Positions 1 to 64,000 of a stretch of DNA of 64,000 bases are shown here, piece by piece. The stretch's first letter is position 1; every line of letters starts with the position of its first letter. The stretch lies in the IMG/VR virus record IMGVR_UViG_3300023202_000247, positions 186,001 to 250,000 of that record. One strand, written 5' to 3'. The notes under the pieces are model-generated. The model was not told where the DNA came from. It saw only the letters and a list, made by a program, of their open reading frames with translations, and did not search any database. The position numbers and the translations under genes are program-made.

Positions 1-1
1 T

Positions 2-421
2 TCTCAAATTGAAAAGGGCTTGGAAAGACTGCTTGATAGGTTGGAAAAGGTTCGTTCAACGAAGTTCAAAAGAAAAAGCAAGAAAAAGGCTTGGTATGAT
101 GTTGACGATAGTATCGTCAAAGAAGCTCAGAAATCTACAAGAATCAATGGTATTACAATAACAGTTCCATTATTTATCTCAACACTTGCTCGTACTTGTA
201 TCAACGGAATGGTGAGCGCAGGTCATGATATTGAAGATATGTTTCAAAAGCTTGCTAAGAGATACAATTTAACTCCGAGAGAAAAGGCTGAGCTAGTTCA
301 GCTTTTGAGAGATATGGGATATATGCATTCAACTTCTAGAGATAGAGGATTGGAGTTTAATGAAAAATTTGATCCGACATCGGAAGAAAACTTTGACTAT
401 GCGGCCAACTACTGGGGATAA
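2..421 (+). CDS. hypothetical protein, 5'-truncated by the window edge (probably head/packaging associated)
   Basis: The frame is open upstream of the TTG at 20 to the window start; it ends 3 nt before the next ATG and contains a VKEA motif. Confidence 0.6.
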   Translation, partial: SQIEKGLERLLDRLEKVRSTKFKRKSKKKAWYDVDDSIVKEAQKSTRINGITITVPLFISTLARTCINGMVSAGHDIEDMFQKLAKRYNLTPREKAELVQLLRDMGYMHSTSRDRGLEFNEKFDPTSEENFDYAANYWG

Positions 422-424
422 TAA

Positions 425-1081
425 ATGAGTAAAGCATTAAAAATTGATGTTCCTGTAACAAGGGATAAAAATGAAATAGAAAGATCGGGAAAGCTTAGCG
501 GTTGGCTTGCGGACTTTGCAGATCATTATAAGCAAATGGAATCGCAGCAAAAAACAGCTGTAGAAGTAAACACTGGCCCGTCTATTCAAGAGAAAATGCA
601 TGCCATTTTGAATGGCAATTCTCGCTACAACAACGTTGAAGAGGCTGTTGCGGATTTACACGAGCGCACCGGACTGAAACAATATTTGGAAGCTAAGGCT
701 TCTGATGTTTCAGATGCTGCTAAATATATTTTAGCAGATGATGAAGGTGGTGACGAAAAAAAAGCTGAAAGGCCGGCATTGCTAGAGCGAGTTCCTGCTA
801 TAGAGCATTACATTCGCAACATGGTGAACAATGGAGCTAGCTTGCCGGCAATACTATTTGGAATAGCTTCAACATTTGTACAAGATGGTGTAAGCGATCA
901 AGATATTGATGACATGGATCTTGCCAGATATATCAATCAGTTCATCATGTCCAGAGAACCATCTGAGACACCATTGGATGATCCAAACATTGGTAGAGAT
1001 GTTGGCCTCAAAGTTGATTTGCATGATGTTGATCAAAACAAAGACCCATTTGTCGGCTTGACTCCAAAAAAGGTAATGTAA
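425..1081 (+). CDS. hypothetical protein immediately upstream of large terminase (small terminase is a positional possibility only)
   Basis: 218 aa ORF, tightly packed, predicted helical; no diagnostic motif. Confidence 0.55.
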   Translation: MSKALKIDVPVTRDKNEIERSGKLSGWLADFADHYKQMESQQKTAVEVNTGPSIQEKMHAILNGNSRYNNVEEAVADLHERTGLKQYLEAKASDVSDAAKYILADDEGGDEKKAERPALLERVPAIEHYIRNMVNNGASLPAILFGIASTFVQDGVSDQDIDDMDLARYINQFIMSREPSETPLDDPNIGRDVGLKVDLHDVDQNKDPFVGLTPKKVM

Positions 1082-1112
1082 TCAATAATATGCATAATAT
1101 CAATTATTTTAT

Positions 1113-2963
1113 ATGGTTGATGTTAACATTAGTCCTTTAGATGCATTTAAAAGCAGCATTCTAAATTTAGATCCTGTTGCATTTTGCGAAAATAATTTGA
1201 CGCTTGATGGTCAACAGTTTCGTTTAACCAATAATGGTTACAAACCATTTGCTGATATTTATCGTTATATCGGCATCAAAGCTTTGGAGCCAGATGCATT
1301 GCCGGTAATTCTCGTTAAAGGCAGACAGGTGGGCGCAACTACGATGGCAGCTGCGCTTGCGTGTTATTTCATGGCCAGTAGGTTATTTGGAAATAACGGT
1401 AGGCCGCCAATGCGTGTGATTCACCTGTTTCCTACTTTGGGAATGGCAGCTGCTTATTCCAAAATGAAATTCAGCCAAATGGTTGGTTCTGCAAAGCCAG
1501 CTCCAGGTGAATTTAAAGGAAATGGTGCTCCAAAAACATATATAGAAAAAGAGCTTGATACTAGTAGCCCAGCTAATAACAACCTTCATTTCAAGAAATT
1601 TTTGGGTGATAACCAGTTGGAAATAGAAAGCACTGGTCCTGACGGAAACAGACTTCGTGGACGTACAACAGATTGTATTCTAGCTGATGAAGTTCAAGAC
1701 ATTCCACAGATAGCCCTTGGTGCTATTACCAAGACACTTACCAAGGCTCAATATGGTAAATCAGCGCAAGGTATTCAAGTTTATTTTGGAACACCAAAGC
1801 AAAAAGGTACAGCTTATTATAATATGTGGATGAAATCCACACAGCAATATTACCATTTAAAATGTGAAGAATGTGAATCTTATTTTCCGTTGTACAGACC
1901 AGATGTTGAATGGGAAAGTATATGGCTGTATGGTTACATCGTTAAATGTACCGAATGTGGACACGAGCAAGATAAGCGTGTAGCTGCTGAAAGTGGAAAG
2001 TGGATTAGTTTCAGAGCCGACGAGGAAGAGGCAAAATATGTTGGTTTTCATGTCAACCAATTATATATGCCAGATTTTACACGCGAGATGATTGACGCTC
2101 AACGTCCAGAAAACAACCCAATCAATACTGAACGTATTTATCAAAACGAGGTATTGGGTGAATTTTATGATGGTGAAGCTGCAACTATTACCAAAGAAGA
2201 GATTCACGAAAAATGTTCTGATAAGCGAAAATTTGCTAGAATTATAACTAGAATTGATAACCGTAAAGTTTATGCAGGATTTGACTGGGGTCAGCGTGGC
2301 AACCTTGATCAATTAGCCGGAAGACAAAGAGGGCAGAGTTACAGCTGTGCAGTTATTTTAACAGCTGAAAACAAGAATTTGTTTCACATTCAGTTTGCTA
2401 CAAAAATGAAAAGCGCTGATCCGGGGCACAAAGTTGAAGTTGTTGAAGAGATGTTTCGTAGATACAGCATCAATATGGCCGTTGGTGATATTGGTGATGC
2501 TCATGACTTAACACACATACTTCAAAGAAAGTGGCCTGATACATTTTTGGCAAGCCGTGCAGCTCCAAATGTCAACGGTCATATTAAATATGAAGATGAA
2601 ATATTTCCAAAAGAAATAGTTTTTGAGCGCAATTACTATATTTCAGAGTTAATTGGTTTGTTGAAAAATGGTAACATAAAATTTCCATATGGTAGTTATG
2701 AAAAAGTAATGTGGTTAGTAGAACATTGTGCAAGTATGGATGTTAAGGTTAATATAAATAGATCGGGAGATCCTGTTAAAACATATATAAAAGGACCAAC
2801 TCCAAACGATGGATTCATGGCTCTTTTAAATGCTTACATAGCGTATAAGTTTGACATCACCCAAGGTTTTCAAATTAGTCATCCTAAAGGGTTGAAATTC
2901 GATAATGCTAAGAGAAACAAAGGCGCTCCAGCGTTGTTGGGTTATATGCCAAAATGGAAATGA
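1113..2963 (+). CDS. terL: terminase large subunit (lambda gpA-like)
   Basis: Walker A-like KGRQVGATT, Walker B ILADEVQD, coupling motif GTP, Zn ribbon CEEC..CTEC, RNase H-like GFDWG and C-terminal ND; followed by the portal. Confidence 0.93.
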   Translation: MVDVNISPLDAFKSSILNLDPVAFCENNLTLDGQQFRLTNNGYKPFADIYRYIGIKALEPDALPVILVKGRQVGATTMAAALACYFMASRLFGNNGRPPMRVIHLFPTLGMAAAYSKMKFSQMVGSAKPAPGEFKGNGAPKTYIEKELDTSSPANNNLHFKKFLGDNQLEIESTGPDGNRLRGRTTDCILADEVQDIPQIALGAITKTLTKAQYGKSAQGIQVYFGTPKQKGTAYYNMWMKSTQQYYHLKCEECESYFPLYRPDVEWESIWLYGYIVKCTECGHEQDKRVAAESGKWISFRADEEEAKYVGFHVNQLYMPDFTREMIDAQRPENNPINTERIYQNEVLGEFYDGEAATITKEEIHEKCSDKRKFARIITRIDNRKVYAGFDWGQRGNLDQLAGRQRGQSYSCAVILTAENKNLFHIQFATKMKSADPGHKVEVVEEMFRRYSINMAVGDIGDAHDLTHILQRKWPDTFLASRAAPNVNGHIKYEDEIFPKEIVFERNYYISELIGLLKNGNIKFPYGSYEKVMWLVEHCASMDVKVNINRSGDPVKTYIKGPTPNDGFMALLNAYIAYKFDITQGFQISHPKGLKFDNAKRNKGAPALLGYMPKWK

Positions 2964-2979
2964 TATATTGTAGGTTAGA

Positions 2980-5900
2980 ATGAAGTCAAGAGCAGAACAG
3001 CTAATGGAGTGGAGAGCTTCAAATCCTCCACGAATTACTACAAGTAAAGGTTTGAGTGATTACAGAAAGTTTGCACTCGAACAAGATATTGAAAATGGTC
3101 GATATCAAGAAACAGCTTTTGGTAATCAACATAGAATGGGAGACCAAAATTTTCAGTTTAGCAACTACGTTTTGCCTTCCAAGCTTTCTGACTTTGCAGG
3201 AGATGGACCATCCATTGCTGGAGCCATCACATATAGCAGTAATCGAAAAAGAATAAAAAATGCTGCCGGTGGCGATGCTGGTGCATTTACAACTGATCAA
3301 TCTACATCATTAAATGGTGCAAACTCTGGCTGGAGGGGAATGACGAGCACCACTCGTCAGATACCAGAGGTTTATTCTCCATTGTGGCTCAACAGCAACC
3401 TAAACCTTCCAAGAGATAGAGCCACCATCAACGCTTGGTGCAGAACCTTTTTTGCTCTCAATCCGATCGTACAGAATGCAATCACTTTGCACTCAACATA
3501 TCCAATTGCCAAATTAAATATCAAATGTAAAGATCCTCAAAAAGAAAAGTTCTATGCTCAAATGGCAGAAGAACTTCAATTGATGAACATTTGCAGCCAA
3601 ATTGCACAAGAATTCTGGACGCTGGGAGAGTGCTTCGTATTTGCCGAGTATGATGAAAGAACGGCGAAGTGGAGCAGATTACTAATACAAAACCCAGATT
3701 ACATTACGGTTCAGCGTTCAACGCTTGCTGGAGAACCAATTATTTCGTTGCGTCCGGATGAAAACTTGAGACGTATGGTTAATTCTAATAGACCCGCTGA
3801 TATTCAACAGCGTCGACAGTTGAGCAAAGAAATAGTTGATCACGTTCGTAAAGGCGAAAACATTCCTTTGAATAATTTCAACATAAGTCATTTGGCTCGT
3901 CGCATATCACCATATGAGATTCGTGGTACCGGATTGATTGTAAATAGCTTTAGACAACTCATGTTATTTGATAAGCTTAGGGAGAGTAAATTTGCTCAAG
4001 CTGATAACATGATTAACCCACTTACACTTATTAAAATTGGTGATGTTGGTAAAGGATTTTTTCCAAACCCAAGCGATTTGCAACAATGGCGAGAGATATT
4101 TGAATGCCATGATGAAGAAACTGAGGTTTTAACAAGCGAAGGTTTCAAAAAATTAGAAGATGTTATTTCTTATGAAGAGAAGATGGATGGTACCTTTGGA
4201 ACATCTCACATAAGTAATGTATCTGCAAAACGCGGAGTAAAAATTGCGTGTTTTAATCCAGAAACAGAAAATTTGGAATATCATGAGCCATCAGAAGCAC
4301 ATATTTATAATTATCACGGTGAGATGATTCATTTCAAAAATGATAAAATGGATATCAAGGTAACACCAAATCATGATATGTGGGTTCAATCAAAGAAATT
4401 TACAGGTACTGGTAAAGATAGAACGTGGAAATGGGGAGATTGGAAAAAAATTCCTGCCGGTAAGCTTTCAGATAAACTTTGGGACAAACGTTTTAGATCA
4501 TCTGTTAAATGGGATGGCGATGATTCATTAAAAAATGTTGATGTAAGTGGTACACAAGTTCCTGCCGAATTGTATTTGGAAATGCTTGGATATGTCATCA
4601 GTGAAGGTTGCATATATTCAGATGATAACGATGCTTTTGTTGGAATTTATCAAAATACAAAATTAAACAACGGCTCTGTTAATGAACATTATCCAGTTAT
4701 GAAGCAGTGCGTTGAAAAGTTTTCATCGATTGTGAACAGTAGATACTGTTATGAAAAATGTACACCGGCATCAATAGAGAAAAACACACAGGAAAAGTGG
4801 TCATTCAGAATTCATTCCAAAGAAATATTTGCACATTTTAAAGAACAAGTTGGAACTGATGATGGGCACAAGTCAATGTTTAAAAAGGTTCCAAACTGGG
4901 TTTTGAATTTAAGTCCGAGACTTTTAAAAATATTATTGAACGCACTTGTTCGTGGAGATGGAAGTGATAATCCAAGAGAAAATTATTATACATCATCGAA
5001 AAGGCTTGCAGATGACGTATATGAAATAGCATATAAGTGTGGATATACTCCAACAATGTTTGTAAGAGATGATGACAATTATCTTTACAGATATGGTAAG
5101 TCTCAAGAGGCAAGAAATAAATTATATACGGTTTGTTGGTCAAACTCAGAAATTGGAAATTATCCAATAACTTATAAATATAATGTTGACCCACGTACGA
5201 AAGAAAAAAGAAATCTTGTTGAAAAAGTTCATTATAATGGCAAGGTATGGTGTTTTACTGTTCCAACTGGTTTATTCGTAACTAGACGAAATGGTAAAAT
5301 AACTATACAAGGAAATAGTGCACAATATGACAAAGATTTCAAGGTATTTACACATGACGGTGTAAGTGTTGAACGCATTGGATATGCTCAAGGAATTTAT
5401 GATATCAGCAATGACGTTCAGCAACTTATAAAAGAGATTTATATTGGACTCATGGTTCCATCTGTAGTCATGGATGGTTCAGATACTACTTATGCAACGG
5501 GTAGTGTTGCGCTCGATGTTTTGAGACAGCGTTACATGCAGTTTAGAAACATGTTGTCGCATTTCCTCAAAGAAAAGATTTTTGCACCAATTGCTAAACT
5601 AAACGATTTTTATGAATATGTTGATGGTGTCAAAACTTTAATCATTCCAGAGATTGATTGGAATCACATGTCTTTGTTCGACATGTCTGATTACATACAA
5701 AACATATCAAACCTTGCTCAAGGTGAAGGTCTTGCAAAGAAGGTTTCGTTGCAAACGTTATACAGAAGCCTTGGTCTAGAGTATGATGATGAGATGCGTA
5801 AAATTCGTTATGAAGATATTCAAGATACAATTCGTAGTAAAGAACTTGCCGCATTACAACAGTATCCATTGAACGAACTTCGTGCACTCGGTCGCGATGA

Positions 5901-6195
5901 TGAAATTGATGAGGTTCAAGAAGCGCCGGTGCCGGGTGAAAACCCATATGATGAACCCGATGGTGGTGACATGGGTGGCGGTATGGGTGGCGGTATGGGT
6001 GGAATGCCCGGAGGGGGCGGTGGTTCGCCTTTGGGATTGCCACCACCTCCGGGTGGCGCTCCATCTGCACCGATTGGTGGTGGCGGTGGGCGTCCACCAG
6101 GAACCGGCAGTGGACCCGCTGGAGTTCCGGGACCGCCTGGTGGTGGTACGGGAATCGGGCCCGGAAATATTCCGAAGCCACCGTCTCCAACTTGA
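2980..6195 (+). CDS. portal protein containing an intein, with a G/P-rich disordered C-terminal tail
   Basis: Follows terminase; portal-like segments (NPIVQNAITLH, LGECF, PYEIRGTGLI, IPEIDW); intein at residues 376-779. Confidence 0.85.
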   Translation: MKSRAEQLMEWRASNPPRITTSKGLSDYRKFALEQDIENGRYQETAFGNQHRMGDQNFQFSNYVLPSKLSDFAGDGPSIAGAITYSSNRKRIKNAAGGDAGAFTTDQSTSLNGANSGWRGMTSTTRQIPEVYSPLWLNSNLNLPRDRATINAWCRTFFALNPIVQNAITLHSTYPIAKLNIKCKDPQKEKFYAQMAEELQLMNICSQIAQEFWTLGECFVFAEYDERTAKWSRLLIQNPDYITVQRSTLAGEPIISLRPDENLRRMVNSNRPADIQQRRQLSKEIVDHVRKGENIPLNNFNISHLARRISPYEIRGTGLIVNSFRQLMLFDKLRESKFAQADNMINPLTLIKIGDVGKGFFPNPSDLQQWREIFECHDEETEVLTSEGFKKLEDVISYEEKMDGTFGTSHISNVSAKRGVKIACFNPETENLEYHEPSEAHIYNYHGEMIHFKNDKMDIKVTPNHDMWVQSKKFTGTGKDRTWKWGDWKKIPAGKLSDKLWDKRFRSSVKWDGDDSLKNVDVSGTQVPAELYLEMLGYVISEGCIYSDDNDAFVGIYQNTKLNNGSVNEHYPVMKQCVEKFSSIVNSRYCYEKCTPASIEKNTQEKWSFRIHSKEIFAHFKEQVGTDDGHKSMFKKVPNWVLNLSPRLLKILLNALVRGDGSDNPRENYYTSSKRLADDVYEIAYKCGYTPTMFVRDDDNYLYRYGKSQEARNKLYTVCWSNSEIGNYPITYKYNVDPRTKEKRNLVEKVHYNGKVWCFTVPTGLFVTRRNGKITIQGNSAQYDKDFKVFTHDGVSVERIGYAQGIYDISNDVQQLIKEIYIGLMVPSVVMDGSDTTYATGSVALDVLRQRYMQFRNMLSHFLKEKIFAPIAKLNDFYEYVDGVKTLIIPEIDWNHMSLFDMSDYIQNISNLAQGEGLAKKVSLQTLYRSLGLEYDDEMRKIRYEDIQDTIRSKELAALQQYPLNELRALGRDDEIDEVQEAPVPGENPYDEPDGGDMGGGMGGGMGGMPGGGGGSPLGLPPPPGGAPSAPIGGGGGRPPGTGSGPAGVPGPPGGGTGIGPGNIPKPPSPT
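4105..5316 (+). mobile_element. intein with LAGLIDADG homing endonuclease (404 aa) in the portal
   Basis: Starts CHDEETEVLTSEG; block B VTPNH; LAGLIDADG-like LGYVISEG and LVRGDG; ends VWCFTVPTGLFVTRRNGKITIQGN followed by Ser+1. Confidence 0.92.
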
Positions 6196-6212
6196 TGATT
6201 TCGCAATCTACA

Positions 6213-6231
6213 CATAATAGTCCATATCAAT
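6213..6231 (+). promoter_or_regulatory. representative of a recurring xATA-N6-YAT motif (candidate late promoter)
   Basis: The same motif begins 19 nt before the start codon at 6213, 35884, 43281, 48166, 49501 and 59031. Confidence 0.55.
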
Positions 6232-7962
6232 ATGAACTTTATTGAAAAAATTGCGAGCTTAGAAGTAGAACTAAAAAAGTTTTCATCAACCGATAATTTT
6301 CAAATGTCGGTTGATGAATTCTGTTCTTTGTCCAGATTTTTGCTCGAGTCCGATGTCGAAACTCGTTTCGTTACGGCATTGGTTGAAGTTGTTGCTAAAA
6401 ATCCAAAAATTGTAAATATGGACGATGTTTTGGAGAATTCCAATATGATTCTCAGAGCTTTGTTCGATGAGCATTTCGAGGGCAAGATGTTTACAACGGC
6501 TCAGCGTCGTAGTTTGACTCAATGGCTTGGAGAGAAAGTAAATATTCCGCGTCATCTTGCTGAAACTTTCAATAGTGAAGTTTATGGAAAGCAGATGAAT
6601 CTTCTACGTGAAGTTGATGATGTTGTTCGTGATATTGCTAAAAAGATGCGCTCAGATTTGAAAGATATGAAGCGTGCAATGAAGCAAAGAAAATATCTAG
6701 ATGTTGCCCACTTTGTTGGAAACATCAATGATAAATTGAAAGAATTCAACAATGAGCTTTCGGTATTGAATAATAATCGTTCAGATAATATAGACGATTT
6801 TTATGGTGAATACGAATATGCTGATTTAGACAGAGATTATTTTGGTGAGGCGAAAGCTGCTAAAACACCGGAGCAAATTCTAAAAGAGGCAGGGATATGG
6901 GACTCTCTTTCTAGAAGTCAAGCGGCAAAATTGTTGGAAAAAATGTACAACAAGACGCTGGCGGAACGCAAGAGAGATATGCAAAAGTTGGTTAATAATA
7001 CCGAAAAAATGGTTGAACATACTTTAGGCAAACTAAAAGATATGGGTTCTTATCGTAGTAAAGGTGATATTAGTAAATATATTGCTGCGCTCGAGGATAT
7101 TGAAAAAAAGCGTTTAGCTTTTGAATCTCAATTTAGAAATACCTATCAACAGCATATCTCTCCCATGGTTGAACGTATGCGAGAAAGAAAGCAAGAGCAG
7201 AAGGATTTGGAAAGTGTTCGTGAGCAAGATGAGAAAACCAAAGATGAGATTCCTTCATTAGATCCTGATACGGTTGATCAAGAAACTGTTGAAATGGAAA
7301 CCAGGGTCAACGATCCCGACACTGAGCCAGGCGTTGCCCCAACGGAACCCGGTACGGATAGAGAACCATTACGCGATTTGGTCGATGAAGATGAAGAAAT
7401 TGAGCTTACACAAATAAGTCCTAAATATGAACCAGAGCCGGCTACTACTCCTGCTTCGTTACCACCATCTTCTAGAGAAGAGCCTAATAATGATGTTTCG
7501 TTTTCTCGTAGAAATATTGTTCCACCCGCTCCAGATTCTCCAGTGATACACGAAGCACCGGCTGAGGGCACTTATGGTTATTATGCTGAAAGACAAACTG
7601 ATGTTCCAACATCTTCGAAATTGGCTGATCCGAATTATCAGCTAAACGAAAATGATTTTTATGGTTATTGGAAACAATATGGTGAGCCGCCAAGAGTTCC
7701 AAAGAGTAGAATGCCACAAGTTAGAGAGTTGAGATTGATTCCAGATTATTGGCCCAACCCAGCTCCGAATGCTGGGTTCGAAGGTAGAGAGTTGGAGGCA
7801 TCATTTATAAATGAGATAATAAAACAGTCCAAAGATGCTGGGCATGATGATGTCGCAATTTCTGCAACATTCAAAACATTATCAAAAAAATTGAATGAGA
7901 CGGGAAATGAAACGGCCTCATTGCAAGCCCTTGCAATTGCAGAGGGTTTCGAAGATGCATGA
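6232..7962 (+). CDS. putative head-associated coiled-coil protein
   Basis: 576 aa; located in the head module; K-x-A motifs (EKIA, LKEA). Confidence 0.55.
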   Translation: MNFIEKIASLEVELKKFSSTDNFQMSVDEFCSLSRFLLESDVETRFVTALVEVVAKNPKIVNMDDVLENSNMILRALFDEHFEGKMFTTAQRRSLTQWLGEKVNIPRHLAETFNSEVYGKQMNLLREVDDVVRDIAKKMRSDLKDMKRAMKQRKYLDVAHFVGNINDKLKEFNNELSVLNNNRSDNIDDFYGEYEYADLDRDYFGEAKAAKTPEQILKEAGIWDSLSRSQAAKLLEKMYNKTLAERKRDMQKLVNNTEKMVEHTLGKLKDMGSYRSKGDISKYIAALEDIEKKRLAFESQFRNTYQQHISPMVERMRERKQEQKDLESVREQDEKTKDEIPSLDPDTVDQETVEMETRVNDPDTEPGVAPTEPGTDREPLRDLVDEDEEIELTQISPKYEPEPATTPASLPPSSREEPNNDVSFSRRNIVPPAPDSPVIHEAPAEGTYGYYAERQTDVPTSSKLADPNYQLNENDFYGYWKQYGEPPRVPKSRMPQVRELRLIPDYWPNPAPNAGFEGRELEASFINEIIKQSKDAGHDDVAISATFKTLSKKLNETGNETASLQALAIAEGFEDA

Positions 7963-9424
7963 AATAAGAAAAATAGCTCTAGAAATTTCAGCTGCTGACA
8001 AATTAGATGTTGTCAAAGTTGCAAGTATTCTTTCGAGAATTAAAAACTGGTGGCGTGCTTTAGGAGATCCGGAGTACAAAGCTCGTGTTGAAGAGTTGAA
8101 AGAAACATCTTCCAAATTTAAAAGTTTGCTAGATGAGGTTCAGCACAGTGTTGATAAACTTCAAAAAACTATAAGCGACACTGATGTTGAAAATTATGAT
8201 TCATCTTTGGAACAAATGCGTAGTGCGTTGTTAGCATTAAATGCTGAGATAGATGATGTGGAGCGTTCGGTGTCCAATGTTGAAGATGCCGCACAACCAG
8301 CAGCAAAACGAGAGAATGTACGCTGGAACTATACCCAGGAAGAGCTTGGTGATGAAAAGGTAGTTGACGAATTAAAAAGTCAGTTTCCAGAAGGTCATGA
8401 TGTTGTCGTAAGCAATAGGATAGAGAAACCGCTCAAGTCATTTGACTGGTTTAAAAAATTTGGGCCCGAAAATATTATCATAAGCGATCGTGTAGAAAAT
8501 ATCATCAACAAACAAGTTGCTGGTGCAATTGCTAAAAAACTTGCAATGTATGGCGACTGGAAGCAAGATTACTACATGTATCTTTTAAAGATGAAAGATC
8601 CAAATGTAGAGACTGAATTTCAAAACAAGTTAAAAGATGCCATATTGAATGGTACACTTGTTGAATATAATTTTGCAAAGCCAAGTAAAGAAGTAAAACA
8701 ACGTCAAGCAAATGAAGTTCATATGAGAGTTTTAACAAAGCCATTTTCATTTTCTATAAAAAGAGATGATGGTGCTACGTTAAACGTGAATGTATTTGCC
8801 AAGTGTTTATTAAATGATATGGCCGCTGCATATGTTGGACGAGACAATCTTGATATGATGGGATTTACAAATGTTCAAGTTGATCCAAATTTAGTTGGAA
8901 TAGTTGGTCCAGAACAACAGCCCGAACCAGAGTCGGATTTACCTCCGGAGGAATTTATGGATTATGAACAACAAGAGTATCCAGATGGAGATGATGGATT
9001 TGCTGACGATTTGCTCAGTTCTGCTGGTCCGATGGAAAGAATGGTATCACAAGCTTTAGCAAGAAAAGCTTTCAAACCAGTTGATTTTACCATCACATTG
9101 AGAGGTGAATCTTTCCACGTACAAAATAGATTTGCTAGAGTTTTAACATCAGCTTTGAGAGCTGAGCTGGGAGCAGAATCATCTGTTCGTTCCGACGGGA
9201 ATAGAATAGAGGTTGAGTGTACCGTTTACGGTCCGGAAAAAACCTCTACGAGTGCGGTCAAATCTCTTACTGAAGGAATATCAGAATTATTTGTTGAACA
9301 AAAAGGTTTCAACGTAAAAGCTTCTGTATATGAAAATGTAATAAGTAAGTATGCGATTATAAAAAATGAAATGAGCGAAGAGGCTTTTAGAAAATTTGCT
9401 CTTCACAATATGAGGAAACGATGA
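7955..9424 (+). CDS. putative head-associated protein
   Basis: Probable start at ATG 7955 (MHEIRKIA), overlapping the upstream gene end; contains VKVA followed by SILSRIKNWW. Confidence 0.55.
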   Translation: MHEIRKIALEISAADKLDVVKVASILSRIKNWWRALGDPEYKARVEELKETSSKFKSLLDEVQHSVDKLQKTISDTDVENYDSSLEQMRSALLALNAEIDDVERSVSNVEDAAQPAAKRENVRWNYTQEELGDEKVVDELKSQFPEGHDVVVSNRIEKPLKSFDWFKKFGPENIIISDRVENIINKQVAGAIAKKLAMYGDWKQDYYMYLLKMKDPNVETEFQNKLKDAILNGTLVEYNFAKPSKEVKQRQANEVHMRVLTKPFSFSIKRDDGATLNVNVFAKCLLNDMAAAYVGRDNLDMMGFTNVQVDPNLVGIVGPEQQPEPESDLPPEEFMDYEQQEYPDGDDGFADDLLSSAGPMERMVSQALARKAFKPVDFTITLRGESFHVQNRFARVLTSALRAELGAESSVRSDGNRIEVECTVYGPEKTSTSAVKSLTEGISELFVEQKGFNVKASVYENVISKYAIIKNEMSEEAFRKFALHNMRKR

Positions 9425-9741
9425 GTGAGTCTTATGCTAGCTTTATAGCTAAAAAATATACTGGCAAACTGGTTGAAATATATGTTGGAGATAATGTAGG
9501 TACTCTTTATTATTCTGATTTTGACGTTTCGGAAAAAGCATATATAGTTGGAATAGTTAAAGGTTCTGAAAGCGAAGCTGTAACTGTTGAAGTTGAAATA
9601 GTTACAGGAGATGGAAATTCTCACAGGTGCGAAGTTGATATTCACTCTTGGGCTATAAAAGGGATAATGTTAAAGAAAAACAATGGTATTTCCATTATGA
9701 ATGTATTTGGGAATCAGGCGGCAAGAAAGTTGAAGAGATGA
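9421..9741 (+). CDS. small beta-rich hypothetical protein (Sm/SH3-like possible)
   Basis: ATGA overlaps on both sides. Confidence 0.6.
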   Translation: MSESYASFIAKKYTGKLVEIYVGDNVGTLYYSDFDVSEKAYIVGIVKGSESEAVTVEVEIVTGDGNSHRCEVDIHSWAIKGIMLKKNNGISIMNVFGNQAARKLKR

Positions 9742-10040
9742 CGGATTTGTACGAAATAAAAAATTTATGCAAAAAATTGAAAATTGCTGGAGAGCATGAA
9801 ATTGCTGACAAGTTATTGTTAGCATATGCTGCATTGGGTGATACCGAGTCTCCACGTGTAGATTTGAGTTATTCGTACGTAATGAGAGAGTTAAGAAAAA
9901 AAGATAAAGACAATGTGCGAAAGTTTCAAACTGTGTTTAGAGACTCTTTTTATGAAGCTTTGGACCAGGGTTTAGAAGATGCAGAAGAAATCGCATTGAT
10001 GTCTGCTTTAAAGGCAATAGATTGGAATGACGATAATTGA
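9738..10040 (+). CDS. hypothetical protein
   Basis: Likely start ATG 9738 (ATGA overlap), within the track ORF 9648..10040. Confidence 0.6.
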   Translation: MTDLYEIKNLCKKLKIAGEHEIADKLLLAYAALGDTESPRVDLSYSYVMRELRKKDKDNVRKFQTVFRDSFYEALDQGLEDAEEIALMSALKAIDWNDDN

Positions 10041-10353
10041 TAAAAATATGTTCGAGCGCAGAGTGAAGCTTGCTCAAATGACGTTGAACATGGGTGATCC
10101 GTCATTGGCTGGTCGTGGAATTGCTGACATCGTCAAATTTTTGATGCAACGTGTACCACCAGAAGATTACAAACGTTTATTGGGCAGATTGAGACAAAAA
10201 GTTCATTCTTTAAATGAAAGAGAAATTGCAAGTATAAATTTGAACTCAGGCTCTGCAATAGGACAGTCTATTACATTTATCAAAAATGTTTTGATGGGAC
10301 ATAATTCTACATACATTCGACAAGTTATAAACAATATAGTGAGAAATTTATAA
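10027..10353 (+). CDS. hypothetical helical protein
   Basis: Overlapping, coupled gene; contains VKLAQ. Confidence 0.6.
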   Translation: MTIIDKNMFERRVKLAQMTLNMGDPSLAGRGIADIVKFLMQRVPPEDYKRLLGRLRQKVHSLNEREIASINLNSGSAIGQSITFIKNVLMGHNSTYIRQVINNIVRNL

Positions 10354-11462
10354 TGCCTGTACGATTTGCAAAAGTTGATGATAATCTTTATAGGGGTGGA
10401 GCACCGTCTATAAACGAATTACACACTTTAAACAATCTAGGTATAAAAAAGATAATTAGCTTGGATGGTATAATTGGCAACGGTTTAAAGCCATTTTGTG
10501 AAAAATTTGGTATCGAACACATCATCTTACCTTTGGGTGGAGGGGCCGAGCCTGAAATGAATGCTTTGCCCGGCGAAGTTGTTCAATGGCAAAGTGGTGG
10601 TCCAACTTTTGTTCACTGTAGGCATGGAAAAGATAGAACTGGTGTTGCTATTGCTTTATATAGAATATTGGTTCAAGGTTGGAACGTTGATTCTGCCATA
10701 TCCGAAGCAAAAAGATTTGGAATTGGTGCTGGACTAGATCCTGAAAGTGCGCAGGAATATGTTGATGCGATAAGAAGACTAAGCGGCAATTCTGATTCTA
10801 ATTCTGTTAAAGACATAGTAACTACTCAAAGAGATAAAATGGATTGGGTTCAACCATCTCCCGGTGGAGATAATGCGTCAGACCCAATGTGGGAGCAGCA
10901 AAGCTTTGCACCTTTTTTGGGTAAAGATGATTATTTGAACAGACCTGCTTCTATGTTGGAAAACATGGAAAGGTTGAGAACGATTGCAATGAAAAAGCTT
11001 GCTAAAAATATGTTGGTGTTCAAGTATTGTAAACCGTCCGATGTGTACAGGTGGGATTCAATGTGGTTTACCGATATGACTGCGGCAAGAAAACAAAATG
11101 AAAATGATAAAGATGCTAGAATGTTTTCTGCTGACATAGATGATTTTAATTCAATTGAGTATCCACAAGAATATGATAAAACATTGTTGAAGTCTGCTAT
11201 CATGCATGATGCAGATGTAGTTATTTTTCAACCACGTACCGTAAATTATCAGCAGGTTTTTGCCGTGGATTCAACCGCTTTGTCAAATGTTAGGCAAATT
11301 GGCAAGCCTCCCGGAGATATAAACAATCTTCCATATGTTGGACAGCATGACAATTATACGGGAATGGCACCATTCGTGTTTCCCGGTAGTGGAGGTTCGA
11401 TGGGTGGCGGCAGTGGTGGATATGCTGGTACGGTGCAGCTACCATTCGGTAGAACTAATTGA
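10353..11462 (+). CDS. protein tyrosine / dual-specificity (Siw14-like) phosphatase domain protein
   Basis: NLYRGGAP, LGIKKIISL and the CX5R active-site loop VHCRHGKDRTG. Confidence 0.85.
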   Translation: MPVRFAKVDDNLYRGGAPSINELHTLNNLGIKKIISLDGIIGNGLKPFCEKFGIEHIILPLGGGAEPEMNALPGEVVQWQSGGPTFVHCRHGKDRTGVAIALYRILVQGWNVDSAISEAKRFGIGAGLDPESAQEYVDAIRRLSGNSDSNSVKDIVTTQRDKMDWVQPSPGGDNASDPMWEQQSFAPFLGKDDYLNRPASMLENMERLRTIAMKKLAKNMLVFKYCKPSDVYRWDSMWFTDMTAARKQNENDKDARMFSADIDDFNSIEYPQEYDKTLLKSAIMHDADVVIFQPRTVNYQQVFAVDSTALSNVRQIGKPPGDINNLPYVGQHDNYTGMAPFVFPGSGGSMGGGSGGYAGTVQLPFGRTN

Positions 11463-11533
11463 TTTTGTGGTATATTTATACATAGTAATAATGGTGTTGT
11501 CATGACAGGTGATGACTTTAAATTGGATTTCAT

Positions 11534-12166
11534 ATGCTTTTGAAAAGAGCTTATTCAGTACAGATGAGTTTCGATGTGCCCGAGGCTGAAAGGCGCATGG
11601 CTGAAAAAGCATATGAATCTTTGGAAGACTTGGTCGGTCTTTTAAAGGAATCAAACCGACATTTGGATTTAATATATGAGCCTTTTAGCAAGGTTCAAGC
11701 GTTAGATCCTAAAATAGTTGTAGAGTACAGAAAAGTACTGAGACGTTATAGAAATCAAATAAAAGAAAACTTCGAACTAGTATTGTCAAAATACAATCAC
11801 TCATTAAAGTTGTTAAAGCCTTTTGCAACTGACACTAAAACTGTTGAGATGATGCGTTCATTTATGGCAAACATAGATGATTTGAAGAAACAAGTTAACA
11901 GATTGCTACAAATTTTTGGTGATTTAGACGATGATAATTTCAAGAATTATTTGTTAAAAGCTATTGATTCTGTAAAAAAGAAAAATAATCAATTGAAACA
12001 ATTGATAAATGATAGAATTTTAGAGCATATAGACACCAATATTCTTGCAAAGAATTGGACGAGTGGAATTTCGGAACAAGAACAAGAAATTTTTTATGAT
12101 AAAGTTCCGATGGTCGTTCAGCTTTTCAAAGAGAGGCAACAAGCTTTAAGCGATGGTCAATCATGA
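11534..12166 (+). CDS. hypothetical helical protein
   Basis: 210 aa ORF starting MLLKRA. Confidence 0.6.
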   Translation: MLLKRAYSVQMSFDVPEAERRMAEKAYESLEDLVGLLKESNRHLDLIYEPFSKVQALDPKIVVEYRKVLRRYRNQIKENFELVLSKYNHSLKLLKPFATDTKTVEMMRSFMANIDDLKKQVNRLLQIFGDLDDDNFKNYLLKAIDSVKKKNNQLKQLINDRILEHIDTNILAKNWTSGISEQEQEIFYDKVPMVVQLFKERQQALSDGQS

Positions 12167-12318
12167 TAATTAAGAAGAGCAAAGTAAAAATAGTTGATGT
12201 TATCAAAGATGATGAACATGATATAGATGATGAAGGAACGCGCGATGCTATGAAACGCGCATCTGATGAATTGGAACAAGAGAAGAAAGGCGTCTCTAAA
12301 AAAGATATGGTGAATTGA
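12163..12318 (+). CDS. small acidic protein (51 aa, not in the ORF track)
   Basis: MIIKKSKVKIVDVIKDDEHDIDDEG...; ATGA overlap upstream and TGATG overlap downstream fill the gap exactly. Confidence 0.65.
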   Translation: MIIKKSKVKIVDVIKDDEHDIDDEGTRDAMKRASDELEQEKKGVSKKDMVN

Positions 12319-15300
12319 TGATTATCAAATTGGGAGAAGCTATAGCTATTGAACATAGCGATATCAAAACAGCAGATGCTGCATTGTCTGATCCGGATGT
12401 TTTGGAACGATTTAAAAAGTTCGCAAATGAACTAAAAATAATCGCGCCTCGAGCAAAAGACTTTTTATATTTTTCAGCTGTAATGATGCATGCAGCTGAA
12501 GCTTCATTATTGGATGATGAAGGCAATATTAAAAAGCTTGCTGATGGTAAAGAGGTAGAAGCTTATTGGGATAAAAAAGGCAATAGTTGGAAATGGGTTT
12601 GTAATGACCCAAATATAATGCCTTATAAGAATAGCAATAATGACATTTTTCCAGAAGAAGAGCTTTTAAAGGCTCATAAATTATGGAGAGGAAGGCCGCT
12701 CTGCTTGGATCACAAGTCATCGAGCGCCGATTTTGTCAGAGGCTTGGTTTTAGACACACTCTACGATGAGAAAAACAAAAGAGTCGTAGCCCTTTGCGCT
12801 TTGGATAAGAAACTCTATCCAGAATTGGCAAGGAAAGTACAAACTGGATATGCAACATCAGTATCGATGGGTACTGCGGTTGGCCGAGCTGTTTGTTCGG
12901 ACTGTGGAAAAGTTGCTCGCGTTGAGCGTGATTTCTGCGATCACATGCGCAAAAAGAGCTGCTACGGCGAGATTAACCTCGACCTTTCACCCATGGAATT
13001 GAGCATCGTAGTAAATGGTGCAGATCCAAAAGCAAAAATTAAGCATATTATTGCAAAAAAGGTAGAGAAGGCAACAGAACATTTGGAAGAATACTTGCAA
13101 GGTAAGCTTTCCCAAGGTGGATTGAATAAAAACGAGCTACTTCAGATTCAAGAAGAACTCAAAAATTTGTCCACCAGAGTTGCAAAACTCGCAGAGTCGG
13201 ATGAGGATTCGAATGATACCAATTATGGTACGACCGAATCAGCAAAGACGATGATGGGTCCTGGCTACGTTGATAGCGCAAACCCACCACCAAACCCACC
13301 AGAGCAAGTTGTAAGTTACAATGATAATAAATTGCTCAAAGATTTAACAAAGAAACTCTCTGAAATTCAAGCTGGCTTGAATCAATTTAAAACTACTGAT
13401 AATGAGGAATCAATGGGAAACAAAAAGAATGCATATTTCCAAGGCACAGAAGAGCCTACTCCGGGCCAGCCGCAATATCCAAAGGAAGATTACGAAACCA
13501 TTCGTGACACTCAGGACAAGCAAATGGTTGGTCAATCACCGTTTCCCGGTGTTGGACCAGTTGATGGCATGTATCCTGGTTACGATAGCTTTGGTGAAAG
13601 CGAAGAGGCACGCAAGCGTCGTCTCCAGCGCCTAGCAGAGCTAAATGAGCGTCGTTTGGTTCGTCAATCAGCTTTGGAGAAGGCCAAAGAAAATATTACC
13701 AATTCCAAGGAATCATGGTTCCAAGGTGGTGGCGATGTAAATGAGCCGAAACCACAACCAAAGGACAAGCCACGCGGAGAGCCGGGCAGCTATGACCTTC
13801 GTTATCCAAACGAGACTGATTATCGTAAAATTCGTGACACGGAAGATAAGCAAATGGTTGGTCAGAAGCCGTTTCCGGGGGTTGGAGACGTTGATGGTCT
13901 ACACCCAAGCCCAGAGTCGGTTAGTGAAAAGGATGAGGCAAAACGTAAAGAAATGCTTAGCCGTGCCAAGGTTACCGCGAAATTTGTCAAAGCCTCTGAT
14001 GACAAAGGTATCGATGACAAAGCAAATTGTCGTTGGCAGGTGTTTGCTAACAACAAGTTGATTCTCGATGCAACTGTTGATGAGATTTCACGTGGCAACG
14101 TTGACGGATTGTACGATGCAATTGCAACCCGTGATTACGGATTGAAGATTCTTGATACGATTCAGCGTCAAGGTTTTAATAAAGCAAAGGCAATGTTCAA
14201 GGGTGCACAGACTCCTGCTCAGGATATGGGTGCTCCAGGCGTTGCGCAAGACGCAATGCCAGCAATGCCAGACATGCCAGTGGAGCTTGACAAAGAGCCA
14301 AGGTTAGAGGAGCCGGAAGGCGCTGGCGATGTTGATGACAACGTTGCAGGAATTGCAGCTGATGTTCGCGACTTGGCCGATCAGGTATCTCGCCGTGCAG
14401 ATGACCTAGCAGAAGCAGCTGACAAGATGGATAACGAGGAGCTAGCTGATGTTCCTGCCGTCGAGGAAGATGCGTTTACAGAATCGATGCCAAAGGGTGC
14501 AAGTATCGATAAACTACAAGGTATGCGTAAGACTGTAAATGGTATGGTTCGCAATGCTTTGAGAGAGTCCCGCTCGCAACTTTTGTCTCACGCTGAGGAA
14601 TTGCAGTATTGCAAAGAAATCACTTCTGAAAAGAAAGCCTTTGCTAGTTTGAAGCCAGAACAACGCAAACATCTTTCTCAATTACTTTCCGAAGCTGTTG
14701 CTCATGCGAAGGCAGACTTGGATGAATCCAAGATAGCAATGGCTGCGTTCAACAAGTACGCATATGGAACACATCAGTTGGTGAAGTCGGCAGCTGCTCG
14801 TAATCGAATCATGAAGCAGGCTCAAGAAAAGGCTGAAACTATGGATGTCAAGGTCGATGACTCGAACGACATCGACGATTTGCCATCTATCGAAGAAATT
14901 TTGAACAACAAGAAACAGAATCTCTTGGATCCGAAATCAAAGCAAGAGGTTGAGGTTCCAAAGACTGATATTGGTGCAAAGAAACCAGAAGAAGATGTTC
15001 CTGCTCCGGAGCCAACAGCTTATGCAGCTGATGGAACTGTGGTTGAGCTACCAAAGGGTACTCCGGCTAAGGATTTGATAAACCTACCGGAAGGTACCAC
15101 TATAGCAAACAAGGAGTTTGATTTGAATACTAAGGAGGGTCGAGCACAATACAGGGCCAAGCAGGCTCAAACGGGCGTACAGTTCAGCGACATGATTGAT
15201 CGTGCGCACCCACAAGGCGGCCACACACCTGGCATGATGGACATCAAGCCAGAGGGTAATTTGGCAGAGGTTGAAACAATCAAGGGTACTCATGAGGGTA

Positions 15301-15860
15301 TGATGAAGGTTGTCGAGACTGAGCCAAAGGCTGCAAAGCAGGCGCAGCGCATTGCTGAGCTAGTTAGAATTGGTAAAATTTCTCATGATCAGGTTGATAA
15401 CTTGGTCTCTGAGGGAGTTGATCCAAAGGCTGTACAGTATTACAAGCAATACTGGGCCGAGGCTGGCGACAGTGAGAGCAAAGAATGGGCAGCTGATTTG
15501 GTTAAAGAAACCACTCAGAAGAAAGCCGCTGAAGAGCGCGCAGCGTATGAGGTTCGAATCAAACGTTCGTATGATCTGGCGTACCAGATGTTCAACGCAG
15601 GTCTCATTTCCGAGGCTCAGATTCCAAAGCAGGTTGAGGATATGTCCGATTGGTCTGATAGTGCATACGAGAGCACCAAGCGCATCGTTCAAAACAAGCT
15701 TGCTATGAGAAAGCAAGCACAAATGCCCAACGTTGGAATTTTGAACAACGACGGTATCATTCTGCCAGGCCAAGATTCTTTGGAAAAGACAGCTTCGGCC
15801 GAAGGGGATGTGTCTTTCAAGGAACTATTCGAGGATTATTTCGCAGCGAAGGGTCTCTGA
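12318..15860 (+). CDS. prohead protease fused to a long scaffold/core region
   Basis: N-terminal HK97/assemblin-type motifs (NSNNDIFPEEEL, PLCLDH, SVSMG, Zn ribbon CSDC..CDH, ELSIVVNGADPKAKI); charged coiled-coil C-terminus with an internal repeat DKQMVGQxPFPGVG. Confidence 0.78.
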   Translation: MIIKLGEAIAIEHSDIKTADAALSDPDVLERFKKFANELKIIAPRAKDFLYFSAVMMHAAEASLLDDEGNIKKLADGKEVEAYWDKKGNSWKWVCNDPNIMPYKNSNNDIFPEEELLKAHKLWRGRPLCLDHKSSSADFVRGLVLDTLYDEKNKRVVALCALDKKLYPELARKVQTGYATSVSMGTAVGRAVCSDCGKVARVERDFCDHMRKKSCYGEINLDLSPMELSIVVNGADPKAKIKHIIAKKVEKATEHLEEYLQGKLSQGGLNKNELLQIQEELKNLSTRVAKLAESDEDSNDTNYGTTESAKTMMGPGYVDSANPPPNPPEQVVSYNDNKLLKDLTKKLSEIQAGLNQFKTTDNEESMGNKKNAYFQGTEEPTPGQPQYPKEDYETIRDTQDKQMVGQSPFPGVGPVDGMYPGYDSFGESEEARKRRLQRLAELNERRLVRQSALEKAKENITNSKESWFQGGGDVNEPKPQPKDKPRGEPGSYDLRYPNETDYRKIRDTEDKQMVGQKPFPGVGDVDGLHPSPESVSEKDEAKRKEMLSRAKVTAKFVKASDDKGIDDKANCRWQVFANNKLILDATVDEISRGNVDGLYDAIATRDYGLKILDTIQRQGFNKAKAMFKGAQTPAQDMGAPGVAQDAMPAMPDMPVELDKEPRLEEPEGAGDVDDNVAGIAADVRDLADQVSRRADDLAEAADKMDNEELADVPAVEEDAFTESMPKGASIDKLQGMRKTVNGMVRNALRESRSQLLSHAEELQYCKEITSEKKAFASLKPEQRKHLSQLLSEAVAHAKADLDESKIAMAAFNKYAYGTHQLVKSAAARNRIMKQAQEKAETMDVKVDDSNDIDDLPSIEEILNNKKQNLLDPKSKQEVEVPKTDIGAKKPEEDVPAPEPTAYAADGTVVELPKGTPAKDLINLPEGTTIANKEFDLNTKEGRAQYRAKQAQTGVQFSDMIDRAHPQGGHTPGMMDIKPEGNLAEVETIKGTHEGMMKVVETEPKAAKQAQRIAELVRIGKISHDQVDNLVSEGVDPKAVQYYKQYWAEAGDSESKEWAADLVKETTQKKAAEERAAYEVRIKRSYDLAYQMFNAGLISEAQIPKQVEDMSDWSDSAYESTKRIVQNKLAMRKQAQMPNVGILNNDGIILPGQDSLEKTASAEGDVSFKELFEDYFAAKGL

Positions 15861-15865
15861 GTTGA

Positions 15866-15894
15866 GAGGAGGGGCTAACAGCCCCTCCCATCTC
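15866..15894 (+). promoter_or_regulatory. GC-rich hairpin after the protease/scaffold gene (terminator or stability element)
   Basis: GGAGGGGCT-AAC-AGCCCCTCC stem followed by a T-rich stretch. Confidence 0.55.
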
Positions 15895-15926
15895 ATTTGA
15901 TTTTTCCTTTCATTTTAAAGGTTAAT

Positions 15927-17165
15927 ATGTTTAAAACAAATAACAGCATAGCTGATTTAGTTGCATCGTCTATGGCAGAGCAGATGGATAGCGATGAATT
16001 CCGTAGAATTCATTCTAAGCCGCAGATTAAAACTGCTGCCAAGAAAAAAGATGACAAAGACGAAGAAGATAAAAGCAAGGGTAAGGCTAAGAGCAAGGGT
16101 AAAGGCAAAGACAAGGAAGTAGCTGATAAAGAAAAGGACAAGGATAAGAAGTCCAAGAAAAAGAAGGCTACTACCGTTGGTCGACGTGTAAAGATTGCAG
16201 TTAGTGCTTTAGACAAGCTTAGCGCTGCTTTGGACGAAATTGGTTTCGAAAAGAGCGCAACCATCACCCTTCGTGCTTTGGAGCAGTTGGTCCTCGAGGC
16301 CCAAGAGTATGTTGCTGATACTCACATGGCTGATGACAAAGAAGATAAAGACGATAAAAAGAAGGACGATGATAAAGACGACAAAGATGATGACAAGGAA
16401 GATAAAGACGACAAAGACGACAAAGACGACAAAAAGGATGATGACAAAAAAGAAAAGGATGATGACGACGATAAGAATGATGCCGGAGAAAAGAACTATT
16501 CTGATTTGACAAGTCCAGATGAGCGTCGTGAAGCCTTGGAGCGCAAGCGTGAAAAGGACAAGTCTCCTTCCGAGCATTTTGATAAAGCAAAGAACGTTCG
16601 CGAGTTTACACCGGGTAGCAAAGATGACCCAAAGAACCGCAATGATGCTGATGACAGTTGTGCTGACGATAATTGTGCAGGGGAGAAGGATCACGGGTTG
16701 GATATGAAAACTCGTCAAGATGCTTTAAACCGTAGATACAGAGGTGAGCATGATCCTTCTAAGAGCACTCCAAAAGCGAAAAACGTTCGTGAATTTACAC
16801 CAGGCGGAAAAGACGACCCAAAAAACAAAAACAAAGATAAGAGTGATGCCGCTGACGGTAGCTCAATCGAAATAAAGGTCAGAGACGTTCCGGGTTATGG
16901 CGATACCAATTACGTTGATGATCCAGATGTGGATTTCCCAGATTACAAGCCATCAGAAGATGAAGAGTTGACCAAGGATGAAATCGATGGTGGAATCGAC
17001 CTAAAGCTTGATATTGACAGTGATGACCTCGAAGAAATTTTGAGTGAGCTTGGTATTGCATATGATGGAGATGATGGAGATGATGAGCCTGATTTTGACA
17101 AAGATGATGAAGAGCCAAAAAGCCTTCATTTTGATGCAAATGATGGTGGACACCCAAAAGCGTAA
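15927..17165 (+). CDS. highly charged D/K-rich low-complexity head protein (short form)
   Basis: Likely start ATG 15927; DDK runs; internal repeat KAKNVREFTPGxKDDPKN x2. Confidence 0.7.
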   Translation: MFKTNNSIADLVASSMAEQMDSDEFRRIHSKPQIKTAAKKKDDKDEEDKSKGKAKSKGKGKDKEVADKEKDKDKKSKKKKATTVGRRVKIAVSALDKLSAALDEIGFEKSATITLRALEQLVLEAQEYVADTHMADDKEDKDDKKKDDDKDDKDDDKEDKDDKDDKDDKKDDDKKEKDDDDDKNDAGEKNYSDLTSPDERREALERKREKDKSPSEHFDKAKNVREFTPGSKDDPKNRNDADDSCADDNCAGEKDHGLDMKTRQDALNRRYRGEHDPSKSTPKAKNVREFTPGGKDDPKNKNKDKSDAADGSSIEIKVRDVPGYGDTNYVDDPDVDFPDYKPSEDEELTKDEIDGGIDLKLDIDSDDLEEILSELGIAYDGDDGDDEPDFDKDDEEPKSLHFDANDGGHPKA

Positions 17166-17419
17166 CTGCCAGTGATAAAGACCGCGGGGGATTCATATTC
17201 CCCGCGTCTCATCCAAAGGTAAAAAAGGGAGATCATTTTCCCATAAATACTGAGGGTAGGGCACGCAATGCGCTGGCAAGAGCAAATCAATATAGTAGCG
17301 CTCCAGATTGGTGGAGTGGTTCGTTGAGTGAATTAGTTAATGCTGTTGCAAGGGCTGTGAAAAAAAAGTATCCGGGCATAGATGTCAGCGAAAAATCAAA
17401 GAAGCCAGGTAAAGGATGA
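17153..17419 (+). CDS. -1 frame extension (88 codons) of the preceding gene, encoding a HFPINTEGRARNALARANQY domain
   Basis: Open frame with no in-frame ATG, entered at the C CCA AAA heptamer; its TGA overlaps the ATG of the next gene. Confidence 0.7.
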   Translation, partial: PKSVTASDKDRGGFIFPASHPKVKKGDHFPINTEGRARNALARANQYSSAPDWWSGSLSELVNAVARAVKKKYPGIDVSEKSKKPGKG

Positions 17420-17634
17420 TAAAATTTAAACAAAGTGAAAGTGCTGATTTAATTGCAGAAGCTATGAGAAGAGTTGAGCTCGAGTCTAAAGCTGAAACAG
17501 CAACACATGCAAACAAAATATCAAGAGCATATGAGTGTTTAAATGAGGCCGCCGAATTGTATGAAAATTTGGGCAATCATGAAATGGCAAAATATATAAC
17601 TGATGCAATGCATTATTTTCAAGGTGGAAAATGA
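17416..17634 (+). CDS. small helical protein
   Basis: ATGA overlaps; LNEAAELYE resembles LSEAAANFE of the next gene. Confidence 0.6.
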   Translation: MIKFKQSESADLIAEAMRRVELESKAETATHANKISRAYECLNEAAELYENLGNHEMAKYITDAMHYFQGGK

Positions 17635-17975
17635 GCGTAAAGTGGTTGCAAAATAACTTCGAAGATGAGATTGTCGATACATTCGAATCGTGTTTGGAAA
17701 AAGTTGCAAACGAATTCGAAACAAGAGATAAGAAAACAGAACTGAAGGCTATGGAGTTGCTATCAGAAGCAGCAGCAAATTTTGAGCTATCTGGTAAAAA
17801 TAAAGAGGCAAATATAGTTAAAGTTTTGATTGCGACTACATGTAAAGTAGAGAATCCAAAAAACCCAGGTAAAACAAAAAAAGAAAAAGAAATGTATAAA
17901 TTCTTTGGTTATAACAATGCAAAAGATAAAGACATTGATGATGCCGATGATGAGGAATATTGGGAAGACGACTAA
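17631..17975 (+). CDS. small helical protein with acidic tail
   Basis: ATGA overlap; followed by a terminator. Confidence 0.6.
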   Translation: MSVKWLQNNFEDEIVDTFESCLEKVANEFETRDKKTELKAMELLSEAAANFELSGKNKEANIVKVLIATTCKVENPKNPGKTKKEKEMYKFFGYNNAKDKDIDDADDEEYWEDD

Positions 17976-18001
17976 ATTTGACAATAAAGATAATACAAAA
18001 T

Positions 18002-18034
18002 AAAAGCACATGCAAATGCATGTGCTTTTTTTTT
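18002..18034 (+). terminator. rho-independent terminator
   Basis: AAAAGCACATGC-AAAT-GCATGTGCTTTT plus a T run. Confidence 0.8.
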
Positions 18035-18083
18035 ATAAATAATCTCATATATTTATGGATATATTGTTTTGAGAGGTTATTGA

Positions 18084-18776
18084 ATGTCACTAAAAATAGT
18101 ACAAGCGGGATATGCATTACCAACGGAGTTTCCGGTTGATCCGAATGCTCAGTTCGAGCCGGGCAACATAGGGCAACTTGGTGTAAATGGTAATAACATC
18201 GTATGTGGTGTTAGCGACGGAACGGCTCCAATAGGAATAATTGATGACATAAAAACTGTTGCTTTTACTGCACAATCAATAGATGAAGAGGTAATTGCAC
18301 CGGCAGTTGGTGTAGAATCACATGGTGAAATTGTTTCAGCAATGGATGTGAAACAAGAGTTGAGAAATCCCAATGTTGTCAAATCTAGTTTCGTAACCAA
18401 CCCTGTCAATGTTATTTTGATTCCTAGAAACGGAATGATTATTTTCCCAGCCGGTACGCCTTTAAATATAGATTTGGATGGAGATGGTATTCCAGATGCT
18501 ATTCGCACGATTGTGAGCTATTCATATCAAGTTCCAAACATTCCCGGCGATGACAGCACACAAGCAAGCGGAAAGGTTACCATTTGGTTTCAAAGAATGT
18601 TTGCTCAAACAGATAGATTCGAAGCAAACCAACGTTACCCAATCAACGCTAACTTGTTTGTAAATGAGAGTGGTTTGTTGACTACCAGGCAACCAACGGA
18701 GACACATCCTGGTGTTGCAATAGTAACAGGTTCCCCAGGACCAATATTTGATAGTTTAGAGTTTATGTGGCTTTGA
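18084..18776 (+). CDS. capsid decoration/cement-like protein (paralogue 1)
   Basis: Shares PxGxIDD, ASGKxTxW and LxxxxxGLLT motifs with 26068..26757. Confidence 0.6.
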   Translation: MSLKIVQAGYALPTEFPVDPNAQFEPGNIGQLGVNGNNIVCGVSDGTAPIGIIDDIKTVAFTAQSIDEEVIAPAVGVESHGEIVSAMDVKQELRNPNVVKSSFVTNPVNVILIPRNGMIIFPAGTPLNIDLDGDGIPDAIRTIVSYSYQVPNIPGDDSTQASGKVTIWFQRMFAQTDRFEANQRYPINANLFVNESGLLTTRQPTETHPGVAIVTGSPGPIFDSLEFMWL

Positions 18777-19180
18777 TGTTTAAAATAGTTGATGGTATTA
18801 CAGATCCTGTTAAAATGTTCGTAGCGCCCGGCGTTAGATTCGAGCCGGGATGCATCGTTGAGTTTAAGGAAATTGACGGTATATTTGTTGCTGATTTGAG
18901 CCACAACTGTGGAACATCCATCGGTATAATTTCAGAGTCAATTTTTATCGATGATAATAAAGTAAGTCTTCATCCAGAAGATAGAGCATCTGTTTTTATA
19001 GAACGAATGGTTTTTAGAACAAATAACTGTGAACCTGGAGATTATAGAACTGGTGATAAATTATATGTTAGCAGTAATGGTTTATTCACTTTGGAAGAGC
19101 CACAAGAAGACTCACCATTTGTTGGAAGAGTTATAAGTAAATTAAAAAAAGACAATGTATTTGAAGCGTTGTGGCTGTAG
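18776..19180 (+). CDS. capsid decoration-like protein (paralogue 2, short)
   Basis: FEPG, GDKLYVSSNGLFT and C-terminal ExxWL shared with the upstream gene. Confidence 0.55.
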   Translation: MFKIVDGITDPVKMFVAPGVRFEPGCIVEFKEIDGIFVADLSHNCGTSIGIISESIFIDDNKVSLHPEDRASVFIERMVFRTNNCEPGDYRTGDKLYVSSNGLFTLEEPQEDSPFVGRVISKLKKDNVFEALWL

Positions 19181-19248
19181 TTCAACAAGGCATAAACAAG
19201 CATTTATTTGTATTTAGCATCTCTCTGGTGAGAGAATAGGAGAACTAC

Positions 19249-19569
19249 ATGGTTGATGAGCAAACCTGGCGTGCGTGTATGGATTCGGAGATATTTTGTA
19301 ATTATCTAGCTGGTGAAATCAACAAAGAGGCGCGCGCAGATATCATCAAAGAACAAGAGCGCATCGCAGCTTTTGAGGCTCGTATCGATGAAGAAACAAA
19401 AGCTGCAAAAGCTTTTGATGAACTAAACGAAAAAATCAAAAGCAACCCAGAGCTTTTAAATTATTACAGACGTGTAAAGTCTGCATTGATTAACGATCCA
19501 GAGTTGAAAAAAAGCACCGATAGCGTTTTTGTCGAAAGCATCATGATGCTTGATTTAGGGGAATACTGA
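19249..19569 (+). CDS. small helical head protein
   Basis: AGGAG Shine-Dalgarno; DSEIF motif similar to the N-termini of its neighbours. Confidence 0.6.
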   Translation: MVDEQTWRACMDSEIFCNYLAGEINKEARADIIKEQERIAAFEARIDEETKAAKAFDELNEKIKSNPELLNYYRRVKSALINDPELKKSTDSVFVESIMMLDLGEY

Positions 19570-19570
19570 T

Positions 19571-22500
19571 ATGACTTTGAAGCATGTAAAATTTCACCAA
19601 AGCGAAGTGATGCGCGAGTTGGAAAGACAAGCAACTCGTAAAGGCCACTTCGAACCATCTCCAAAAGAAACTGTTGATGCAGCTGCAAACAAAGCAGCGC
19701 AAAGCTTCATACCAACCAGAACTGGTAATTGGTATAATGATACGATGAACTTAGTTACCGCTCTTCGCAATGCTGGTTATGAAAAATCAGCTGCGGATAT
19801 CGAGGAGAAGGCTACGAACATGAAATTTGCCGAAGTTCATTTGTACAAGGCAATTGATGAAGATGGCGATGCTTTCATGGATTATGCTCATCCGGAAGGC
19901 GACACGGAGATAATTCCGGCTCAAGACGGGCGAGGAAAAGTTGAAAGAACAACCACAACTCATGACAAGATGCTGGATGTTTTGCACAAAAAGCCAACTG
20001 GAAAGCTTTCTGGAGAGGCTAATTTTGTTTTGAATCGTGAGGTCAAAGAAGCCGCTTTGGATGTTTTAAAAACGGCCCAAGATGTGGGTGTGATTGACAA
20101 GATTAAAAAAAAATTTGAATCTATTCAAAATATAATAAACAATGCTGGTAGTATCGTATCTGATATATCATTAAATTTTGGAAATATAATAAATAAAATA
20201 TTTCATGGTAATGCATCTGCCGTTGCATTGTATGTAAAGTATTCAGATGCTACGATGCAACAACTGCAAAATTTAATATACGCTTATAGATTCTTTTATT
20301 GGAATGGTTCCAAGTATGTAGTTAATACAAAGCAAGCAAACAGTGTAATTAGCTCACATGCTTTAAAGAATCAAAATGCATTGAGAGCAGCTTGCAAAGC
20401 TGTAGGTGTTGATGCTGATCCATATCTCAGAGCGCCTGATGGTTCAGGCTCGGTACCTCTCACATCTGCAAATAAGGCGGCAGAACTTGCTGGTAAGGTA
20501 TTGGCAGGTACCAATCATCTTTGGAACATGACATTTGGAGACTCTATTGTTAGAGAGGCAAATGAAAACTTGAAGAAAGTTTATAATGCTTTTGTTGCAG
20601 AGATGAAAACAAGTTTGCCAGTAACATCAGAGGGTATTTTTGATCGTGGTGAAATTAACTATTCTGTAGCTGTGAATAAACTAAGAAATGCAAGAAAATC
20701 ACTAGATTCAGTTTATGAACAGGGAAGCAATGCATCCAAGTTGTTTGAAATATACGAGGTATTTTCGGCGGATGAGGCGATGAATTTGCAAAAGATATTT
20801 ACCGATTTGAAGTCCAATATCGATGAAGCATTGAAGCTCATCGTAACTCAAAGCAAACAATATGGAAAAACATTCGAAGGTATCAACAGCTGGATATCTC
20901 AGGTTGCGCGTCTAAAGAAATTGTCTTTGGAGCAACGCGCAGCTTTGCCCGAAGGTTCCGAGGAACGCAAGGCAGCATATACCAACTATATAGCTGCAAA
21001 AAAAATGGAAAGCATTCTCAATGGTTTGAAAGGTAAGAGCTGGCTCGAGATTCGTTCTGTTTTGCAAGAGAACTATCAACTATATGAAACGCCAGAAGAC
21101 TTTCAAAAAGATATCGATTCCTTCAAGGCAAAGGTTTTGGGAAAAGGTGAGTCAGCAGAGGCTTCTGACGGACTTGCAACAGTTGCATCTTTGGTAAAAG
21201 CAGCCGGAGCATTTGGTGATCAGGCAAAAACTATAAAGCCTGTTTCAACAAAAACAGAACCAAAAGCAGCTCCAAAATCCACACCGGGGCAGTCGGTTCA
21301 ACGCAAAGGTCCGGTAGCAACATCTGCGGTTCCAGAAGAGGAGCAACGAGCGGTTGCACAAATGCAAAAGGTTCTCACCGAGATTTCAACTCAAATGACG
21401 CAAAATGCTGAAAACATCGCGCGTGATTTGGCACCGATGCATGACCAATCATTGCGCGGATTAACACCCGATCAGGTAAGACAGAGTGCTGCTGTAATTG
21501 GAGCAACCGGCAAGGGAACTGGTACACCTTTCGATGGTCTATGGGGTCCAAAAACTATTCGTGCTTTAGAAGAAGTAAATAGTTATGTCCAACGTGTAAA
21601 CAAATTGGAAGGTAAAAATTTACCAGCTGTGCTTCCCGGTAGCCATTATCGTCAAACAGACACCAGTAAAACGCTAGAAGATGCTGATGCGAATGTTACT
21701 GCTTTACTTGAATTTAGCAAAACAATGGGATTCAGTGTTACTGGTCCAGATGGTAGCAAGACTGAAATATCTGATTACGATCATATTCCGCAAACGTTGA
21801 CTCGCCAAAATGTTTTGGATACTGGTGATTTGACTGTTCGAAGTGTTGATGTTCAATCTTTGGAAGCATTTTATGCGTTTCTCGAGCACACCATCAATCG
21901 TACAGCAAACACAAATGCAGAGTTGGTATCCAAGGGACAGTATGGTGAAATTACTGATACTGATCAATCTGGAAAGAAAACAACTCATACCATTCGCACA
22001 ACACTTGATGATGAGCCAAAACAAGAGGGGTTTGGAACAGTTACTTGGAGACAGTTTAATGACTATCTAAAGTGGTTCGCTTATCGTGTAAACATGTTGT
22101 ATAGCAAAGCAAAGCGTGAAGGCGCTGATGCTGCTGATGTTCAAAGACTAACAGCATACAAAGATTCAATCGATGCTTTGAGTATCAAATGGTTGAAGCT
22201 CAAGCGTTGGCTCGAGCAAAACAGAGTTGATTTGGATAAATCATACGTTAGCTTTGAAGCTTTGAAAATTGTTGATACTCACCTTGGACGAAGCGGTCGC
22301 GGTCGTGAAGTTGGTGTAGGTAGAGGTAGAGGTAGAGGTAGAGGTAGAGGTAGAGGTAGAGGTAGAGGTAGAGGTAGAGGTGAAGGAGATATGGAGGGTT
22401 ACCAATATTATGATCCGGGTGTTGTCGGTGGAAGAAGCGGGCCGCTTTATGCTCCATTTTCAAATAATATGAATATGATTCAAATTGCTAAAGATTTTGG

Positions 22501-22849
22501 TTTGAATGACAGTGAAAAATTCTATGATAGAATGGCAAATCCGGTCATCAACTATGACTCGTTTGGTGGTCGGATTGATTCACTCATTAGAATGTATTTG
22601 CCAGAAGATTTGCTTGCACAAGTTGATGCAGGACAAAGAGACCCGCGTCAATTCTTGCTAAGCATGATCCGAAGATTGACTATTGATTTCAACAAAATAT
22701 ACAAAACTTGGATTCAAGAAGCTCAAACCAAGCTTCCGAAAGGTGAAAGGGTTAGCGCTTTGATGAAGAATCAAAGAGGTAACTATAATGCATGGCATCG
22801 TAGATTAGATTACTTGGAGAAGCGTATAAGGCGCAACATGGAGAGCTGA
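19571..22849 (+). CDS. large putative internal virion protein with a peptidoglycan-binding-like motif and an RG repeat
   Basis: DGLWGPKTIRAL resembles the PG_binding_1 consensus; (GR)10; multiple K-x-A sites. Confidence 0.6.
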   Translation: MTLKHVKFHQSEVMRELERQATRKGHFEPSPKETVDAAANKAAQSFIPTRTGNWYNDTMNLVTALRNAGYEKSAADIEEKATNMKFAEVHLYKAIDEDGDAFMDYAHPEGDTEIIPAQDGRGKVERTTTTHDKMLDVLHKKPTGKLSGEANFVLNREVKEAALDVLKTAQDVGVIDKIKKKFESIQNIINNAGSIVSDISLNFGNIINKIFHGNASAVALYVKYSDATMQQLQNLIYAYRFFYWNGSKYVVNTKQANSVISSHALKNQNALRAACKAVGVDADPYLRAPDGSGSVPLTSANKAAELAGKVLAGTNHLWNMTFGDSIVREANENLKKVYNAFVAEMKTSLPVTSEGIFDRGEINYSVAVNKLRNARKSLDSVYEQGSNASKLFEIYEVFSADEAMNLQKIFTDLKSNIDEALKLIVTQSKQYGKTFEGINSWISQVARLKKLSLEQRAALPEGSEERKAAYTNYIAAKKMESILNGLKGKSWLEIRSVLQENYQLYETPEDFQKDIDSFKAKVLGKGESAEASDGLATVASLVKAAGAFGDQAKTIKPVSTKTEPKAAPKSTPGQSVQRKGPVATSAVPEEEQRAVAQMQKVLTEISTQMTQNAENIARDLAPMHDQSLRGLTPDQVRQSAAVIGATGKGTGTPFDGLWGPKTIRALEEVNSYVQRVNKLEGKNLPAVLPGSHYRQTDTSKTLEDADANVTALLEFSKTMGFSVTGPDGSKTEISDYDHIPQTLTRQNVLDTGDLTVRSVDVQSLEAFYAFLEHTINRTANTNAELVSKGQYGEITDTDQSGKKTTHTIRTTLDDEPKQEGFGTVTWRQFNDYLKWFAYRVNMLYSKAKREGADAADVQRLTAYKDSIDALSIKWLKLKRWLEQNRVDLDKSYVSFEALKIVDTHLGRSGRGREVGVGRGRGRGRGRGRGRGRGRGRGEGDMEGYQYYDPGVVGGRSGPLYAPFSNNMNMIQIAKDFGLNDSEKFYDRMANPVINYDSFGGRIDSLIRMYLPEDLLAQVDAGQRDPRQFLLSMIRRLTIDFNKIYKTWIQEAQTKLPKGERVSALMKNQRGNYNAWHRRLDYLEKRIRRNMES
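22319..22381 (+). repeat. perfect (GGTAGA)10 microsatellite encoding (Gly-Arg)10
   Basis: Directly visible in the sequence. Confidence 0.95.
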
Positions 22850-24033
22850 TGAATGATGGTATTTTACAGTACTATTCAGATACGCTTCTAATAGAGAAGT
22901 GGGCAAATGTTGATGCGGCATTGGACATGCGCAAAAGCGCAGGTGTGCTTGATTCAATCGTATCAGGCGCAAAAGGTTTTATAGAAAACTTCGTTGTTGA
23001 TAGATTGGACAAAAGCTCTCCATTAGCTTTTGGTGAAAGTGTATTAAAGCTATTAGCTCCAAGTATTTTGTTTAGACTTTGGCCACCACTTGGTTTGTTG
23101 GAAACAGCAGGTCAAATGCTTTTTGGAATGAGCGTTGTCGATATAATCAAATCTATAGTTTCTGCACTTGCTCCTAAAATTAGCTCAAGTGAAATTATCA
23201 CACCAGAAGAGGTTAACCAAGCAGGTGTGCAGGCAGCGGGCGGTGATTTGCTCGTTAGTGCAAGTACAGATTTGTTGTATCCACTACGCGAATTGGAAAG
23301 AAACGACTCTATAGTTAAAGCGGCTCAAGCCGGCTCTAGAAGCTACAGAGGTTTTCTTGGAGGTAGAAGTCCAGCTGGCGGTGCATTTTTGCGCCCTCAA
23401 AAGGGAACCCCTGCTCTCTATCGAATGCTTGGTTTTTTGGGACCACGAAAAGGTAAAACATTAATTGTAGGTTTTATTGTATGGCTAATCAAAACTGTTC
23501 TAGCAAGTGCAGGTTTGCTCGCTGGTGGAAGCATCATTTCGGGATTGTTTGGCAAGGACAAAGAAAAAGAAACTGAACAAGAGGTTGTTGTTGAAAAATC
23601 AGAGAAAGAGCCGCGACCTTGGGCAGCACCATATCAACAAGATGGTCGTAAAGTATGGAACGTGTCTGAGACAACTCCGGCATCTTATCAAAGACCTGTT
23701 AGATTGCCAAGTGGTAGTTCGCATAATTTGAAACCAAGTGGTGCTGGTGAGAAATTCAACAAAAACGATAGCGCTACTATTTGGATTGTTCCACTGAAAG
23801 GTGGAGTGGAAAACACGGTGTTGAGCTGGGCAACTACTGTATATCCAGAGCTTCAGGGTCATGAAAATGCGATTAGACGCTCACCTTCATTCAATAGAAC
23901 TGTAAATATATTAGAGGGTCATACGGATCCACGCTCACCAAACTACTTATCGATGCCTTCAGGAGTAAACAAGATACGAGATGTTGTAGACTCTTTCGCC
24001 GGAGATGTTGCATCTAAAATTCCAAAAGGATAA
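22849..24033 (+). CDS. putative internal virion/ejection protein with hydrophobic helices
   Basis: Hydrophobic segment LIVGFIVWLIKTVLASAGLLAGGSIISGLFG; RKSA and VKAA motifs. Confidence 0.55.
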   Translation: MNDGILQYYSDTLLIEKWANVDAALDMRKSAGVLDSIVSGAKGFIENFVVDRLDKSSPLAFGESVLKLLAPSILFRLWPPLGLLETAGQMLFGMSVVDIIKSIVSALAPKISSSEIITPEEVNQAGVQAAGGDLLVSASTDLLYPLRELERNDSIVKAAQAGSRSYRGFLGGRSPAGGAFLRPQKGTPALYRMLGFLGPRKGKTLIVGFIVWLIKTVLASAGLLAGGSIISGLFGKDKEKETEQEVVVEKSEKEPRPWAAPYQQDGRKVWNVSETTPASYQRPVRLPSGSSHNLKPSGAGEKFNKNDSATIWIVPLKGGVENTVLSWATTVYPELQGHENAIRRSPSFNRTVNILEGHTDPRSPNYLSMPSGVNKIRDVVDSFAGDVASKIPKG

Positions 24034-24035
24034 AA

Positions 24036-25100
24036 ATGCCAATTATTGAATCAGAAGTATTTGAAGAATATTTAAAGCAATCGGAAAGTGAAGGTCTGGT
24101 AAAAAAGGCAGATTATTCTGAAGCACGCATAGGCTCTGACAATGATGATGTTATATCGCTACTCTATGGTATCAAACCAAACGATAAGGAAGATGACAAA
24201 AGTATTGTTGAAAAGGCTCATTCAGAAACAGCTGTTGTTGGTCCTGCTTATGATGCAATGAATGCAATTGTTGAAAATGTTCAACAGCGTCAAAACATGA
24301 TGGCTTATATTGCGCACAAAACTCCAAGTGGTGATTTGACGATGCGCAGATATGTAAAAGCAAAATCTGAGTTAATTGATTCTATCGTTAGAGCAGGTTT
24401 CGAGCTGGACAATGATAACAACGTTGATTTGATGAAATTCGCAGATCAATGTGTTGGAGACGTAACGAAGCAAGCAGCTTTCTGGATTCCAATTGCAGGA
24501 GCGGCTTTGGCGTTACTTGGCACTGTAGCATGGATAAATAACACAGATGATGTTGTTCAAAACATATACGCAAACTCTGAAAGAGTTATTAACGAGTTAG
24601 AGGATATACAAGAAGAATTTCCAAAGGTATCTTATATCATAAAAGATTTGCGTAATCTACAATCCAAATATGAAAAATATGTTCCGGCAAAACAGAATCT
24701 TTCCGTTTTAGCTTCTGGCGTTGGAAGTGCTGATGATTTAGTTGCAATTGCTGCTGAAGGCAAAGATAGCATTGCTGTTATAGAAGATTATGTGAATGAG
24801 CTTCAGAAAATCAAACCAAGACTAATCCGTTTTGCTTCGATGTTAAATAGCATGCCTCAAAAAGAATGGACGTATGATTGGTTGGCAAAATTAGACGAGG
24901 TTCGTAAGTATCTCGTTCCAGATGACTATAAAGATGTTATTTTGTCAATAAATGGTCTTGTGTCAACAATTGATGTTTCTTTGAAAAATGCTCAGCAGGC
25001 TATGAGTATAGCTTCTCGTTATTCTCATCAAATAAATGATGCTGCTAAAAATGTTGAAGAAGGTAATGTTGGTTCATTCGTAAATGAATATGAGGTTTGA
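24036..25100 (+). CDS. putative internal virion/ejection protein with one TM-like helix
   Basis: TKQA followed directly by AFWIPIAGAALALLGTVAWI; shares an N-terminal module with 19571. Confidence 0.55.
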   Translation: MPIIESEVFEEYLKQSESEGLVKKADYSEARIGSDNDDVISLLYGIKPNDKEDDKSIVEKAHSETAVVGPAYDAMNAIVENVQQRQNMMAYIAHKTPSGDLTMRRYVKAKSELIDSIVRAGFELDNDNNVDLMKFADQCVGDVTKQAAFWIPIAGAALALLGTVAWINNTDDVVQNIYANSERVINELEDIQEEFPKVSYIIKDLRNLQSKYEKYVPAKQNLSVLASGVGSADDLVAIAAEGKDSIAVIEDYVNELQKIKPRLIRFASMLNSMPQKEWTYDWLAKLDEVRKYLVPDDYKDVILSINGLVSTIDVSLKNAQQAMSIASRYSHQINDAAKNVEEGNVGSFVNEYEV

Positions 25101-25969
25101 TGCCTGATGCAAATACAAATAATGAACAACTCGTAAAATCTTGGCAGAATTATTTACGCCAAGCACCGTTCGGGGTTTCATATTCTGGAGGTACACCTGG
25201 GATATCAGATCAAAATCTGATAAACGCAATAAAAAATCTAGCAAACCGTGCAGGTCAAGTTACAGGTACATTTGTTATTAACAAGTTATTATCTGGTAAT
25301 AATATAGTTGGTGATCCATCAGTAATACAAGCAATTATAAAAGAGCATGGTGTTGGTCAGCCAAAAAAACCGAACGTTGAACAAACTGTTGTTGAGACTA
25401 ATCAACCAGTAACAACAGATGGTAAAGTATCTAATTTCAAACAATGGTTAACCAAATATGGTTTATACAAAGGTGATATTAACAATGAAACTGATAATAA
25501 GTTTGTAGAAGCCTTGCGTAAAATTGAGCGTTCAATCAGTAAATCATTGGAGACATTGGCAGATGTACCAGCAAATAGCGCGCATAATTTGATTTGGACT
25601 GGCAGTCAAATCAACCCGCGTACATCTCCAAATGATATTGAAAAGGCAATAAATCTAATAAAATCTTTCAAGGAATCACAAGCCAAAAAATCTGAAGGGC
25701 AGGTAAACAGTATCTGGCCTTCGGATGCCTGGGATCCGGAAGAGCCAGTGCCGATGTCGATGAAATTTGTTCCGACAAAGGATGATACGGGCATTCAATT
25801 CGAAAGTGCTGACTATGTAAACACACAGCAAATAGGTGAGATGCAACCCAAGATTCCTGCCGATATGAGTGCTCAAGTACCTGAAGAGGTACTCGAGGAA
25901 GAGAAAAAGAGTAAATTAGATGACAGAATTGTTGATTTAGCAAAGTTTTTTCAAAAATTCTTTCAATAG
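25100..25969 (+). CDS. putative protein with degenerate peptidoglycan-binding repeats
   Basis: VKSWQNYL..YSG and FKQWLTKYGLYKGDINN resemble PG-binding helices. Confidence 0.45.
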   Translation: MPDANTNNEQLVKSWQNYLRQAPFGVSYSGGTPGISDQNLINAIKNLANRAGQVTGTFVINKLLSGNNIVGDPSVIQAIIKEHGVGQPKKPNVEQTVVETNQPVTTDGKVSNFKQWLTKYGLYKGDINNETDNKFVEALRKIERSISKSLETLADVPANSAHNLIWTGSQINPRTSPNDIEKAINLIKSFKESQAKKSEGQVNSIWPSDAWDPEEPVPMSMKFVPTKDDTGIQFESADYVNTQQIGEMQPKIPADMSAQVPEEVLEEEKKSKLDDRIVDLAKFFQKFFQ

Positions 25970-26067
25970 AAATGCATAAATTTTGACATCGTGAATTACG
26001 ATGAAAGAAAGATAAGATGTAAGACAATAATTCACGTCAATAATTTAACGTGAGATTGGAATAAAAA

Positions 26068-26757
26068 ATGGCTTTACGTTTACAACAACCAGGCATTCAG
26101 CCTCTCGGACAATTTGATGGTTACGACGCCGATTACTTGAACGTTCTCGGTGGTGAGGTTGGTAGCTTTATTGGAGTCGATGTTAGCGGAACTGATATTG
26201 CTGCTGTTGATGCTGATGGTTCTGACGGTTACGTCGGATTGCCACCAGCTAACACTCGTCCAGCAATCACTGTTCAGTTGGCATCTGGAATGCGTCCGCT
26301 TGGCCTAATCGATGATGGTACTCTCCATTACGGAACCCTATTCGGTCAGGTTGTAGGTGGAGTTGCTGGAAAGGTAGTTACTGGCGGCGCAGTTCTCGGC
26401 CCACACACCGCGGCTGCTTCTGGCAAGCTAACTTTCTGGGACAAGCCAGGAACTTACGCTGTAACTTTGGATGCTGTCGACACCGATTCGGATGGTCTCG
26501 TACCAAGCAACGGTTCGTTGGCAGTTGGCGACGCTCTTTATGCAACCAGTGCGGGTCTATTGACTCCTGCTTCTGCAAAGAGCTTCGAGGCTGGTCCTGC
26601 TATAGTTGTTGCTCGATTCCTCGAGTTCACAACTGATCAGAGCTTGGTCACCACTCCAAATTACCTAGTTTCTGCTTTGAACTCCCCATCTGGTTCAGGT
26701 GCACAGCAGTTGAACTTCACACAAGCAATCATTCACTTCCACCCACCGGGTTCCTGA
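26068..26757 (+). CDS. head decoration (cement) protein
   Basis: Directly upstream of the major capsid; G/A/V-rich; codon bias of a highly expressed gene; VGDALYATSAGLLT motif. Confidence 0.7.
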   Translation: MALRLQQPGIQPLGQFDGYDADYLNVLGGEVGSFIGVDVSGTDIAAVDADGSDGYVGLPPANTRPAITVQLASGMRPLGLIDDGTLHYGTLFGQVVGGVAGKVVTGGAVLGPHTAAASGKLTFWDKPGTYAVTLDAVDTDSDGLVPSNGSLAVGDALYATSAGLLTPASAKSFEAGPAIVVARFLEFTTDQSLVTTPNYLVSALNSPSGSGAQQLNFTQAIIHFHPPGS

Positions 26758-26771
26758 TAGCTGAATGAAAA

Positions 26772-26805
26772 CGGGGCACCCGCCCAGGGTGCCCCATTTA
26801 TTTTT
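26772..26805 (+). terminator. terminator-like hairpin between the decoration and major capsid genes
   Basis: GGGGCACCC-GCCCA-GGGTGCCCC followed by ATTTATTTTT. Confidence 0.65.
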
Positions 26806-26908
26806 ACTTTAGATTTATATATTGCTCGTTTCGGCGAGATAATAATAAAACAAAATGGCTATTGATTTCAATCGGATAGTCTCACCCCAACAACAATACG
26901 GAGAATAA

Positions 26909-27922
26909 ATGAGTTTATTTACCCAATCAGGCGAGTCGAATGGAGTTAGCGTAAAGGACGCTCTCGACACTCTCGTCAAATATGCAGCAATTATTGAAGA
27001 GAATCAGCCGTCCAATGCGGCTCTCGCTGGTCGTCCAAGTTTGAACGACGACAAGCGTGATGAGTTGATTTCTCGCGCAATCCTAACTAACGAGGGTAAG
27101 GTTGCTCTTGCTCAGGCAATGGCCAACCCAATTCGTCGCAACCTTGATTACCAGGGTATTGCACGTCGTGCCCTAGTCGTTGATCCACTACCACAGGGTG
27201 CAACTCCAACATATGACCGTGATATCGACGTTGCGGCAGTTGTGGTTTCCAGCAATGGTGCTGGTCCTGAGAGCCGTGTGTTCGGCGACCGCGTGGTTGT
27301 TCCAACATTCGAGCTTTTGTCGAACCCAACCGTTCGTATCTCTGAGGTACGTCGTCGTAGGTTCAACGTAATTGACCGTGCCGTTCAGAAGGCGCGTCAA
27401 GAGATCATGGCGCAAGAGGACGCGAACATTTTCGCAGCTCTTGATAACGCTGGTACCGTCGAAAACACCGCACAGGATATTTCGGATGGTGGTCTGTTGA
27501 AGCGTGACCTTGTTGAAATCAAGGTCCAGATTGATCGCTGGGACCTTGTAACAACCAAGTTCTTCATGAACATCAATGAGTTTACTGATATCCTCAACTG
27601 GGGATCCGGCGGTGGTCAGGGACCAACCGGTGGTGAGGTAGACCCGGTTACTCAGCGTGAAATTCTACAGACTGGTTTGTACGCTCACATCTGGGGCGCG
27701 GACCTCATGGTCTCGAAGATCGTTCCACCTGGCACTGTTTACGGTTGTGCAGACCCAGAGTTTGTGGGTGTGATGCCGATTCGCCAGGACATTGAGGTTA
27801 TGCCTGCGGACGAGCCGAAACAGCTAAAACTAGGTTGGGTTGTTTCCGAGGAAATCGGAATCGGCATCGTCAACGCTCGCGGTGTTGCTCTTGGTCGCAA
27901 GAGCACCGTAGTTGGCGCGTAA
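26909..27922 (+). CDS. major capsid protein (HK97 fold)
   Basis: GGAG SD; LDYQGIARRALVVDPLPQG..YD, IMAQED, TGLYAHIWGADLMVSKIVPPGTVY; biased codon usage; followed by a terminator. Confidence 0.9.
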   Translation: MSLFTQSGESNGVSVKDALDTLVKYAAIIEENQPSNAALAGRPSLNDDKRDELISRAILTNEGKVALAQAMANPIRRNLDYQGIARRALVVDPLPQGATPTYDRDIDVAAVVVSSNGAGPESRVFGDRVVVPTFELLSNPTVRISEVRRRRFNVIDRAVQKARQEIMAQEDANIFAALDNAGTVENTAQDISDGGLLKRDLVEIKVQIDRWDLVTTKFFMNINEFTDILNWGSGGGQGPTGGEVDPVTQREILQTGLYAHIWGADLMVSKIVPPGTVYGCADPEFVGVMPIRQDIEVMPADEPKQLKLGWVVSEEIGIGIVNARGVALGRKSTVVGA

Positions 27923-27970
27923 TCTGAGTAAAAACGGCTAGTTAGACGGCTAGTTAGCAAAATTAGCTAG

Positions 27971-28010
27971 AAAAAGGGTCGGTGTTGAAACACCGACCCT
28001 TTTTCGTTTT
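27971..28010 (+). terminator. rho-independent terminator after the major capsid gene
   Basis: AAAAAGGGTCGGTGT-TGAA-ACACCGACCCTTTTT. Confidence 0.85.
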
Positions 28011-28074
28011 TCCACACACCCAAATGAACCCAAACAATTTGTCGAGTCATATTATATTATCATGTATATATTGT

Positions 28075-30048
28075 ATGAATTTAGATGAGGTAAAATATCT
28101 AGTTGAAAATGGTATGTCGGTGAGTAAAATTGCCGTACAACATAATTGTAAAACAAATGATATTAAAGATATAATATCGAAATATAATTTATCCTTAGTA
28201 AAAGAGAGCTTTTCTGATGATAAAATTGATGAGATATGTCATTTATATAAACTTGGAGTGAGTGCAAAGCAACTTGGTAAAAAATTTTCAATAGATAAGC
28301 GTAGGATTCAGCGTTGGGTTAAAGAGCGCGGAATTTTGAGAAATAAAAATGATAGTCATCGTATCAAGTTTTTTAATCAAAATTATTTTGATAAAATAGA
28401 CTCAGCAGCAAAAGCTTATTGGCTTGGTTTTTTCTATGCTGACGCTTATAATTCAATCAAAATAAATACATTTTCAATTTCATTGAAACGTGAAGACAAA
28501 GCGCATCTTGAAAAATTATGTAACATATTGAATTTAACTACTGAAAATATATTTGACGGCTATATGTCAGGACATCCATATTCAATATTAAAGCTTTACA
28601 GCAAGCATATTTGTTTAAAAATGACAGAGCTTGGATGTCCGGTTGCGAAAAGCTTTATCATAACATATCCGAACTGGATGCCAAAAAAACTTGAACATCA
28701 TTTTATACGAGGATATTTTGATGGAGATGGTAGCTTAAATTTCACTTTAAATAAATTTAAAAATAAAGAGTGGAAAGTTTCTATTGTGTCAACAGACACA
28801 TTTTGCGAATCGATTTCCAATATATTGCTTCATCAAAATATAAAATTTTCAATAAATAACATATCAAAAACCGGAAAAAATACTAGTAATATAGAAATTA
28901 AAGGAAATGATCAAACTTTTAAATTAATGAATTGGCTATATAATAATTCAAATCAAAATATTAGATTAGATCGAAAATATCAATTATTTTTAGATTTAAA
29001 AAACCAAATGTTTATTAAAAATAACAACATCAGTTTACAACTTGGAAATTTAATTGAAATTGATGGACAAAAATTATCCGCGAAATATATTAAACAATTA
29101 AACAAGAATGAACGTGAATCATTGGTAATGCCAATTTATAACCACTTCAGAAAAACTGGATGGCAATATCCAAAAGTACATAAAGACATTTTAATTAGAG
29201 ATTATCAAAAGCTTATTGATAAAGAGATAGATATTGATAACGTTTATTTAAACAATAATGACAGAGTTTGTACAAATATATGTCATCATTTTTGTGAGTC
29301 ATATTATAGAGCTGGAACTAGAAGTATAATTGATGTGTGGAATGATGATGAAAAATTCTTATCAGTCATAAGAAACAGACTTGTATTAGATTGGCAATCA
29401 AAAACCAATGAAACATTTAATATTACTGGAAGAATGATGATTCAGGGAATTAAAAGTATGATGCTAAGTAACCCTATAAGTATATTTAAGCCGGTCATAG
29501 CAAAATACATTTGTATGAAATATTCTAATCCTGGAGAGTTAGTTGGAGATTATTCGGCCGGATTTGGTGGAAGATTACTTGGTGCTACATCGTGCGGACG
29601 CAGATATATCGGAACAGACCCCTTAACCGTTCCTGATTTAATAGATATGGTTAAATTTTATAATTTAGAAGAAACGGTAAGGCTTCATCAAGTGTGTTCA
29701 GAAAATTTTGCATTGGAAAAAAACTCAGTTGATTTATATTGGAGTAGCCCTCCATACTTTGATAAAGAAAGATATTCTGATGAAGAGTCTCAAGCTTATA
29801 ATCGTGGTGAAAATTATTTTTTTGATGTGTATTGGAAAAATACATTAAAAAATGTATATCATGCACTAAAGCCAAACAAATGGTTCGGATTAAATGTAAA
29901 AGATGTGCCTCTTATGGTTGATATGGCAAAACAATTTTTTGGCGAACCAAAAGAAATTATATATCTCTATACTAGAAGAAATCACTTAAACAAATCTTCA
30001 AATAAATATAAATTAGAACCAATTTACATGTTTTACAAAAATGCGTGA
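28075..30048 (+). CDS. HTH-LAGLIDADG homing endonuclease fused to an amino (N4C/N6A) DNA methyltransferase
   Basis: KAYWLGFFYADA and HFIRGYFDGDG; C-terminal DYSAGFGGRLLG (SAM binding) and SSPPYF (catalytic); very AT-rich; likely start ATG 28075. Confidence 0.85.
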   Translation: MNLDEVKYLVENGMSVSKIAVQHNCKTNDIKDIISKYNLSLVKESFSDDKIDEICHLYKLGVSAKQLGKKFSIDKRRIQRWVKERGILRNKNDSHRIKFFNQNYFDKIDSAAKAYWLGFFYADAYNSIKINTFSISLKREDKAHLEKLCNILNLTTENIFDGYMSGHPYSILKLYSKHICLKMTELGCPVAKSFIITYPNWMPKKLEHHFIRGYFDGDGSLNFTLNKFKNKEWKVSIVSTDTFCESISNILLHQNIKFSINNISKTGKNTSNIEIKGNDQTFKLMNWLYNNSNQNIRLDRKYQLFLDLKNQMFIKNNNISLQLGNLIEIDGQKLSAKYIKQLNKNERESLVMPIYNHFRKTGWQYPKVHKDILIRDYQKLIDKEIDIDNVYLNNNDRVCTNICHHFCESYYRAGTRSIIDVWNDDEKFLSVIRNRLVLDWQSKTNETFNITGRMMIQGIKSMMLSNPISIFKPVIAKYICMKYSNPGELVGDYSAGFGGRLLGATSCGRRYIGTDPLTVPDLIDMVKFYNLEETVRLHQVCSENFALEKNSVDLYWSSPPYFDKERYSDEESQAYNRGENYFFDVYWKNTLKNVYHALKPNKWFGLNVKDVPLMVDMAKQFFGEPKEIIYLYTRRNHLNKSSNKYKLEPIYMFYKNA

Positions 30049-30051
30049 ATA

Positions 30052-30112
30052 GCTAGTTAGCAATAATTAGCAAGAAGAGATGCTGGTGTTTAGACACCAG
30101 CATTTTTCGTTT
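30052..30112 (+). repeat. diverged second copy of the post-capsid element including the terminator (copy 1 at 27949-28010)
   Basis: GCTAGTTAGCAA(T)AATTAGC...GGTGT-loop-ACACC...TTTTCGTTT, with compensatory changes in the stem. Confidence 0.8.
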
Positions 30113-30165
30113 ATATATATAAGATAAAATAGTCGAGTGATACCTGCATTTGAGCCATATAAAAT

Positions 30166-30414
30166 ATGTCAAAAAAGATATCCGATATTAAAGTTCATAA
30201 AATTTTAACTTTATATGCTGATGGCAATTCGACGCATGATGTATCTAAGCTTACTGATGTTTCTCAAACGCAAGTAAGAAGAATATTAAAGAAAAACAAT
30301 ATGAATATACGTCAAGTTAAAACCAGTAAAGATATTGAAAGACAAATTTGTGCATTATATGATTCAGAAGAATCATCTGAAAAATTGCCGCATATATGCA
30401 ATAAAAGTATATAA
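30166..30414 (+). pseudogene. truncated HTH N-terminus of a homing endonuclease-like gene
   Basis: LYADGNSTHDVSKLTDVSQTQVRRILKKNN, then a second HTH start that breaks off. Confidence 0.55.
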
Positions 30415-30420
30415 ATATGT

Positions 30421-31947
30421 ATGACCACTTCTGGATTTAACACCGGTAAAAAAAACTTTACAGTAAACTTTACTGTAAAAAATGTTTCATCCAAAAATAT
30501 TAGAGTTTTTGGATTTCCAATTCCACCAGGAAGACAACGCGATCTTCTAGCTATTCCATACGTTGGCGAAGATGATATACGATCTTCTTTGATAAAAGGA
30601 GAATTGTATAATAAATTACAATCTGGTGAAATAAATGTTGTTACAAGTAGCAATAATCTAGTAACATTTGATGATTCTTTTAAAAATTATCTTGGATCGC
30701 GTGGAGTATCTGGAATTACTATTGCTTTACCCGACACGAGCCAGGCGACGTGGTTCATCGACGCGGTGAACGGCGACGATGTGAACGACGGCGCGACTGC
30801 GGCCACCGCACTGGCCTCGTGGGGCGAGTTGGTCGAGCGGCTGGGCCCGAACCCGGTGTTCGCTAACAACAATGTGGCGATCATCATCCTGTCCGATCTT
30901 GAGGAGGTCATCGGCTTCACGAACATGGCTTGTGAATCGGTGCAAGTGTCTTTAACTGGCAATCCCATCGTAACGGCTAGTGGCACTCTCACCGGCGCTT
31001 CCAACGTCAACCGAACGGGAGGATCCGCCGCTCGGCAAGAAATCGAGCAAGCTGCATTTGATTGGACGCCTTACGTGGGCATGTTGATCCGGTTGAGCAA
31101 TGGCGCAATGGCATGGATCGATGAGGTCGATCCCACTGGTGGAGGCGTTTCGACGGCCAGCACGTCACGTTTCTATGACGTTCCTTCGTTCTCAGCATAC
31201 AGCCCGGTCGGAAACGAAACTTGGGAAGTTTTACGGCTCCCCAAGGTTGAGGGGATGGCTCTAAGCGGTAATGCGTTCGACTTCACTCCATCCTTCGATG
31301 CGCCCTTGTCCATCGAATTGCTGGACTTCGAGCCGACGGGCGGATCGGTGTTCGGCCGAGCCTGCTACCAGCTTGAATTTGGGGGAGGAGCATTCCCCGT
31401 CGTCATGAACAATTGCCGAATCAATACTGACTGGTTACGGTTCGGGCAAACGCCTGTTTCTTGCTCGAACGTGTTTCTGACCGATTCTGGAACATCCGTA
31501 TCCATTATTGGCAACAACGCGGTATCCTTCACAGCTGGGCTCATTAGCACGGGGACCCTGTTAGCCTACACGTCGAACATGTCTCATAGTACAGACATGC
31601 TAACGCGCGCGAAAATCGCTTTGCAGCCGGGAAGCACGATAACTGTGCAGGGCAATGGACTAGGAAGTTTCGTGAGCGGTGGAAACGCATTCACCGTATC
31701 GCCGGGCTGTACGTTGAATTGCGGAGATAGAGGCATATATGGTACCGGGGCTGCGCTGGCGTTCAAAAACCAGCCGGGAGGCACGATAACCTACGCCACC
31801 AATCCGCCCACCGGTATCCAAAGTGTGGCCGACCCGGCCAATACGCAAAATGGCGACGCAGCAAACACGCTCACCTATGCCGGCGGTGCGCCCGACTGGG
31901 CCACGGGCGACGTCAATCGCGGCGCTATCGTGCAGCCGGTATTCTAG
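30421..31947 (+). CDS. virion appendage/fibre-like protein: AT-rich N-terminal anchor plus GC-rich beta-rich cargo
   Basis: The first ~95 aa are paralogous to 34602; abrupt GC rise at ~30730; WFIDAVNGDDVNDG motif typical of beta-helix starts. Confidence 0.7.
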   Translation: MTTSGFNTGKKNFTVNFTVKNVSSKNIRVFGFPIPPGRQRDLLAIPYVGEDDIRSSLIKGELYNKLQSGEINVVTSSNNLVTFDDSFKNYLGSRGVSGITIALPDTSQATWFIDAVNGDDVNDGATAATALASWGELVERLGPNPVFANNNVAIIILSDLEEVIGFTNMACESVQVSLTGNPIVTASGTLTGASNVNRTGGSAARQEIEQAAFDWTPYVGMLIRLSNGAMAWIDEVDPTGGGVSTASTSRFYDVPSFSAYSPVGNETWEVLRLPKVEGMALSGNAFDFTPSFDAPLSIELLDFEPTGGSVFGRACYQLEFGGGAFPVVMNNCRINTDWLRFGQTPVSCSNVFLTDSGTSVSIIGNNAVSFTAGLISTGTLLAYTSNMSHSTDMLTRAKIALQPGSTITVQGNGLGSFVSGGNAFTVSPGCTLNCGDRGIYGTGAALAFKNQPGGTITYATNPPTGIQSVADPANTQNGDAANTLTYAGGAPDWATGDVNRGAIVQPVF

Positions 31948-31964
31948 CCTTCTCTACTCACGCT

Positions 31965-32500
31965 CCGTGCGGAGAACTAGATTCTGGCCAGAAGTTGCAT
32001 CTACTAGCGATAAATTTGTTAGAATTGTAGGAACACAACTTGGCGGTGCGTTTCCATTAGCAGAATTATCACATGAGGGTCATGCTGGTTTTACATCACA
32101 ATAGTTACGAAGTGGTATAAATAATTGGTCAGAAAATTTAGAATATACACCAACTCAAATTTTAATTTATGCTGGTACAAATAATTATCAAAATGGTGAT
32201 AGTGAAGCTGAAGCTGCTAGTGATATTGAAGGTTTATTAAATGATGTTGCTGAATTATTTCCTTCCGCTGATTTATTTTTATCAACGCTTCAGCCAAGTA
32301 CAGATGGTTCTAGAAATACGTGGCATTCTAATTTAAATACATTACTTTCAACGGTTGCATCAAACACTGGAGCAACTTTAATAGATATACAGTCTGGTCC
32401 TAGTGCAATATCATCAGGAGAAATTAGTGGAGATGGTATTCATCCGGATTCTTCTGGTTACCAATTGATTACAGAAACTTTTGGTTCAAATTTACTATAA
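31965..32500 (+). pseudogene. SGNH/GDSL hydrolase remnant
   Basis: HEGHAGFTSQ*LR...LIYAGTNN...DGIHPDSSGY in one frame, with an internal TAG at 32102; the N-terminal GDS motif is missing. Confidence 0.8.
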
Positions 32501-32640
32501 TCATAATGGTCATATATGGTAAGTTAGAATATATGCAGATTGGCATTCTGATGCTATGGTTGAAGATATAGAAAACCGTTTAGCGATATAGTATACTATT
32601 ATTTTCGGTTTATTATGAGTTACCATAGCATGGAGTTTTC

Positions 32641-32946
32641 ATGGTCAATACTATTACATATGGCGTAGATTTTAACTATTACAAAAGTTTTGTAGTAGCC
32701 AGTACAGAGTTTAAAACAAAAGCTGATGTACAATTTAGATTTCGTGGCCAATCGGGTTTTTCTCTTATGAATATGGGAGATAATGTTATTGAATATTCAT
32801 TCAATGGTACGAAAGTGCACGGCACGTTGGTTCCCGACACCGCAAGCGAGGCAATTCAATGGGATTTGAGAAGAGTAGACCACATATGGTTTAGAGTCCC
32901 ATCAGGATCTAGTGAAGTACGTATAGAAGCATGGGCCGGCCTTTGA
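32641..32946 (+). CDS. small beta-sandwich virion protein
   Basis: GGAG SD; the whole protein is paralogous to the N-terminus of the next gene (YSFNGTxVHG, RRVDHIWFR). Confidence 0.7.
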   Translation: MVNTITYGVDFNYYKSFVVASTEFKTKADVQFRFRGQSGFSLMNMGDNVIEYSFNGTKVHGTLVPDTASEAIQWDLRRVDHIWFRVPSGSSEVRIEAWAGL

Positions 32947-32962
32947 TATATAAGGGATAAGA

Positions 32963-34012
32963 ATGGTTGGACCAATAACATATGGAAAAGATGACTCATT
33001 TTTTGATCAATTAACATTTGCAAACACAACTTTTAAACAAAAAGCAGATGTTGTTGTCAACGTAAAATATGTTGATAGCTTTTATATGATTAATACTGGT
33101 GATGAAGTAATTCAGTATTCATTCAACGGTACGGACGTGCATGGTGACATGACACCTGGAAAAGGTAGTGAAGCTTTATCATTTTCAAATCGAAGAGTGG
33201 ATCATATATGGTTTAGGTCTCCAAGCGGAAATAGTGCTAGCGTCTCAGTTGGTGGCTGGGCTGGCGGCGGTAAATTCAAGCTTCGCACATCTAGCAATAG
33301 TGGTCACATCGCCTCTAAGTTTGGAAGCGCCGTCGCTGTTTGGGAGTTGGATGACCCCAATGTTGAACTGAACGGCTCCGATGTATCCAAGGTGCCGAAT
33401 CGGATCAGCCCTGGCACTTATGACTTGGTCCAGACGACGGCCGCGGACCAGCCGCTCTATGAGGCCACCGGGTGGGACGGCTCCGCACCGAGCATGCTCT
33501 TCGACGGCGTTTCGGACTTCATGGAGAGCACTGTTGGGGCCGCCCTCGGAGGCACGGATACTCCGTGGACCATCATCGCAGCTATACAGATCGTTACGGC
33601 TACGGCAGCGTCCAACCAGAGCCTCTGGGCGTTGGGGGACAGCTCTAGCAACACACCTTTTGAGATGACTTTACTTGGTACGACATCTATCTGGACCTTT
33701 AAAAGGGATGATCTCTACACGCAAGATTACTTCAATTATGGTCATAGCTACACGACGTCCCGATCGACTCTCTGTACGGTCACCAGCGGGACGAGCTACG
33801 ATCTCTATGTGGACGGTTCGCTTTCGAGCGGAGGCACGGTAAATGTCGGAGACATGACCGTCGATACGTTGGCCATCGGCATCCTCAAGAGGATCAGCAC
33901 TGGCAATCCGGCCAACATCCGAGTGGGGGCCATCTGGGTCTACGATGAGGAGCTGGATTCCACGGCCATCGCTGACGCTCACGCTGCGATGACCCAGAGG
34001 TGGGCAGTATAA
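32963..34012 (+). CDS. anchor domain plus GC-rich LamG/concanavalin-like cargo domain
   Basis: N-terminus paralogous to 32641; FDGVSDFM, LYVDG, IWVYDEELDS; GC rises after ~33290. Confidence 0.7.
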   Translation: MVGPITYGKDDSFFDQLTFANTTFKQKADVVVNVKYVDSFYMINTGDEVIQYSFNGTDVHGDMTPGKGSEALSFSNRRVDHIWFRSPSGNSASVSVGGWAGGGKFKLRTSSNSGHIASKFGSAVAVWELDDPNVELNGSDVSKVPNRISPGTYDLVQTTAADQPLYEATGWDGSAPSMLFDGVSDFMESTVGAALGGTDTPWTIIAAIQIVTATAASNQSLWALGDSSSNTPFEMTLLGTTSIWTFKRDDLYTQDYFNYGHSYTTSRSTLCTVTSGTSYDLYVDGSLSSGGTVNVGDMTVDTLAIGILKRISTGNPANIRVGAIWVYDEELDSTAIADAHAAMTQRWAV

Positions 34013-34088
34013 CTCGTAAGCAGCAACCTAAGCGTGCAGGTGATGAACCAACAAAACTCTCTAAGTCCAGGGAGAAGTACACGGGCAA

Positions 34089-34210
34089 ATAATGCCAGAA
34101 CATGTTCATTTATTCATTCAAGTCGGTCCTTTGGACCGACCGAATGATATATCAAAAACGTTAAAGAGCATATCAGCAGTACATATATTCGGAAAGTTTC
34201 CTAAATTTTT
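34089..34210 (+). mobile_element. tnpA: IS200/IS605 TnpA (Y1 HUH transposase) fragment
   Basis: IMPEHVHLFIQ..PNDISKTLKSISAVHIFGKFP matches the HUH region; both ends are missing. Confidence 0.7.
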
Positions 34211-34231
34211 AGATGAGTATATTCTGCCTTA

Positions 34232-34561
34232 TATGTCAAATGTATTTGTAACATCAAACAATAGAACATATGAAGAAGATTTTATAAATGCATATGAGAC
34301 TCCTGGATGGGGCATAATAACAATTTATAATAAAAAAGTTTAGATGATGTTGTTTATTACAATCCATCGGAAACATTATCTGTTGGAGATTATTATGAGA
34401 TATCCAGTGTACAAAATCCAACAAAAGTATTGAAGAGAGATTTTTATGATGGAAAAGCTATTCCATTTTAAATGGGAAATGCGCCAATGCCTCCAATTGG
34501 TGGTAGTATTTTAGCAAAGTATTATATTGGTAAAATAATAGATGCATTTTTAGTTAGATAG
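34232..34561 (+). pseudogene. decayed gene (frameshift in an A-run near 34335 and an in-frame TAA near 34469)
   Basis: MSNVFVTSNN... continues in another frame as SLDDVVYYNPSETL...KAIPF*MGNAPMPP... Confidence 0.4.
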
Positions 34562-34601
34562 AAAAGTTTTTGCTAAGAAAAAAGTTGATAATGGTGTTCA
34601 G

Positions 34602-35879
34602 ATGACAAATTTAAGCTCAGGTGTAAAGAAGTTTCCAATAAACTTTACCGTAAAAAATATATCATCTAAAAAACTTAAAATTTTTGGATATCCAATAGAG
34701 CCAGGAAGACAACGCGACTTATTGGCAATTCCATATGTTAGCGAAGAAGACATCAAACTGTCTTGGATAAAAGGTGACCTTTATGTCAAACGTCAAGCTA
34801 AAGAAATATCGATAGTTTCAAGTTCAATTAATCTCATAACATTTGATGCAGATTTTCAGTCTTATCTTCATAACAATGGTGTTGCAGCTGGTACTGAACT
34901 TGACCTATCTCCAATTCAAGAAAATAAATTAGATAGAAGTTATGATAGATACATCAACGTAGAAGATTTTGGAGCAGTTGGTGATGGCGAAACTGATGAT
35001 ACGGTTGCAGTACAAGATGCAATAAATGCTGCAAATGGTCAACCAGTTATTTTTACTGGTGGAAAGATATATTATTGTCCATCAGCACCATTGACTATAA
35101 CAAAATCATCATCACTTATTGGTATGGGTTTTCCACGTGCAAGATTGGATGGATATGTTATATATGATGCACCATCTGATCAAACCGAGTTGCAGTTGGA
35201 AAACTTATGGATACGCGGAACTGATGAAATATGTTTACTTTTGAAATCTCCAATAAGTAGAAGAAGTATATTTAGAGATTTAGAGTTTGATGGAGGTACT
35301 GATGCTGCTATTAGGATAAATAATAGTTGTATAGGTACGAGTTGGCAAAACATTCTTATTCGCAATGCTCCAAATTATGGTGTTAGAGTTGATGAAACTG
35401 TAAATATTAATGCAACACAATGGCGCAGTTGTAGATTCGTTGGTACTAAAATTGCTGGGTTTAGAGCCGGTAGCACTAAAGGATCGTTGTATGAGATTCA
35501 ATTTCACGGGTGCTTGTTTGAGGGTAACTATGGTACTGGTTTAGATATTGAATGTGGAGTTAACTTTAATGTAACAGGGTGTCATTTTGAACAAAATGAT
35601 GGATATGATATTATAATGGGAAGCAATAACGGTATAGTTGCGTGTAGGCTTAGATTGGTAGACACAGTATTTTCTGCTCAGGGAGATGATAACCCGCCCC
35701 CGCGCAGAATATTATTTAGAAATCATCATTCTGTGTTGATATTAGACAATGCTCATAGTGGCGCAAGTGTAGATGGTCAAAATCAAACGGCAGGTTCTAT
35801 AATTCACATATTAAATTATTTTGGCAGTATATTAATTGATAATTTTCCTGCTGAGAAAATAAAACAATGGCCAGAATAA
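34602..35879 (+). CDS. anchor domain plus pectate-lyase-like beta-helix (tailspike-like) protein
   Basis: INVEDFGAVGDGETDDTVAVQDAINAA (pectate_lyase_3 start) and beta-helix repeats; N-terminus paralogous to 30421. Confidence 0.8.
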   Translation: MTNLSSGVKKFPINFTVKNISSKKLKIFGYPIEPGRQRDLLAIPYVSEEDIKLSWIKGDLYVKRQAKEISIVSSSINLITFDADFQSYLHNNGVAAGTELDLSPIQENKLDRSYDRYINVEDFGAVGDGETDDTVAVQDAINAANGQPVIFTGGKIYYCPSAPLTITKSSSLIGMGFPRARLDGYVIYDAPSDQTELQLENLWIRGTDEICLLLKSPISRRSIFRDLEFDGGTDAAIRINNSCIGTSWQNILIRNAPNYGVRVDETVNINATQWRSCRFVGTKIAGFRAGSTKGSLYEIQFHGCLFEGNYGTGLDIECGVNFNVTGCHFEQNDGYDIIMGSNNGIVACRLRLVDTVFSAQGDDNPPPRRILFRNHHSVLILDNAHSGASVDGQNQTAGSIIHILNYFGSILIDNFPAEKIKQWPE

Positions 35880-35902
35880 TTGCAATATTTTAACATATCA
35901 TC

Positions 35903-36880
35903 ATGGCTCTTCCTGAAAAAAAATTGCTTAAATTAAAGCAAAAATATCAAAATATTCTTGCTAAATTTAAAGTAAAACATCTTTGGAAATCTGCTGTTGA
36001 ACTCATCCATTCCGATCCCTCAAAGGGTAAATTTAGAAACTGGATGCTAACTCAATTAAAAAATGGATATGATATTGAAGATATTTTACCAACAGTAAAA
36101 TATCTTCATCAACATCAAAAATCTTTCAAAGATATTAACGAATACTCTGATCTGAAAGAATTAGAAGATGAAATAAAAGAAAGAGAGTTAAAAAAACAAA
36201 AAGATGTAAATGTAAAAAAATCTGGAAGAACTAAAATATGGGAAAACGACTCTTGGACCCTACTAAGAATAAATTCTAAAGCTGCGGCTCAGAAATATGG
36301 TAAGGGGTCTAGATGGTGTATTACCATGCATGATGCTTCGTATTATGAACAATACAAAGCATCAAATATCATATTTTATTACTTAGTACCAAAGTTTGAA
36401 ACAAATGAAAAATATGCTTTTGCTGTAAAAAGAAATTTCGATAATGAAATTATCGAAATTGAAATATTTGATGAAAATGATAATGTTGTAGATTCTGCAC
36501 CAGATTATTCTGAATATGAAAATTTGATGAAACAAGATGCTGAATCTCAGCCTGAAGCTGAGATCAGCAAAATAAAGAGAAAGAACTCAAAATATTTAAA
36601 GTTTATTAATGAAAATTTTAATTTTCATCCAATGTTAATATCATCATTATATGAAAAATATGATGATATTGGATCAATTATTGTTAATAACCCAAATACA
36701 CCTCCTGAAATTTTAGATAAACTTAGTAATGATGAAGATGTACATGTTAGAATGCATGTTGCTGGAAATCCAAATAATAAACAGCAACAAGAGCAACAAG
36801 AGCAACAAGAGCAACAAGAGCAACAAGAGCAACAAGAGCAAGTTCCAAAAATTAAACAGTATTATTCTTCTATTTATTGA
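35903..36880 (+). CDS. protein with YGxGxxWC motif (PcfJ-related), one LRV repeat and a QQE tail
   Basis: KYGKGSRWCIT; NPNTPPEILDKLSNDEDVHVRMHVAGNPN. Confidence 0.6.
   Translation: MALPEKKLLKLKQKYQNILAKFKVKHLWKSAVELIHSDPSKGKFRNWMLTQLKNGYDIEDILPTVKYLHQHQKSFKDINEYSDLKELEDEIKERELKKQKDVNVKKSGRTKIWENDSWTLLRINSKAAAQKYGKGSRWCITMHDASYYEQYKASNIIFYYLVPKFETNEKYAFAVKRNFDNEIIEIEIFDENDNVVDSAPDYSEYENLMKQDAESQPEAEISKIKRKNSKYLKFINENFNFHPMLISSLYEKYDDIGSIIVNNPNTPPEILDKLSNDEDVHVRMHVAGNPNNKQQQEQQEQQEQQEQQEQQEQVPKIKQYYSSIY
36783..36842 (+). repeat. 9-bp tandem repeat (AGCAACAAG) x~6.5 encoding QQE
   Basis: Directly visible in the sequence. Confidence 0.95.
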
Positions 36881-36884
36881 AGGA

Positions 36885-37202
36885 ATGGTTTTTCCTGAAA
36901 ATATTGATGAAAAAGAAAATGTTTATATTTTAGCAAAATATCCAAATCTTAATATTGAGCAAATTCATGGTTTATTAAAATTTAACGATGAGATCATCAA
37001 TCAAATTTTGATTGATAATCCATCTGTTCCTGAAGATATAAAACAAATTTTAAAAACGGAAGAGTATGTTGAGAAATATGATTCATTATATGAAGATGTG
37101 TTGAGGATGGCAAGTATATATGAAGAGTTATGTAATGATAAGAAAAGGTTATTAAGGTTGCCAAATATGTATGAATATTTGGCAACAAATCTAAATTACT
37201 GA
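36885..37202 (+). CDS. small degenerate LRV-like protein with a VLRMASIYE tag
   Basis: Likely start ATG 36885 within the track ORF 36729..37202. Confidence 0.55.
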   Translation: MVFPENIDEKENVYILAKYPNLNIEQIHGLLKFNDEIINQILIDNPSVPEDIKQILKTEEYVEKYDSLYEDVLRMASIYEELCNDKKRLLRLPNMYEYLATNLNY

Positions 37203-37251
37203 AATTTTGCGTAACTGAATAGCTAGACTTTGATATATAATTAAATGGCAA

Positions 37252-38247
37252 ATGAAAGCTGTAATTCTGTCCGGTGGCGCGAGTAAAGGTGCATTTCAAG
37301 TAGGAGTTCTTCGAGAACTCTTGAAACAAGATCCGGATTATGATGCTGACATTTGGGCAGGTATCAGCGTTGGTGCACTCAATGCTAGTTTACTTGCAAC
37401 AGATGAGATGAAAAAATCTTTGCCCAAACTCGAATCTATTTGGTTCGACAAAGTAAAGGGTAATCGCTCCATTTGGAATCATCATCTGTTGAAGTATATA
37501 TTGATTGGTATCATTGTAATACTACTATTTACCATAGCAGCATTTGTATCATTTATATTAACATCTCCAAAATGGCTAACATTGATATTTGGTGTATTAG
37601 CAGTAGCTGCATTTTATTTGCCATATTACTCATTGACGCATACTCATTCTATTTATGATACAGCTCCACTCAAAAAGCTCGTTAATGAAGATTTAGATTT
37701 GAGCAAACTTAGAAGTAGTGGTAAAAAGTTAATAGTTGGAGCCGTATCTTTTACATCTGGAAGATATAAATCAGTTAGAGAAACTGAACATGAGATAAAG
37801 AAATGGATCATTGCATCTAGTGCATTTCCAGTATTCTTTCCAATGGTAAAGATAGATGATGAATATTGGACGGATGGTGGTGTCATAGATATCGCACCAT
37901 TTACCGACGCATTGAGATTGGGCGCAACCGACATAGATATCATATTAACTAGTCCAATCAAATCTGGAAACTTTTATGGTAACCCAGGTATCATTCCAAA
38001 ACAATTGATGAGAAACATAGATATAATGTCATCTGAAATATTGAGAAATGATATTGAGGCGAAATGTTTCGATAAAGATATCAAAGTTAGAATATTCATG
38101 CCCGACCACCAACTAACAAGTAACTCTTTGAATTTTGACCCAGTTAGAATAAGAGTCATGTATGATAAAGGTAGAGAAGTTGCCAGGTCTGTATTGGAAG
38201 AAAAAGTCGAGACGCTGGTTGTAGCGAAAAGAAGAATTGATGTTTAA
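37252..38247 (+). CDS. patatin-like phospholipase with a two-helix membrane insertion
   Basis: LSGGASKG, GISVG (GxSxG), ASSAFP and DGG motifs; two hydrophobic helices at ~aa 82-125. Confidence 0.9.
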   Translation: MKAVILSGGASKGAFQVGVLRELLKQDPDYDADIWAGISVGALNASLLATDEMKKSLPKLESIWFDKVKGNRSIWNHHLLKYILIGIIVILLFTIAAFVSFILTSPKWLTLIFGVLAVAAFYLPYYSLTHTHSIYDTAPLKKLVNEDLDLSKLRSSGKKLIVGAVSFTSGRYKSVRETEHEIKKWIIASSAFPVFFPMVKIDDEYWTDGGVIDIAPFTDALRLGATDIDIILTSPIKSGNFYGNPGIIPKQLMRNIDIMSSEILRNDIEAKCFDKDIKVRIFMPDHQLTSNSLNFDPVRIRVMYDKGREVARSVLEEKVETLVVAKRRIDV

Positions 38248-39319
38248 TTTATACTTAGATGCAAACGCTCATTTACCAATGACTCATGCCGCTCTGGCAT
38301 CATTTACGAAGGTCAACAATGGCCAGATGGGTCATGGTCATCCAATGAGTCCCGGTGTAACAGGTAGAGCTGCGGCATGGGCAATCGAGGAGGCTCGTGG
38401 AAATATTGCAAATTATTTGGGATGTAAGTCGAATCAAATCATTTTTACATCGACGTGTAGTCAGGCATGTGAGTGGGGAATCAAAATTGCAAGCAAATTA
38501 GCTCGAAATTTTTTTGTGTCAAAAGCAGAACATCCGGCTGTAAAACAGTCAGTGAGTCGATATATAGACAGGTATGAGAGTATGGAAATAGACTCTCACG
38601 GTCTTTGCAAAATTAATCAAGATTTAGGTGCAGACACTGGAGTCGTTTGTATTCACGTTCAGAATGAAACGGGAGTGATTCAGGATGCACCAACAAAATT
38701 TTCAGAGAATTTGCTATTCTCTGATATGTGTCAAACACCCGGCAAGTTACCCATTAACCTGGGTCAGCTTGACGTTGACATAGCGCCCTTTGCGGCGCAC
38801 AAATTTGGCGGTCCAGCTAGTGTTGGCTTTTTGTATCTCAAAAACATCGAATGGTGGGAAGAGTTCGGAGCCGGCAGCCGGTACTTCACCGACCGAGCAG
38901 GCACGCCAGACGCAGCATCCGTCGTAGCAACAGCTACGGCATTGGGTGAGGCGGTAGCTACGCTCCAAGAACGGTCTGAAAGAGGAAAGAGCTTTCAAAA
39001 GTTTTTGGAAGACGGTCTCGAGGACATGAGTTTAGAAATCGTATCGAAAGATGCTCCGAGGGTATGGAACACGACATTCGTGCACATGCCGGATGGAGCC
39101 GGAATCAAAACCATGTTGAGCTTGGGAGAAAAAGGGATTCATGTGGGATTGGGCAGCGCATGCGGCTCAGCTTACACGGGTACCAGTCCATTAATGCAAA
39201 GTATGAACCGAACGGGTGGTCCTCATGATTACATGAGGATAAGTCAATTTGGTGAATACGGAATAACTGAAGCAAAGCATTTCTTAAAAGTTTTCAAAGA
39301 ATGCTACAAACAACAATAG
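38240..39319 (+). CDS. iscS: cysteine desulfurase (IscS/NifS class V PLP enzyme)
   Basis: YLDANA, EHPAV, QNETGVIQ, AAHKFGGP (PLP Lys), RAGT, GSAC (catalytic Cys), RIS. Confidence 0.88.
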   Translation: MFNLYLDANAHLPMTHAALASFTKVNNGQMGHGHPMSPGVTGRAAAWAIEEARGNIANYLGCKSNQIIFTSTCSQACEWGIKIASKLARNFFVSKAEHPAVKQSVSRYIDRYESMEIDSHGLCKINQDLGADTGVVCIHVQNETGVIQDAPTKFSENLLFSDMCQTPGKLPINLGQLDVDIAPFAAHKFGGPASVGFLYLKNIEWWEEFGAGSRYFTDRAGTPDAASVVATATALGEAVATLQERSERGKSFQKFLEDGLEDMSLEIVSKDAPRVWNTTFVHMPDGAGIKTMLSLGEKGIHVGLGSACGSAYTGTSPLMQSMNRTGGPHDYMRISQFGEYGITEAKHFLKVFKECYKQQ

Positions 39320-39326
39320 GTGAGAT

Positions 39327-40199
39327 ATGAAAAATTATCAATTGGAACTACTGAGCGAAAGCAGGCGCAACAAAGGTAGCGTCTTCCGCGCATTTGATGT
39401 CAATGACGAGAAAATCATCGGAGTACACGATGGTGAACCGTTTTCCATCAAATTTAGAAACAACTCGTATGAGAGAGTTCAGGTTAAATTGAGCCTGGAC
39501 GGAACTGACATTTTAACTGGAGATCCGGCATCACTCGAACCATCTGGCAAGATGTGGATGGTTGAGCCGTATGGAATCCTTCATCTCAAGGCGTGGCCAG
39601 AATCAGATGAAGGTGGAGCACAATTTGTTTTCACAGATGCTGAAAGCGGAGTTGCTGTTCATACTCATGGTGTAAAAGAAGGCATCGGAACAATAGGTGC
39701 TGCTATTTATACGGAGGGTCACGTGCAACAATATTTGGGCCCATATACAACTAGTAATCCTTATAATAACATATGGCCAAAAACAAGAATACACAATAAT
39801 TGCAAACCATGTGAGTTTAAACCAGATACTCTTGGTCAAGATGGTATAGTTTATGAATCACATACTGTTTCAACTACTGATTTACGTACAAGAGGTCTTT
39901 CTAGCTGTGTACCATCTGGAGCAAATGAAGTTAGGTTGATTTCTGAGAATTCTTCGAAGAATCTGGCTATCGGAGCTGGCAGCAACGTTATGCAAAAAAT
40001 TTCGCATTCAACAGGTTTGATTAAACCAGAGTTGAGTGGAATGATTCAATTGAAATACGAACCATGGTCCGTTTTGAGAAAGAAATTGGAAAAACAAGTT
40101 GTTGTCAAGACAGCTTTTCCTGGTGACAAGCGTGTTAATCTCAAGGGAGTACCGCGAGTGGACACGGATGAAAATATAAGCATTCCAAGGTTCATGTGA
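39327..40199 (+). CDS. conserved-looking hypothetical beta-sandwich protein
   Basis: FSIKFRNN..VKLSLDG..FVF..GTIGAAIY; function not recognised. Confidence 0.6.
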   Translation: MKNYQLELLSESRRNKGSVFRAFDVNDEKIIGVHDGEPFSIKFRNNSYERVQVKLSLDGTDILTGDPASLEPSGKMWMVEPYGILHLKAWPESDEGGAQFVFTDAESGVAVHTHGVKEGIGTIGAAIYTEGHVQQYLGPYTTSNPYNNIWPKTRIHNNCKPCEFKPDTLGQDGIVYESHTVSTTDLRTRGLSSCVPSGANEVRLISENSSKNLAIGAGSNVMQKISHSTGLIKPELSGMIQLKYEPWSVLRKKLEKQVVVKTAFPGDKRVNLKGVPRVDTDENISIPRFM

Positions 40200-40534
40200 T
40201 GAAAAAAGCTCCTTCACAAATTAGAAAGCGTCCGAAGGAGCAGTGTGAAGTGTGCGGTGAGAGCAACGTAAAGTTGCTCCATCGTCACCACATCGTTGAA
40301 AGGACAGAAGATAATTCTGACAATGATGATTTCAACATAGCAATTCTTTGTGCAAATTGTCATACGTTGACACATGCTGGTGAATTGCGTATAGTAGGAG
40401 TTTTCCCTAGCACCAAGCCACCAACTGGTAGAATGTTGGTATATATACTAAATGGTAAATGTAATGTTCCTGGAATGGAAGATGCTGAACCATATTATGT
40501 TCCTAAAAACAAAAGTATGAAATATTATGGCTAA
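40199..40534 (+). CDS. HNH endonuclease
   Basis: CEVC..HRHHI..N..LCANCHTLTH. Confidence 0.85.
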   Translation: MKKAPSQIRKRPKEQCEVCGESNVKLLHRHHIVERTEDNSDNDDFNIAILCANCHTLTHAGELRIVGVFPSTKPPTGRMLVYILNGKCNVPGMEDAEPYYVPKNKSMKYYG

Positions 40535-40856
40535 AAGAAAACCAAGAATAATTGGAAAAACTCAAGAAGGCAATAAAGTTATATGCGAGCAAGACACTCG
40601 TATGAAAATTTTGACAATGGCCCGCCGGCTTGGAGGCGAAGATTCAGTAACCGAAGTCAAACAAATTTTACATAAATATGATGAAGCGTTGAAAAAATGT
40701 ACCAATGAAGTTGAACGAAAGCATATTGGTCAGGTTGGAGCGGCAGAGCTTCATAGATATTTCTATTGTAGCGGACCTTTGGTACTGGACGGAGAAGTGA
40801 TAATTCCAGGAGAAACGCCAGAAGATGAGAGCAGTGGAAAAATAAAACTGGCATAA
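40527..40856 (+). CDS. hypothetical protein
   Basis: Coupled 109 aa ORF. Confidence 0.6.
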   Translation: MAKRKPRIIGKTQEGNKVICEQDTRMKILTMARRLGGEDSVTEVKQILHKYDEALKKCTNEVERKHIGQVGAAELHRYFYCSGPLVLDGEVIIPGETPEDESSGKIKLA

Positions 40857-40887
40857 TTTGCCATGCATATTCTTTCATCAATTTAAT

Positions 40888-41112
40888 ATGGAAGAAAAGT
40901 TTGTTGGAAAAGTAATTTGGTTCAATAACACTCTTAACTTTGGTTTTATAAAACAACAGAACGGTGAACCAGATATGTTCGTTCATTATTCTGATATCGT
41001 TTGTGAAGGATTTAAAACCTTAAAAGAAGGTCAGACTGTTGCATACTCAATTGGAGTAAATCATAAAGGACAACCAAAAGCAACTGAAGTGGTAATAGTT
41101 GAAAATGAATAG
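40888..41112 (+). CDS. cspA: cold-shock domain protein
   Basis: GKVIWFN, FGFI (RNP1), MFVHYSDI (RNP2), GFKTLKEGQTV. Confidence 0.9.
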   Translation: MEEKFVGKVIWFNNTLNFGFIKQQNGEPDMFVHYSDIVCEGFKTLKEGQTVAYSIGVNHKGQPKATEVVIVENE

Positions 41113-41317
41113 TAAATTTGAGCAAGCTCTTTCTGAATTTAATTGTATACCACATTTTACAAATTTTAACATTGAAGATGTTCAATTTGATCATGAACTT
41201 TATTGGCTTATAGTTAGAGGGGCCAATTGTTTGGAGTCAGTTGATAACTTCGAAGAGTGGTATAAAGAGGCTAAAGAAACTAAATGCCAATTGAAAAGAA
41301 AAAAGAATTTTGGGTAA
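41105..41317 (+). CDS. small hypothetical protein resembling part of the 42129 neck protein
   Basis: ALSEFNCIPHFTNFNIED versus SLCEFNETPHFTNFTFED in 42129..43025. Confidence 0.55.
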   Translation: MNSKFEQALSEFNCIPHFTNFNIEDVQFDHELYWLIVRGANCLESVDNFEEWYKEAKETKCQLKRKKNFG

Positions 41318-41748
41318 CCAACGTAAGAAGAGATAAAGACATATCTATTGGCGATTTGCGCGTCACGATTCGCGCTGGAAAATCAGTCAACTTGTTGGAT
41401 GATAAACACTATCATTACACAGAAGAACAGTTGATGAAATCGCTAGAAAGCGGAAGCATCAAGTTGAAAAGTCGTTGGATAAAAGTAAACTTTTTTGCGC
41501 CACAACATCGTGTCAAGCCTGGTTTAGCTGTAGCTAAAACGATGAGATTTGCACCAAAACCACGTAGCATGGTAGATGTTGAATATAAACAGTACGATGA
41601 AATTGATGGTGAACTTGGTATAGATGATGAAGATGATTACAAGTTCGCAGAAGAAGAATCAGATATGGTGCTAGAAGATAACGTTCCAGCTCTTGCCGTT
41701 GATAAGGTGTACAAAAAACCACCCAAGTTAGAAGGTGAAGAAGAATAA
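41284..41748 (+). CDS. protein with a distant copy of the appendage anchor domain and an acidic tail
   Basis: FWVTNV..TIRAGKSVNLL..TEEQLMKSLESGSI resembles FTVKNV..IPPGRQRDLL..EDDIRSSLIKGEL. Confidence 0.5.
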   Translation: MPIEKKKEFWVTNVRRDKDISIGDLRVTIRAGKSVNLLDDKHYHYTEEQLMKSLESGSIKLKSRWIKVNFFAPQHRVKPGLAVAKTMRFAPKPRSMVDVEYKQYDEIDGELGIDDEDDYKFAEEESDMVLEDNVPALAVDKVYKKPPKLEGEEE

Positions 41749-41781
41749 TTATTGCTCTGGATATTATAGTATAGATATGTA

Positions 41782-42120
41782 ATGAATGTATCTATGTTTG
41801 CAAATCCAGGGCAGTCCTTATTGCTTCCGGTTCAAACCACCGATGGTTATACTGGAGAGCGAACGGACGGCTATGTGCCCAGAGTTACTAGTGTTTTTAA
41901 CCCATCATTAACAGAACTCATGTCTACACCAGTGGACATGACGAGAATTGGATTGGGACAATATGTATTTGCGTTCAATCTTCCGAGTGGGGTAACATCA
42001 ATAGGCACATACATCGTTAGTGCTTTATATGTTGAACCCGGAACTGGTAAGGAAGTCTGGAATATGTTTACAATAAATGTTGCATTACCTTTTGGTAATA
42101 GTAGCGTTTCGCCACTTTGA
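41782..42120 (+). CDS. small Ig-like virion protein
   Basis: Beta-rich; GxYxxxF..GTY pattern shared with the next gene; two DGY motifs. Confidence 0.6.
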   Translation: MNVSMFANPGQSLLLPVQTTDGYTGERTDGYVPRVTSVFNPSLTELMSTPVDMTRIGLGQYVFAFNLPSGVTSIGTYIVSALYVEPGTGKEVWNMFTINVALPFGNSSVSPL

Positions 42121-42128
42121 GGTATCAA

Positions 42129-43025
42129 ATGACTACCGTACCTAGATCATCAGTTGTACAACCGTCACAATCGGTTCAATTACGCGCACAATTTAGCGGG
42201 CCGGATGGTGAACCAGCAGACCTCGATGCGTTTCCCGAAATCACCATCGTGCAACCACCGGGGCTCGTAGTTTTGGGGCCAACCAGCACCGGTGTATATC
42301 GTGAAAGTGTTGGAACATACGGATATGTTTTTGATGTTGGTTTACAGCCAAACATAGGAACATGGACAGATATTTGGGCTGGCACGTTAAATGGTTTCGA
42401 AGTTAGAGGTGAATTCAATTTCACCGTTTACACAACTCAAGTTCCTGCAATAAACACTGATGGATACAAATCTCTTGGAGACGATCCTGGATTTTGTTTT
42501 TCTCAAATTGCTATTTGTAACATCAATGATATGCTGAAGTTACTAAGGGCAAGGTTGAAGAGTCGAGGCTTACACGTAACAACTGATGAATTCGGTAACA
42601 AGATTTATACTGACTGTGACATTTACACAACCGATGAATTGGTTTCATTTTTGGTTATGTCACTTTGTGAATTCAATGAAACGCCGCATTTTACCAACTT
42701 CACATTTGAAGATACCAGTGTAATGCAGTTGTTTTGTGGAATCATTACCCAAGGAGCAGTATTGATGGCACTATCGAGCCAAGCATTAATTGAACGTGGT
42801 AGAGAATGGCAAATCAATGATAATGGTACAGCATTCACTCCTCCGACAATGAGCGAACTGCTCAACTCACAATGGGGCACCGAGCTACAAAATTGGTACG
42901 ATCGTGTGAAAATGATTAAGCACACGATGAAACCAGCTCCACTTGGCCTTGGAACATTGAGACCTTTGGCTGCATCGCCACAGTTTCGTAGACTTAGACA
43001 CTTGAGGGCCAGAAGAATTTACTGA
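42129..43025 (+). CDS. putative head-tail adaptor/neck protein with an N-terminal Ig-like domain
   Basis: Position, Ig-like N-terminus, and helical C-terminus with a basic tail. Confidence 0.55.
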   Translation: MTTVPRSSVVQPSQSVQLRAQFSGPDGEPADLDAFPEITIVQPPGLVVLGPTSTGVYRESVGTYGYVFDVGLQPNIGTWTDIWAGTLNGFEVRGEFNFTVYTTQVPAINTDGYKSLGDDPGFCFSQIAICNINDMLKLLRARLKSRGLHVTTDEFGNKIYTDCDIYTTDELVSFLVMSLCEFNETPHFTNFTFEDTSVMQLFCGIITQGAVLMALSSQALIERGREWQINDNGTAFTPPTMSELLNSQWGTELQNWYDRVKMIKHTMKPAPLGLGTLRPLAASPQFRRLRHLRARRIY

Positions 43026-43050
43026 GAGCCCGTCGAATATACTAATATAG

Positions 43051-43236
43051 AAAAAACCTATTAGAAAAAACAGCGTTATACATATTTTAGAGTATGGTGG
43101 AAATAATGTGTCAAGAAGCATATCTGACTATTTATATGAAAACTCATCAGTATTTCTAGCACGTAAGAAAAGCATTATAGATTTGCATTATAGATGTGGC
43201 AAATCCAATAAGTGGAACTGTCAATCCGAATCGTAA
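43051..43236 (+). pseudogene. C-terminal remnant of a LAGLIDADG homing endonuclease
   Basis: Start-less frame ILEYGGNNVSRSISDYLYENSSVFLARK resembles IEIKGNDQTFKLMNWLYNNSNQNIRLDRK in 28075..30048. Confidence 0.6.
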
Positions 43237-43299
43237 AACTGGCATTTATTGTGGCGTATTTCTCATTCGTAAAACGCCTGCATAACTGGATATTATTAC

Positions 43300-45954
43300 A
43301 TGAGTAAGCCAGATATATCTAATATCGATCAGGCGTCACTTCGTCCTTTGATTGATAAGGTAAAAAAGCGAATAAAGAACGATCCAACTATAAAAGAAAT
43401 GTTGGATAAATATGATGTTGACTCTGAGGAGATTGATTTGGTTCCGATGTGTTTTGCTCACATCGATGTATCAGCTCGAACGGATCATGGAATCATCTAT
43501 TTCAACGTTAAACTTGTTGAAGATGGAAACTTCGATAATGACGATCATTATCTAGTGCATGAGTTAACTCATTATTTTCAACAAACTACAGGAAACCAAG
43601 CGACGCAGGGTGCAAATGAAGGCGATTACTTGGAAAATGAAGATGAAATTGAAGGATTTCAAAATCAAACAAAATATCTGAGCGAGACTCGTAGCGAAGA
43701 AGATGCTGAAGAATATGTTGATCAAGTTTTGGACCATCATGAGGTTTCGGACGAAGATGAGCGCGAGGATAAAAAAGAAGAACTTTTGAGTGAAGCTCAG
43801 CTGGAAACTAGAAATTTGACAGCGTTAAGAATGGCTTCGATAAAATCATTTGCAAATGATTTTATCAAATATGCTGGATTAAACGAATTTCTTGCATCTC
43901 TTGGAGTAAATGAAGATGTTATAGCCTTTCTTGATACTCTTCCTAATGACCAAAAACAATATTACGTATCTACACTAAGACAAAATCCAACTCTGTCACT
44001 TGAGGAATTGCAACAATCTGTTGCAATTCCTCAAAAAAAAGATCCCTATACTGACGAAGAAAAAACTCTCGTCTCTGATCTAAACCAAAATCTAGCTGAA
44101 TGGTACCTCATACAACTTAGAAAAAATAGAAATAACCAAAATTATAACTGGCTATACAACAATATAGACCATGTTGCTAGTTGGTATAGTCAGAAAAATC
44201 CCGACTTGCCCAACCATGATCTTGAAGATGTACAGTTTGAGGTTGAGCTGATGAAATCAGCTCAACCAAATCCTCAACTAGATTCATATCTTAGTAGAAT
44301 TAATGAACCTTTACGCTCTTACCTCTACACTATAATACCTCAGCTAACCCCACAAGATTTTGCAACTAATCCTGGACAACTAGAACAAATACAAGCAGAA
44401 GGTAAAGAGTATATAGATCATCTAATGCGTATGTCTATAGATAGTGTATCAGACTATTTCAAACATAACAATATCAAATTGAGAAACTTTGGTTTAGATA
44501 AAGAGAACTTTAAACAGTTATTGGATAATGTTGAACATTGGCATAGAATGCAATGTTCAACATATCCAAGTAATGATTATGATCCCCTAAACCCCGACTT
44601 AGTTGTATATGGACCTAAAGATAATGGCTATTTCATAGTAGAATTAATATCAGAAAATGATCTGATGGTAGAAGGAAAGAAGCTAGAGCACTGTGTTGGT
44701 AGTTATGCAAAAGCAGTTGAGTCTGGAAATTCCAGAATCTTCTCATTGAGAGATTCTGGAAATAACCCACATATAACAATAGAAACTAATCCTGCTGCAA
44801 GTATAATTAGACAGATATATGGTCGTAACAATACTAAGCCTAATGAAGAGGAACAAGCATTAATAGATGACTGGCTAAGTGTATTTAAGCAAGACATAGA
44901 TTTTGATAAGTTAACAGATGATGATAAACTTGATTTAGCAAGAAACTCAGAAACATCTGCTGAGATATTGGATAAGCTTAGCAATAATGAAGATTCAAGT
45001 GTTAGATATTATGTTGCTCAAAATCCAAACACATCTGCCGAAACTTTAGATAAGCTAAGTAATGATGAAGATGCAAGTGTTAGATATTATGTTACTATAA
45101 ATACAAATACATCTGCTGAAACTTTGGATAAACTTAGTAATGATGAAGATGCAAATGTTAGAATGTATGCTGCTGAAAATACAAATATATCTGCTGAAAC
45201 TTTAGATAAACTTAGTAATGATGAAGATGCAAGTGTTAGAGCGTATGTTGCTCAAAATCCAAACACATCTGCCGAAACTTTAGATAAGCTAAGTAATGAT
45301 GAATATGCAAGTGTTAGATATTATGTTACTAGAAATACAAATACATCTGCTGAAACTTTGGATAAACTTAGTAATGATGAAGATGTAAATGTTAGAATGT
45401 ATGTTGCTAGAAATCCAAATACATCTCCTGAAACTTTAGATAAACTTAGTAATGATGAAGATGCAAATGTTAGATGGTATGTTGCTAAAAATCCAAATAC
45501 ATCTCCTAAGATATTGGATAAACTTAGCAATGATGAAAATGTAAATGTTAGAATGTATGTTGCTAAAAATCCAAATACATCTCCTAAGATATTGGATAAA
45601 CTTAGCAATGATGATCGTGAAAGTGTTAGAGAACATGTTGCTAAAAATCCAAATACATCTGCCGAAACTTTAGATAAGCTAAGTAATGATGAAGATGTAA
45701 ATGTTAGAGTAAATGTTGCTAAAAATCCAAATACATCTCCTGAAATTTTAGATAAGTTAAGTAATGATGAATATGCAAATGTTAGACAATATGCTGCTAG
45801 AAGAAATGCTATTGCTAATCTAAATCAACAACAATCACAACAAAGTTTTGATAAAGTATTAAAAATGGCAAGTATATATGAAAAATTTGCTGGTGAAACT
45901 CAGCAGGAAACTAGAAATTTGACGGTCTTAGATGGCTTCGAAGGCCATGCATGA
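43300..45954 (+). CDS. composite protein: HExxH zincin-like domain, PcfJ-like domain and 11 LRV/HEAT-like repeats
   Basis: LVHELTH..E; LMVEGKKLEHCVGSY..IFSLRD..PHITIE; 26-aa repeats. Confidence 0.75.
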   Translation: MSKPDISNIDQASLRPLIDKVKKRIKNDPTIKEMLDKYDVDSEEIDLVPMCFAHIDVSARTDHGIIYFNVKLVEDGNFDNDDHYLVHELTHYFQQTTGNQATQGANEGDYLENEDEIEGFQNQTKYLSETRSEEDAEEYVDQVLDHHEVSDEDEREDKKEELLSEAQLETRNLTALRMASIKSFANDFIKYAGLNEFLASLGVNEDVIAFLDTLPNDQKQYYVSTLRQNPTLSLEELQQSVAIPQKKDPYTDEEKTLVSDLNQNLAEWYLIQLRKNRNNQNYNWLYNNIDHVASWYSQKNPDLPNHDLEDVQFEVELMKSAQPNPQLDSYLSRINEPLRSYLYTIIPQLTPQDFATNPGQLEQIQAEGKEYIDHLMRMSIDSVSDYFKHNNIKLRNFGLDKENFKQLLDNVEHWHRMQCSTYPSNDYDPLNPDLVVYGPKDNGYFIVELISENDLMVEGKKLEHCVGSYAKAVESGNSRIFSLRDSGNNPHITIETNPAASIIRQIYGRNNTKPNEEEQALIDDWLSVFKQDIDFDKLTDDDKLDLARNSETSAEILDKLSNNEDSSVRYYVAQNPNTSAETLDKLSNDEDASVRYYVTINTNTSAETLDKLSNDEDANVRMYAAENTNISAETLDKLSNDEDASVRAYVAQNPNTSAETLDKLSNDEYASVRYYVTRNTNTSAETLDKLSNDEDVNVRMYVARNPNTSPETLDKLSNDEDANVRWYVAKNPNTSPKILDKLSNDENVNVRMYVAKNPNTSPKILDKLSNDDRESVREHVAKNPNTSAETLDKLSNDEDVNVRVNVAKNPNTSPEILDKLSNDEYANVRQYAARRNAIANLNQQQSQQSFDKVLKMASIYEKFAGETQQETRNLTVLDGFEGHA
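43790..45941 (+). repeat. ~50-bp direct repeats (43790-43840 and 45893-45941) flanking the PcfJ/LRV segment
   Basis: GTGAARCTCAGCWGGAAACTAGAAATTTGAC...ATGGCTTCGA, with an 18-nt perfect core. Confidence 0.85.
44950..45800 (+). repeat. 78-bp (26-aa) coding tandem repeat x11
   Basis: LDKLSNDExxxVRxxVxxNPNTSxET units at 78-bp spacing. Confidence 0.95.
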
Positions 45955-45970
45955 AAACGCATAACAGTGA

Positions 45971-47575
45971 ATGTCGTGCTTTCATCCGCTTCCAGTATAT
46001 GCCAATGACAAGATAAAAGGCATCCAATTCGCCGGCTCCAGAGGAGATGGTTACACCATTGATCTACGTTGGGCTCAGGCAAAGCCTAGTCTAACTGGCT
46101 ATTCCGTTGCTTACAATATATATTGGTCTACAAATCGAGAAGATGTATTTTCCGATGGTGTAAAGTTCGTCATTACAGATGCTAGTGCGACAACGGTTTC
46201 CATTGGTGGATTTACACCTGGAGATGTATACTATTTTGCCGTGCGCGCTACGATGTATCAAAGCGAGTTGTATAGCTTATCGCAACTAACAGTAACTCCA
46301 GACGGATGTCAGATTTACCCAGAGGCTCCGCTTACATCCGATATAACAGCTGACTCTTTACTTGTTCCCATTGATGATATCGATTTATTTCCTGCTACTG
46401 GCATCGTTCAAATCGGTGCGGAATTCATCAGGTATACATCAAAAGATATGCCGGCCGGCAACCTAATTGTTGGAAGTCCGTCGAATAGGGGATTTTACGG
46501 TACTGATCCTAGGCTTCATACAATAGACGGATATGATGGTTATCGTACATATGATAACCCATTTGTAAGATTCTTTTCTGGATTTGATGATTTGAACATT
46601 GGCGTTCAACTCGAAGAGAATAAATTTGACTATCCGAATTATGCTCGTACCGATGCTGATGGTTACAGAGTTCGTAAAGATATTTTAACGACAGACCTTT
46701 CGAGCACTGATGCTGATCAGGAAGGTTTTCCTGCTTTTGACTTTGCTGGATGGTATAGAAATGATCCTCGAGATATTTTGGATGGTAAGTGCGTTGGTTC
46801 ATACTTTGGTGGAGAATATAACTGCGCTGATGGGTATGGGGGCATTGGACGTCGTGTTCGTGGTTACAGTGTTGATGATGTAAATAATATGCGTGAAGAG
46901 GTTCTTCTTCAAAACACAGGCGAACCTGTTGTGCTTGTTCGTAGACTATGGAAGGGAATTACATGTTCATGTGTAAACTCTTCCCGAGAAACACCAGAAT
47001 ACAGATGCGCTTGTTGTTTCGGTACCGGTTTGGTAACCGGATACGAACAGTTTTACAATCCGCGTCGTAGTGACGGACGTATATTGGTTCGCTTCGATCC
47101 AGCTGTTGAAAATTTCACCCGTAACGAACCTGGCCTAGAAAACGAATACAAACCAAACTCTTGGACTCTTAGTATTCCATCTATAAAAGATGGAGACTTT
47201 TTAATTCGTTTTAATAAAGATGGAACTGAAGAATTTAGATATGAAGTTTTAGATGTAACTAGAAATAAGATAGTTGAAAACAATTATGGTAGACAACAGT
47301 TATCTCTTACTAGAGTTCGTAAAACAGACCCTATTTATATGTGGAGATCAATTAGGGATACATCTACTATGCCACAAGAGTTGATGACGACATTGGGAAT
47401 GGTTCCTGGTCCTGGTGGTATTCCTCCGCACACACACACTATAGTTATAAATGAAAATATAGTTTCATTGGTTCAAATAAATCAAACAACTAGTGTAGAT
47501 CAGGACCATAATCATCCTATAGAGAACGGTGTTGTGATTCCGGTGTTGGGGCACCAGCATTTGATCATTTTATAA
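45971..47575 (+). CDS. putative neck/head-closure protein with FN3-like N-terminus and Zn finger
   Basis: AYNIYWS..YYFAVRA (FN3-like); CSC..CACCFGTG..GY; His-rich C-terminus. Confidence 0.6.
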   Translation: MSCFHPLPVYANDKIKGIQFAGSRGDGYTIDLRWAQAKPSLTGYSVAYNIYWSTNREDVFSDGVKFVITDASATTVSIGGFTPGDVYYFAVRATMYQSELYSLSQLTVTPDGCQIYPEAPLTSDITADSLLVPIDDIDLFPATGIVQIGAEFIRYTSKDMPAGNLIVGSPSNRGFYGTDPRLHTIDGYDGYRTYDNPFVRFFSGFDDLNIGVQLEENKFDYPNYARTDADGYRVRKDILTTDLSSTDADQEGFPAFDFAGWYRNDPRDILDGKCVGSYFGGEYNCADGYGGIGRRVRGYSVDDVNNMREEVLLQNTGEPVVLVRRLWKGITCSCVNSSRETPEYRCACCFGTGLVTGYEQFYNPRRSDGRILVRFDPAVENFTRNEPGLENEYKPNSWTLSIPSIKDGDFLIRFNKDGTEEFRYEVLDVTRNKIVENNYGRQQLSLTRVRKTDPIYMWRSIRDTSTMPQELMTTLGMVPGPGGIPPHTHTIVINENIVSLVQINQTTSVDQDHNHPIENGVVIPVLGHQHLIIL

Positions 47576-47601
47576 TTTTTTTTGATATATACCTTCATGA
47601 C

Positions 47602-47994
47602 ATGAAAAATAAAAACAAAATAAAAGCACAAAGAGCATATTTCAAATATTATTTGGACAATCCAGGAAGACAGGCTGGTCATACAACTAGAATGCTGGAT
47701 TCCGCAGCAGACATTTTAAGGGACGGGAAAAGATGTGCAATCATAACACACAGCATTGATAATGCCAAAAGATTAAGAAGTCTTTTAAACAAACGAACAT
47801 CTTTCTTCGAGTATCCAAAAGAAAATTTGAGAGTATTGTCTTTATCAGAATATAATAGATTGAAAGGGTTACAGCAGTATATCCTTCTTTTTGACAATGT
47901 TGCCTTATCAGCATTGTTTGAAGATGTTAAAGAGAAAGAATGCGATCAGGCATTCTACATAGAAGCAACATCTAAGAATTCATCAGAGCTTTGA
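47602..47994 (+). CDS. small degenerate P-loop-like protein
   Basis: GRQAGHTT and LLFDN resemble decayed Walker A and B motifs. Confidence 0.45.
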   Translation: MKNKNKIKAQRAYFKYYLDNPGRQAGHTTRMLDSAADILRDGKRCAIITHSIDNAKRLRSLLNKRTSFFEYPKENLRVLSLSEYNRLKGLQQYILLFDNVALSALFEDVKEKECDQAFYIEATSKNSSEL

Positions 47995-48184
47995 AGGTGA
48001 TGTTACAGTAGATAAATACAAAAATCTTGTTAAATTCGAAAGTCTCTTGCAAGACCGTTTTATTGGAGAAACTATTTGTGCTTTAAGTAAATTACTTGAT
48101 ACTGAAGATGAAACTGAATTCAATGATAAAATTAACCAAATATTTTACGATTGATAACATTTGGTGATATTTACACATTTTTAT

Positions 48185-48865
48185 GTGAAAAGTAATCTTC
48201 TAAAACTGCTTGATATTTATCAAAGATTAGTATCTGAAGCGGTTGCGACTCCTGAAGCTCCAGAGTGGGCACCGTTCGGCGAATATGCTTGGGCACCTCA
48301 TCGAGAAGGAGTGCCCGCTGAGCCAGACAATGCCTTGGAAAAAATCATATTTAAACAGTTGAGCGATCATTTTGGTGATTATCACAATCGTCGAAATGGT
48401 TTGCCACAGATGACATCCAATTTTTTGCTGACGTTGGTTGAGACTGGTTGGTACAAAAAAGTATTGCATCCTCCTCCGCACAAGACATTGTATCGTGGGT
48501 TATTCTTCAAAACATCAAAAGAATTGGCAAAATTTCTCGGCATAACTGAAACTGAGGTTAAAGAGGAAAAATGCAAAGTTTTTGTGCCACCAAAGGTATT
48601 TAAAAACAAAAATGGCTGGAGCACATCTTGGTCATATAAGAAAAACGTGACGCGCGATTTTTCAGAGTCTGGCAAAAAAGGTTGGGCAATAACATTAATT
48701 GCTGATGTCAAAGACAATCCAAACAGATTTCTTGCAGGGCCTGGAGGCTTGTATGATGTGCGTGGTATAAGTGAATTTCACTTGGAAAAGGAAACTGTGG
48801 GGCTCGAGCCGATAAATGTTAGGCGTGTAGAGTGGAAAGAAATTAATAAATTAAAGAAATATTGA
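48185..48865 (+). CDS. putative ADP-ribosyltransferase (R-S-E type)
   Basis: LYRGL, STSWS and EKE in the expected order; likely GTG start at 48185. Confidence 0.6.
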   Translation: MKSNLLKLLDIYQRLVSEAVATPEAPEWAPFGEYAWAPHREGVPAEPDNALEKIIFKQLSDHFGDYHNRRNGLPQMTSNFLLTLVETGWYKKVLHPPPHKTLYRGLFFKTSKELAKFLGITETEVKEEKCKVFVPPKVFKNKNGWSTSWSYKKNVTRDFSESGKKGWAITLIADVKDNPNRFLAGPGGLYDVRGISEFHLEKETVGLEPINVRRVEWKEINKLKKY

Positions 48866-48890
48866 ATCAATATCAAAGCATAAGATTGTT

Positions 48891-49505
48891 ATGAAAAAAG
48901 TTTATAAATTAGCAGCAATTTTCGCAAAATTGGCTCAAACTTTTGAAGATGAGTATGAAACTCCTGAAAGCGAACTTGATTTTCAAGAACACATCGATGA
49001 AACATTCGAGCATAACAAAGAAGTGGATCCTTCGATGCAAGAATTTGAGCTGGGAGAAGTTCCAAATTCTTTGAATGAATCTTTAAATTCAGCAATTGCT
49101 CCTTTGATGGGTTTTTATAGAGGCTCAGATTTAGAAGCCCATCCTGGAAGTACGCGCGAAGGAAACTCTCAAACGATGGGGCTTCTCGGCTTGATAAACG
49201 ATTATGCCGGAAAGCTTTTGGAAAAAATTGATAGCGATGATGGATTTGATAATGATGAGTCCGATGATGTTTCTGTTATAACGGGTACTATTGCACATTT
49301 AAATGAATTATCAGAAAAACTAGAATTAAAATTTGGAGACCCGAGTAAGTTTTGGTCTTCATTAAAGGGTATTGATTTGAGTTATTTAAATACTACGAAT
49401 CCAAACTCAAAATTTTTAGAATTTAAAAAATTCACAGAAGTAGAAGTTAATCCTGGATTGGTTCAGATTGTTATGAGTTTAGAGTCTAAGCTTGATGATG
49501 AATAA
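48891..49505 (+). CDS. acidic hypothetical protein with N-terminal KVYKLAAIFAKLAQ tag
   Basis: 204 aa ORF. Confidence 0.6.
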   Translation: MKKVYKLAAIFAKLAQTFEDEYETPESELDFQEHIDETFEHNKEVDPSMQEFELGEVPNSLNESLNSAIAPLMGFYRGSDLEAHPGSTREGNSQTMGLLGLINDYAGKLLEKIDSDDGFDNDESDDVSVITGTIAHLNELSEKLELKFGDPSKFWSSLKGIDLSYLNTTNPNSKFLEFKKFTEVEVNPGLVQIVMSLESKLDDE

Positions 49506-49519
49506 TTTACCATAATCGT

Positions 49520-52500
49520 ATGGTAAAGAAATTCATAGGTTCCGGCCGTGCCAGAGAGGGTGGCTTGGCAGCGGTACATCGCCAAGATTTCAAGGCTCAC
49601 ACGACCGGCGGTGATTGGCGTCACAAAGCCAAACAGATCGACATGAGTCCTGGTATCAGCACGTTCAACAACGTGTTCAATTCCTCGACGGTTCAAGGAA
49701 CCTTGGAGAAAATGGCCAGCGTCATCAGCACGCTCGGACAAGGTTATATCACCATTGGTGATGGTTATGATACTGGCATATACAACGCACCACCATTGGA
49801 TCAAGCATTTGCTGATGCTCTAACAAATTCACGTTTGCAAAGTGGCGGCGTTATTCTTGTTAAAGCTGGTGTTTATTATTTGAGTGAAACTGTAAACATA
49901 CCAGCTGGAATAACCGTAATGGGCGAGCCAGGAGGAACATACATTTTTGGTCAAATGAATGAAAAGCCAATGTTTCATTTGAGAACCGGAAATGATAGAT
50001 TCAACTTGGCCGGCGGTTCTTTTGGTACCATTCGTAATGTTGAGCCAATTGATCAGATTAAATTTTACAATCTAGTACTTGGTGACAATACAGATGGCTA
50101 TTTCGAATCTAGTGGCGTTGCAATTCCGACAATGACAACTACTGGTTTTCTAGAGTGTGAAGTTGGATCCAATGTTGTTGTTGAGGATTGTACGTTTTTA
50201 GGAAGGGTAAATCCAACGTTTCCACCATTAGAAATTACGAAGCGCGGCATTTTCTATGCTGGGACAAACCCTGGTAAACCAACAGCACTGTTCGTCAAAG
50301 ATTGTTATTTTGATATGCTTCAGAGTGCTGTTGAGTTCGATGGTCCAACGGAAGGTAATACTGACTCTCTTCGTGTCGAAAGTTGCCGTGCAAGATTGTT
50401 TGGAGATACTACGAGCAGCAACAGGGAAGACGTTTGTTTCGTATCTTTCAATCTGTGTAATGCTCACTTTGAAAGCAACTTACATACAGCTGCATCAAAT
50501 AACTTTCAAACAACATGTTTTTACTTGAAAAATACAGTTGTTTCTAATCCAGAACGTGTACGTGTTAGCATGGTAAACAACACTGGCGGAATTACCAATA
50601 GCACATCAACATATTCCACAAATGAGCTTTTAAATTTCTTTTACAATGATTATACTACAACTGATTTTGAAGCTGTAAAGATAGGTAATAGTTGGGGTAG
50701 AGATTATAATAGTTCTTGGTTTTTCACCGTTGGAGATGGAACAAGCAGCGTTGGCGATCTCAATGGATCAAATGCTTTGGAAATTGCATTTCAACGTTCC
50801 GATATTGGAAATATCACAACGGGTGAGGGAACCCAGGATGTTTGCATAGTAAATCCTGGTACTTACACGTTGACAACCGGTGGAACTTCCAACATGATCA
50901 AACTAGTTGGAAACGACCGTAACGGTGTAAAACCAGTTATAAATTTAAACTCTGGTAGTGGGACTGATGCTAATAGTAATCCAACAACATCAGTTGGTCA
51001 TTTGGTGAAGAATATTGAATTTGCATCAAATGGTGCAAGTTTCAATACGATTACTGTGATTGCAGGTTCTACATCTTCAAATAGATATGCGCTGGTTGAA
51101 AATTGTAAGTTCAGCAATTCTGGTATAGATTTTGATGGAATGAATGGAAGCATAGACAATGTCGTTGATATTGAAGTAAAAGATACTCAATTTGATCAGG
51201 ATGGAACGTACAACGATAATATCGGAATGTATTCTTCTGGAAATGCTTCAAGCATTTTGCTCGAACGTTGTAGCTTCACAAATCTCGGTTATGCGTTGCA
51301 AATATCTAGTGGGTCATCTGTGCGTGATAGTCAAATCACATTGAGAGATTGTAATTTAAATCAAAACCCATATTCAACACCTGCTGAAAAAATTGGAAAT
51401 GCTAGTCCGTCAGGCAATGACAATTATGTATACATAAGCGATACGAATGCAAGAGTGTTGTTGGAAAACACTACCATATTGTGTAACGCACCAGGATTCT
51501 TTTCTACATCCAGGATAAATTCATCATTGGCAGTTTTAGGAGATTTTGATAAGTATATTTATATATTTGCAAGAGATATTATAATTGAAAGTTCTGAGCT
51601 GACAGGACCAGCTCAAACATTTTCCGATGGTGGAACACCATATGCATTACCAACGTTGAGCGTGACACCCGGAAGGTTTTTAACCGTTTCCAACTCTGAT
51701 TTGACTGGTTCTCTTGCATTGCAACTAACAGGTTCTGCTTTTACAAATATTGGCGGAACAGATACAACTGGTATCAAGTTTCATAATTCTAGGTTTAATG
51801 GAACCGGTCTTGGAAGTGTTGATGGAACGTGTGTCGATTTGGATTGTCCAGATTATGTGGTTGGTTCCAGCGATTTTAGAAGACCAACCATATCTATAAG
51901 CAATTGCTTCGTAGATAACAAAAATGGATCAAACACTGGTTTGGGAGTTCGCCATACGAATCAGACTACTGCCAAAGGGTATGATGCCGGTGGTGCTTTG
52001 CAAGTATATGCTCCTGGATGGCAAGTTTTTTGTGATAGCATGTATTGTGCTGCGGAATTTAACGGAACTTCCACAGCAACAGGTATCGTTCAGCTTGGCG
52101 CAGCTGTTTTTGATGTTATAGGTGATGCATCAACGGCCAACTTCAATTTTGCTTCGGTAGAGTTGTCCAATAATGAATTTTTACTTGATAGGTTTGCAAG
52201 CGCTGGTTTGGCAGAAAGCACCAATGTCGTTACGAGAGCACCATATATAAACATCAATGGTAATTCGTTTTTCAGAGATCCAAATGCTTCTAGCGCAACC
52301 AATCCAAATAATTATCTGGAAATTTGGAACAATCCTGTATCCACTGGTGGATCGGGTTGTACCGTCACCGGAAATATATTTAGCAATAGAAACGCTACTG
52401 GTGGTCTCGGACTACAAGCAATATTCGTTGCATCTGGAAGTGGTGAGAATGGAATCATAACAGATAATGTTTTTGACTCACCTTATGTTAATAGCACCAG

Positions 52501-53080
52501 TGTTACAACTTTGATAACTGGTGATTTGACCGGGTGGATTGTTGAAAGAAACAAAAACCAAACGGTAACCACCGAAATTCGTACGGGTTCCGTTGGAACG
52601 CATGCTGTTCACAACCCGTTGAACGATCCATTATTTGTTGGTTCCGGAGTTGTAGACCTCAACTTCCGTGGTGTTGATGGTGATGAAAGTGTGATAAATC
52701 CAATGACCATAAATTTTCTGAGCAGCGGTTCTGTTTTGAGAGCTTTATGGTCGGTATCACTCAACGATGTTCTTCCAAATGATACATACGTTGTTAGTTT
52801 GAATATCAATACGAGATGTACCGTGAACCCAACAGACGGAGATGCAACTCTTTCGTTGGCCAATCAGGGTTCATCCACTTTAACTGATACTGTGGATTTT
52901 ACATCAGGAGCTGGTTATACACCAGCTGCGGTTGAAAACCTCATAATCACACCAGGCACACCCACGGATTATAGAATTTCAGCCTCGGAGCAAACTACGG
53001 TTATTTTTGCAGCTGATGGTCAAGACGGTTCCAACTTTATTATATATGGCGGAAACCTTTCGATAACATATAGATGGTAA
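49520..53080 (+). CDS. large beta-helix (pectin-lyase-like) fibre/spike protein
   Basis: GGVILVKAGVYYLSETVNIPAGITVMG; many N/S/T-rich beta-helix rungs; two ITIGDG/FTVGDG units. Confidence 0.75.
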   Translation: MVKKFIGSGRAREGGLAAVHRQDFKAHTTGGDWRHKAKQIDMSPGISTFNNVFNSSTVQGTLEKMASVISTLGQGYITIGDGYDTGIYNAPPLDQAFADALTNSRLQSGGVILVKAGVYYLSETVNIPAGITVMGEPGGTYIFGQMNEKPMFHLRTGNDRFNLAGGSFGTIRNVEPIDQIKFYNLVLGDNTDGYFESSGVAIPTMTTTGFLECEVGSNVVVEDCTFLGRVNPTFPPLEITKRGIFYAGTNPGKPTALFVKDCYFDMLQSAVEFDGPTEGNTDSLRVESCRARLFGDTTSSNREDVCFVSFNLCNAHFESNLHTAASNNFQTTCFYLKNTVVSNPERVRVSMVNNTGGITNSTSTYSTNELLNFFYNDYTTTDFEAVKIGNSWGRDYNSSWFFTVGDGTSSVGDLNGSNALEIAFQRSDIGNITTGEGTQDVCIVNPGTYTLTTGGTSNMIKLVGNDRNGVKPVINLNSGSGTDANSNPTTSVGHLVKNIEFASNGASFNTITVIAGSTSSNRYALVENCKFSNSGIDFDGMNGSIDNVVDIEVKDTQFDQDGTYNDNIGMYSSGNASSILLERCSFTNLGYALQISSGSSVRDSQITLRDCNLNQNPYSTPAEKIGNASPSGNDNYVYISDTNARVLLENTTILCNAPGFFSTSRINSSLAVLGDFDKYIYIFARDIIIESSELTGPAQTFSDGGTPYALPTLSVTPGRFLTVSNSDLTGSLALQLTGSAFTNIGGTDTTGIKFHNSRFNGTGLGSVDGTCVDLDCPDYVVGSSDFRRPTISISNCFVDNKNGSNTGLGVRHTNQTTAKGYDAGGALQVYAPGWQVFCDSMYCAAEFNGTSTATGIVQLGAAVFDVIGDASTANFNFASVELSNNEFLLDRFASAGLAESTNVVTRAPYININGNSFFRDPNASSATNPNNYLEIWNNPVSTGGSGCTVTGNIFSNRNATGGLGLQAIFVASGSGENGIITDNVFDSPYVNSTSVTTLITGDLTGWIVERNKNQTVTTEIRTGSVGTHAVHNPLNDPLFVGSGVVDLNFRGVDGDESVINPMTINFLSSGSVLRALWSVSLNDVLPNDTYVVSLNINTRCTVNPTDGDATLSLANQGSSTLTDTVDFTSGAGYTPAAVENLIITPGTPTDYRISASEQTTVIFAADGQDGSNFIIYGGNLSITYRW

Positions 53081-53116
53081 GCTCGGCATAATCATATATC
53101 TAATTGAGGTAAAAAT

Positions 53117-53494
53117 ATGGATAATCTCTCACAGCTATTAACTCTTGCAAACTTCGTTTTCGCTTTGATAATTTGGGCTCTGGTTTGGGTTCAAAGGAAA
53201 GTGGTGAAATTTTTCTGGAAAGATGCAGAAAATAATAAATATTGGAGAGAGCTTCTTTTACCGCTGGGACCACTTTTTACAGGTGGTTTCTTGGGTCTTT
53301 TGGTTACGAACTATCCATATCCAGAAGATTTCAGTAGCGGTCCTGCAAGAGTTTTCTTTGGTATTGTTTGTGGTTTGCTCAGTGCACATCTATACAAGAT
53401 GGTCAAAGGATTCGTTAAAAAGAAGTTGGAAGAGGCAAATGACGGACAGGGTCCAGATTTGCTTCCAGAGTTAACTGATAAATCTGAAAAGTAA
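53117..53494 (+). CDS. membrane protein with about 3 TM helices (holin-like)
   Basis: Three hydrophobic segments, charged C-terminus, GAGG SD. Confidence 0.55.
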   Translation: MDNLSQLLTLANFVFALIIWALVWVQRKVVKFFWKDAENNKYWRELLLPLGPLFTGGFLGLLVTNYPYPEDFSSGPARVFFGIVCGLLSAHLYKMVKGFVKKKLEEANDGQGPDLLPELTDKSEK

Positions 53495-53503
53495 AGGTAA
53501 TAC

Positions 53504-56500
53504 ATGACGGTTTACCCGTTTGATTTCGATGATGATGAGACAATCATCAGAATCGATGATAACATCAGCCAGCTTGGTGGCACAGCAATAAACCAGATTC
53601 GTGATGCTATTTTTGCGATGCAGCAAGAATATGGCATCAATCCCGCTGGTAGCGCTGGAAGTGTAGCTAATAGACTAAATAAAAGCCTAGATGCAAATGG
53701 AAACATAAAGGCATCTGCTCTTACGTCCATAGGCTTAGCTACACTTCCAATAGTTGACAATCAAGTTGCATCCAATGCCGGAATAAAAGAAACAAAATTG
53801 TCATTGGATTTTAGCACCGGTGACTTGAAAACTCTAATAACGACAAACAAAGCGTTAATTGACTCATTAGTTACTTTTACATCAACAACTAACGGTAACT
53901 TACTTACACACATAGCTGGTGGTACACTTCTTGCAAATGGAGACCCAGCTCGTCACGTTGCCAGTCAGATTGATTTGAATGTAGTTCCAACGGATCCTAG
54001 AGATACATCGTATTCATGGACCGGCCTATTGGATAAGGATGGTATTCAACGTGCGGCGACACAGGTTGCCCAAGCATTGCTTTTGATAAACAATGCGTTG
54101 GTAACACACGAAAATCTTATATCAAATGGTGAGGCTCATCCGGCAGCAGCTATCAGTGTTGATACTGATCCATTTACTGAAATTCCGGTAACAGCCACTA
54201 CGGTTCAGTCGGCATTGGAAGCGATTGATGATTCCGATCGTTTGACGATGGGTGTTCACAGAGCAAGCATGCACTCGAATGGAGTGATGAAAGAGGTTCG
54301 CAGTGAATCACTCGTATTACCAGATGGTTACAGTCAAAATATCGTTCCACCAACACCGGTAAGTGCCTTCTTGGTAAAGTCACCAGCAAACACGCCCATA
54401 GACAACAATGTCACTGGTGATGACGTTGTTGTATTTAATCCAAATAATAGTGGATTTATATTTGACGGATATTTTGCAGCAGTACAGCCAGGCGATTATC
54501 TACGCATCAATTATGGTGACGGTTTCGAAGCTCTTTACATGATTGAGTCCAAGCGCTTTCAGCCAGATACGGAATGGGTTGTTAGACTCAACGGTGTCAA
54601 TATATCGAGTACGGATGGTTATGATGGCTATGCTAGAATAGATAGACGCTTGTATGACAATAACACCGCTGGTGTTCTTGCATGTGCAGCTGCAAATAAT
54701 GATATAGACAGTTCCATTCGTGGTAGCGTTGTAGTTGGAAATCCAAGAGCTGCAAATGCTTTGGGCATAGGGTTCGAACCAAACCAGCTCGATGCAGATC
54801 ATTACAAACTTTACCTACATTTATACCCATCTGGAAATCCAGTAGATAAGGTAATTGAACTTCCAGCTATCGATGTTACTGGTAACGCCGGTGCAACACC
54901 TGGACAGTATACGCTCGAAAGAGTTGTTGCGGCAACCAATGATGGTTTGAGAGCAGCTGGTTATAATTATAGATTCCTTGCATATGGTCACAATGGTGAA
55001 TTTGGTATCATGTTAACTGATACTATAAATAATGCAGGCTTTTCAATAGTTAGCGGTATTCTCTCTGGTGCTACATTGGGAATAGGTTCGTTTACTGAAA
55101 ATGTGGTTGGAGATGCCAATGATGGATTGGATCCATTGGGCTTCGGTAGTTCCAGGGCAGGCATTGCAAGTCCGAAGTTTACACCAACGTTTAGTAGTGA
55201 ACTTGGTGCGGCAAATCTTCCGACCATTGTTATTCCGCCATTAAAAAATAGATTTTATGTTGCAGATGGAACAAGGCTCGACACATTTGCAGACACATAC
55301 CTTGCAAATGAAGATGGCTACTGGGATGCAAATCTAACCGCTCGCACTCCAGTTGGAACTACAACTGTTGAAGTTACATATATCGTAGAACTCGGATTAG
55401 AAGCAGCAGGTCTTGCCCCTGGTAAAACAATTACAGTTGCTCCAGCGGTTGATTTTGATAACTCGCTTTATCGTGATGTTGATTATGGTAGATTCATAAT
55501 CAAAGATGTTACATTTCCAAAGCCATGCCCACCAGGATCGGACGGCCAAACTATCATTACGGTTATAAATGGTATTCATGCTGCGGCAGCTCCGGTGACA
55601 ACTTCGTCATCACCAACTGTACCGGTTAGATTGTATTTTGGTGAAGATTCGGTTGGATTCAATGAGTTGAATATCATAAACAATGTCCAACCGGGCGTTG
55701 ACTATTTGAGATATCATGAAGTTTATATAGATAAAAATGGTAATACATTTAGTCATGAGCGTGCTCGATTGCCAGAGCAAGATGAAAGCTCAGAGCTTTT
55801 GGAAACAAACTCTAATTGGACCATCAAAAACGTTTCACCAAAGTTACTTGGTTGGCGTGATAGCAGCACATCGTCTTCATTTAGACGCTATGTTAGATTT
55901 TATGTATTAGATTATGATACAATTAGCGGAGAGTTTGACGGCTATATTGGTAGACGTGTTAGTGGATCGCCAAATGTAACCGATACTGGCCCAGTTGTTA
56001 GAGCGCGTAAGAATCAAACCACTCGATTCTATGATGGGTCAAATATAGATTTTGTAGAATTGGAGTTCTTTGATGATGACGTTTCACCCGGAACCGATAT
56101 CATGTTAACATCATCACCAAGATATGTTGATATAGAGTTGTTTCCAAGCTTAGCACTGGATGATGAACTCTTCTTGCTGGCCAGTTGTGAAGTAGAAGAC
56201 AATGTTGTTCAGTGTGTTACGGACCGTAGAGAATTTGGAAACACGAGTGAACAGAACTTTACAGAATCTGCCAAGAATTTCATAGAAGCTGGAGAACGTT
56301 ATCTACATGCGAATGGTGTGATTCGTGGACTTGGGTTCCGTGGAACGGATTCTAGCAACGATGGAGTGCTGTTGTTCGATGGTGGACTTGCAGTTGTTAA
56401 CGGAAAATTTATAGCTATTAACTCTCAAAGTGTTGAGATACCACAAATCAGTGAAGATGGTGTGTCACTACCGGATCAGGTTGACTGGGCAATATGTATC

Positions 56501-58690
56501 AATGAACATGGTTTGTATGAGCCAGTAATCATCACACCAGACAAGATACAGTTTTTTGCGTTGCTTGGTGGTGCTGGAACCAGTTACTATGTTCCATCCG
56601 TTACATTTAACGAACTAATTACAAAAAGAAAAGACCTGACCCCGGTTGCATTTGCAACTGTAACGATTGCATCAATAACAATCAATCAGGTTCTAGATGC
56701 TAGAAGATTCGTTACTGATGAAACAGCAAGCATTCCATTTAGCTGGGTGCCAGTATTGGATGATGATTCTTCATTTTCCAGATTAGAAGAGGTTATTGGT
56801 CACTTCAAATCATTCGAAGCGGTTCGAACGTGGGTTAACAATTATGGAGCTATAAACAACACTATCATTGTTCGCGGCCAACATACATTTGCATCAACAC
56901 TTGACTTATCTTTACTCGAGCAGGGAGTTAAATTTGTCGGAGATGGTTATGATGTTGAATGGTTATTAAGAGGAAATGCTGGTGTTACTCTTGGCAGCAA
57001 TGTTTCTATGGAAGGCATTAAGTTTATTTATTCTCCGGATAGTCCAACCACTACCGGCGGAGATTTCGTTAATGCAACAAATGGTGAAGGAGCATTAACT
57101 AGTACATCTGGTAACTTGGTTAATGTTTCTATAACAAATTGCAAATTTGAAATTGCAGAGTCGCTACACCCACCATTCATCAACATAGCGGGTGCATCTG
57201 GAGAATTACTGGAAAATATTGTAATAGATAACAACTATTTCTGGGACGATCCAGACAGTCTTGCAAGTGAAGAAGATTTAACTGGAGCTATTGTTATAGC
57301 TTGTACGAGCGCCGGAGGCTCAACTCCAGCTGTTGCATCCAATGTTAGAATAACAAATAATAGATGTAATCTTTCACAGGGAATTTATGTTACATCATGG
57401 GATTATACAGACCCTGGATTATCATGTATCGATGTTCTAGTTGAAGGCAACGCATGTGGAAATATCGGTTATCTTACAACGAGTGAACCAAATGATGATG
57501 TAATTTATCCTGGTAGAAATTCGAGCTTGGGTATAGCTCATGCACCCAATTTGACAATCCGGGGCAATACTTGCCGTCTGATACAGACATGTATTGCAAC
57601 GGGTGTCGCGACACTTGATGCAACAACATATGGGTGCGGTCATGTAACCATAACAGAAAACTCTGCAAACTGGATATTTACAGAGAATAGAAATGATTCT
57701 GGTATAGATGGATACTCTAGCTGTAATGTAAGCAACAACAAACTACAAGCTTTTGATGATACTTATGTTACACAATTCAACTCAGCAATGGGTCTGGTGA
57801 ACGCAGCTATCTTTACAAATGGAACTAGTGATTCAACTGATACAGCAGTTGTTCACGGCAATAACATTTGTGGTGGTACATTAAGCGGATCAACATATAC
57901 TTATGGCTACGGAATTTACGCTAGAAGTGGCGGTCCGGTAACGGATAACACCATTAGAGATTTTACTACTTCTGGTATTACGTTTGCATTTGGAGCGGAT
58001 GGTTATACGGTATGTACCGGTAATATCATTGATAGAAAAAATATTTCAATATCTTCATACATTGCCTATGGCGCTGGCTCCGGTCTTATTGTGAACAATG
58101 TTTTCAGCAGTCCAACGATTGATGGAAGCAGCACAGCCACGTTGAGCAATGTTGGTGGCGGCTCATTCGTTGCTGAAAAGAACAAGAATCAAACCGTTGA
58201 GGTAAATGTATCTGCATCATCTATAGGCACGTGGTCGCTAGAGAAATTCAACGATGGATTTGCATATATTTTAAACCCATCAAACTATAGTTCTTCTATT
58301 TATAGATCGACATTTGGAGCAACAGCATTACTGTATGCACAGGCCGATGCAGATGCAAGTGAAAGAATGATTTTCCAATGGTCTGTACCATTATCTGCAA
58401 TCATTCCTCAAGGAACACGAGTCATTGGTGTATCGGTTGATATTGCGAACATCGGCGCAATATCAGTGCCACCCGGTTATGGCGTTTCGTTGGCTCTGAG
58501 AGAGTTTGATGGAGTGCCCGTTGATTCAGTAGCTGATTCTTTTGACAATACGGATCATACGGTAACGTTGTCATCTTTGACCCAGACCTGGACGGCTGAA
58601 AATAACGAGCTTGTGTTTACAGCTGATGGCGATCAAGCTATCACATTTAGGGGATTTGTTTATCAGTTTATAGTAACTTGTCGTTGGTAA
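53504..58690 (+). CDS. very large virion structural protein (collar/fibre) with a C-terminal beta-helix
   Basis: N-terminal YP..D..INQIRDAIFAMQ motif; beta-helix C-half; C-terminal module shared with 49520; nine DGY motifs. Confidence 0.72.
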   Translation: MTVYPFDFDDDETIIRIDDNISQLGGTAINQIRDAIFAMQQEYGINPAGSAGSVANRLNKSLDANGNIKASALTSIGLATLPIVDNQVASNAGIKETKLSLDFSTGDLKTLITTNKALIDSLVTFTSTTNGNLLTHIAGGTLLANGDPARHVASQIDLNVVPTDPRDTSYSWTGLLDKDGIQRAATQVAQALLLINNALVTHENLISNGEAHPAAAISVDTDPFTEIPVTATTVQSALEAIDDSDRLTMGVHRASMHSNGVMKEVRSESLVLPDGYSQNIVPPTPVSAFLVKSPANTPIDNNVTGDDVVVFNPNNSGFIFDGYFAAVQPGDYLRINYGDGFEALYMIESKRFQPDTEWVVRLNGVNISSTDGYDGYARIDRRLYDNNTAGVLACAAANNDIDSSIRGSVVVGNPRAANALGIGFEPNQLDADHYKLYLHLYPSGNPVDKVIELPAIDVTGNAGATPGQYTLERVVAATNDGLRAAGYNYRFLAYGHNGEFGIMLTDTINNAGFSIVSGILSGATLGIGSFTENVVGDANDGLDPLGFGSSRAGIASPKFTPTFSSELGAANLPTIVIPPLKNRFYVADGTRLDTFADTYLANEDGYWDANLTARTPVGTTTVEVTYIVELGLEAAGLAPGKTITVAPAVDFDNSLYRDVDYGRFIIKDVTFPKPCPPGSDGQTIITVINGIHAAAAPVTTSSSPTVPVRLYFGEDSVGFNELNIINNVQPGVDYLRYHEVYIDKNGNTFSHERARLPEQDESSELLETNSNWTIKNVSPKLLGWRDSSTSSSFRRYVRFYVLDYDTISGEFDGYIGRRVSGSPNVTDTGPVVRARKNQTTRFYDGSNIDFVELEFFDDDVSPGTDIMLTSSPRYVDIELFPSLALDDELFLLASCEVEDNVVQCVTDRREFGNTSEQNFTESAKNFIEAGERYLHANGVIRGLGFRGTDSSNDGVLLFDGGLAVVNGKFIAINSQSVEIPQISEDGVSLPDQVDWAICINEHGLYEPVIITPDKIQFFALLGGAGTSYYVPSVTFNELITKRKDLTPVAFATVTIASITINQVLDARRFVTDETASIPFSWVPVLDDDSSFSRLEEVIGHFKSFEAVRTWVNNYGAINNTIIVRGQHTFASTLDLSLLEQGVKFVGDGYDVEWLLRGNAGVTLGSNVSMEGIKFIYSPDSPTTTGGDFVNATNGEGALTSTSGNLVNVSITNCKFEIAESLHPPFINIAGASGELLENIVIDNNYFWDDPDSLASEEDLTGAIVIACTSAGGSTPAVASNVRITNNRCNLSQGIYVTSWDYTDPGLSCIDVLVEGNACGNIGYLTTSEPNDDVIYPGRNSSLGIAHAPNLTIRGNTCRLIQTCIATGVATLDATTYGCGHVTITENSANWIFTENRNDSGIDGYSSCNVSNNKLQAFDDTYVTQFNSAMGLVNAAIFTNGTSDSTDTAVVHGNNICGGTLSGSTYTYGYGIYARSGGPVTDNTIRDFTTSGITFAFGADGYTVCTGNIIDRKNISISSYIAYGAGSGLIVNNVFSSPTIDGSSTATLSNVGGGSFVAEKNKNQTVEVNVSASSIGTWSLEKFNDGFAYILNPSNYSSSIYRSTFGATALLYAQADADASERMIFQWSVPLSAIIPQGTRVIGVSVDIANIGAISVPPGYGVSLALREFDGVPVDSVADSFDNTDHTVTLSSLTQTWTAENNELVFTADGDQAITFRGFVYQFIVTCRW

Positions 58691-58764
58691 TAAAAGTATT
58701 TATCATATTCGGGCGCGGGCCACGACATCAAGATTTCCCATAATATTTTCTTGAAAAGCTACCA

Positions 58765-58862
58765 GCTACTCAGCTCACTGCGTTCGCTTCGTAGCAGTAT
58801 TACTGTGTAGTTACTCATATTTGTTTCTCAACTCGAGCTGAGCGAACGAAGTGAGCGAAGCT
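58765..58862. repeat. GC-rich inverted repeat pair
   Basis: GCTCACTGCGTTCGCT (58773-58788) versus AGCGAACGAAGTGAGC (58841-58856), 15/16 complementary. Confidence 0.8.
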
Positions 58863-58910
58863 TGTCAGAAAAGGAATATATCCAGCTGGCCCGCTGGCTG
58901 ATAGCGATTT

Positions 58911-59010
58911 TTGTAATTTGATGTACTCAAATGTAAAAGATTGTAATTTGTGTCATCAAATGTCTGCGAAATGTAAAAGAATGTAATCTGGTATCACCAT
59001 AATGTAATTG
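58911..59010. repeat. 10-bp-phased TGT(A/C) motif array
   Basis: Motifs start at 58912, 58922, 58932, 58942, 58951, 58961, 58972, 58982 and 59003. Confidence 0.8.
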
Positions 59011-59049
59011 CCACGCCGGCCGGTTCTTGGAATAAAATTGTAAACTTAT

Positions 59050-59853
59050 GTGGTAGCCACTGGTAATAAATATAAATCTGATCTTTATTTACTAAATAAC
59101 ATAGTTCAAAATACTCAACTGACATATCCAAAAGAGTTGATTATTGGTTTGTTGAGGGATGAGTTTAGTAAAGATTCATACTATCACTATGTAAAAGATC
59201 CGTGGGGATTTCCTTTAACCCCAGATCATACTGATTTACCGTCTGATGCTGGTATAGAAGATGATACTACAACGCGCGTTTATATAGGCGAAGTATATCG
59301 TAATGATGTGGTTTTTTATCCAGCGCTCATAGTAAGAAATACTGGCAGTACATATAATCCGATTTCTTTCAATAGAAACCGTGAAACTGTCAAATATGGG
59401 ACAACATTTTTTGTTGACGGGTACGGCAACAAAACCGTCATGACCACGCCCACACATTATGTGTTTGCCGGAGCGTGGGATGGTTCATTTGCCATTGATG
59501 TTTACGCCAGGGGAATTAGAGCCAGAGATGATTTAGCAGAATTAACATCTTTGATAATGGCACACCTTCGTCATGACGAAATGTTGCGTTCCGGATTGTT
59601 GATAAAGGGGGTTTCGCTTAGCAGCAGCACCGAGACAGAGGACCGCGGCAATGAAAAACTTCACAAACAGACAGTTAATTTACAGGTGAGAAGTGAGTGG
59701 AGAGTGGAAATACCAGTAGAAAGCGTTGTTGATGCTATAAATATATGTGTAGATTTTGGAAATTTGAAGGAAGAGCCGCCAGTATTTGCTCCAAATATAA
59801 GTATAAATACAATCGTAAATCTACAAGAGTCTATAGTGGAGGTAGAGGCATAA
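59050..59853 (+). CDS. putative tail completion/terminator protein
   Basis: Directly upstream of the sheath; YPALIV..FAIDVYA..RDDLAE pattern. Confidence 0.6.
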   Translation: MVATGNKYKSDLYLLNNIVQNTQLTYPKELIIGLLRDEFSKDSYYHYVKDPWGFPLTPDHTDLPSDAGIEDDTTTRVYIGEVYRNDVVFYPALIVRNTGSTYNPISFNRNRETVKYGTTFFVDGYGNKTVMTTPTHYVFAGAWDGSFAIDVYARGIRARDDLAELTSLIMAHLRHDEMLRSGLLIKGVSLSSSTETEDRGNEKLHKQTVNLQVRSEWRVEIPVESVVDAINICVDFGNLKEEPPVFAPNISINTIVNLQESIVEVEA

Positions 59854-59945
59854 AAGCCTATAACTATATGAAAGGGTTATTGCTTGTAAAGGTAATAATT
59901 CAACATCTTAAATGAAATCATTTTACAAATTCAATAGGATTATAA

Positions 59946-62405
59946 ATGGCAGCTAACTTTCCAGGCGCAGGTAACGCAGTACCTCAATCAGTTGTTCAGG
60001 TTGATACTCTGAGTCAAGGCGCAAGTATTCCGAGCGGCTCACGAACCGCAGCAATCATGGGTGAAGGTCTTCGAGAAGAAACTTTGGTTCTAGATGCAGT
60101 TGGTGGTGGTAACGACGGTTTGAATCCATCTTACACATCAACAAATGGCTCTGATGGTCGTCACTTTGCCACAAGTGTTTTTCCTTTGATATCAAATAGA
60201 ACACGTTTGTTCAAAAATGGTATCGAGTTAAATCTTTTAGAAGACTCGATAAACTCCAATTCATTTGATGGTAGATTCGACGCGAGAGTTGAAATATCAA
60301 CTGGTCATATTGAGCTTCAGAGAGCACACCTCGTAGATCAAGGTGGTGAATATTTCAGAGCTAGTGGTTCTAATGTTGGTGACGGCACCATATCAAACCT
60401 AACATTGGTTGACAACAATGCTCCAGCTGAAACATGGACGGTTAGATGTTCAACCGTTAGGCGTGACGGATATGGAAATCCAATTGATGGCTATGCAATT
60501 TTTACAGTTCGTGGCAGTGTTAGTGGTGTAATTTTAGATGGATATGGTAATCAAATTACTTGGCAGTCAAATGGTACACTAACTAGCAATGGAATATTAC
60601 AGTTCTCAATTGGAGAAGGCTCTGTTGCTTTTAGAGAAGGTGATACTTTCATCATCGAAACTGATGACGGTGCATTGGTAGAAGGTGATAGTCTTACAGT
60701 GCGTTACATAGCAAGCACTGATATAGATGATCCAGAGTTTTTTACAGATGTTAATGTTCTTGCTGCAAAACACGGTAGAGCTTCTTTGGACAATACTTTG
60801 GCACTTGGTGCTCAACTTGCCTTTGCAAACGGGACTCCCGGCGTTTGGGCGATTCAAGCTGCACCAGCTTTGCCGAGACGTGTTTCATATACTCTCGTTA
60901 CCAGCGCAAATGGTGAAGATGATGAAGAAGATTTGACATTCAATCTTCCACTCAATGTCACACCGGATGTTGATTCTCGAATCAACTTCTTCGTAACAGA
61001 TCCTGTTACTGGTGTAGAAAGTCAAATATTACCAAACAAAGTTGACTTTTATGATCCGGCTATTACTTCCAGCCCATCAAGCTTCATTTTTGGTCCATCA
61101 TATTCGTATTCTTATACAGTTATCTTGGATGATGCTGTTGTAAAGAGTGCAAATGATGGAGTATTGACATCTGTAACTGGTACCACTGCTACATTGAGTA
61201 GTGCAACGGTTGCATTTGGTATTGATGATTTGAGTGGTACCAGAAGCATTCGCATTAAAAATTCTGGCTCTGGAAATGATGGAACTTATAGTATTGTGTC
61301 TATTTCCAACGGTGTGTTGACCATCAGTGATGCTGGAGGATTTGTCACCGAAAGTTCAGTTGAGTTCGAGGTATTGGACAGTGTTGCAACAAGTGCAAGA
61401 ATATTGTTTACAGATGACTTGGCGTTGAGCCTTGGTCAGTCACTTCGCGCAACTGTTGTTGATAACAAAGATGCTGATTTCTTTGATGCTGGTTGGACCA
61501 ACGCATACGCATCTGCTGAGAAGATTGAAACAAGCATGATTGTTCCGCTTCCAAAGCAGACAATTAGCGTAATCTTCCAAAATGGAAAAATTCACGTTGA
61601 GAAGATGAGTCAAATCAAGCAGAAGCGTGAGCGTTTGTTGTTCATTGGAGCAATTAGCGGATTGACCCCGGCCAATGTTATTGGAACCGAGCCAGCGGCT
61701 GTAGAAGATATCGGAATTTTGGAGGGAATCCAGGGAGACGATGTTGAAGAGATTTTAAGCGGAAGCATCGAAGACTTGGCCGATTATGGTGTGCAGGATG
61801 CATTTGGCGATTCATTTAGGGTTGTTTACTTCTATCCGGACCAAATCGTTGTTCAGGTTGGGTCGAGTCAAGAATTGATTGACGGCTTCTATCTAGCAGC
61901 AGCGGCAGCTGGTTGGTTTAGTGGCAAGAGCCAAATCAACTTGCCATTGACGAACAAAACGCTGTCTGGGTTTACAATTTTGAGAGATAAATTGTTTGCT
62001 CCAATAACTGTTGAGAATATCACAGCAGCTGGAATTACTTTGCTACAACCGGTAATTGGTGGTGGTAGGGTTATCTGGGGCAAGACAACTACAACAAGTG
62101 GTTTTGCGGAAGAAGAGGAAATTAGTGTTGTATTTATCAGAGACGCCATTGCTCGAGACCTGAGAAATACATTTAGAGGGTTCATTGGTCAACCTGAGAG
62201 TCCAACGTTCCAGTCAACGCTTTATGCACGTGCTGTTGATGCTATGCAAGCATTTCTCTCTAGGCGTTTGATTACAGATTATCGAGACTTGGTTGTTGTA
62301 CAGGATTCATCTGAGCCTCGTCAATGGAACATTAGAGTTGGTGTACAGCCGGTGTTCCCAGTGAACTGGATTTATATCCGCGTTGATTTTGGATTCTTCG
62401 GATAA
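59946..62405 (+). CDS. contractile tail sheath protein
   Basis: N-terminal P.SVVQV; C-terminal EISVVFIRD..FIGQP..WNIRVGVQPVFPVNWIYIRV. Confidence 0.88.
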   Translation: MAANFPGAGNAVPQSVVQVDTLSQGASIPSGSRTAAIMGEGLREETLVLDAVGGGNDGLNPSYTSTNGSDGRHFATSVFPLISNRTRLFKNGIELNLLEDSINSNSFDGRFDARVEISTGHIELQRAHLVDQGGEYFRASGSNVGDGTISNLTLVDNNAPAETWTVRCSTVRRDGYGNPIDGYAIFTVRGSVSGVILDGYGNQITWQSNGTLTSNGILQFSIGEGSVAFREGDTFIIETDDGALVEGDSLTVRYIASTDIDDPEFFTDVNVLAAKHGRASLDNTLALGAQLAFANGTPGVWAIQAAPALPRRVSYTLVTSANGEDDEEDLTFNLPLNVTPDVDSRINFFVTDPVTGVESQILPNKVDFYDPAITSSPSSFIFGPSYSYSYTVILDDAVVKSANDGVLTSVTGTTATLSSATVAFGIDDLSGTRSIRIKNSGSGNDGTYSIVSISNGVLTISDAGGFVTESSVEFEVLDSVATSARILFTDDLALSLGQSLRATVVDNKDADFFDAGWTNAYASAEKIETSMIVPLPKQTISVIFQNGKIHVEKMSQIKQKRERLLFIGAISGLTPANVIGTEPAAVEDIGILEGIQGDDVEEILSGSIEDLADYGVQDAFGDSFRVVYFYPDQIVVQVGSSQELIDGFYLAAAAAGWFSGKSQINLPLTNKTLSGFTILRDKLFAPITVENITAAGITLLQPVIGGGRVIWGKTTTTSGFAEEEEISVVFIRDAIARDLRNTFRGFIGQPESPTFQSTLYARAVDAMQAFLSRRLITDYRDLVVVQDSSEPRQWNIRVGVQPVFPVNWIYIRVDFGFFG

Positions 62406-62422
62406 GGATAAAAAGGTAACAA

Positions 62423-63046
62423 ATGGTAGCACCAAATACACAATCAATTATTGAGGATCAGGACGGTAGAAACCGCACTGGTACTTCTGTCAGCACTAAT
62501 ATAATCATCGAGGTTGATGGTAATCCCGTTGGAGCAATCAAATCATTGAGTGTTGATGAAAGTCGAACGATTACTCAAATAGATGAGGTTAGTACTGACG
62601 GCCATATTGACTCCGTACCAAGTAAATCTACAAATATAGGTGGAAGTTGTCAACGTGTTAGATATGATAACTTGAGAATTGCTGCGGCATTTAGCAGACC
62701 ATTCATTCATGTTGCTGCCCAAAGAATACCATTTAATATCGTAATTAAAGATATTTTTGCGTCGAGTGATCCTAACACAGTTTTGATAACTACTATTAAA
62801 AATGTATGGATTAGTAAAATAAGTTATACATATAGCGCAGATGATTTTGTAATTATCGAAAATATGGATTGGGAAGCAGAAACTATTTACTCTCAAATTA
62901 ACAACAACAACGCAGTTACCAACGTTAATGGTGCTCGTAACCTACCGCTTCAGACAGTCAACCCATTCGAGTTGGCAGCTGACCGTGGAGACCGTCGTGG
63001 TGCTTTGGATGCTGCTGGTCTGTTGGTTGCAATTAACGAAGCATAA
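62423..63046 (+). CDS. tail tube protein
   Basis: Follows the sheath; VGAIKSLS..R..TTIKNVWISKISYTY pattern. Confidence 0.82.
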   Translation: MVAPNTQSIIEDQDGRNRTGTSVSTNIIIEVDGNPVGAIKSLSVDESRTITQIDEVSTDGHIDSVPSKSTNIGGSCQRVRYDNLRIAAAFSRPFIHVAAQRIPFNIVIKDIFASSDPNTVLITTIKNVWISKISYTYSADDFVIIENMDWEAETIYSQINNNNAVTNVNGARNLPLQTVNPFELAADRGDRRGALDAAGLLVAINEA

Positions 63047-63068
63047 TCTAGTTGATATATAGTTTAAT

Positions 63069-63752
63069 ATGGGAAAAATAGAAAGTGATATTGGTGGCCG
63101 CTCTTTCGAGGGCGGCGGCCAGAGAACATTTACTGTAAGCGATGAAACTGAAATTTCGGATGCTGAGTTGAAACAAATGATTGCTGATCGTCATGCAGCG
63201 CGTGCTGTACATGCTCAGCAACAAGCTTCTATTCCAGAAGGTGCAGTTGAACATACACCGGAAGAATTCAATGCGATGAGACGCAACAAGGTGATGCAAG
63301 ATAAAGTTGCGACACCTGATGTTAAACAACGTATTGAGATGTTGACTGGTATCGGTCGTATGACGAAGAATGTTCCAGTTAATACTGGGGATCAAGTAAT
63401 AACATTTACTTTGAAGACTTTAAAAAGTAAAGAGTCAAAAGCATTGGCTAAAAAATCAACAGAGATTGCTAACAGCGGAGATGCTTCTCAAATTTATGAT
63501 ATTCGCGCTCTTGCACTTGCATTTTCTATAGAAAAGATAGATGGTGTAGACGTTGATGATGTTTTAGGCATTGGTGATGTTCAAGACACATTCAATGCTC
63601 GCTTCATGTTTATCAATGAATTAGATGAAACCGTTTGTACTTATTTGATGAATGAGTATCAAAAAATGGTAAGTGATAATAAAAAACGTTTCGGAATTGA
63701 AACGGCTGAGGATGCCAAGGAGGTTGCTCAGCAGATGAACAAAAGTAGCTAA
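63069..63752 (+). CDS. tail assembly chaperone
   Basis: Follows the tube; FTLKTLK..LAFSIEKIDG..YLMNEY. Confidence 0.7.
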   Translation: MGKIESDIGGRSFEGGGQRTFTVSDETEISDAELKQMIADRHAARAVHAQQQASIPEGAVEHTPEEFNAMRRNKVMQDKVATPDVKQRIEMLTGIGRMTKNVPVNTGDQVITFTLKTLKSKESKALAKKSTEIANSGDASQIYDIRALALAFSIEKIDGVDVDDVLGIGDVQDTFNARFMFINELDETVCTYLMNEYQKMVSDNKKRFGIETAEDAKEVAQQMNKSS

Positions 63753-64000
63753 CGATCCTGAGCATCAGTTTTTATATCATTTATGTGAAAAATGGAATGT
63801 ATTGCCGGATGATCCATTGTTTGAGGAAATGGATCCATTCATAAAACTATGGCTTTATGAAGGATGGCTAAATAAAGAAAAAAGACATCATGAAGCTTTG
63901 AGACATCAAGCAATCTTGATTGGTTCGTTTACCAATCCAGAAATGGCAAATAAGATGGTCAAACGTGAAAATCCTGACCATTATTCTACAGACGAAGAGT
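63739..64000 (+). CDS. overlapping +1-frame ORF (gpGT-like chaperone extension), runs off the window
   Basis: TKVANDPEHQFLYHLCEKWNVLPDDPLFEEMDPFIKLW... is open from 63739 to the end. Confidence 0.65.

What the first reader, a model, noticed from the sequence alone, without database searches (positions are those of the whole stretch)
30421..35879. Anchor-plus-cargo swapping locus with foreign GC-rich domains
Seen: there are two anchor families. Anchor A (~95 aa, FTVKN..PGRQRDLLAIPYVxExDI) heads 30421 and 34602, with a distant copy in 41284. Anchor B (~100 aa, YSFNGTxVHG..RRVDHIWFR) stands alone at 32641 and heads 32963. Anchors are AT-rich, whereas two cargos switch abruptly to much higher GC in frame (~30730-31965 and ~33290-34030). 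Cargos are beta-helix and LamG-like. Inference: these are virion-surface display platforms that capture carbohydrate-binding or degrading domains from high-GC donors (the host or its other phages), which also hints at a high-GC host.
Basis: partly seen in the sequence, partly recalled or inferred. Interest (0 to 1): 0.6.

Follow-up and report, generated by a model that had tools for sequence, protein, structure and literature searches.

The report
Phage fibre genes with swapped high-GC tips
In an uncultivated giant phage related to Bacillus phage G, two genes join a low-GC, phage-own N-terminal module to a recently imported high-GC C-terminal domain; this is an unusually clear natural record of the known way phages swap the ends of their surface fibre proteins.

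Summary
ORF1 (30421-31947) and ORF3 (32963-34012) change third-codon-position GC from 0.14 to 0.66 at nt 30730 and from 0.22 to 0.68 at nt 33254, in frame. They are the only 2 of 333 ORFs in the 321-kb genome that do so. It is not an assembly artefact: contigs built by another assembler from four samples bridge the junctions.

Anchor A is a real, unannotated N-terminal module. It has 297 clusters, always sits at residues 1-100, heads at least 56 unrelated cargo types, and is predicted to trimerise. Anchor B is normally a stand-alone ~100-aa jellyroll protein, so its fusion to a LamG-like domain is a local event. The "distant copy" at 41284 is not supported.

Both GC-rich cargos have their nearest relatives on 59-67% GC contigs. 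One shares a 105-nt, 100%-identical block exactly at the anchor-cargo joint. A sister phage (90-94% nt identity in the flanks) lacks ORF1. It keeps anchor B at 95% identity, but its LamG tip is only 48% identical. Gene remnants mark the breakpoints: an SGNH esterase, a truncated homing endonuclease and an IS200 fragment.

This is modular receptor-binding-protein shuffling with new anchor families. Virion location and a high-GC host remain untested.

The parts
30166..30414 (+). 82-aa HTH ORF. It is the truncated N-terminus of a homing-endonuclease-like gene that is intact (649 aa, HTH + LAGLIDADG) in sister phage L032. Identity with the sister ends at 30388, which marks the left breakpoint of the ORF1 block.
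   Evidence: PF13384 HTH_23, E 8e-6. L032 4856-7985 aligns to window 27189-30388 at 89.6% nt. N-terminal alignment.
30421..30729 (+). Anchor A, copy 1 (ORF1 residues 1-103). GC 31%, GC3 0.14. An N-terminal module predicted to trimerise.
   Evidence: 58% identity to copy 2. Family of 297 clusters, always at residues 1-100. AF2 pLDDT 73, alpha/beta, no PDB match. Trimer ipSAE 0.82 against best control 0.06.
30730..31947 (+). Cargo 1 (ORF1 residues 104-508). GC 57%, GC3 0.66. A member of a virus-only cargo family that starts with the joint motif QATW[FY]IDAVNGDDxNDG. Fold not determined.
   Evidence: Change point at nt 30730. 33% identity over 82% of the protein to P0002 on a 59% GC contig. 25-31% identity to cargos of other anchor A proteins. 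No Pfam or PDB match.
30753..30857 (+). 105-nt block 100% identical to L007 (396-500). L007 is a 59% GC contig whose gene is unrelated upstream of the block and only ~33% aa identical downstream. Interpreted as the conserved recombination joint.
   Evidence: blastn. In run X3 a contig follows the window to 30857 and then continues as the L007-type sequence (table 7).
31985..32500 (+). SGNH/GDSL esterase pseudogene remnant. AT-rich (GC3 0.09), no start codon, in-frame TAG at 32102-32104, catalytic block I missing.
   Evidence: PF13472, E 1.3e-11, profile positions 55-178 of 178. Frames. Absent from sister phage L032.
32641..32946 (+). Anchor B, stand-alone copy (101 aa). The conserved single-copy small jellyroll protein of this phage clade.
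   Evidence: 257 clusters of 96-122 aa proteins on contigs up to 511 kb. AF2 pLDDT 82, beta-sandwich; best PDB match Ena3A, TM 0.57, E 1.9e-3. 97% identity to P0159 of the sister phage.
32963..33253 (+). Anchor B, duplicated copy, forming the N-terminus of ORF3 (GC3 0.22).
   Evidence: 50% identity to the stand-alone copy. 94.6% identity over residues 1-111 to the L032 819-aa homologue.
33254..34012 (+). Linker plus cargo 2 (ORF3). A ConA/LamG-like lectin-type domain with GC3 0.68. The GC-rich stretch continues to about 34087.
   Evidence: Change point at nt 33254. Relatives P0006-P0009 are stand-alone 255-283 aa proteins; the two whose contigs were fetched (L013, L014) lie on 63-67% GC contigs. 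Atlas Laminin_G_3 feature score 0.97 and TM 0.85. Only 47.7% identity to the sister phage's tip.
34092..34343 (+). IS200-like Y1 transposase fragment at the right breakpoint of the cargo 2 import. Its 119-nt core (34087-34205) is a repeat that branches in other assemblies.
   Evidence: PF01797, E 1.7e-6, profile positions 46-92 of 121. Loose ends at 34087 and 34205 in X2 and X3. No second copy in the assembled genome.
34602..35879 (+). ORF4: anchor A copy 2 plus a pectate-lyase-type right-handed beta-helix (probable polysaccharide depolymerase). Uniform low GC (GC3 0.21 and 0.20).
   Evidence: PF12708 E 5.9e-10 and PF13229 E 3.8e-5. PHROG tail-spike and tail-fibre families. No GC3 change point. 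82% nt identity to L032.
26909..27922 (+). Major capsid protein. Context only: it places the locus in a phage-G-like jumbo myovirus, between the head and tail modules.
   Evidence: phrog_2522, E 1.4e-74. 55% identity to Bacillus phage G gp27.

Best explanation
The locus is a hot spot of fibre or receptor-binding-type genes in an uncultivated jumbo phage related to Bacillus phage G.

The genes. ORF1 and ORF4 are paralogous proteins. Their ~100-aa N-terminal module (anchor A) is predicted to form the trimeric base that docks the protein on a phage structure. Their C-terminal parts are interchangeable binding or degrading domains: a virus-only ~405-aa domain in ORF1 and a pectate-lyase-type beta-helix in ORF4. 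ORF3 is a local duplicate of a conserved small jellyroll protein (anchor B) fused to a ConA/LamG-like lectin domain.

The mechanism. Cargo is replaced by recombination between phages. The 5' crossover falls in a short conserved joint at the start of the cargo. For cargo 1 this is the W[FY]IDAVNGDD region, preserved as a 105-nt identical block. For cargo 2 it is the AVWELDDP...ELNGS region. The 3' crossover is illegitimate and leaves wreckage: an SGNH esterase remnant, a truncated homing endonuclease and an IS200 fragment.

The tracer. In this phage the last imports came from a gene pool of ~60-67% GC, so the swaps show up as GC3 steps of about 0.5 inside open reading frames.

Shown: the architecture, the composition steps, foreign codon usage, relatives on high-GC contigs, the identical joint, the difference from a sister phage, and that the junctions are real.

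Inferred: virion location, carbohydrate ligands, and that the swap changes host or receptor range.
For: Composition:
- GC3 steps and change points. These are the only 2 such ORFs of 333.
- Other anchor A genes in relatives are compositionally uniform, with anchor-to-cargo GC3 differences of -0.14 to +0.16.
- Cargo RSCU correlates at -0.36 to -0.51 with the phage's own anchor A, ORF4 and portal genes, and at +0.63 to +0.71 with the L007 gene.

The junctions are real:
- One Logan contig of 6,308 bp spans 30433-34700 with 0 differences (X1). One of 11,690 bp spans 30300-34041 (X2).
- Bridging pieces occur in X3 and X4.

Modularity of anchor A:
- 297 clusters at E<=1e-3, all matching at the N-terminus, with protein lengths of 84-1323 aa.
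- 56 cargo clusters.
- Among 40 representatives, cargos include collagen repeats, DUF5907, Beta_helix and Laminin_G_3.
- Predicted homotrimer: ipSAE 0.82 (runs 0.85, 0.00, 0.82) against best control 0.06.

Donor pool and joints:
- 105-nt, 100% identity to L007 with unrelated or diverged flanks.
- The same cargo family sits behind a different N-terminus (VAKTDFLAPADLRI...) followed by the same SQATWYIDAVNGDD joint on 61-64% GC contigs.
- Cargo 2 relatives are stand-alone genes; the two fetched contigs are 63-67% GC.

Sister phage L032:
- Flanks are 90-94% nt identical and the ORF1 block is absent.
- Anchor B is 94.6% identical but the LamG tip only 47.7% identical. There are ~470 extra residues between them and a different 3' flank.

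Remnants at the breakpoints.
Against: - No experimental or proteomic evidence that either anchor is in a virion.
- Neither anchor occurs in any deposited phage, nor in phage G.
- The anchor A fold has no significant structural match: best Foldseek E 0.36 and best VIA Z 4.1.
- Anchor B's usual neighbours are non-structural genes: patatin, cold-shock protein and a LigT-like ligase.
- The ORF1 cargo fold and ligand are unknown.
- True donors are not sampled. Apart from the 105-nt block, the nearest cargo relatives are only 33-38% identical.
- All four runs that hold the locus come from one study, and two may be the source sample.
- One of the three trimer runs scored 0.00.
Confidence: 0.75

Rival explanations
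1. Assembly chimera. The GC-rich stretches belong to another organism and were mis-joined to the phage contig at short shared repeats such as the 105-nt block.
For: A 105-nt block is shared exactly with a co-occurring high-GC sequence. The X3 assembly graph branches at its end, at 30857.
Against: - Four junctions would all have to be in frame or orderly.
- Single contigs from a different assembler span all of them in X1 (250x depth, 0 differences) and all but the last in X2. Short contigs bridge them in X3 and X4.
- Relatives (L006) have the same anchor A plus same-family cargo architecture at normal GC.
- Sister phage L032, from other runs, also ends its anchor B gene in a GC-rich LamG tip.
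Confidence: 0.02
2. Host-gene capture. The GC-rich domains were taken from the chromosome of a high-GC bacterial host, so the steps report the host's GC. In this view the jumbo phage is much more AT-rich than its host, as phiKZ is relative to Pseudomonas (this comparison is from my own knowledge).
For: - Cargo GC of 57% and GC3 of 0.66-0.69 are typical of high-GC bacteria.
- The genome's left arm (2.3-16 kb) is also 54-60% GC, with plasmid-like ArdC and AAA genes.
- One cargo 1 relative lies on a 2.7-kb contig binned to an Anaerolineae MAG.
Against: - Scans of 185,579 species genomes found no cargo 2 relative and only that one short contig for cargo 1.
- Atlas look-alike clusters are 100% viral for cargo 1 and mostly viral for cargo 2.
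- Relatives lie in runs of small co-oriented genes without bacterial markers, although PHROGs gave no hits there either.
- Cargo 1 relatives on high-GC contigs carry their own N-terminal anchor-like module, as phage fibre genes do.
- The core genes of this phage have GC3 of about 0.3, and its closest cultured relative, phage G (MCP 55% identical), was isolated on a Bacillus, a low-GC genus (my own knowledge).
Confidence: 0.15
3. The anchor proteins are not virion parts. They are intracellular or secreted accessory proteins (for example defence or counter-defence, or superinfection exclusion) whose variable C-termini evolve under an arms race.
For: - Anchor B and the 41284 family sit among patatin, cold-shock and LigT/Acb1-like genes in relatives.
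- There is no structural match to known tail or capsid adaptors.
- No terminator or promoter signal above chance defines a late operon.
Against: - Cargo types are those of fibres and spikes: collagen triple helix, DUF5907, pectate-lyase beta-helix and LamG. ORF4 matches 23 PHROGs, most of them tail-spike, tail-fibre or tail-protein families.
- Anchor A genes follow the major capsid gene directly in L003 and L005.
- The locus lies between the capsid and sheath genes on the same strand.
- A trimer is predicted.
Confidence: 0.1

Closest known systems
Modular receptor-binding proteins (tailspikes and tail fibres) of Klebsiella, Escherichia and Acinetobacter phages, with an N-terminal anchor and a C-terminal depolymerase exchanged by horizontal transfer (Latka et al. 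2019, PMC6872550; Latka et al. 2021, PMC8262889; PMC10408124)
   Same: - A conserved N-terminal structural module is shared by paralogues in one genome and across phages.
- The C-terminal domains are unrelated and interchangeable, and include a pectate-lyase-type beta-helix.
- Exchange happens at a conserved boundary.
- A trimer is predicted.
   Different: - The anchors here are new sequence families with no Pfam, PHROG or PDB match, and are absent from all deposited phages.
- The phage is a phage-G-like jumbo myovirus known only from metagenomes.
- The attachment site is unknown.
- The exchange crossed a GC gap of roughly 20 points or more, leaving an intragenic GC3 step of about 0.5.
Bacillus phage G (Donellivirus gee), capsid genes gp26 (decoration) and gp27 (major head protein)
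   Same: The major capsid protein is 55% identical. The genome is jumbo-sized.
   Different: Phage G has neither anchor A nor anchor B by profile search. The gene after its MCP (gp28) is unrelated to anchor A.
Laminin_G_3 / ConA-like lectin domains of phage proteins (PF13385)
   Same: Cargo 2 resembles viral Laminin_G_3 clusters of ~220 aa in language-model features (score 0.97) and in predicted structure (TM 0.85). It ends with the usual ...RVGAIWVY...L motif.
   Different: It is below the Pfam gathering score (18.2 against 27.6 bits). Here it is fused behind a duplicated small jellyroll protein.

Membership tests
Modular phage receptor-binding proteins (N-terminal anchor + exchangeable C-terminal domain) | The same N-terminal module heads proteins with unrelated C-terminal domains, both within one genome and across phages | tested here: met
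   Anchor A forms 297 clusters, all matching at the N-terminus, with 56 cargo clusters among 134 proteins. There are two paralogues in the window and two to three in L003, L005 and L006.
Modular phage receptor-binding proteins (N-terminal anchor + exchangeable C-terminal domain) | The C-terminal domain is a glycan-binding or glycan-degrading fold (beta-helix depolymerase, lectin, esterase) | tested here: inconclusive
   ORF4: PF12708 above its cut-off. ORF3: LamG-like by the Atlas, but sub-threshold in Pfam. ORF1 cargo: no family or PDB match.
Modular phage receptor-binding proteins (N-terminal anchor + exchangeable C-terminal domain) | Homotrimeric assembly | tested here: met
   In silico only. 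Three copies of anchor A gave ipSAE 0.82 (runs 0.85, 0.00, 0.82) against best control 0.06, with partner pLDDT 85-86 in the passing runs. Collagen-repeat cargos in the family imply trimers.
Modular phage receptor-binding proteins (N-terminal anchor + exchangeable C-terminal domain) | The protein is part of the virion and attached to the tail, baseplate, neck or capsid | not testable with these tools
   No cultivated phage carries the anchors. Only gene position between the capsid and sheath genes supports it.
Modular phage receptor-binding proteins (N-terminal anchor + exchangeable C-terminal domain) | Evidence of horizontal exchange of the C-terminal part between phages | tested here: met
   GC3 steps, foreign RSCU, the 105-nt identical joint, and the sister phage with a 95%-identical anchor but a 48%-identical tip.
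Anchor A family membership of ORF 41284-41748 | Detectable sequence homology to the anchor A profile | tested here: not met
   No BLASTP alignment. No HMM match in the genome at E<=1. hhalign probability 6.8%. It belongs to its own conserved single-copy family.
SGNH/GDSL hydrolase (PF13472) | Complete domain with catalytic blocks I-V in an intact ORF | tested here: not met
   The score is above the cut-off (45.8 against 32.9 bits), but only profile positions 55-178 are present. There is no start codon and an in-frame TAG at 32102-32104. It is a pseudogene remnant.
IS200/IS605 Y1 transposase (PF01797) | Full-length HUH/Y1 domain | tested here: not met
   Only profile positions 46-92 of 121 are present. 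It is a fragment.

The most novel reading that the evidence does not exclude
Anchor A and anchor B are previously unrecognised docking modules of phage-G-like huge phages. This lineage acquires receptor-binding tips from phages of very different GC content, which would imply either co-infection of one host by phages ~20 GC points or more apart, or a high-GC host for a 40% GC jumbo phage. The conserved 105-nt joint would then act as a cross-lineage recombination 'adaptor' that lets distantly related phages exchange host-range determinants.
Probability: 0.25. Interest if true: 0.65.

Novelty: new member of a known kind. Interest (0 to 1): 0.5.

Why it matters
Swapping of receptor-binding domains is how phages change host range, and it is the basis for engineering them. 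This locus offers four things.
- Two new anchor families, well populated in metagenomes and absent from cultivated phages. They could help annotate fibre genes in huge phages, where most structural genes are unnamed.
- A natural experiment in which composition marks exactly where the crossover occurred. The 5' joint falls within a few codons of the domain boundary, and the 3' end is untidy and leaves remnants.
- A sister genome showing that the same slot holds different alleles.
- Evidence that huge phages draw on a gene pool with a very different GC content, which bears on who exchanges genes with whom in the environment.

Tried and rejected
- Single-sequence scans of IMG/VR with anchor A, anchor B and the SGNH remnant found nothing. 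Alignments were needed.
- blastn of the locus against deposited phages gave only ~50-80-nt beta-helix motif matches.
- Fold searches for anchor A in the PDB were not significant with either Foldseek or VIA wide. BFVD gave one borderline uncharacterised hit, plus phage G gp163 at TM 0.36.
- Anchor B matched only generic jellyrolls and cupins and unnamed viral Atlas clusters.
- PDB profile searches gave nothing for cargo 1 and nothing meaningful for cargo 2.
- PHROG scans of genes neighbouring the high-GC relatives gave no hits, so their phage nature is not shown by that route.
- Scans of genome and viral contigs for cargo 2 found nothing. The 14-sequence cargo 1 alignment was too diverse to scan with.
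- Host inference from the ArdC-like gene of the GC-rich left arm was uninformative: 33-46% identity to Desulfovibrio and Bacteroidota plasmids.
- Promoter and terminator scans were at chance level.
- I considered and rejected amino-acid composition or expression-driven codon bias as the cause of the GC rise. The step is at third positions, it is abrupt, and it runs past the stop codons.
- I considered intragenomic duplication from the GC-rich left arm. There are no paralogues of the cargos in the genome.

Full report
**Context**

The window is bases 186001-250000 of a 321,461-bp IMG/VR virus record, estimated 75% complete. Overall GC is 40.6%.

It carries a structural gene series on the + strand:
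- large terminase at 1113-2963, portal at 2980-6195, and a prohead-protease-containing ORF at 12315-15860;
- major capsid protein at 26909-27922 (phrog_2522, E 1.4e-74);
- tail sheath at 59946-62405.

The capsid protein is 55% identical to gp27 of Bacillus phage G. The virus is therefore an uncultivated relative of that 498-kb myovirus. The finding lies just after the capsid gene and a LAGLIDADG endonuclease/methylase ORF (27982-30048).

**Checking the observation**

The ORFs are as described: ORF1 30421-31947 (508 aa), a 101-aa ORF at 32641-32946, ORF3 32963-34012 (349 aa) and ORF4 34602-35879 (425 aa).
- The N-termini of ORF1 and ORF4 are 58% identical over 100 residues.
- The 101-aa ORF and the N-terminus of ORF3 are 50% identical.

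The composition change is large.
- GC goes from 29% to 55-59% in 300-nt windows.
- Third-position GC goes from 0.14 to 0.66 in ORF1 and from 0.24 to 0.69 in ORF3, against about 0.29-0.32 for terminase, portal and sheath.
- Likelihood change points fall at codon 103 (nt 30730) and codon 97 (nt 33254). ORF4 has none.
- The sequence shows the ORF1 switch within a few bases...attactattgcttta|cccgacacgagccaggcg....
- Among 333 non-overlapping ORFs of the whole genome, only these two have such an internal GC3 range.
- Seven other anchor-A-headed genes from relatives are compositionally uniform.

One sub-claim fails. The ORF at 41284 gives no BLASTP alignment to anchor A. A 45-sequence anchor A profile does not find it at E<=1. 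It reaches only 6.8% probability in hhalign. It belongs to its own conserved single-copy family.

**Is it an artefact?**

No. The exact ORF3 protein is encoded on contigs assembled independently (Logan) from three runs.
- When contigs from four runs of one study are laid on 30300-34700, one 6,308-bp contig covers 30433-34700 with no difference (X1).
- One 11,690-bp contig covers 30300-34041 (X2).
- Shorter contigs in X3 and X4 bridge the individual junctions.
- Two of the samples may be the source of the record, so this is independence of assembler and partly of sample, not of study.

**What the anchors are**

*Anchor A.* A profile search of 1.84 billion representative proteins gave 297 clusters at E<=1e-3, of which 267 are at E<=1e-10.
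- In 149 of the 150 listed hits the match starts within the first ~20 residues. Total protein lengths range from 84 to 1323 aa.
- The parts behind the anchor fall into 56 BLAST clusters among 134 proteins.
- Among 40 representatives Pfam recognises collagen triple-helix repeats, DUF5907 repeats, a right-handed beta-helix and Laminin_G_3.
- In relatives L003 and L005 an anchor A gene follows the capsid gene directly, and a second copy lies a few genes on. L006 has two in tandem followed by a stand-alone anchor B.
- The module has no Pfam or PHROG family. Its AlphaFold model (pLDDT 73, mixed alpha/beta) has no significant PDB match.
- Three copies are predicted to associate. The ipSAE was 0.82 against a best control of 0.06, with one of three runs at 0.00. 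The mark was reached by 20 of 30 solved homo-oligomers and 1 of 23 monomers in the tool's calibration, which used two copies, so the counts hold only roughly.

*Anchor B* is different.
- It is found as a stand-alone protein of 96-122 aa in 257 clusters, on contigs up to 511 kb.
- It sits beside patatin, cold-shock and LigT-like genes.
- Its model (pLDDT 82) is a small jellyroll. The best match is the Ena3A spore-appendage subunit, at TM 0.57 and E 1.9e-3.
- A search of proteins of 192-610 aa with ORF3 found no other anchor B fusion.
- The fused copy is therefore a local duplication, shared only with the sister phage described below.

Neither anchor occurs in phage G or in any of 50,697 deposited phage records by tblastn.

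**What the cargos are**

*ORF4* carries a pectate-lyase-type beta-helix (PF12708, 39.7 bits against a cut-off of 27) and matches many PHROG tail-spike families.

*Cargo 2* is ConA/LamG-like.
- Pfam is sub-threshold (E 0.003).
- In the ESM Atlas, however, 26 of 30 feature neighbours are viral Laminin_G_3 clusters (score 0.97), and the Atlas model aligns to such clusters at TM 0.85.

*Cargo 1* belongs to a family seen only in viruses.
- It is 25-31% identical to the commonest long cargo of anchor A proteins.
- It aligns with L006's homologue from the anchor through residue 240.
- Its fold is not established: there is no Pfam or PDB sequence match, and one family member weakly hits K1-lyase_C.

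**Where the GC-rich parts came from**

The nearest relatives of both cargos lie on high-GC contigs.
- For cargo 1: P0002 (33% identity, 59% GC), P0004 (64% GC), and L029-L031 (61-64% GC).
- For cargo 2: P0006-P0009 are stand-alone 255-283 aa proteins. The two whose contigs were fetched (L013 for P0006, L014 for P0007) are 63-67% GC.

Codon usage of the cargos is anticorrelated with the phage's own genes (r -0.36 to -0.51 against anchor A, ORF4 and portal). It correlates with the L007 gene at 0.63-0.71.

The most telling detail is a 105-nt block, 30753-30857, encoding FIDAVNGDDVNDGATAATALASWGELVERLGPNPV.
- It is 100% identical to L007. Upstream of the block the L007 gene has a different N-terminus, and downstream it is only ~33% identical at the protein level.
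- In run X3 a contig follows the window up to 30857 and then continues as the L007-type sequence, so both genes coexist in that habitat.
- On the 61-64% GC contigs the same cargo family follows yet another N-terminal module (VAKTDFLAPADLRI...), joined through the same SQATWYIDAVNGDD motif.
- The start of the cargo is thus a conserved joint shared by different anchors. That is what homologous recombination between modular fibre genes needs.

Donors look viral rather than chromosomal. Atlas neighbours are 100% viral for cargo 1 and mostly viral for cargo 2, and scans of one genome from each of 185,579 species found no cargo 2 relative and one 2.7-kb MAG contig for cargo 1. PHROGs could not confirm phage identity of the donor contigs.

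**Direct comparison with a sister phage**

Anchor B's closest homologue (97% identity) led to L032, a 20.8-kb contig from unrelated runs. L032 is 94% nt identical to the window over 23393-27186 and 90% over 27189-30388. The two differ exactly at the cargo positions.

1. The block 30389-32613 (ORF1 plus a downstream remnant) is absent. L032 instead has the rest of a 649-aa HTH+LAGLIDADG ORF. The window's 82-aa ORF at 30166-30414 is the truncated N-terminus of that ORF.
2. The ORF3 homologue is 819 aa. Residues 1-111 are 94.6% identical. About 470 AT-rich residues then follow that the window lacks. The protein ends in a GC-rich LamG tip only 47.7% identical to cargo 2. Nucleotide similarity resumes at about 70% only over the first 225 nt of the tip, the AVWELDDP...ELNGS region that is also conserved in P0007 and P0008.
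3. After the tip, L032 has a GC-rich 127-aa ORF, where the window has an IS200-like fragment.

ORF4 is conserved at 82% nt, although its anchor is split over three frames in L032.

The anchor is conserved while the tip has been replaced.

**Debris at the breakpoints**

- Downstream of ORF1, frame 31985-32500 encodes the C-terminal two thirds of an SGNH/GDSL esterase (PF13472, E 1.3e-11, profile positions 55-178 of 178). It has no start codon, an in-frame TAG at 32102-32104 and GC3 of 0.09. It is a displaced earlier gene or domain.
- Downstream of ORF3, 34092-34343 is a fragment of an IS200 Y1 transposase (profile positions 46-92 of 121). Its 119-nt core branches in other assemblies.

**Interpretation**

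These are modular fibre or receptor-binding-type genes. Their C-terminal domains are replaced by recombination at a conserved 5' joint and an illegitimate 3' end. The latest imports came from a gene pool of about 60-67% GC.

This is the mechanism documented for Klebsiella and E. coli phage tailspikes (PMC6872550, PMC8262889, PMC10408124). Here it involves new anchor families, in a group of huge phages, with an unusually clean compositional tracer.

Not shown:
- that the proteins are on the virion, and where they would dock;
- what they bind;
- what the host is.

A high-GC host remains possible. From my own knowledge, jumbo phages such as phiKZ can be ~30 GC points below their host. Nothing here tests it.

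**Limits**

- All read evidence comes from contigs of one study.
- The true donors are unsampled apart from the 105-nt block.

Noticed in passing
window 27187-27188 (inside the MCP gene 26909-27922); L032 3799-4855: The sister phage L032 has a 1,057-bp insertion carrying a LAGLIDADG_2 ORF inside the major capsid gene, at this point. The window's MCP is uninterrupted. This looks like an intron or homing-endonuclease presence/absence polymorphism.
   Followed up: partly
window 27982-30048: A 688-aa ORF combining HTH, LAGLIDADG endonuclease (phrog_4645, E 3e-51) and a C-terminal DNA-methylase-like part. It lies directly after the capsid gene and has very low GC (28.6%).
   Followed up: no
window 49520-53080: A 1186-aa ORF with no PHROG match. 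Its first 72 codons have GC3 0.64 and the rest 0.29, which is the reverse polarity of the ORF1/ORF3 steps.
   Followed up: partly
window 2980-6195: The portal ORF is 1071 aa. The PHROG portal match covers only residues 127-375. Residues 371-783 weakly match PhoH, RNR and thymidylate-synthase PHROGs, a pattern typical of an inserted intein or endonuclease.
   Followed up: no
genome G000:C1:2300-16800 (outside the window; loci L024, L025): The left arm of the phage record is 51-60% GC, with GC3 up to 0.79. It encodes an ArdC-like antirestriction/zincin protein and a Mg-chelatase-type AAA protein. It is either another large high-GC acquisition or a different replicon joined to the contig.
   Followed up: partly
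window 34087-34205: The 119-nt core of the IS200-like fragment is shared with another sequence in runs X2 and X3, which continues as an intact transposase (...LKGRRFWGSG). An active copy therefore exists in the community or in the unassembled 25% of the genome.
   Followed up: partly
window 41284-41748; L006 7711-8139 (-); L026, L027, L028: A conserved single-copy ~145-175-aa protein family with an acidic tail, always near the cold-shock and 299-aa genes in this phage clade. It is not demonstrably related to anchor A.
   Followed up: yes
L032 13292-14554: In the sister phage, the anchor A part of the ORF4 homologue is split over three overlapping frames, while the pectate-lyase part is intact. 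This is either a decaying gene or contig errors.
   Followed up: partly
window 35903-36880: A 325-aa ORF with a (QQE)n repeat near its C-terminus and a weak LRV repeat hit. Very AT-rich (28% GC).
   Followed up: no
window 37252-39319 and 40858-41112: Patatin-like phospholipase, class V aminotransferase and cold-shock protein genes sit between the capsid and tail modules. The same genes neighbour anchor B in 370-511 kb relatives.
   Followed up: no
L005 8769-10607: A collagen-like (GxY repeat) ORF of more than 613 aa directly follows the second anchor A gene in relative L005.
   Followed up: no

Follow-up and report, generated by a model that had tools for sequence, protein, structure and literature searches.

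A 321-kb phage encodes, in its tail-gene region, a few accessory proteins with a recurring short helix at their ends. The helix-bearing genes map between those for the major capsid protein and the sheath, and the features considered here are listed below by their positions in the window, that is, the whole stretch of 64,000 nucleotides that was analysed. Genes are named by their first coordinate.

35903..36880 (+): 325-aa front portion of a split paralogue of the PcfJ/LRV type, with an LRV match to 43300
36885..37202 (+): 105-aa back portion of that paralogue, in the +1 frame relative to 35903, with a BLASTP match to 43300
37107-37124 and 45865-45882 (+): exact 18-nt repeat ATGGCAAGTATATATGAA, coding for MASIYE, with exactly two occurrences in the window
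43300..43794 (+): conserved N-terminal zincin-like domain of 43300 (residues 1-165; HELTH at 43558-43572), assigned from homologues, an AF2 model and structural matches
43792..43878 (+): junction segment EAQLETRNLTALRMASIKSFANDFIKYAG, residues 165-193, which links the zincin domain to the PcfJ-family module and holds GGAAACTAGAAATTTGAC
44599..44859 (+): PcfJ-like domain (residues 434-520; PF14284, E 6.7e-16, 58.9 bits against a cut-off of 25)
44932..45804 (+): LRV array of 11 near-identical 26-residue repeats with a 78-nt period (PF01816, E 8.6e-50, 164 bits)
45817..45951 (+): Gln-rich linker NLNQQQSQQS, then the C-terminal tail FDKVLKMASIYEKFAGETQQETRNLTVLDGFEGHA
45971..47575 (+): conserved 534-aa structural-module protein, 51-53% identical to the product of the post-zincin gene in two relatives, L016 and L017
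47602..47994 (+): 130-aa protein, first gene of a three-gene insertion
48008..48154 (+): start-less 3'-end remnant of a gene that L003, a close relative, has intact (158-aa ORF)
48161..48865 (+): ADP-ribosyltransferase-like (ART-like) protein, assigned from relatives, residues and fold
48891..49505 (+): acidic orphan protein of 204 aa; N-terminal helix MKKVYKLAAIFAKLAQ at 48894-48935
49520..53080 (+): conserved 1186-aa beta-helix-type structural protein, encoded directly after the 534-aa gene in relatives

Five peptides had been singled out in an earlier note as a tag shared by unrelated proteins, and all were found in frame where that note had put them: EDVLRMASIYEELC in 36885 (37092-37133; residues 70-83 of 105), DKVLKMASIYEKFA in the tail of 43300 (45850-45891; residues 851-864 of 884), ASIKSFANDFIKYA at an internal site of 43300 (43834-43875; residues 177-192 of 884), KKVYKLAAIFAKLA at the N-terminus of 48891 (48894-48935; residues 2-15) and NLLKLLDIYQRLVSEA in the ART-like protein (48194-48241; residues 12-27, or 4-19 when counted from the GTG at 48185, which is probably the true start of that gene). 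The first two had been described as C-terminal, a placement that needs correcting since they end 22 and 20 residues, respectively, short of the stop codon. The 18 nucleotides reported as identical between 36885 and the 43300 tail are exactly so, and occur in the window only at 37107 and 45865. A second exact 18-mer, GGAAACTAGAAATTTGAC, is present at the internal site (43803-43820) and in the 43300 tail (45906-45923); each half of the junction segment is repeated in the tail, which thus carries both 18-mers.

The zincin domain of the 884-aa 43300 product is common to 13 homologues, at 48-61% identity, each of which has a different C-terminal part, and H87, E88 and H91 are invariant across the family. 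The AF2 model of the domain has a pLDDT of 85 and its best 50 structural matches are all zincin peptidases, with Z scores up to 7.5. Weak matches to PF13699 (eCIS_core, DUF4157), all under the cut-off, were obtained for 10 of 14 zincin-family members (best E 0.0012). DUF4157 is an N-terminal domain that precedes or adjoins toxins of contractile injection systems (PMC8213781). 43300 shares with eCIS DUF4157/PVC-metallopeptidase proteins an N-terminal HExxH zincin, a hypervariable C-terminal cargo, a location in a contractile-tail gene cluster and toxin-like neighbours, but its Pfam score is below the curated cut-off (15.9 against 22 bits) and it belongs to a phage, not to a tailocin-like particle. 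Its multidomain structure, combining a zincin peptidase with conflict-type domains, also resembles that of the polyvalent proteins of Iyer et al. (2017), for which delivery with DNA and cutting into parts were proposed (PMC5512222); PcfJ is absent from the text of that paper. A conserved N-terminal part, a short conserved junction and swappable C-terminal modules recall the MuF polymorphic toxins of temperate phages and CdiA/Rhs proteins; in contrast to these, the 43300 junction reappears at the C-end of the module that follows it and no immunity gene was recognised here.

In the split paralogue, the front part, 35903, carries an N-terminal tag-like helix LLKLKQKYQNILAKF at 35924-35968, the pattern having been defined after the data were seen, then a single clear LRV repeat and, leading to a stop, a Gln/Glu stretch of the form (CAACAAGAG)n. 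Its LRV repeats match those of 43300 (E 1e-11, 47-66% identity) and score 18.2 bits against PF01816, below the cut-off of 21.6; no PcfJ domain was found in 35903 by Pfam at E<=0.01. The back part, 36885, consists of degenerate LRV repeats followed by the helix and aligns with residues 771-872 of 43300, which cover LRV repeats and helix (BLASTP E 3e-5). A related helix is present at either end of the split paralogue. Stand-alone PcfJ relatives begin at a helix equivalent to the internal helix of 43300, and four of six show an N-end/C-end echo in another sequence (MNWY.KI ... NNWY.KI-stop), those with the echo being without a zincin domain. Because the ends of these relatives are echoed with a different sequence, the echo is a trait of the PcfJ family.

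Since two exact 18-nt strings are shared, the three PcfJ-family helices stem from duplication or gene conversion; in 43300 the zincin domain is followed by the fused module, whose N-terminal helix has thereby become the internal copy. A single element, the end helix of the PcfJ-family module, accounts for three of the five peptides: those of 36885, of the tail of 43300 and of its internal site are copies of it. On the same grounds, ordinary paralogy explains half of the earlier argument, in which 18 identical nucleotides backed the likeness of unrelated proteins: the term unrelated fails for these three, which belong to one gene family by BLASTP and the 18-nt repeats, and stands for the ART-like protein and 48891.

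Prediction of the 48161 product as ADP-ribosyltransferase-like, of the R-S-E type, holds up. Its 50 database matches represent 49 relatives, and an alignment of 45 sequences shows R111, S153/S155 and E208/E210 to be fully or almost fully conserved. Along the gene, the helix is followed by PEAP (from 48251), YRG (from 48488), STS (from 48620) and ExE (from 48782). The AF2 model has a pLDDT of 89.8 and its approximately 40 best structural matches are nearly all ARTs (pertussis S1, Vis, C3, Tre1, Scabin), with Z only up to 6.2; there was no Pfam match. NADAR or ADP-ribosylglycohydrolase (ARH) genes occur near ART relatives. The description of the tagged proteins as effector-like or accessory is borne out to the extent that the ART call is upheld and the 43300 zincin domain is of a kind that precedes variable cargo. 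An N-terminal extension ahead of the conserved PEAP is present in 43 of the 49 relatives; it is mostly helix-like, a few of the 43 being without a clear helix, and lies at a variable distance from the catalytic domain.

For the orphan 48891, searches of 5.8 and 1.8 billion proteins gave a single relative, in which a hydrophobic position of the tag is replaced (Y5D). The 48891 helix and that of the ART-like protein follow the pattern hydrophobic-L-K-hydrophobic-x-x-I-Y/F-x-x-hydrophobic, and in both T-P-E occurs about 10 residues downstream, a shared triplet that is too short to weigh.

Synteny in three genomes places the zincin gene among structural genes. In the studied phage and two relatives it is followed by the 534-aa gene, whose product matches phrog_38102 ('virion structural protein', E 8e-5). 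The 47602 product yielded no Pfam or NCBIfam match, and in L016 and L017 no equivalent gene separates the 534-aa gene from the 1185-aa one. As judged by gene order, the ART and 48891 genes are an insertion; a mosaic breakpoint near 48030 is marked by the remnant at 48008..48154.

We suggest, tentatively and stopping short of calling it probable, that the five helices are two different things with, perhaps, one use. Besides the PcfJ-family end helices, the ART-like protein and 48891 would each have had an amphipathic helix of the same pattern appended at the N-terminus, a step that is documented in part. Such short docking helices could then allow accessory proteins of an insertion-prone tail/baseplate module to bind a common partner, for which the head interior, the tail, the zincin domain and the LRV solenoid are candidates. 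Attachment to, or loading into, the virion would be the likeliest purpose. The position of the zincin gene among structural genes and the DUF4157 precedent speak for this reading; the Y5D change in the sole relative of 48891, the occurrence of ART relatives outside structural modules and an incomplete 268-kb record with a tagged ART but no detectable zincin, PcfJ or 48891 gene speak against it.

The competing explanation that survives best, possible but on balance doubtful, is paralogy plus chance, with the MASIYE and ETRNLT copies as leftovers of duplication and the ART and 48891 helices as ordinary amphipathic helices with no shared function. It accommodates the individual scores against the 43300 tail, 32 for the 48891 helix and 26-31 for the ART helix, given that the best genome-wide score reaches these values in 10-23% of shuffled proteomes, and that 24% of random real 15-mers have a match scoring at least 32 elsewhere. 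It also accords with a genome rich in paralogue repeats of at least 18 nt, and with the lack of terminal enrichment when the 36885 and ART helices, two of the four tags, are used as queries. What chance explains less readily is the identity of the matches. The ART and 48891 helices, both less than 5 kb from the seed gene 43300, give reciprocal best matches among about 94,000 sequence windows genome-wide, the 48891 helix and the 43300 tail being each other's best match. For the ART helix, the two best genome-wide matches are both PcfJ-family end helices, the second of them, the N-terminus of 35903, being absent from the earlier list of five. With the 43300 tail as query the top five matches are all terminal (P<0.003) and, after removal of the PcfJ family, two of its five best matches are terminal and at most 15 kb away (P = 0.0005, 2000 column-permuted queries, with thresholds picked post hoc). 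Moreover, the 48891 tag outperforms amphipathic internal controls (top 20, P = 0.003), and an N-terminal helix is retained across the ART family.

An independent protein set is also terminally enriched: when a profile of the four tags of the window was run on 223 proteins of relatives, six of the top ten matches were terminal (P = 0.013), and the highest was the N-terminus of an accessory gene product encoded beside the zincin gene of L017. Profile outcomes are, nevertheless, unstable, as paralogy plus chance would have it. The scan proposed earlier succeeded in one version, where a profile from foreign ART N-termini alone ranked the 48891 N-terminus first and the 43300 tail second of 94,000 windows, and proved sensitive to motif width and to inclusion of the initiator Met, the 43300 tail being lost in five variants; per-sequence alignments gave mild enrichment only. 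Overall, these comparisons suggest that the likeness of the ART and 48891 helices to the PcfJ-family helix is modestly non-random. The idea of a tag on different families is retained in the form of a terminal helix that extends beyond one family, with modest statistical support, each score alone being within chance.

A bolder form of the docking explanation, which we consider unlikely, is that the helix constitutes a portable loading or docking signal, effective at either protein end, for a conserved virion component of phage-G-like megaphages. If this were true, injected accessory proteins (ART, PcfJ-LRV effectors, orphans) would be predictable from their sequences, and about 15 added residues could be enough to load foreign cargo. 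A parallel is provided by PVC payload signals, portable terminal peptides that load unrelated payloads into a phage-tail-like machine and require the Pvc15 ATPase (PMC11495950); those signals are N-terminal and about 50 residues long, whereas the helices described here are shorter and some are internal or C-terminal.

The earlier note favoured capsid targeting, in which, by analogy with T4, the helix would bind to the scaffold or core of the assembling prohead and its cargo would become trapped in the head, after which the prohead protease would clip off the tag and the cargo would be injected with the DNA; we regard this as decidedly unlikely. In T4 the signal is always at the N-terminus, measures about 10 residues and is cut after L/I-x-E by gp21. 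Consistent with the model are the location of the genes between those for the major capsid and sheath proteins and the N-terminal position of the ART and 48891 helices, each with its T-P-E. T4 Alt is itself a packaged ART, with a short targeting helix at its N-terminus (PMC5512222), and the likeness to Alt and the T4 internal proteins extends to a short amphipathic end helix, an ART as one carrier and a setting among genes of a large myovirus. In contrast to the extreme N-terminal T4 signal, three of the five copies here are internal or C-terminal. Also against the model, the protease shows a weak resemblance to a family of prohead protease/major-capsid fusions (weak matches of the protease region of 12315 to NF045541, E 6e-8 and far below cut-off, and to phrog_18299) with no sign of likeness to T4 gp21; no head-module protein, from portal to capsid, scores well with the tag profiles; and, in other megaphages, ART relatives with a similar N-terminal helix have replication genes and small genes as neighbours and lie outside structural modules. 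Cleavage or processing of head proteins is not mentioned in the phage G paper.

It is very improbable that the helix marks a site of zincin recognition or cutting, in cis at the 43300 junction and tail and in trans on tagged neighbours. Such processing would suit the helix copies at module edges, the L-x-K-hydrophobic-A helix, a pattern picked post hoc, that follows directly after the domain in several zincin-family members, and the tagged accessory gene adjoining the zincin gene in L017. Zincin peptidases, the commonest domain of phage polyvalent proteins, have been proposed as processors (PMC5512222), and DUF4157 genes adjoin or are fused to toxins (PMC8213781). However, AF2 does not place the junction helix in the zincin cleft, the pLDDT there being about 57-62, stand-alone PcfJ relatives echo their ends without any zincin domain, and a tagged ART is present in a related 268-kb record, only 62% complete, with no detectable zincin, PcfJ or 48891 gene.

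Least probable of all is a recombination junction, where short DNA-level homologies would bracket the PcfJ-LRV cassette and permit cargo swaps in the manner of polymorphic-toxin junction motifs: two exact 18-nt direct repeats do bracket or link modules, the zincin domain is kept while everything past the junction differs among relatives, and a mosaic breakpoint and gene remnant lie at 48008-48154, but the ART and 48891 helices have about 67% nucleotide identity to the tail (codon count), the 5' ends of their genes share no long nucleotide word with the junction, such words being confined to the PcfJ-family copies, and in distant relatives the echo is kept at the protein level with other sequences.

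The virus record (321,461 bp, 40.6% G+C, nearly all genes on one strand, completeness 75% by CheckV) is that of an uncultured phage-G-like megaphage. The window spans bases 186001-250000 of the record and contains the structural module. Identity of the capsid protein is 55% with gp27 of Bacillus phage G, and 81% with the counterpart in G001, a 268-kb IMG/VR record. The genes bearing the short amphipathic helix, or tag, lie between the capsid and sheath genes of the structural module, which includes the following.

1113, terminase
2980, portal
12315, 1181-aa protein with a prohead-protease region
26909, major capsid protein
59946, tail sheath

The earlier note had described this helix as a tag shared by unrelated proteins, a description that was borne out in part. 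All five peptides were found in frame, at the C-terminus of 36885, at the tail and an internal site of the 884-aa protein 43300, and at the N-termini of the orphan 48891 and the ART-like protein 48161; the 18-mer ATGGCAAGTATATATGAA common to 36885 and the 43300 tail is present at 37107 and 45865. The term unrelated does not apply to three of the five helices, those of 36885 and 43300, which belong to one PcfJ family. A second exact 18-mer, GGAAACTAGAAATTTGAC, at 43803 and 45906, ties the internal site of 43300 to its tail (EAQLETRNLTAL versus ETQQETRNLTVL), and the 43300 tail is therefore an echo, in rearranged order, of the complete junction segment between the zincin domain and the PcfJ-family module (...ETRNLTAL-RMASIKSFANDFIKYAG versus KMASIYEKFAG-ETQQETRNLTVL...). 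The motifs [RK]MA[SA]I and TRNLT are confined to these sites in all six frames of the whole genome.

The 105-aa product of 36885 aligns to the last LRV repeats and helix of 43300 (E 3e-5), while 35903, located just upstream and one frame off, has LRV repeats in common with 43300 (E 1e-11), terminates after a (CAACAAGAG)n run and itself has a tag-like helix, LLKLKQKYQNILAKF, at its start. Together, 35903 and 36885 look like one split PcfJ/LRV-type paralogue. The frame change in 35903-37202 falls just past the (CAACAAGAG)n Gln/Glu repeat, and either the gene may truly be split or the repeat may have slipped; these ORFs, and a frameshifted ART copy in the relative L003, were kept separate or broken and were neither joined nor mended. 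In other samples, stand-alone members of the PcfJ family align to 43300 from residue 188-196 on, so that their first residues (MNWY.KI..) correspond to the internal 43300 helix, and in four of six of them the N-terminal motif is repeated at the very C-end (..NNWYVKIKKS-stop, ..NNWYGRIA-stop etc.). Judged from these sequences, an N-end helix with an echo close to the C-end characterises the PcfJ module family, and in this phage the helix copies of the family have been kept alike at the DNA level. We consider the paralogy and the end-echo solid, and they remove the strongest of the arguments that unrelated proteins carry a tag. The echo is seen in the stand-alone relatives P0013, P0015, P0018 and P0019, which start with MNWY.KI and carry ..(N/G)WY.K(I/T).. 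just before the stop.

Residues 1-165 of 43300 are common to 13 proteins, with 48-61% identity, and the remaining parts differ in all of them. In this domain H87, E88 and H91 are invariant, its AF2 model has a pLDDT of 85 and the best 50 structural matches are exclusively zincin peptidases, including Wss1 (Z 7.5), selecase, SprT-type proteins and the VgrG2b effector. Pfam eCIS_core/DUF4157 gave weak matches, all under the cut-off, for 10 of 14 zincin-family members. In 43300 the zincin domain is followed by the junction helix and a middle region; next come a PcfJ domain (58.9 bits) and 11 LRV repeats, after which a Gln-rich linker leads to the tail. The zincin gene occurs at the same place in two other genomes, L016 and L017, where the patatin gene is followed in turn by those for an aminotransferase and a cold-shock protein, a 112-aa gene, a 302-aa gene, the zincin gene, genes of 534, 1185 and 125 aa, and one of about 1750 aa. 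Since this position is kept, the zincin gene is a fixed member of the tail/baseplate part of the structural module with a swappable C-terminus; a zincin and variable-cargo gene at a fixed tail-module position is a solid result. DUF4157, whose role is not known, has been described at the N-terminus of contractile-injection-system toxins or next to them (PMC8213781). For zincin peptidases, a role in the processing of polyvalent phage proteins has been proposed (PMC5512222). The tag aside, an injection-system-type zincin domain with swappable cargo at a fixed phage tail-module site links phage polyvalent effectors to the DUF4157 toxins of tailocin-like particles. The region 37252-41112, inside the structural module, encodes a patatin-like phospholipase, a class-V aminotransferase, an HNH protein and a cold-shock protein; apart from the HNH gene, their order is kept in a 344-kb relative (L017:2476-5658).

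For the ART-like protein, 50 database matches were obtained; leaving out the protein itself there are 49 relatives, many of them encoded on contigs of 140-490 kb. Across the family the R of YRG, S-x-S and E-x-E are fully or almost fully conserved, and the model (pLDDT 89.8) matches almost exclusively ART toxins, weakly, with Z up to 6.2; the ART assignment is solid. An N-terminal extension precedes the conserved PEAP in 43 of the 49 relatives and in most of these it forms a helix of the same kind (for example MDSLLKLAYLFEEKYA, MNLLRIAARV, ..ISIAASIFEKLA, ..MSIFAKLA and MYERLYKLSSIFYKLA), separated from PEAP by a linker of 0-15 residues; a clear helix is missing in a few of the 43. This pattern points to an appended element under selection, and because of it the ART start here is probably the GTG at 48185. 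In relatives the ART gene adjoins a NADAR gene (L011, L012) or lies near an ADP-ribosylglycohydrolase gene (ADP_ribosyl_GH; L004, L010), among replication and small genes, none of them structural. Such neighbours in other megaphages recall the arrangement of toxin/antidote pairs. The NADAR gene of this genome (G000:C1:126556-127017) is about 107 kb from the ART gene.

Together with 48891 and 47602 (a 130-aa protein), the ART gene constitutes an insertion (47602-49505) between the 534-aa and 1186-aa genes, and the flanking structural genes abut in two relatives (L016, L017). A start-less gene remnant at 48008-48154, where the 91%-identical relative L003 diverges, marks a mosaic breakpoint, and the three-gene insertion is solid. 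Promoter and terminator scans near it found sites no more numerous than in shuffles. In L003 (621-1211) the ART copy is spread over three frames across the first ~70 codons, with two frame changes, and is either an assembly error or a broken gene. The acidic orphan 48891 has one relative (84% identity), whose version of the tag is MKKVDKLAAIFAKWAQ; word searches, exhaustive HMMER and an Atlas search gave no further useful relatives, two weak matches being Ig-repeat proteins, and no family or fold lead was found. DNA and protein searches of the phage collection yielded no close relative for the region, 48891, ART or the zincin domain, and IMG/VR yielded one near-identical contig (99.8%) and three ART loci. 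Within the 62% of its genome that is present, G001 lacks 43300, 48891 and the zincin domain.

The evidence for likeness between the helices of these different families is mixed. On the negative side, the genome-wide maximum in 10-23% of shuffled proteomes is as high as the cross-family scores of 26-32, per-sequence alignments gave mild enrichment only, and profiles trained on foreign ART N-termini were unstable between variants. One of them placed the 48891 N-terminus first and the 43300 tail second among 94,000 windows (scores 18.2 and 17.3 versus a shuffle maximum of 14.1 +/- 1.5); among five other variants, 48891 was top in three and the 43300 tail among the top matches in none. On the positive side, the cross-family matches are reciprocal best hits genome-wide, both of the two best genome-wide matches of the ART helix are PcfJ-family end helices, and all five best matches of the 43300 tail are terminal (P<0.003). 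When the PcfJ family was removed, two of the five were terminal and within 15 kb (P = 0.0005, for thresholds set post hoc). The 48891 tag does better than a set of 400 internal amphipathic control segments (P = 0.003, top 20). Among 223 proteins of relatives, a profile built from the window's four tags favours terminal positions (P = 0.013), its best match being the N-terminus MNYLELSKIAGLFDTLAG of an accessory gene adjoining the zincin gene of L017. We lean towards the cross-family likeness being real, and a tag common to several families is a lead of moderate confidence. Were the likeness due to chance, a duplicated gene family and an accessory-gene hotspot, an ordinary remainder, would be left.

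The helices are located at protein ends or module edges, and flexible linkers (rich in Gln in 43300, variable in the ART family) set them apart from the folded regions, an arrangement that fits a short docking peptide. The best reading is that the helix would attach its carrier protein to a common partner. The likeliest purpose would be loading into the virion, as suggested by the fixed place of the zincin gene among structural genes, by analogy with DUF4157 and by the precedent of T4 Alt. When the zincin domain (1-162) was co-folded with 48891 (1-45), the score was 0.01, which carries no weight either way.

The mechanism proposed in the earlier note, a T4-like capsid-targeting signal that loads effectors into the head, is unlikely in its strict form because several helix copies lie internally or at a C-terminus, nothing found marks the protease as T4 gp21-like and tag-profile scans did not detect the tag in head-module proteins. 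T4-style I-x-E cleavage was discarded as an idea, since evidence of a gp21-type protease was not found here and there was no PDB sequence match; the phage G multi-omics paper makes no mention of head-protein cleavage or processing. Two tag-like leads, the capsid N-terminal DTLVKYAAIIEE and the C-terminal DRIVDLAKFFQKFFQ of the possible scaffold 25097, scored within noise. A membrane-targeting helix was rejected, the ART-family helices not being consistently cationic. If the docking reading is true, the helix would be usable from either protein end, unlike the T4 peptide, and would constitute a second portable targeting peptide besides that of T4; a docking or loading signal would also provide a sequence handle for predicting the proteins that megaphages bring into the cell.

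Several further features of the genome were observed. The prohead-protease region takes up the front (about residues 106-330) of the 1181-aa protein (12315-15860), which is far longer than usual proteases. Directly 3' of the capsid gene, a 688-aa endonuclease and methyltransferase-like gene (27982-30048) lies in the window's lowest-GC stretch (28.5% at 28-30 kb) and may be a mobile insertion. Two neighbour-gene pairs, 30421-31947 with 34602-35879 and 32641-32946 with 32963-34012, have their N-terminal ~45 residues in common (for example ..FTVNFTVKN.SSK..K.FG.PI.PGRQRDLLAI) and look like paralogous tail-spike-like proteins that have one N-terminal part in common. G001 carries two partial capsid-protein-like stretches (C1:44843-45430; L014, L015; 49-56% identity) distant from its full capsid gene. 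An 80-nt tandem array is present at the start of the record (G000:C1:47-530), and dispersed repeats of 60-290 nt, in several families (paralogous genes), occur outside the window, many at 25-80 kb of the genome.
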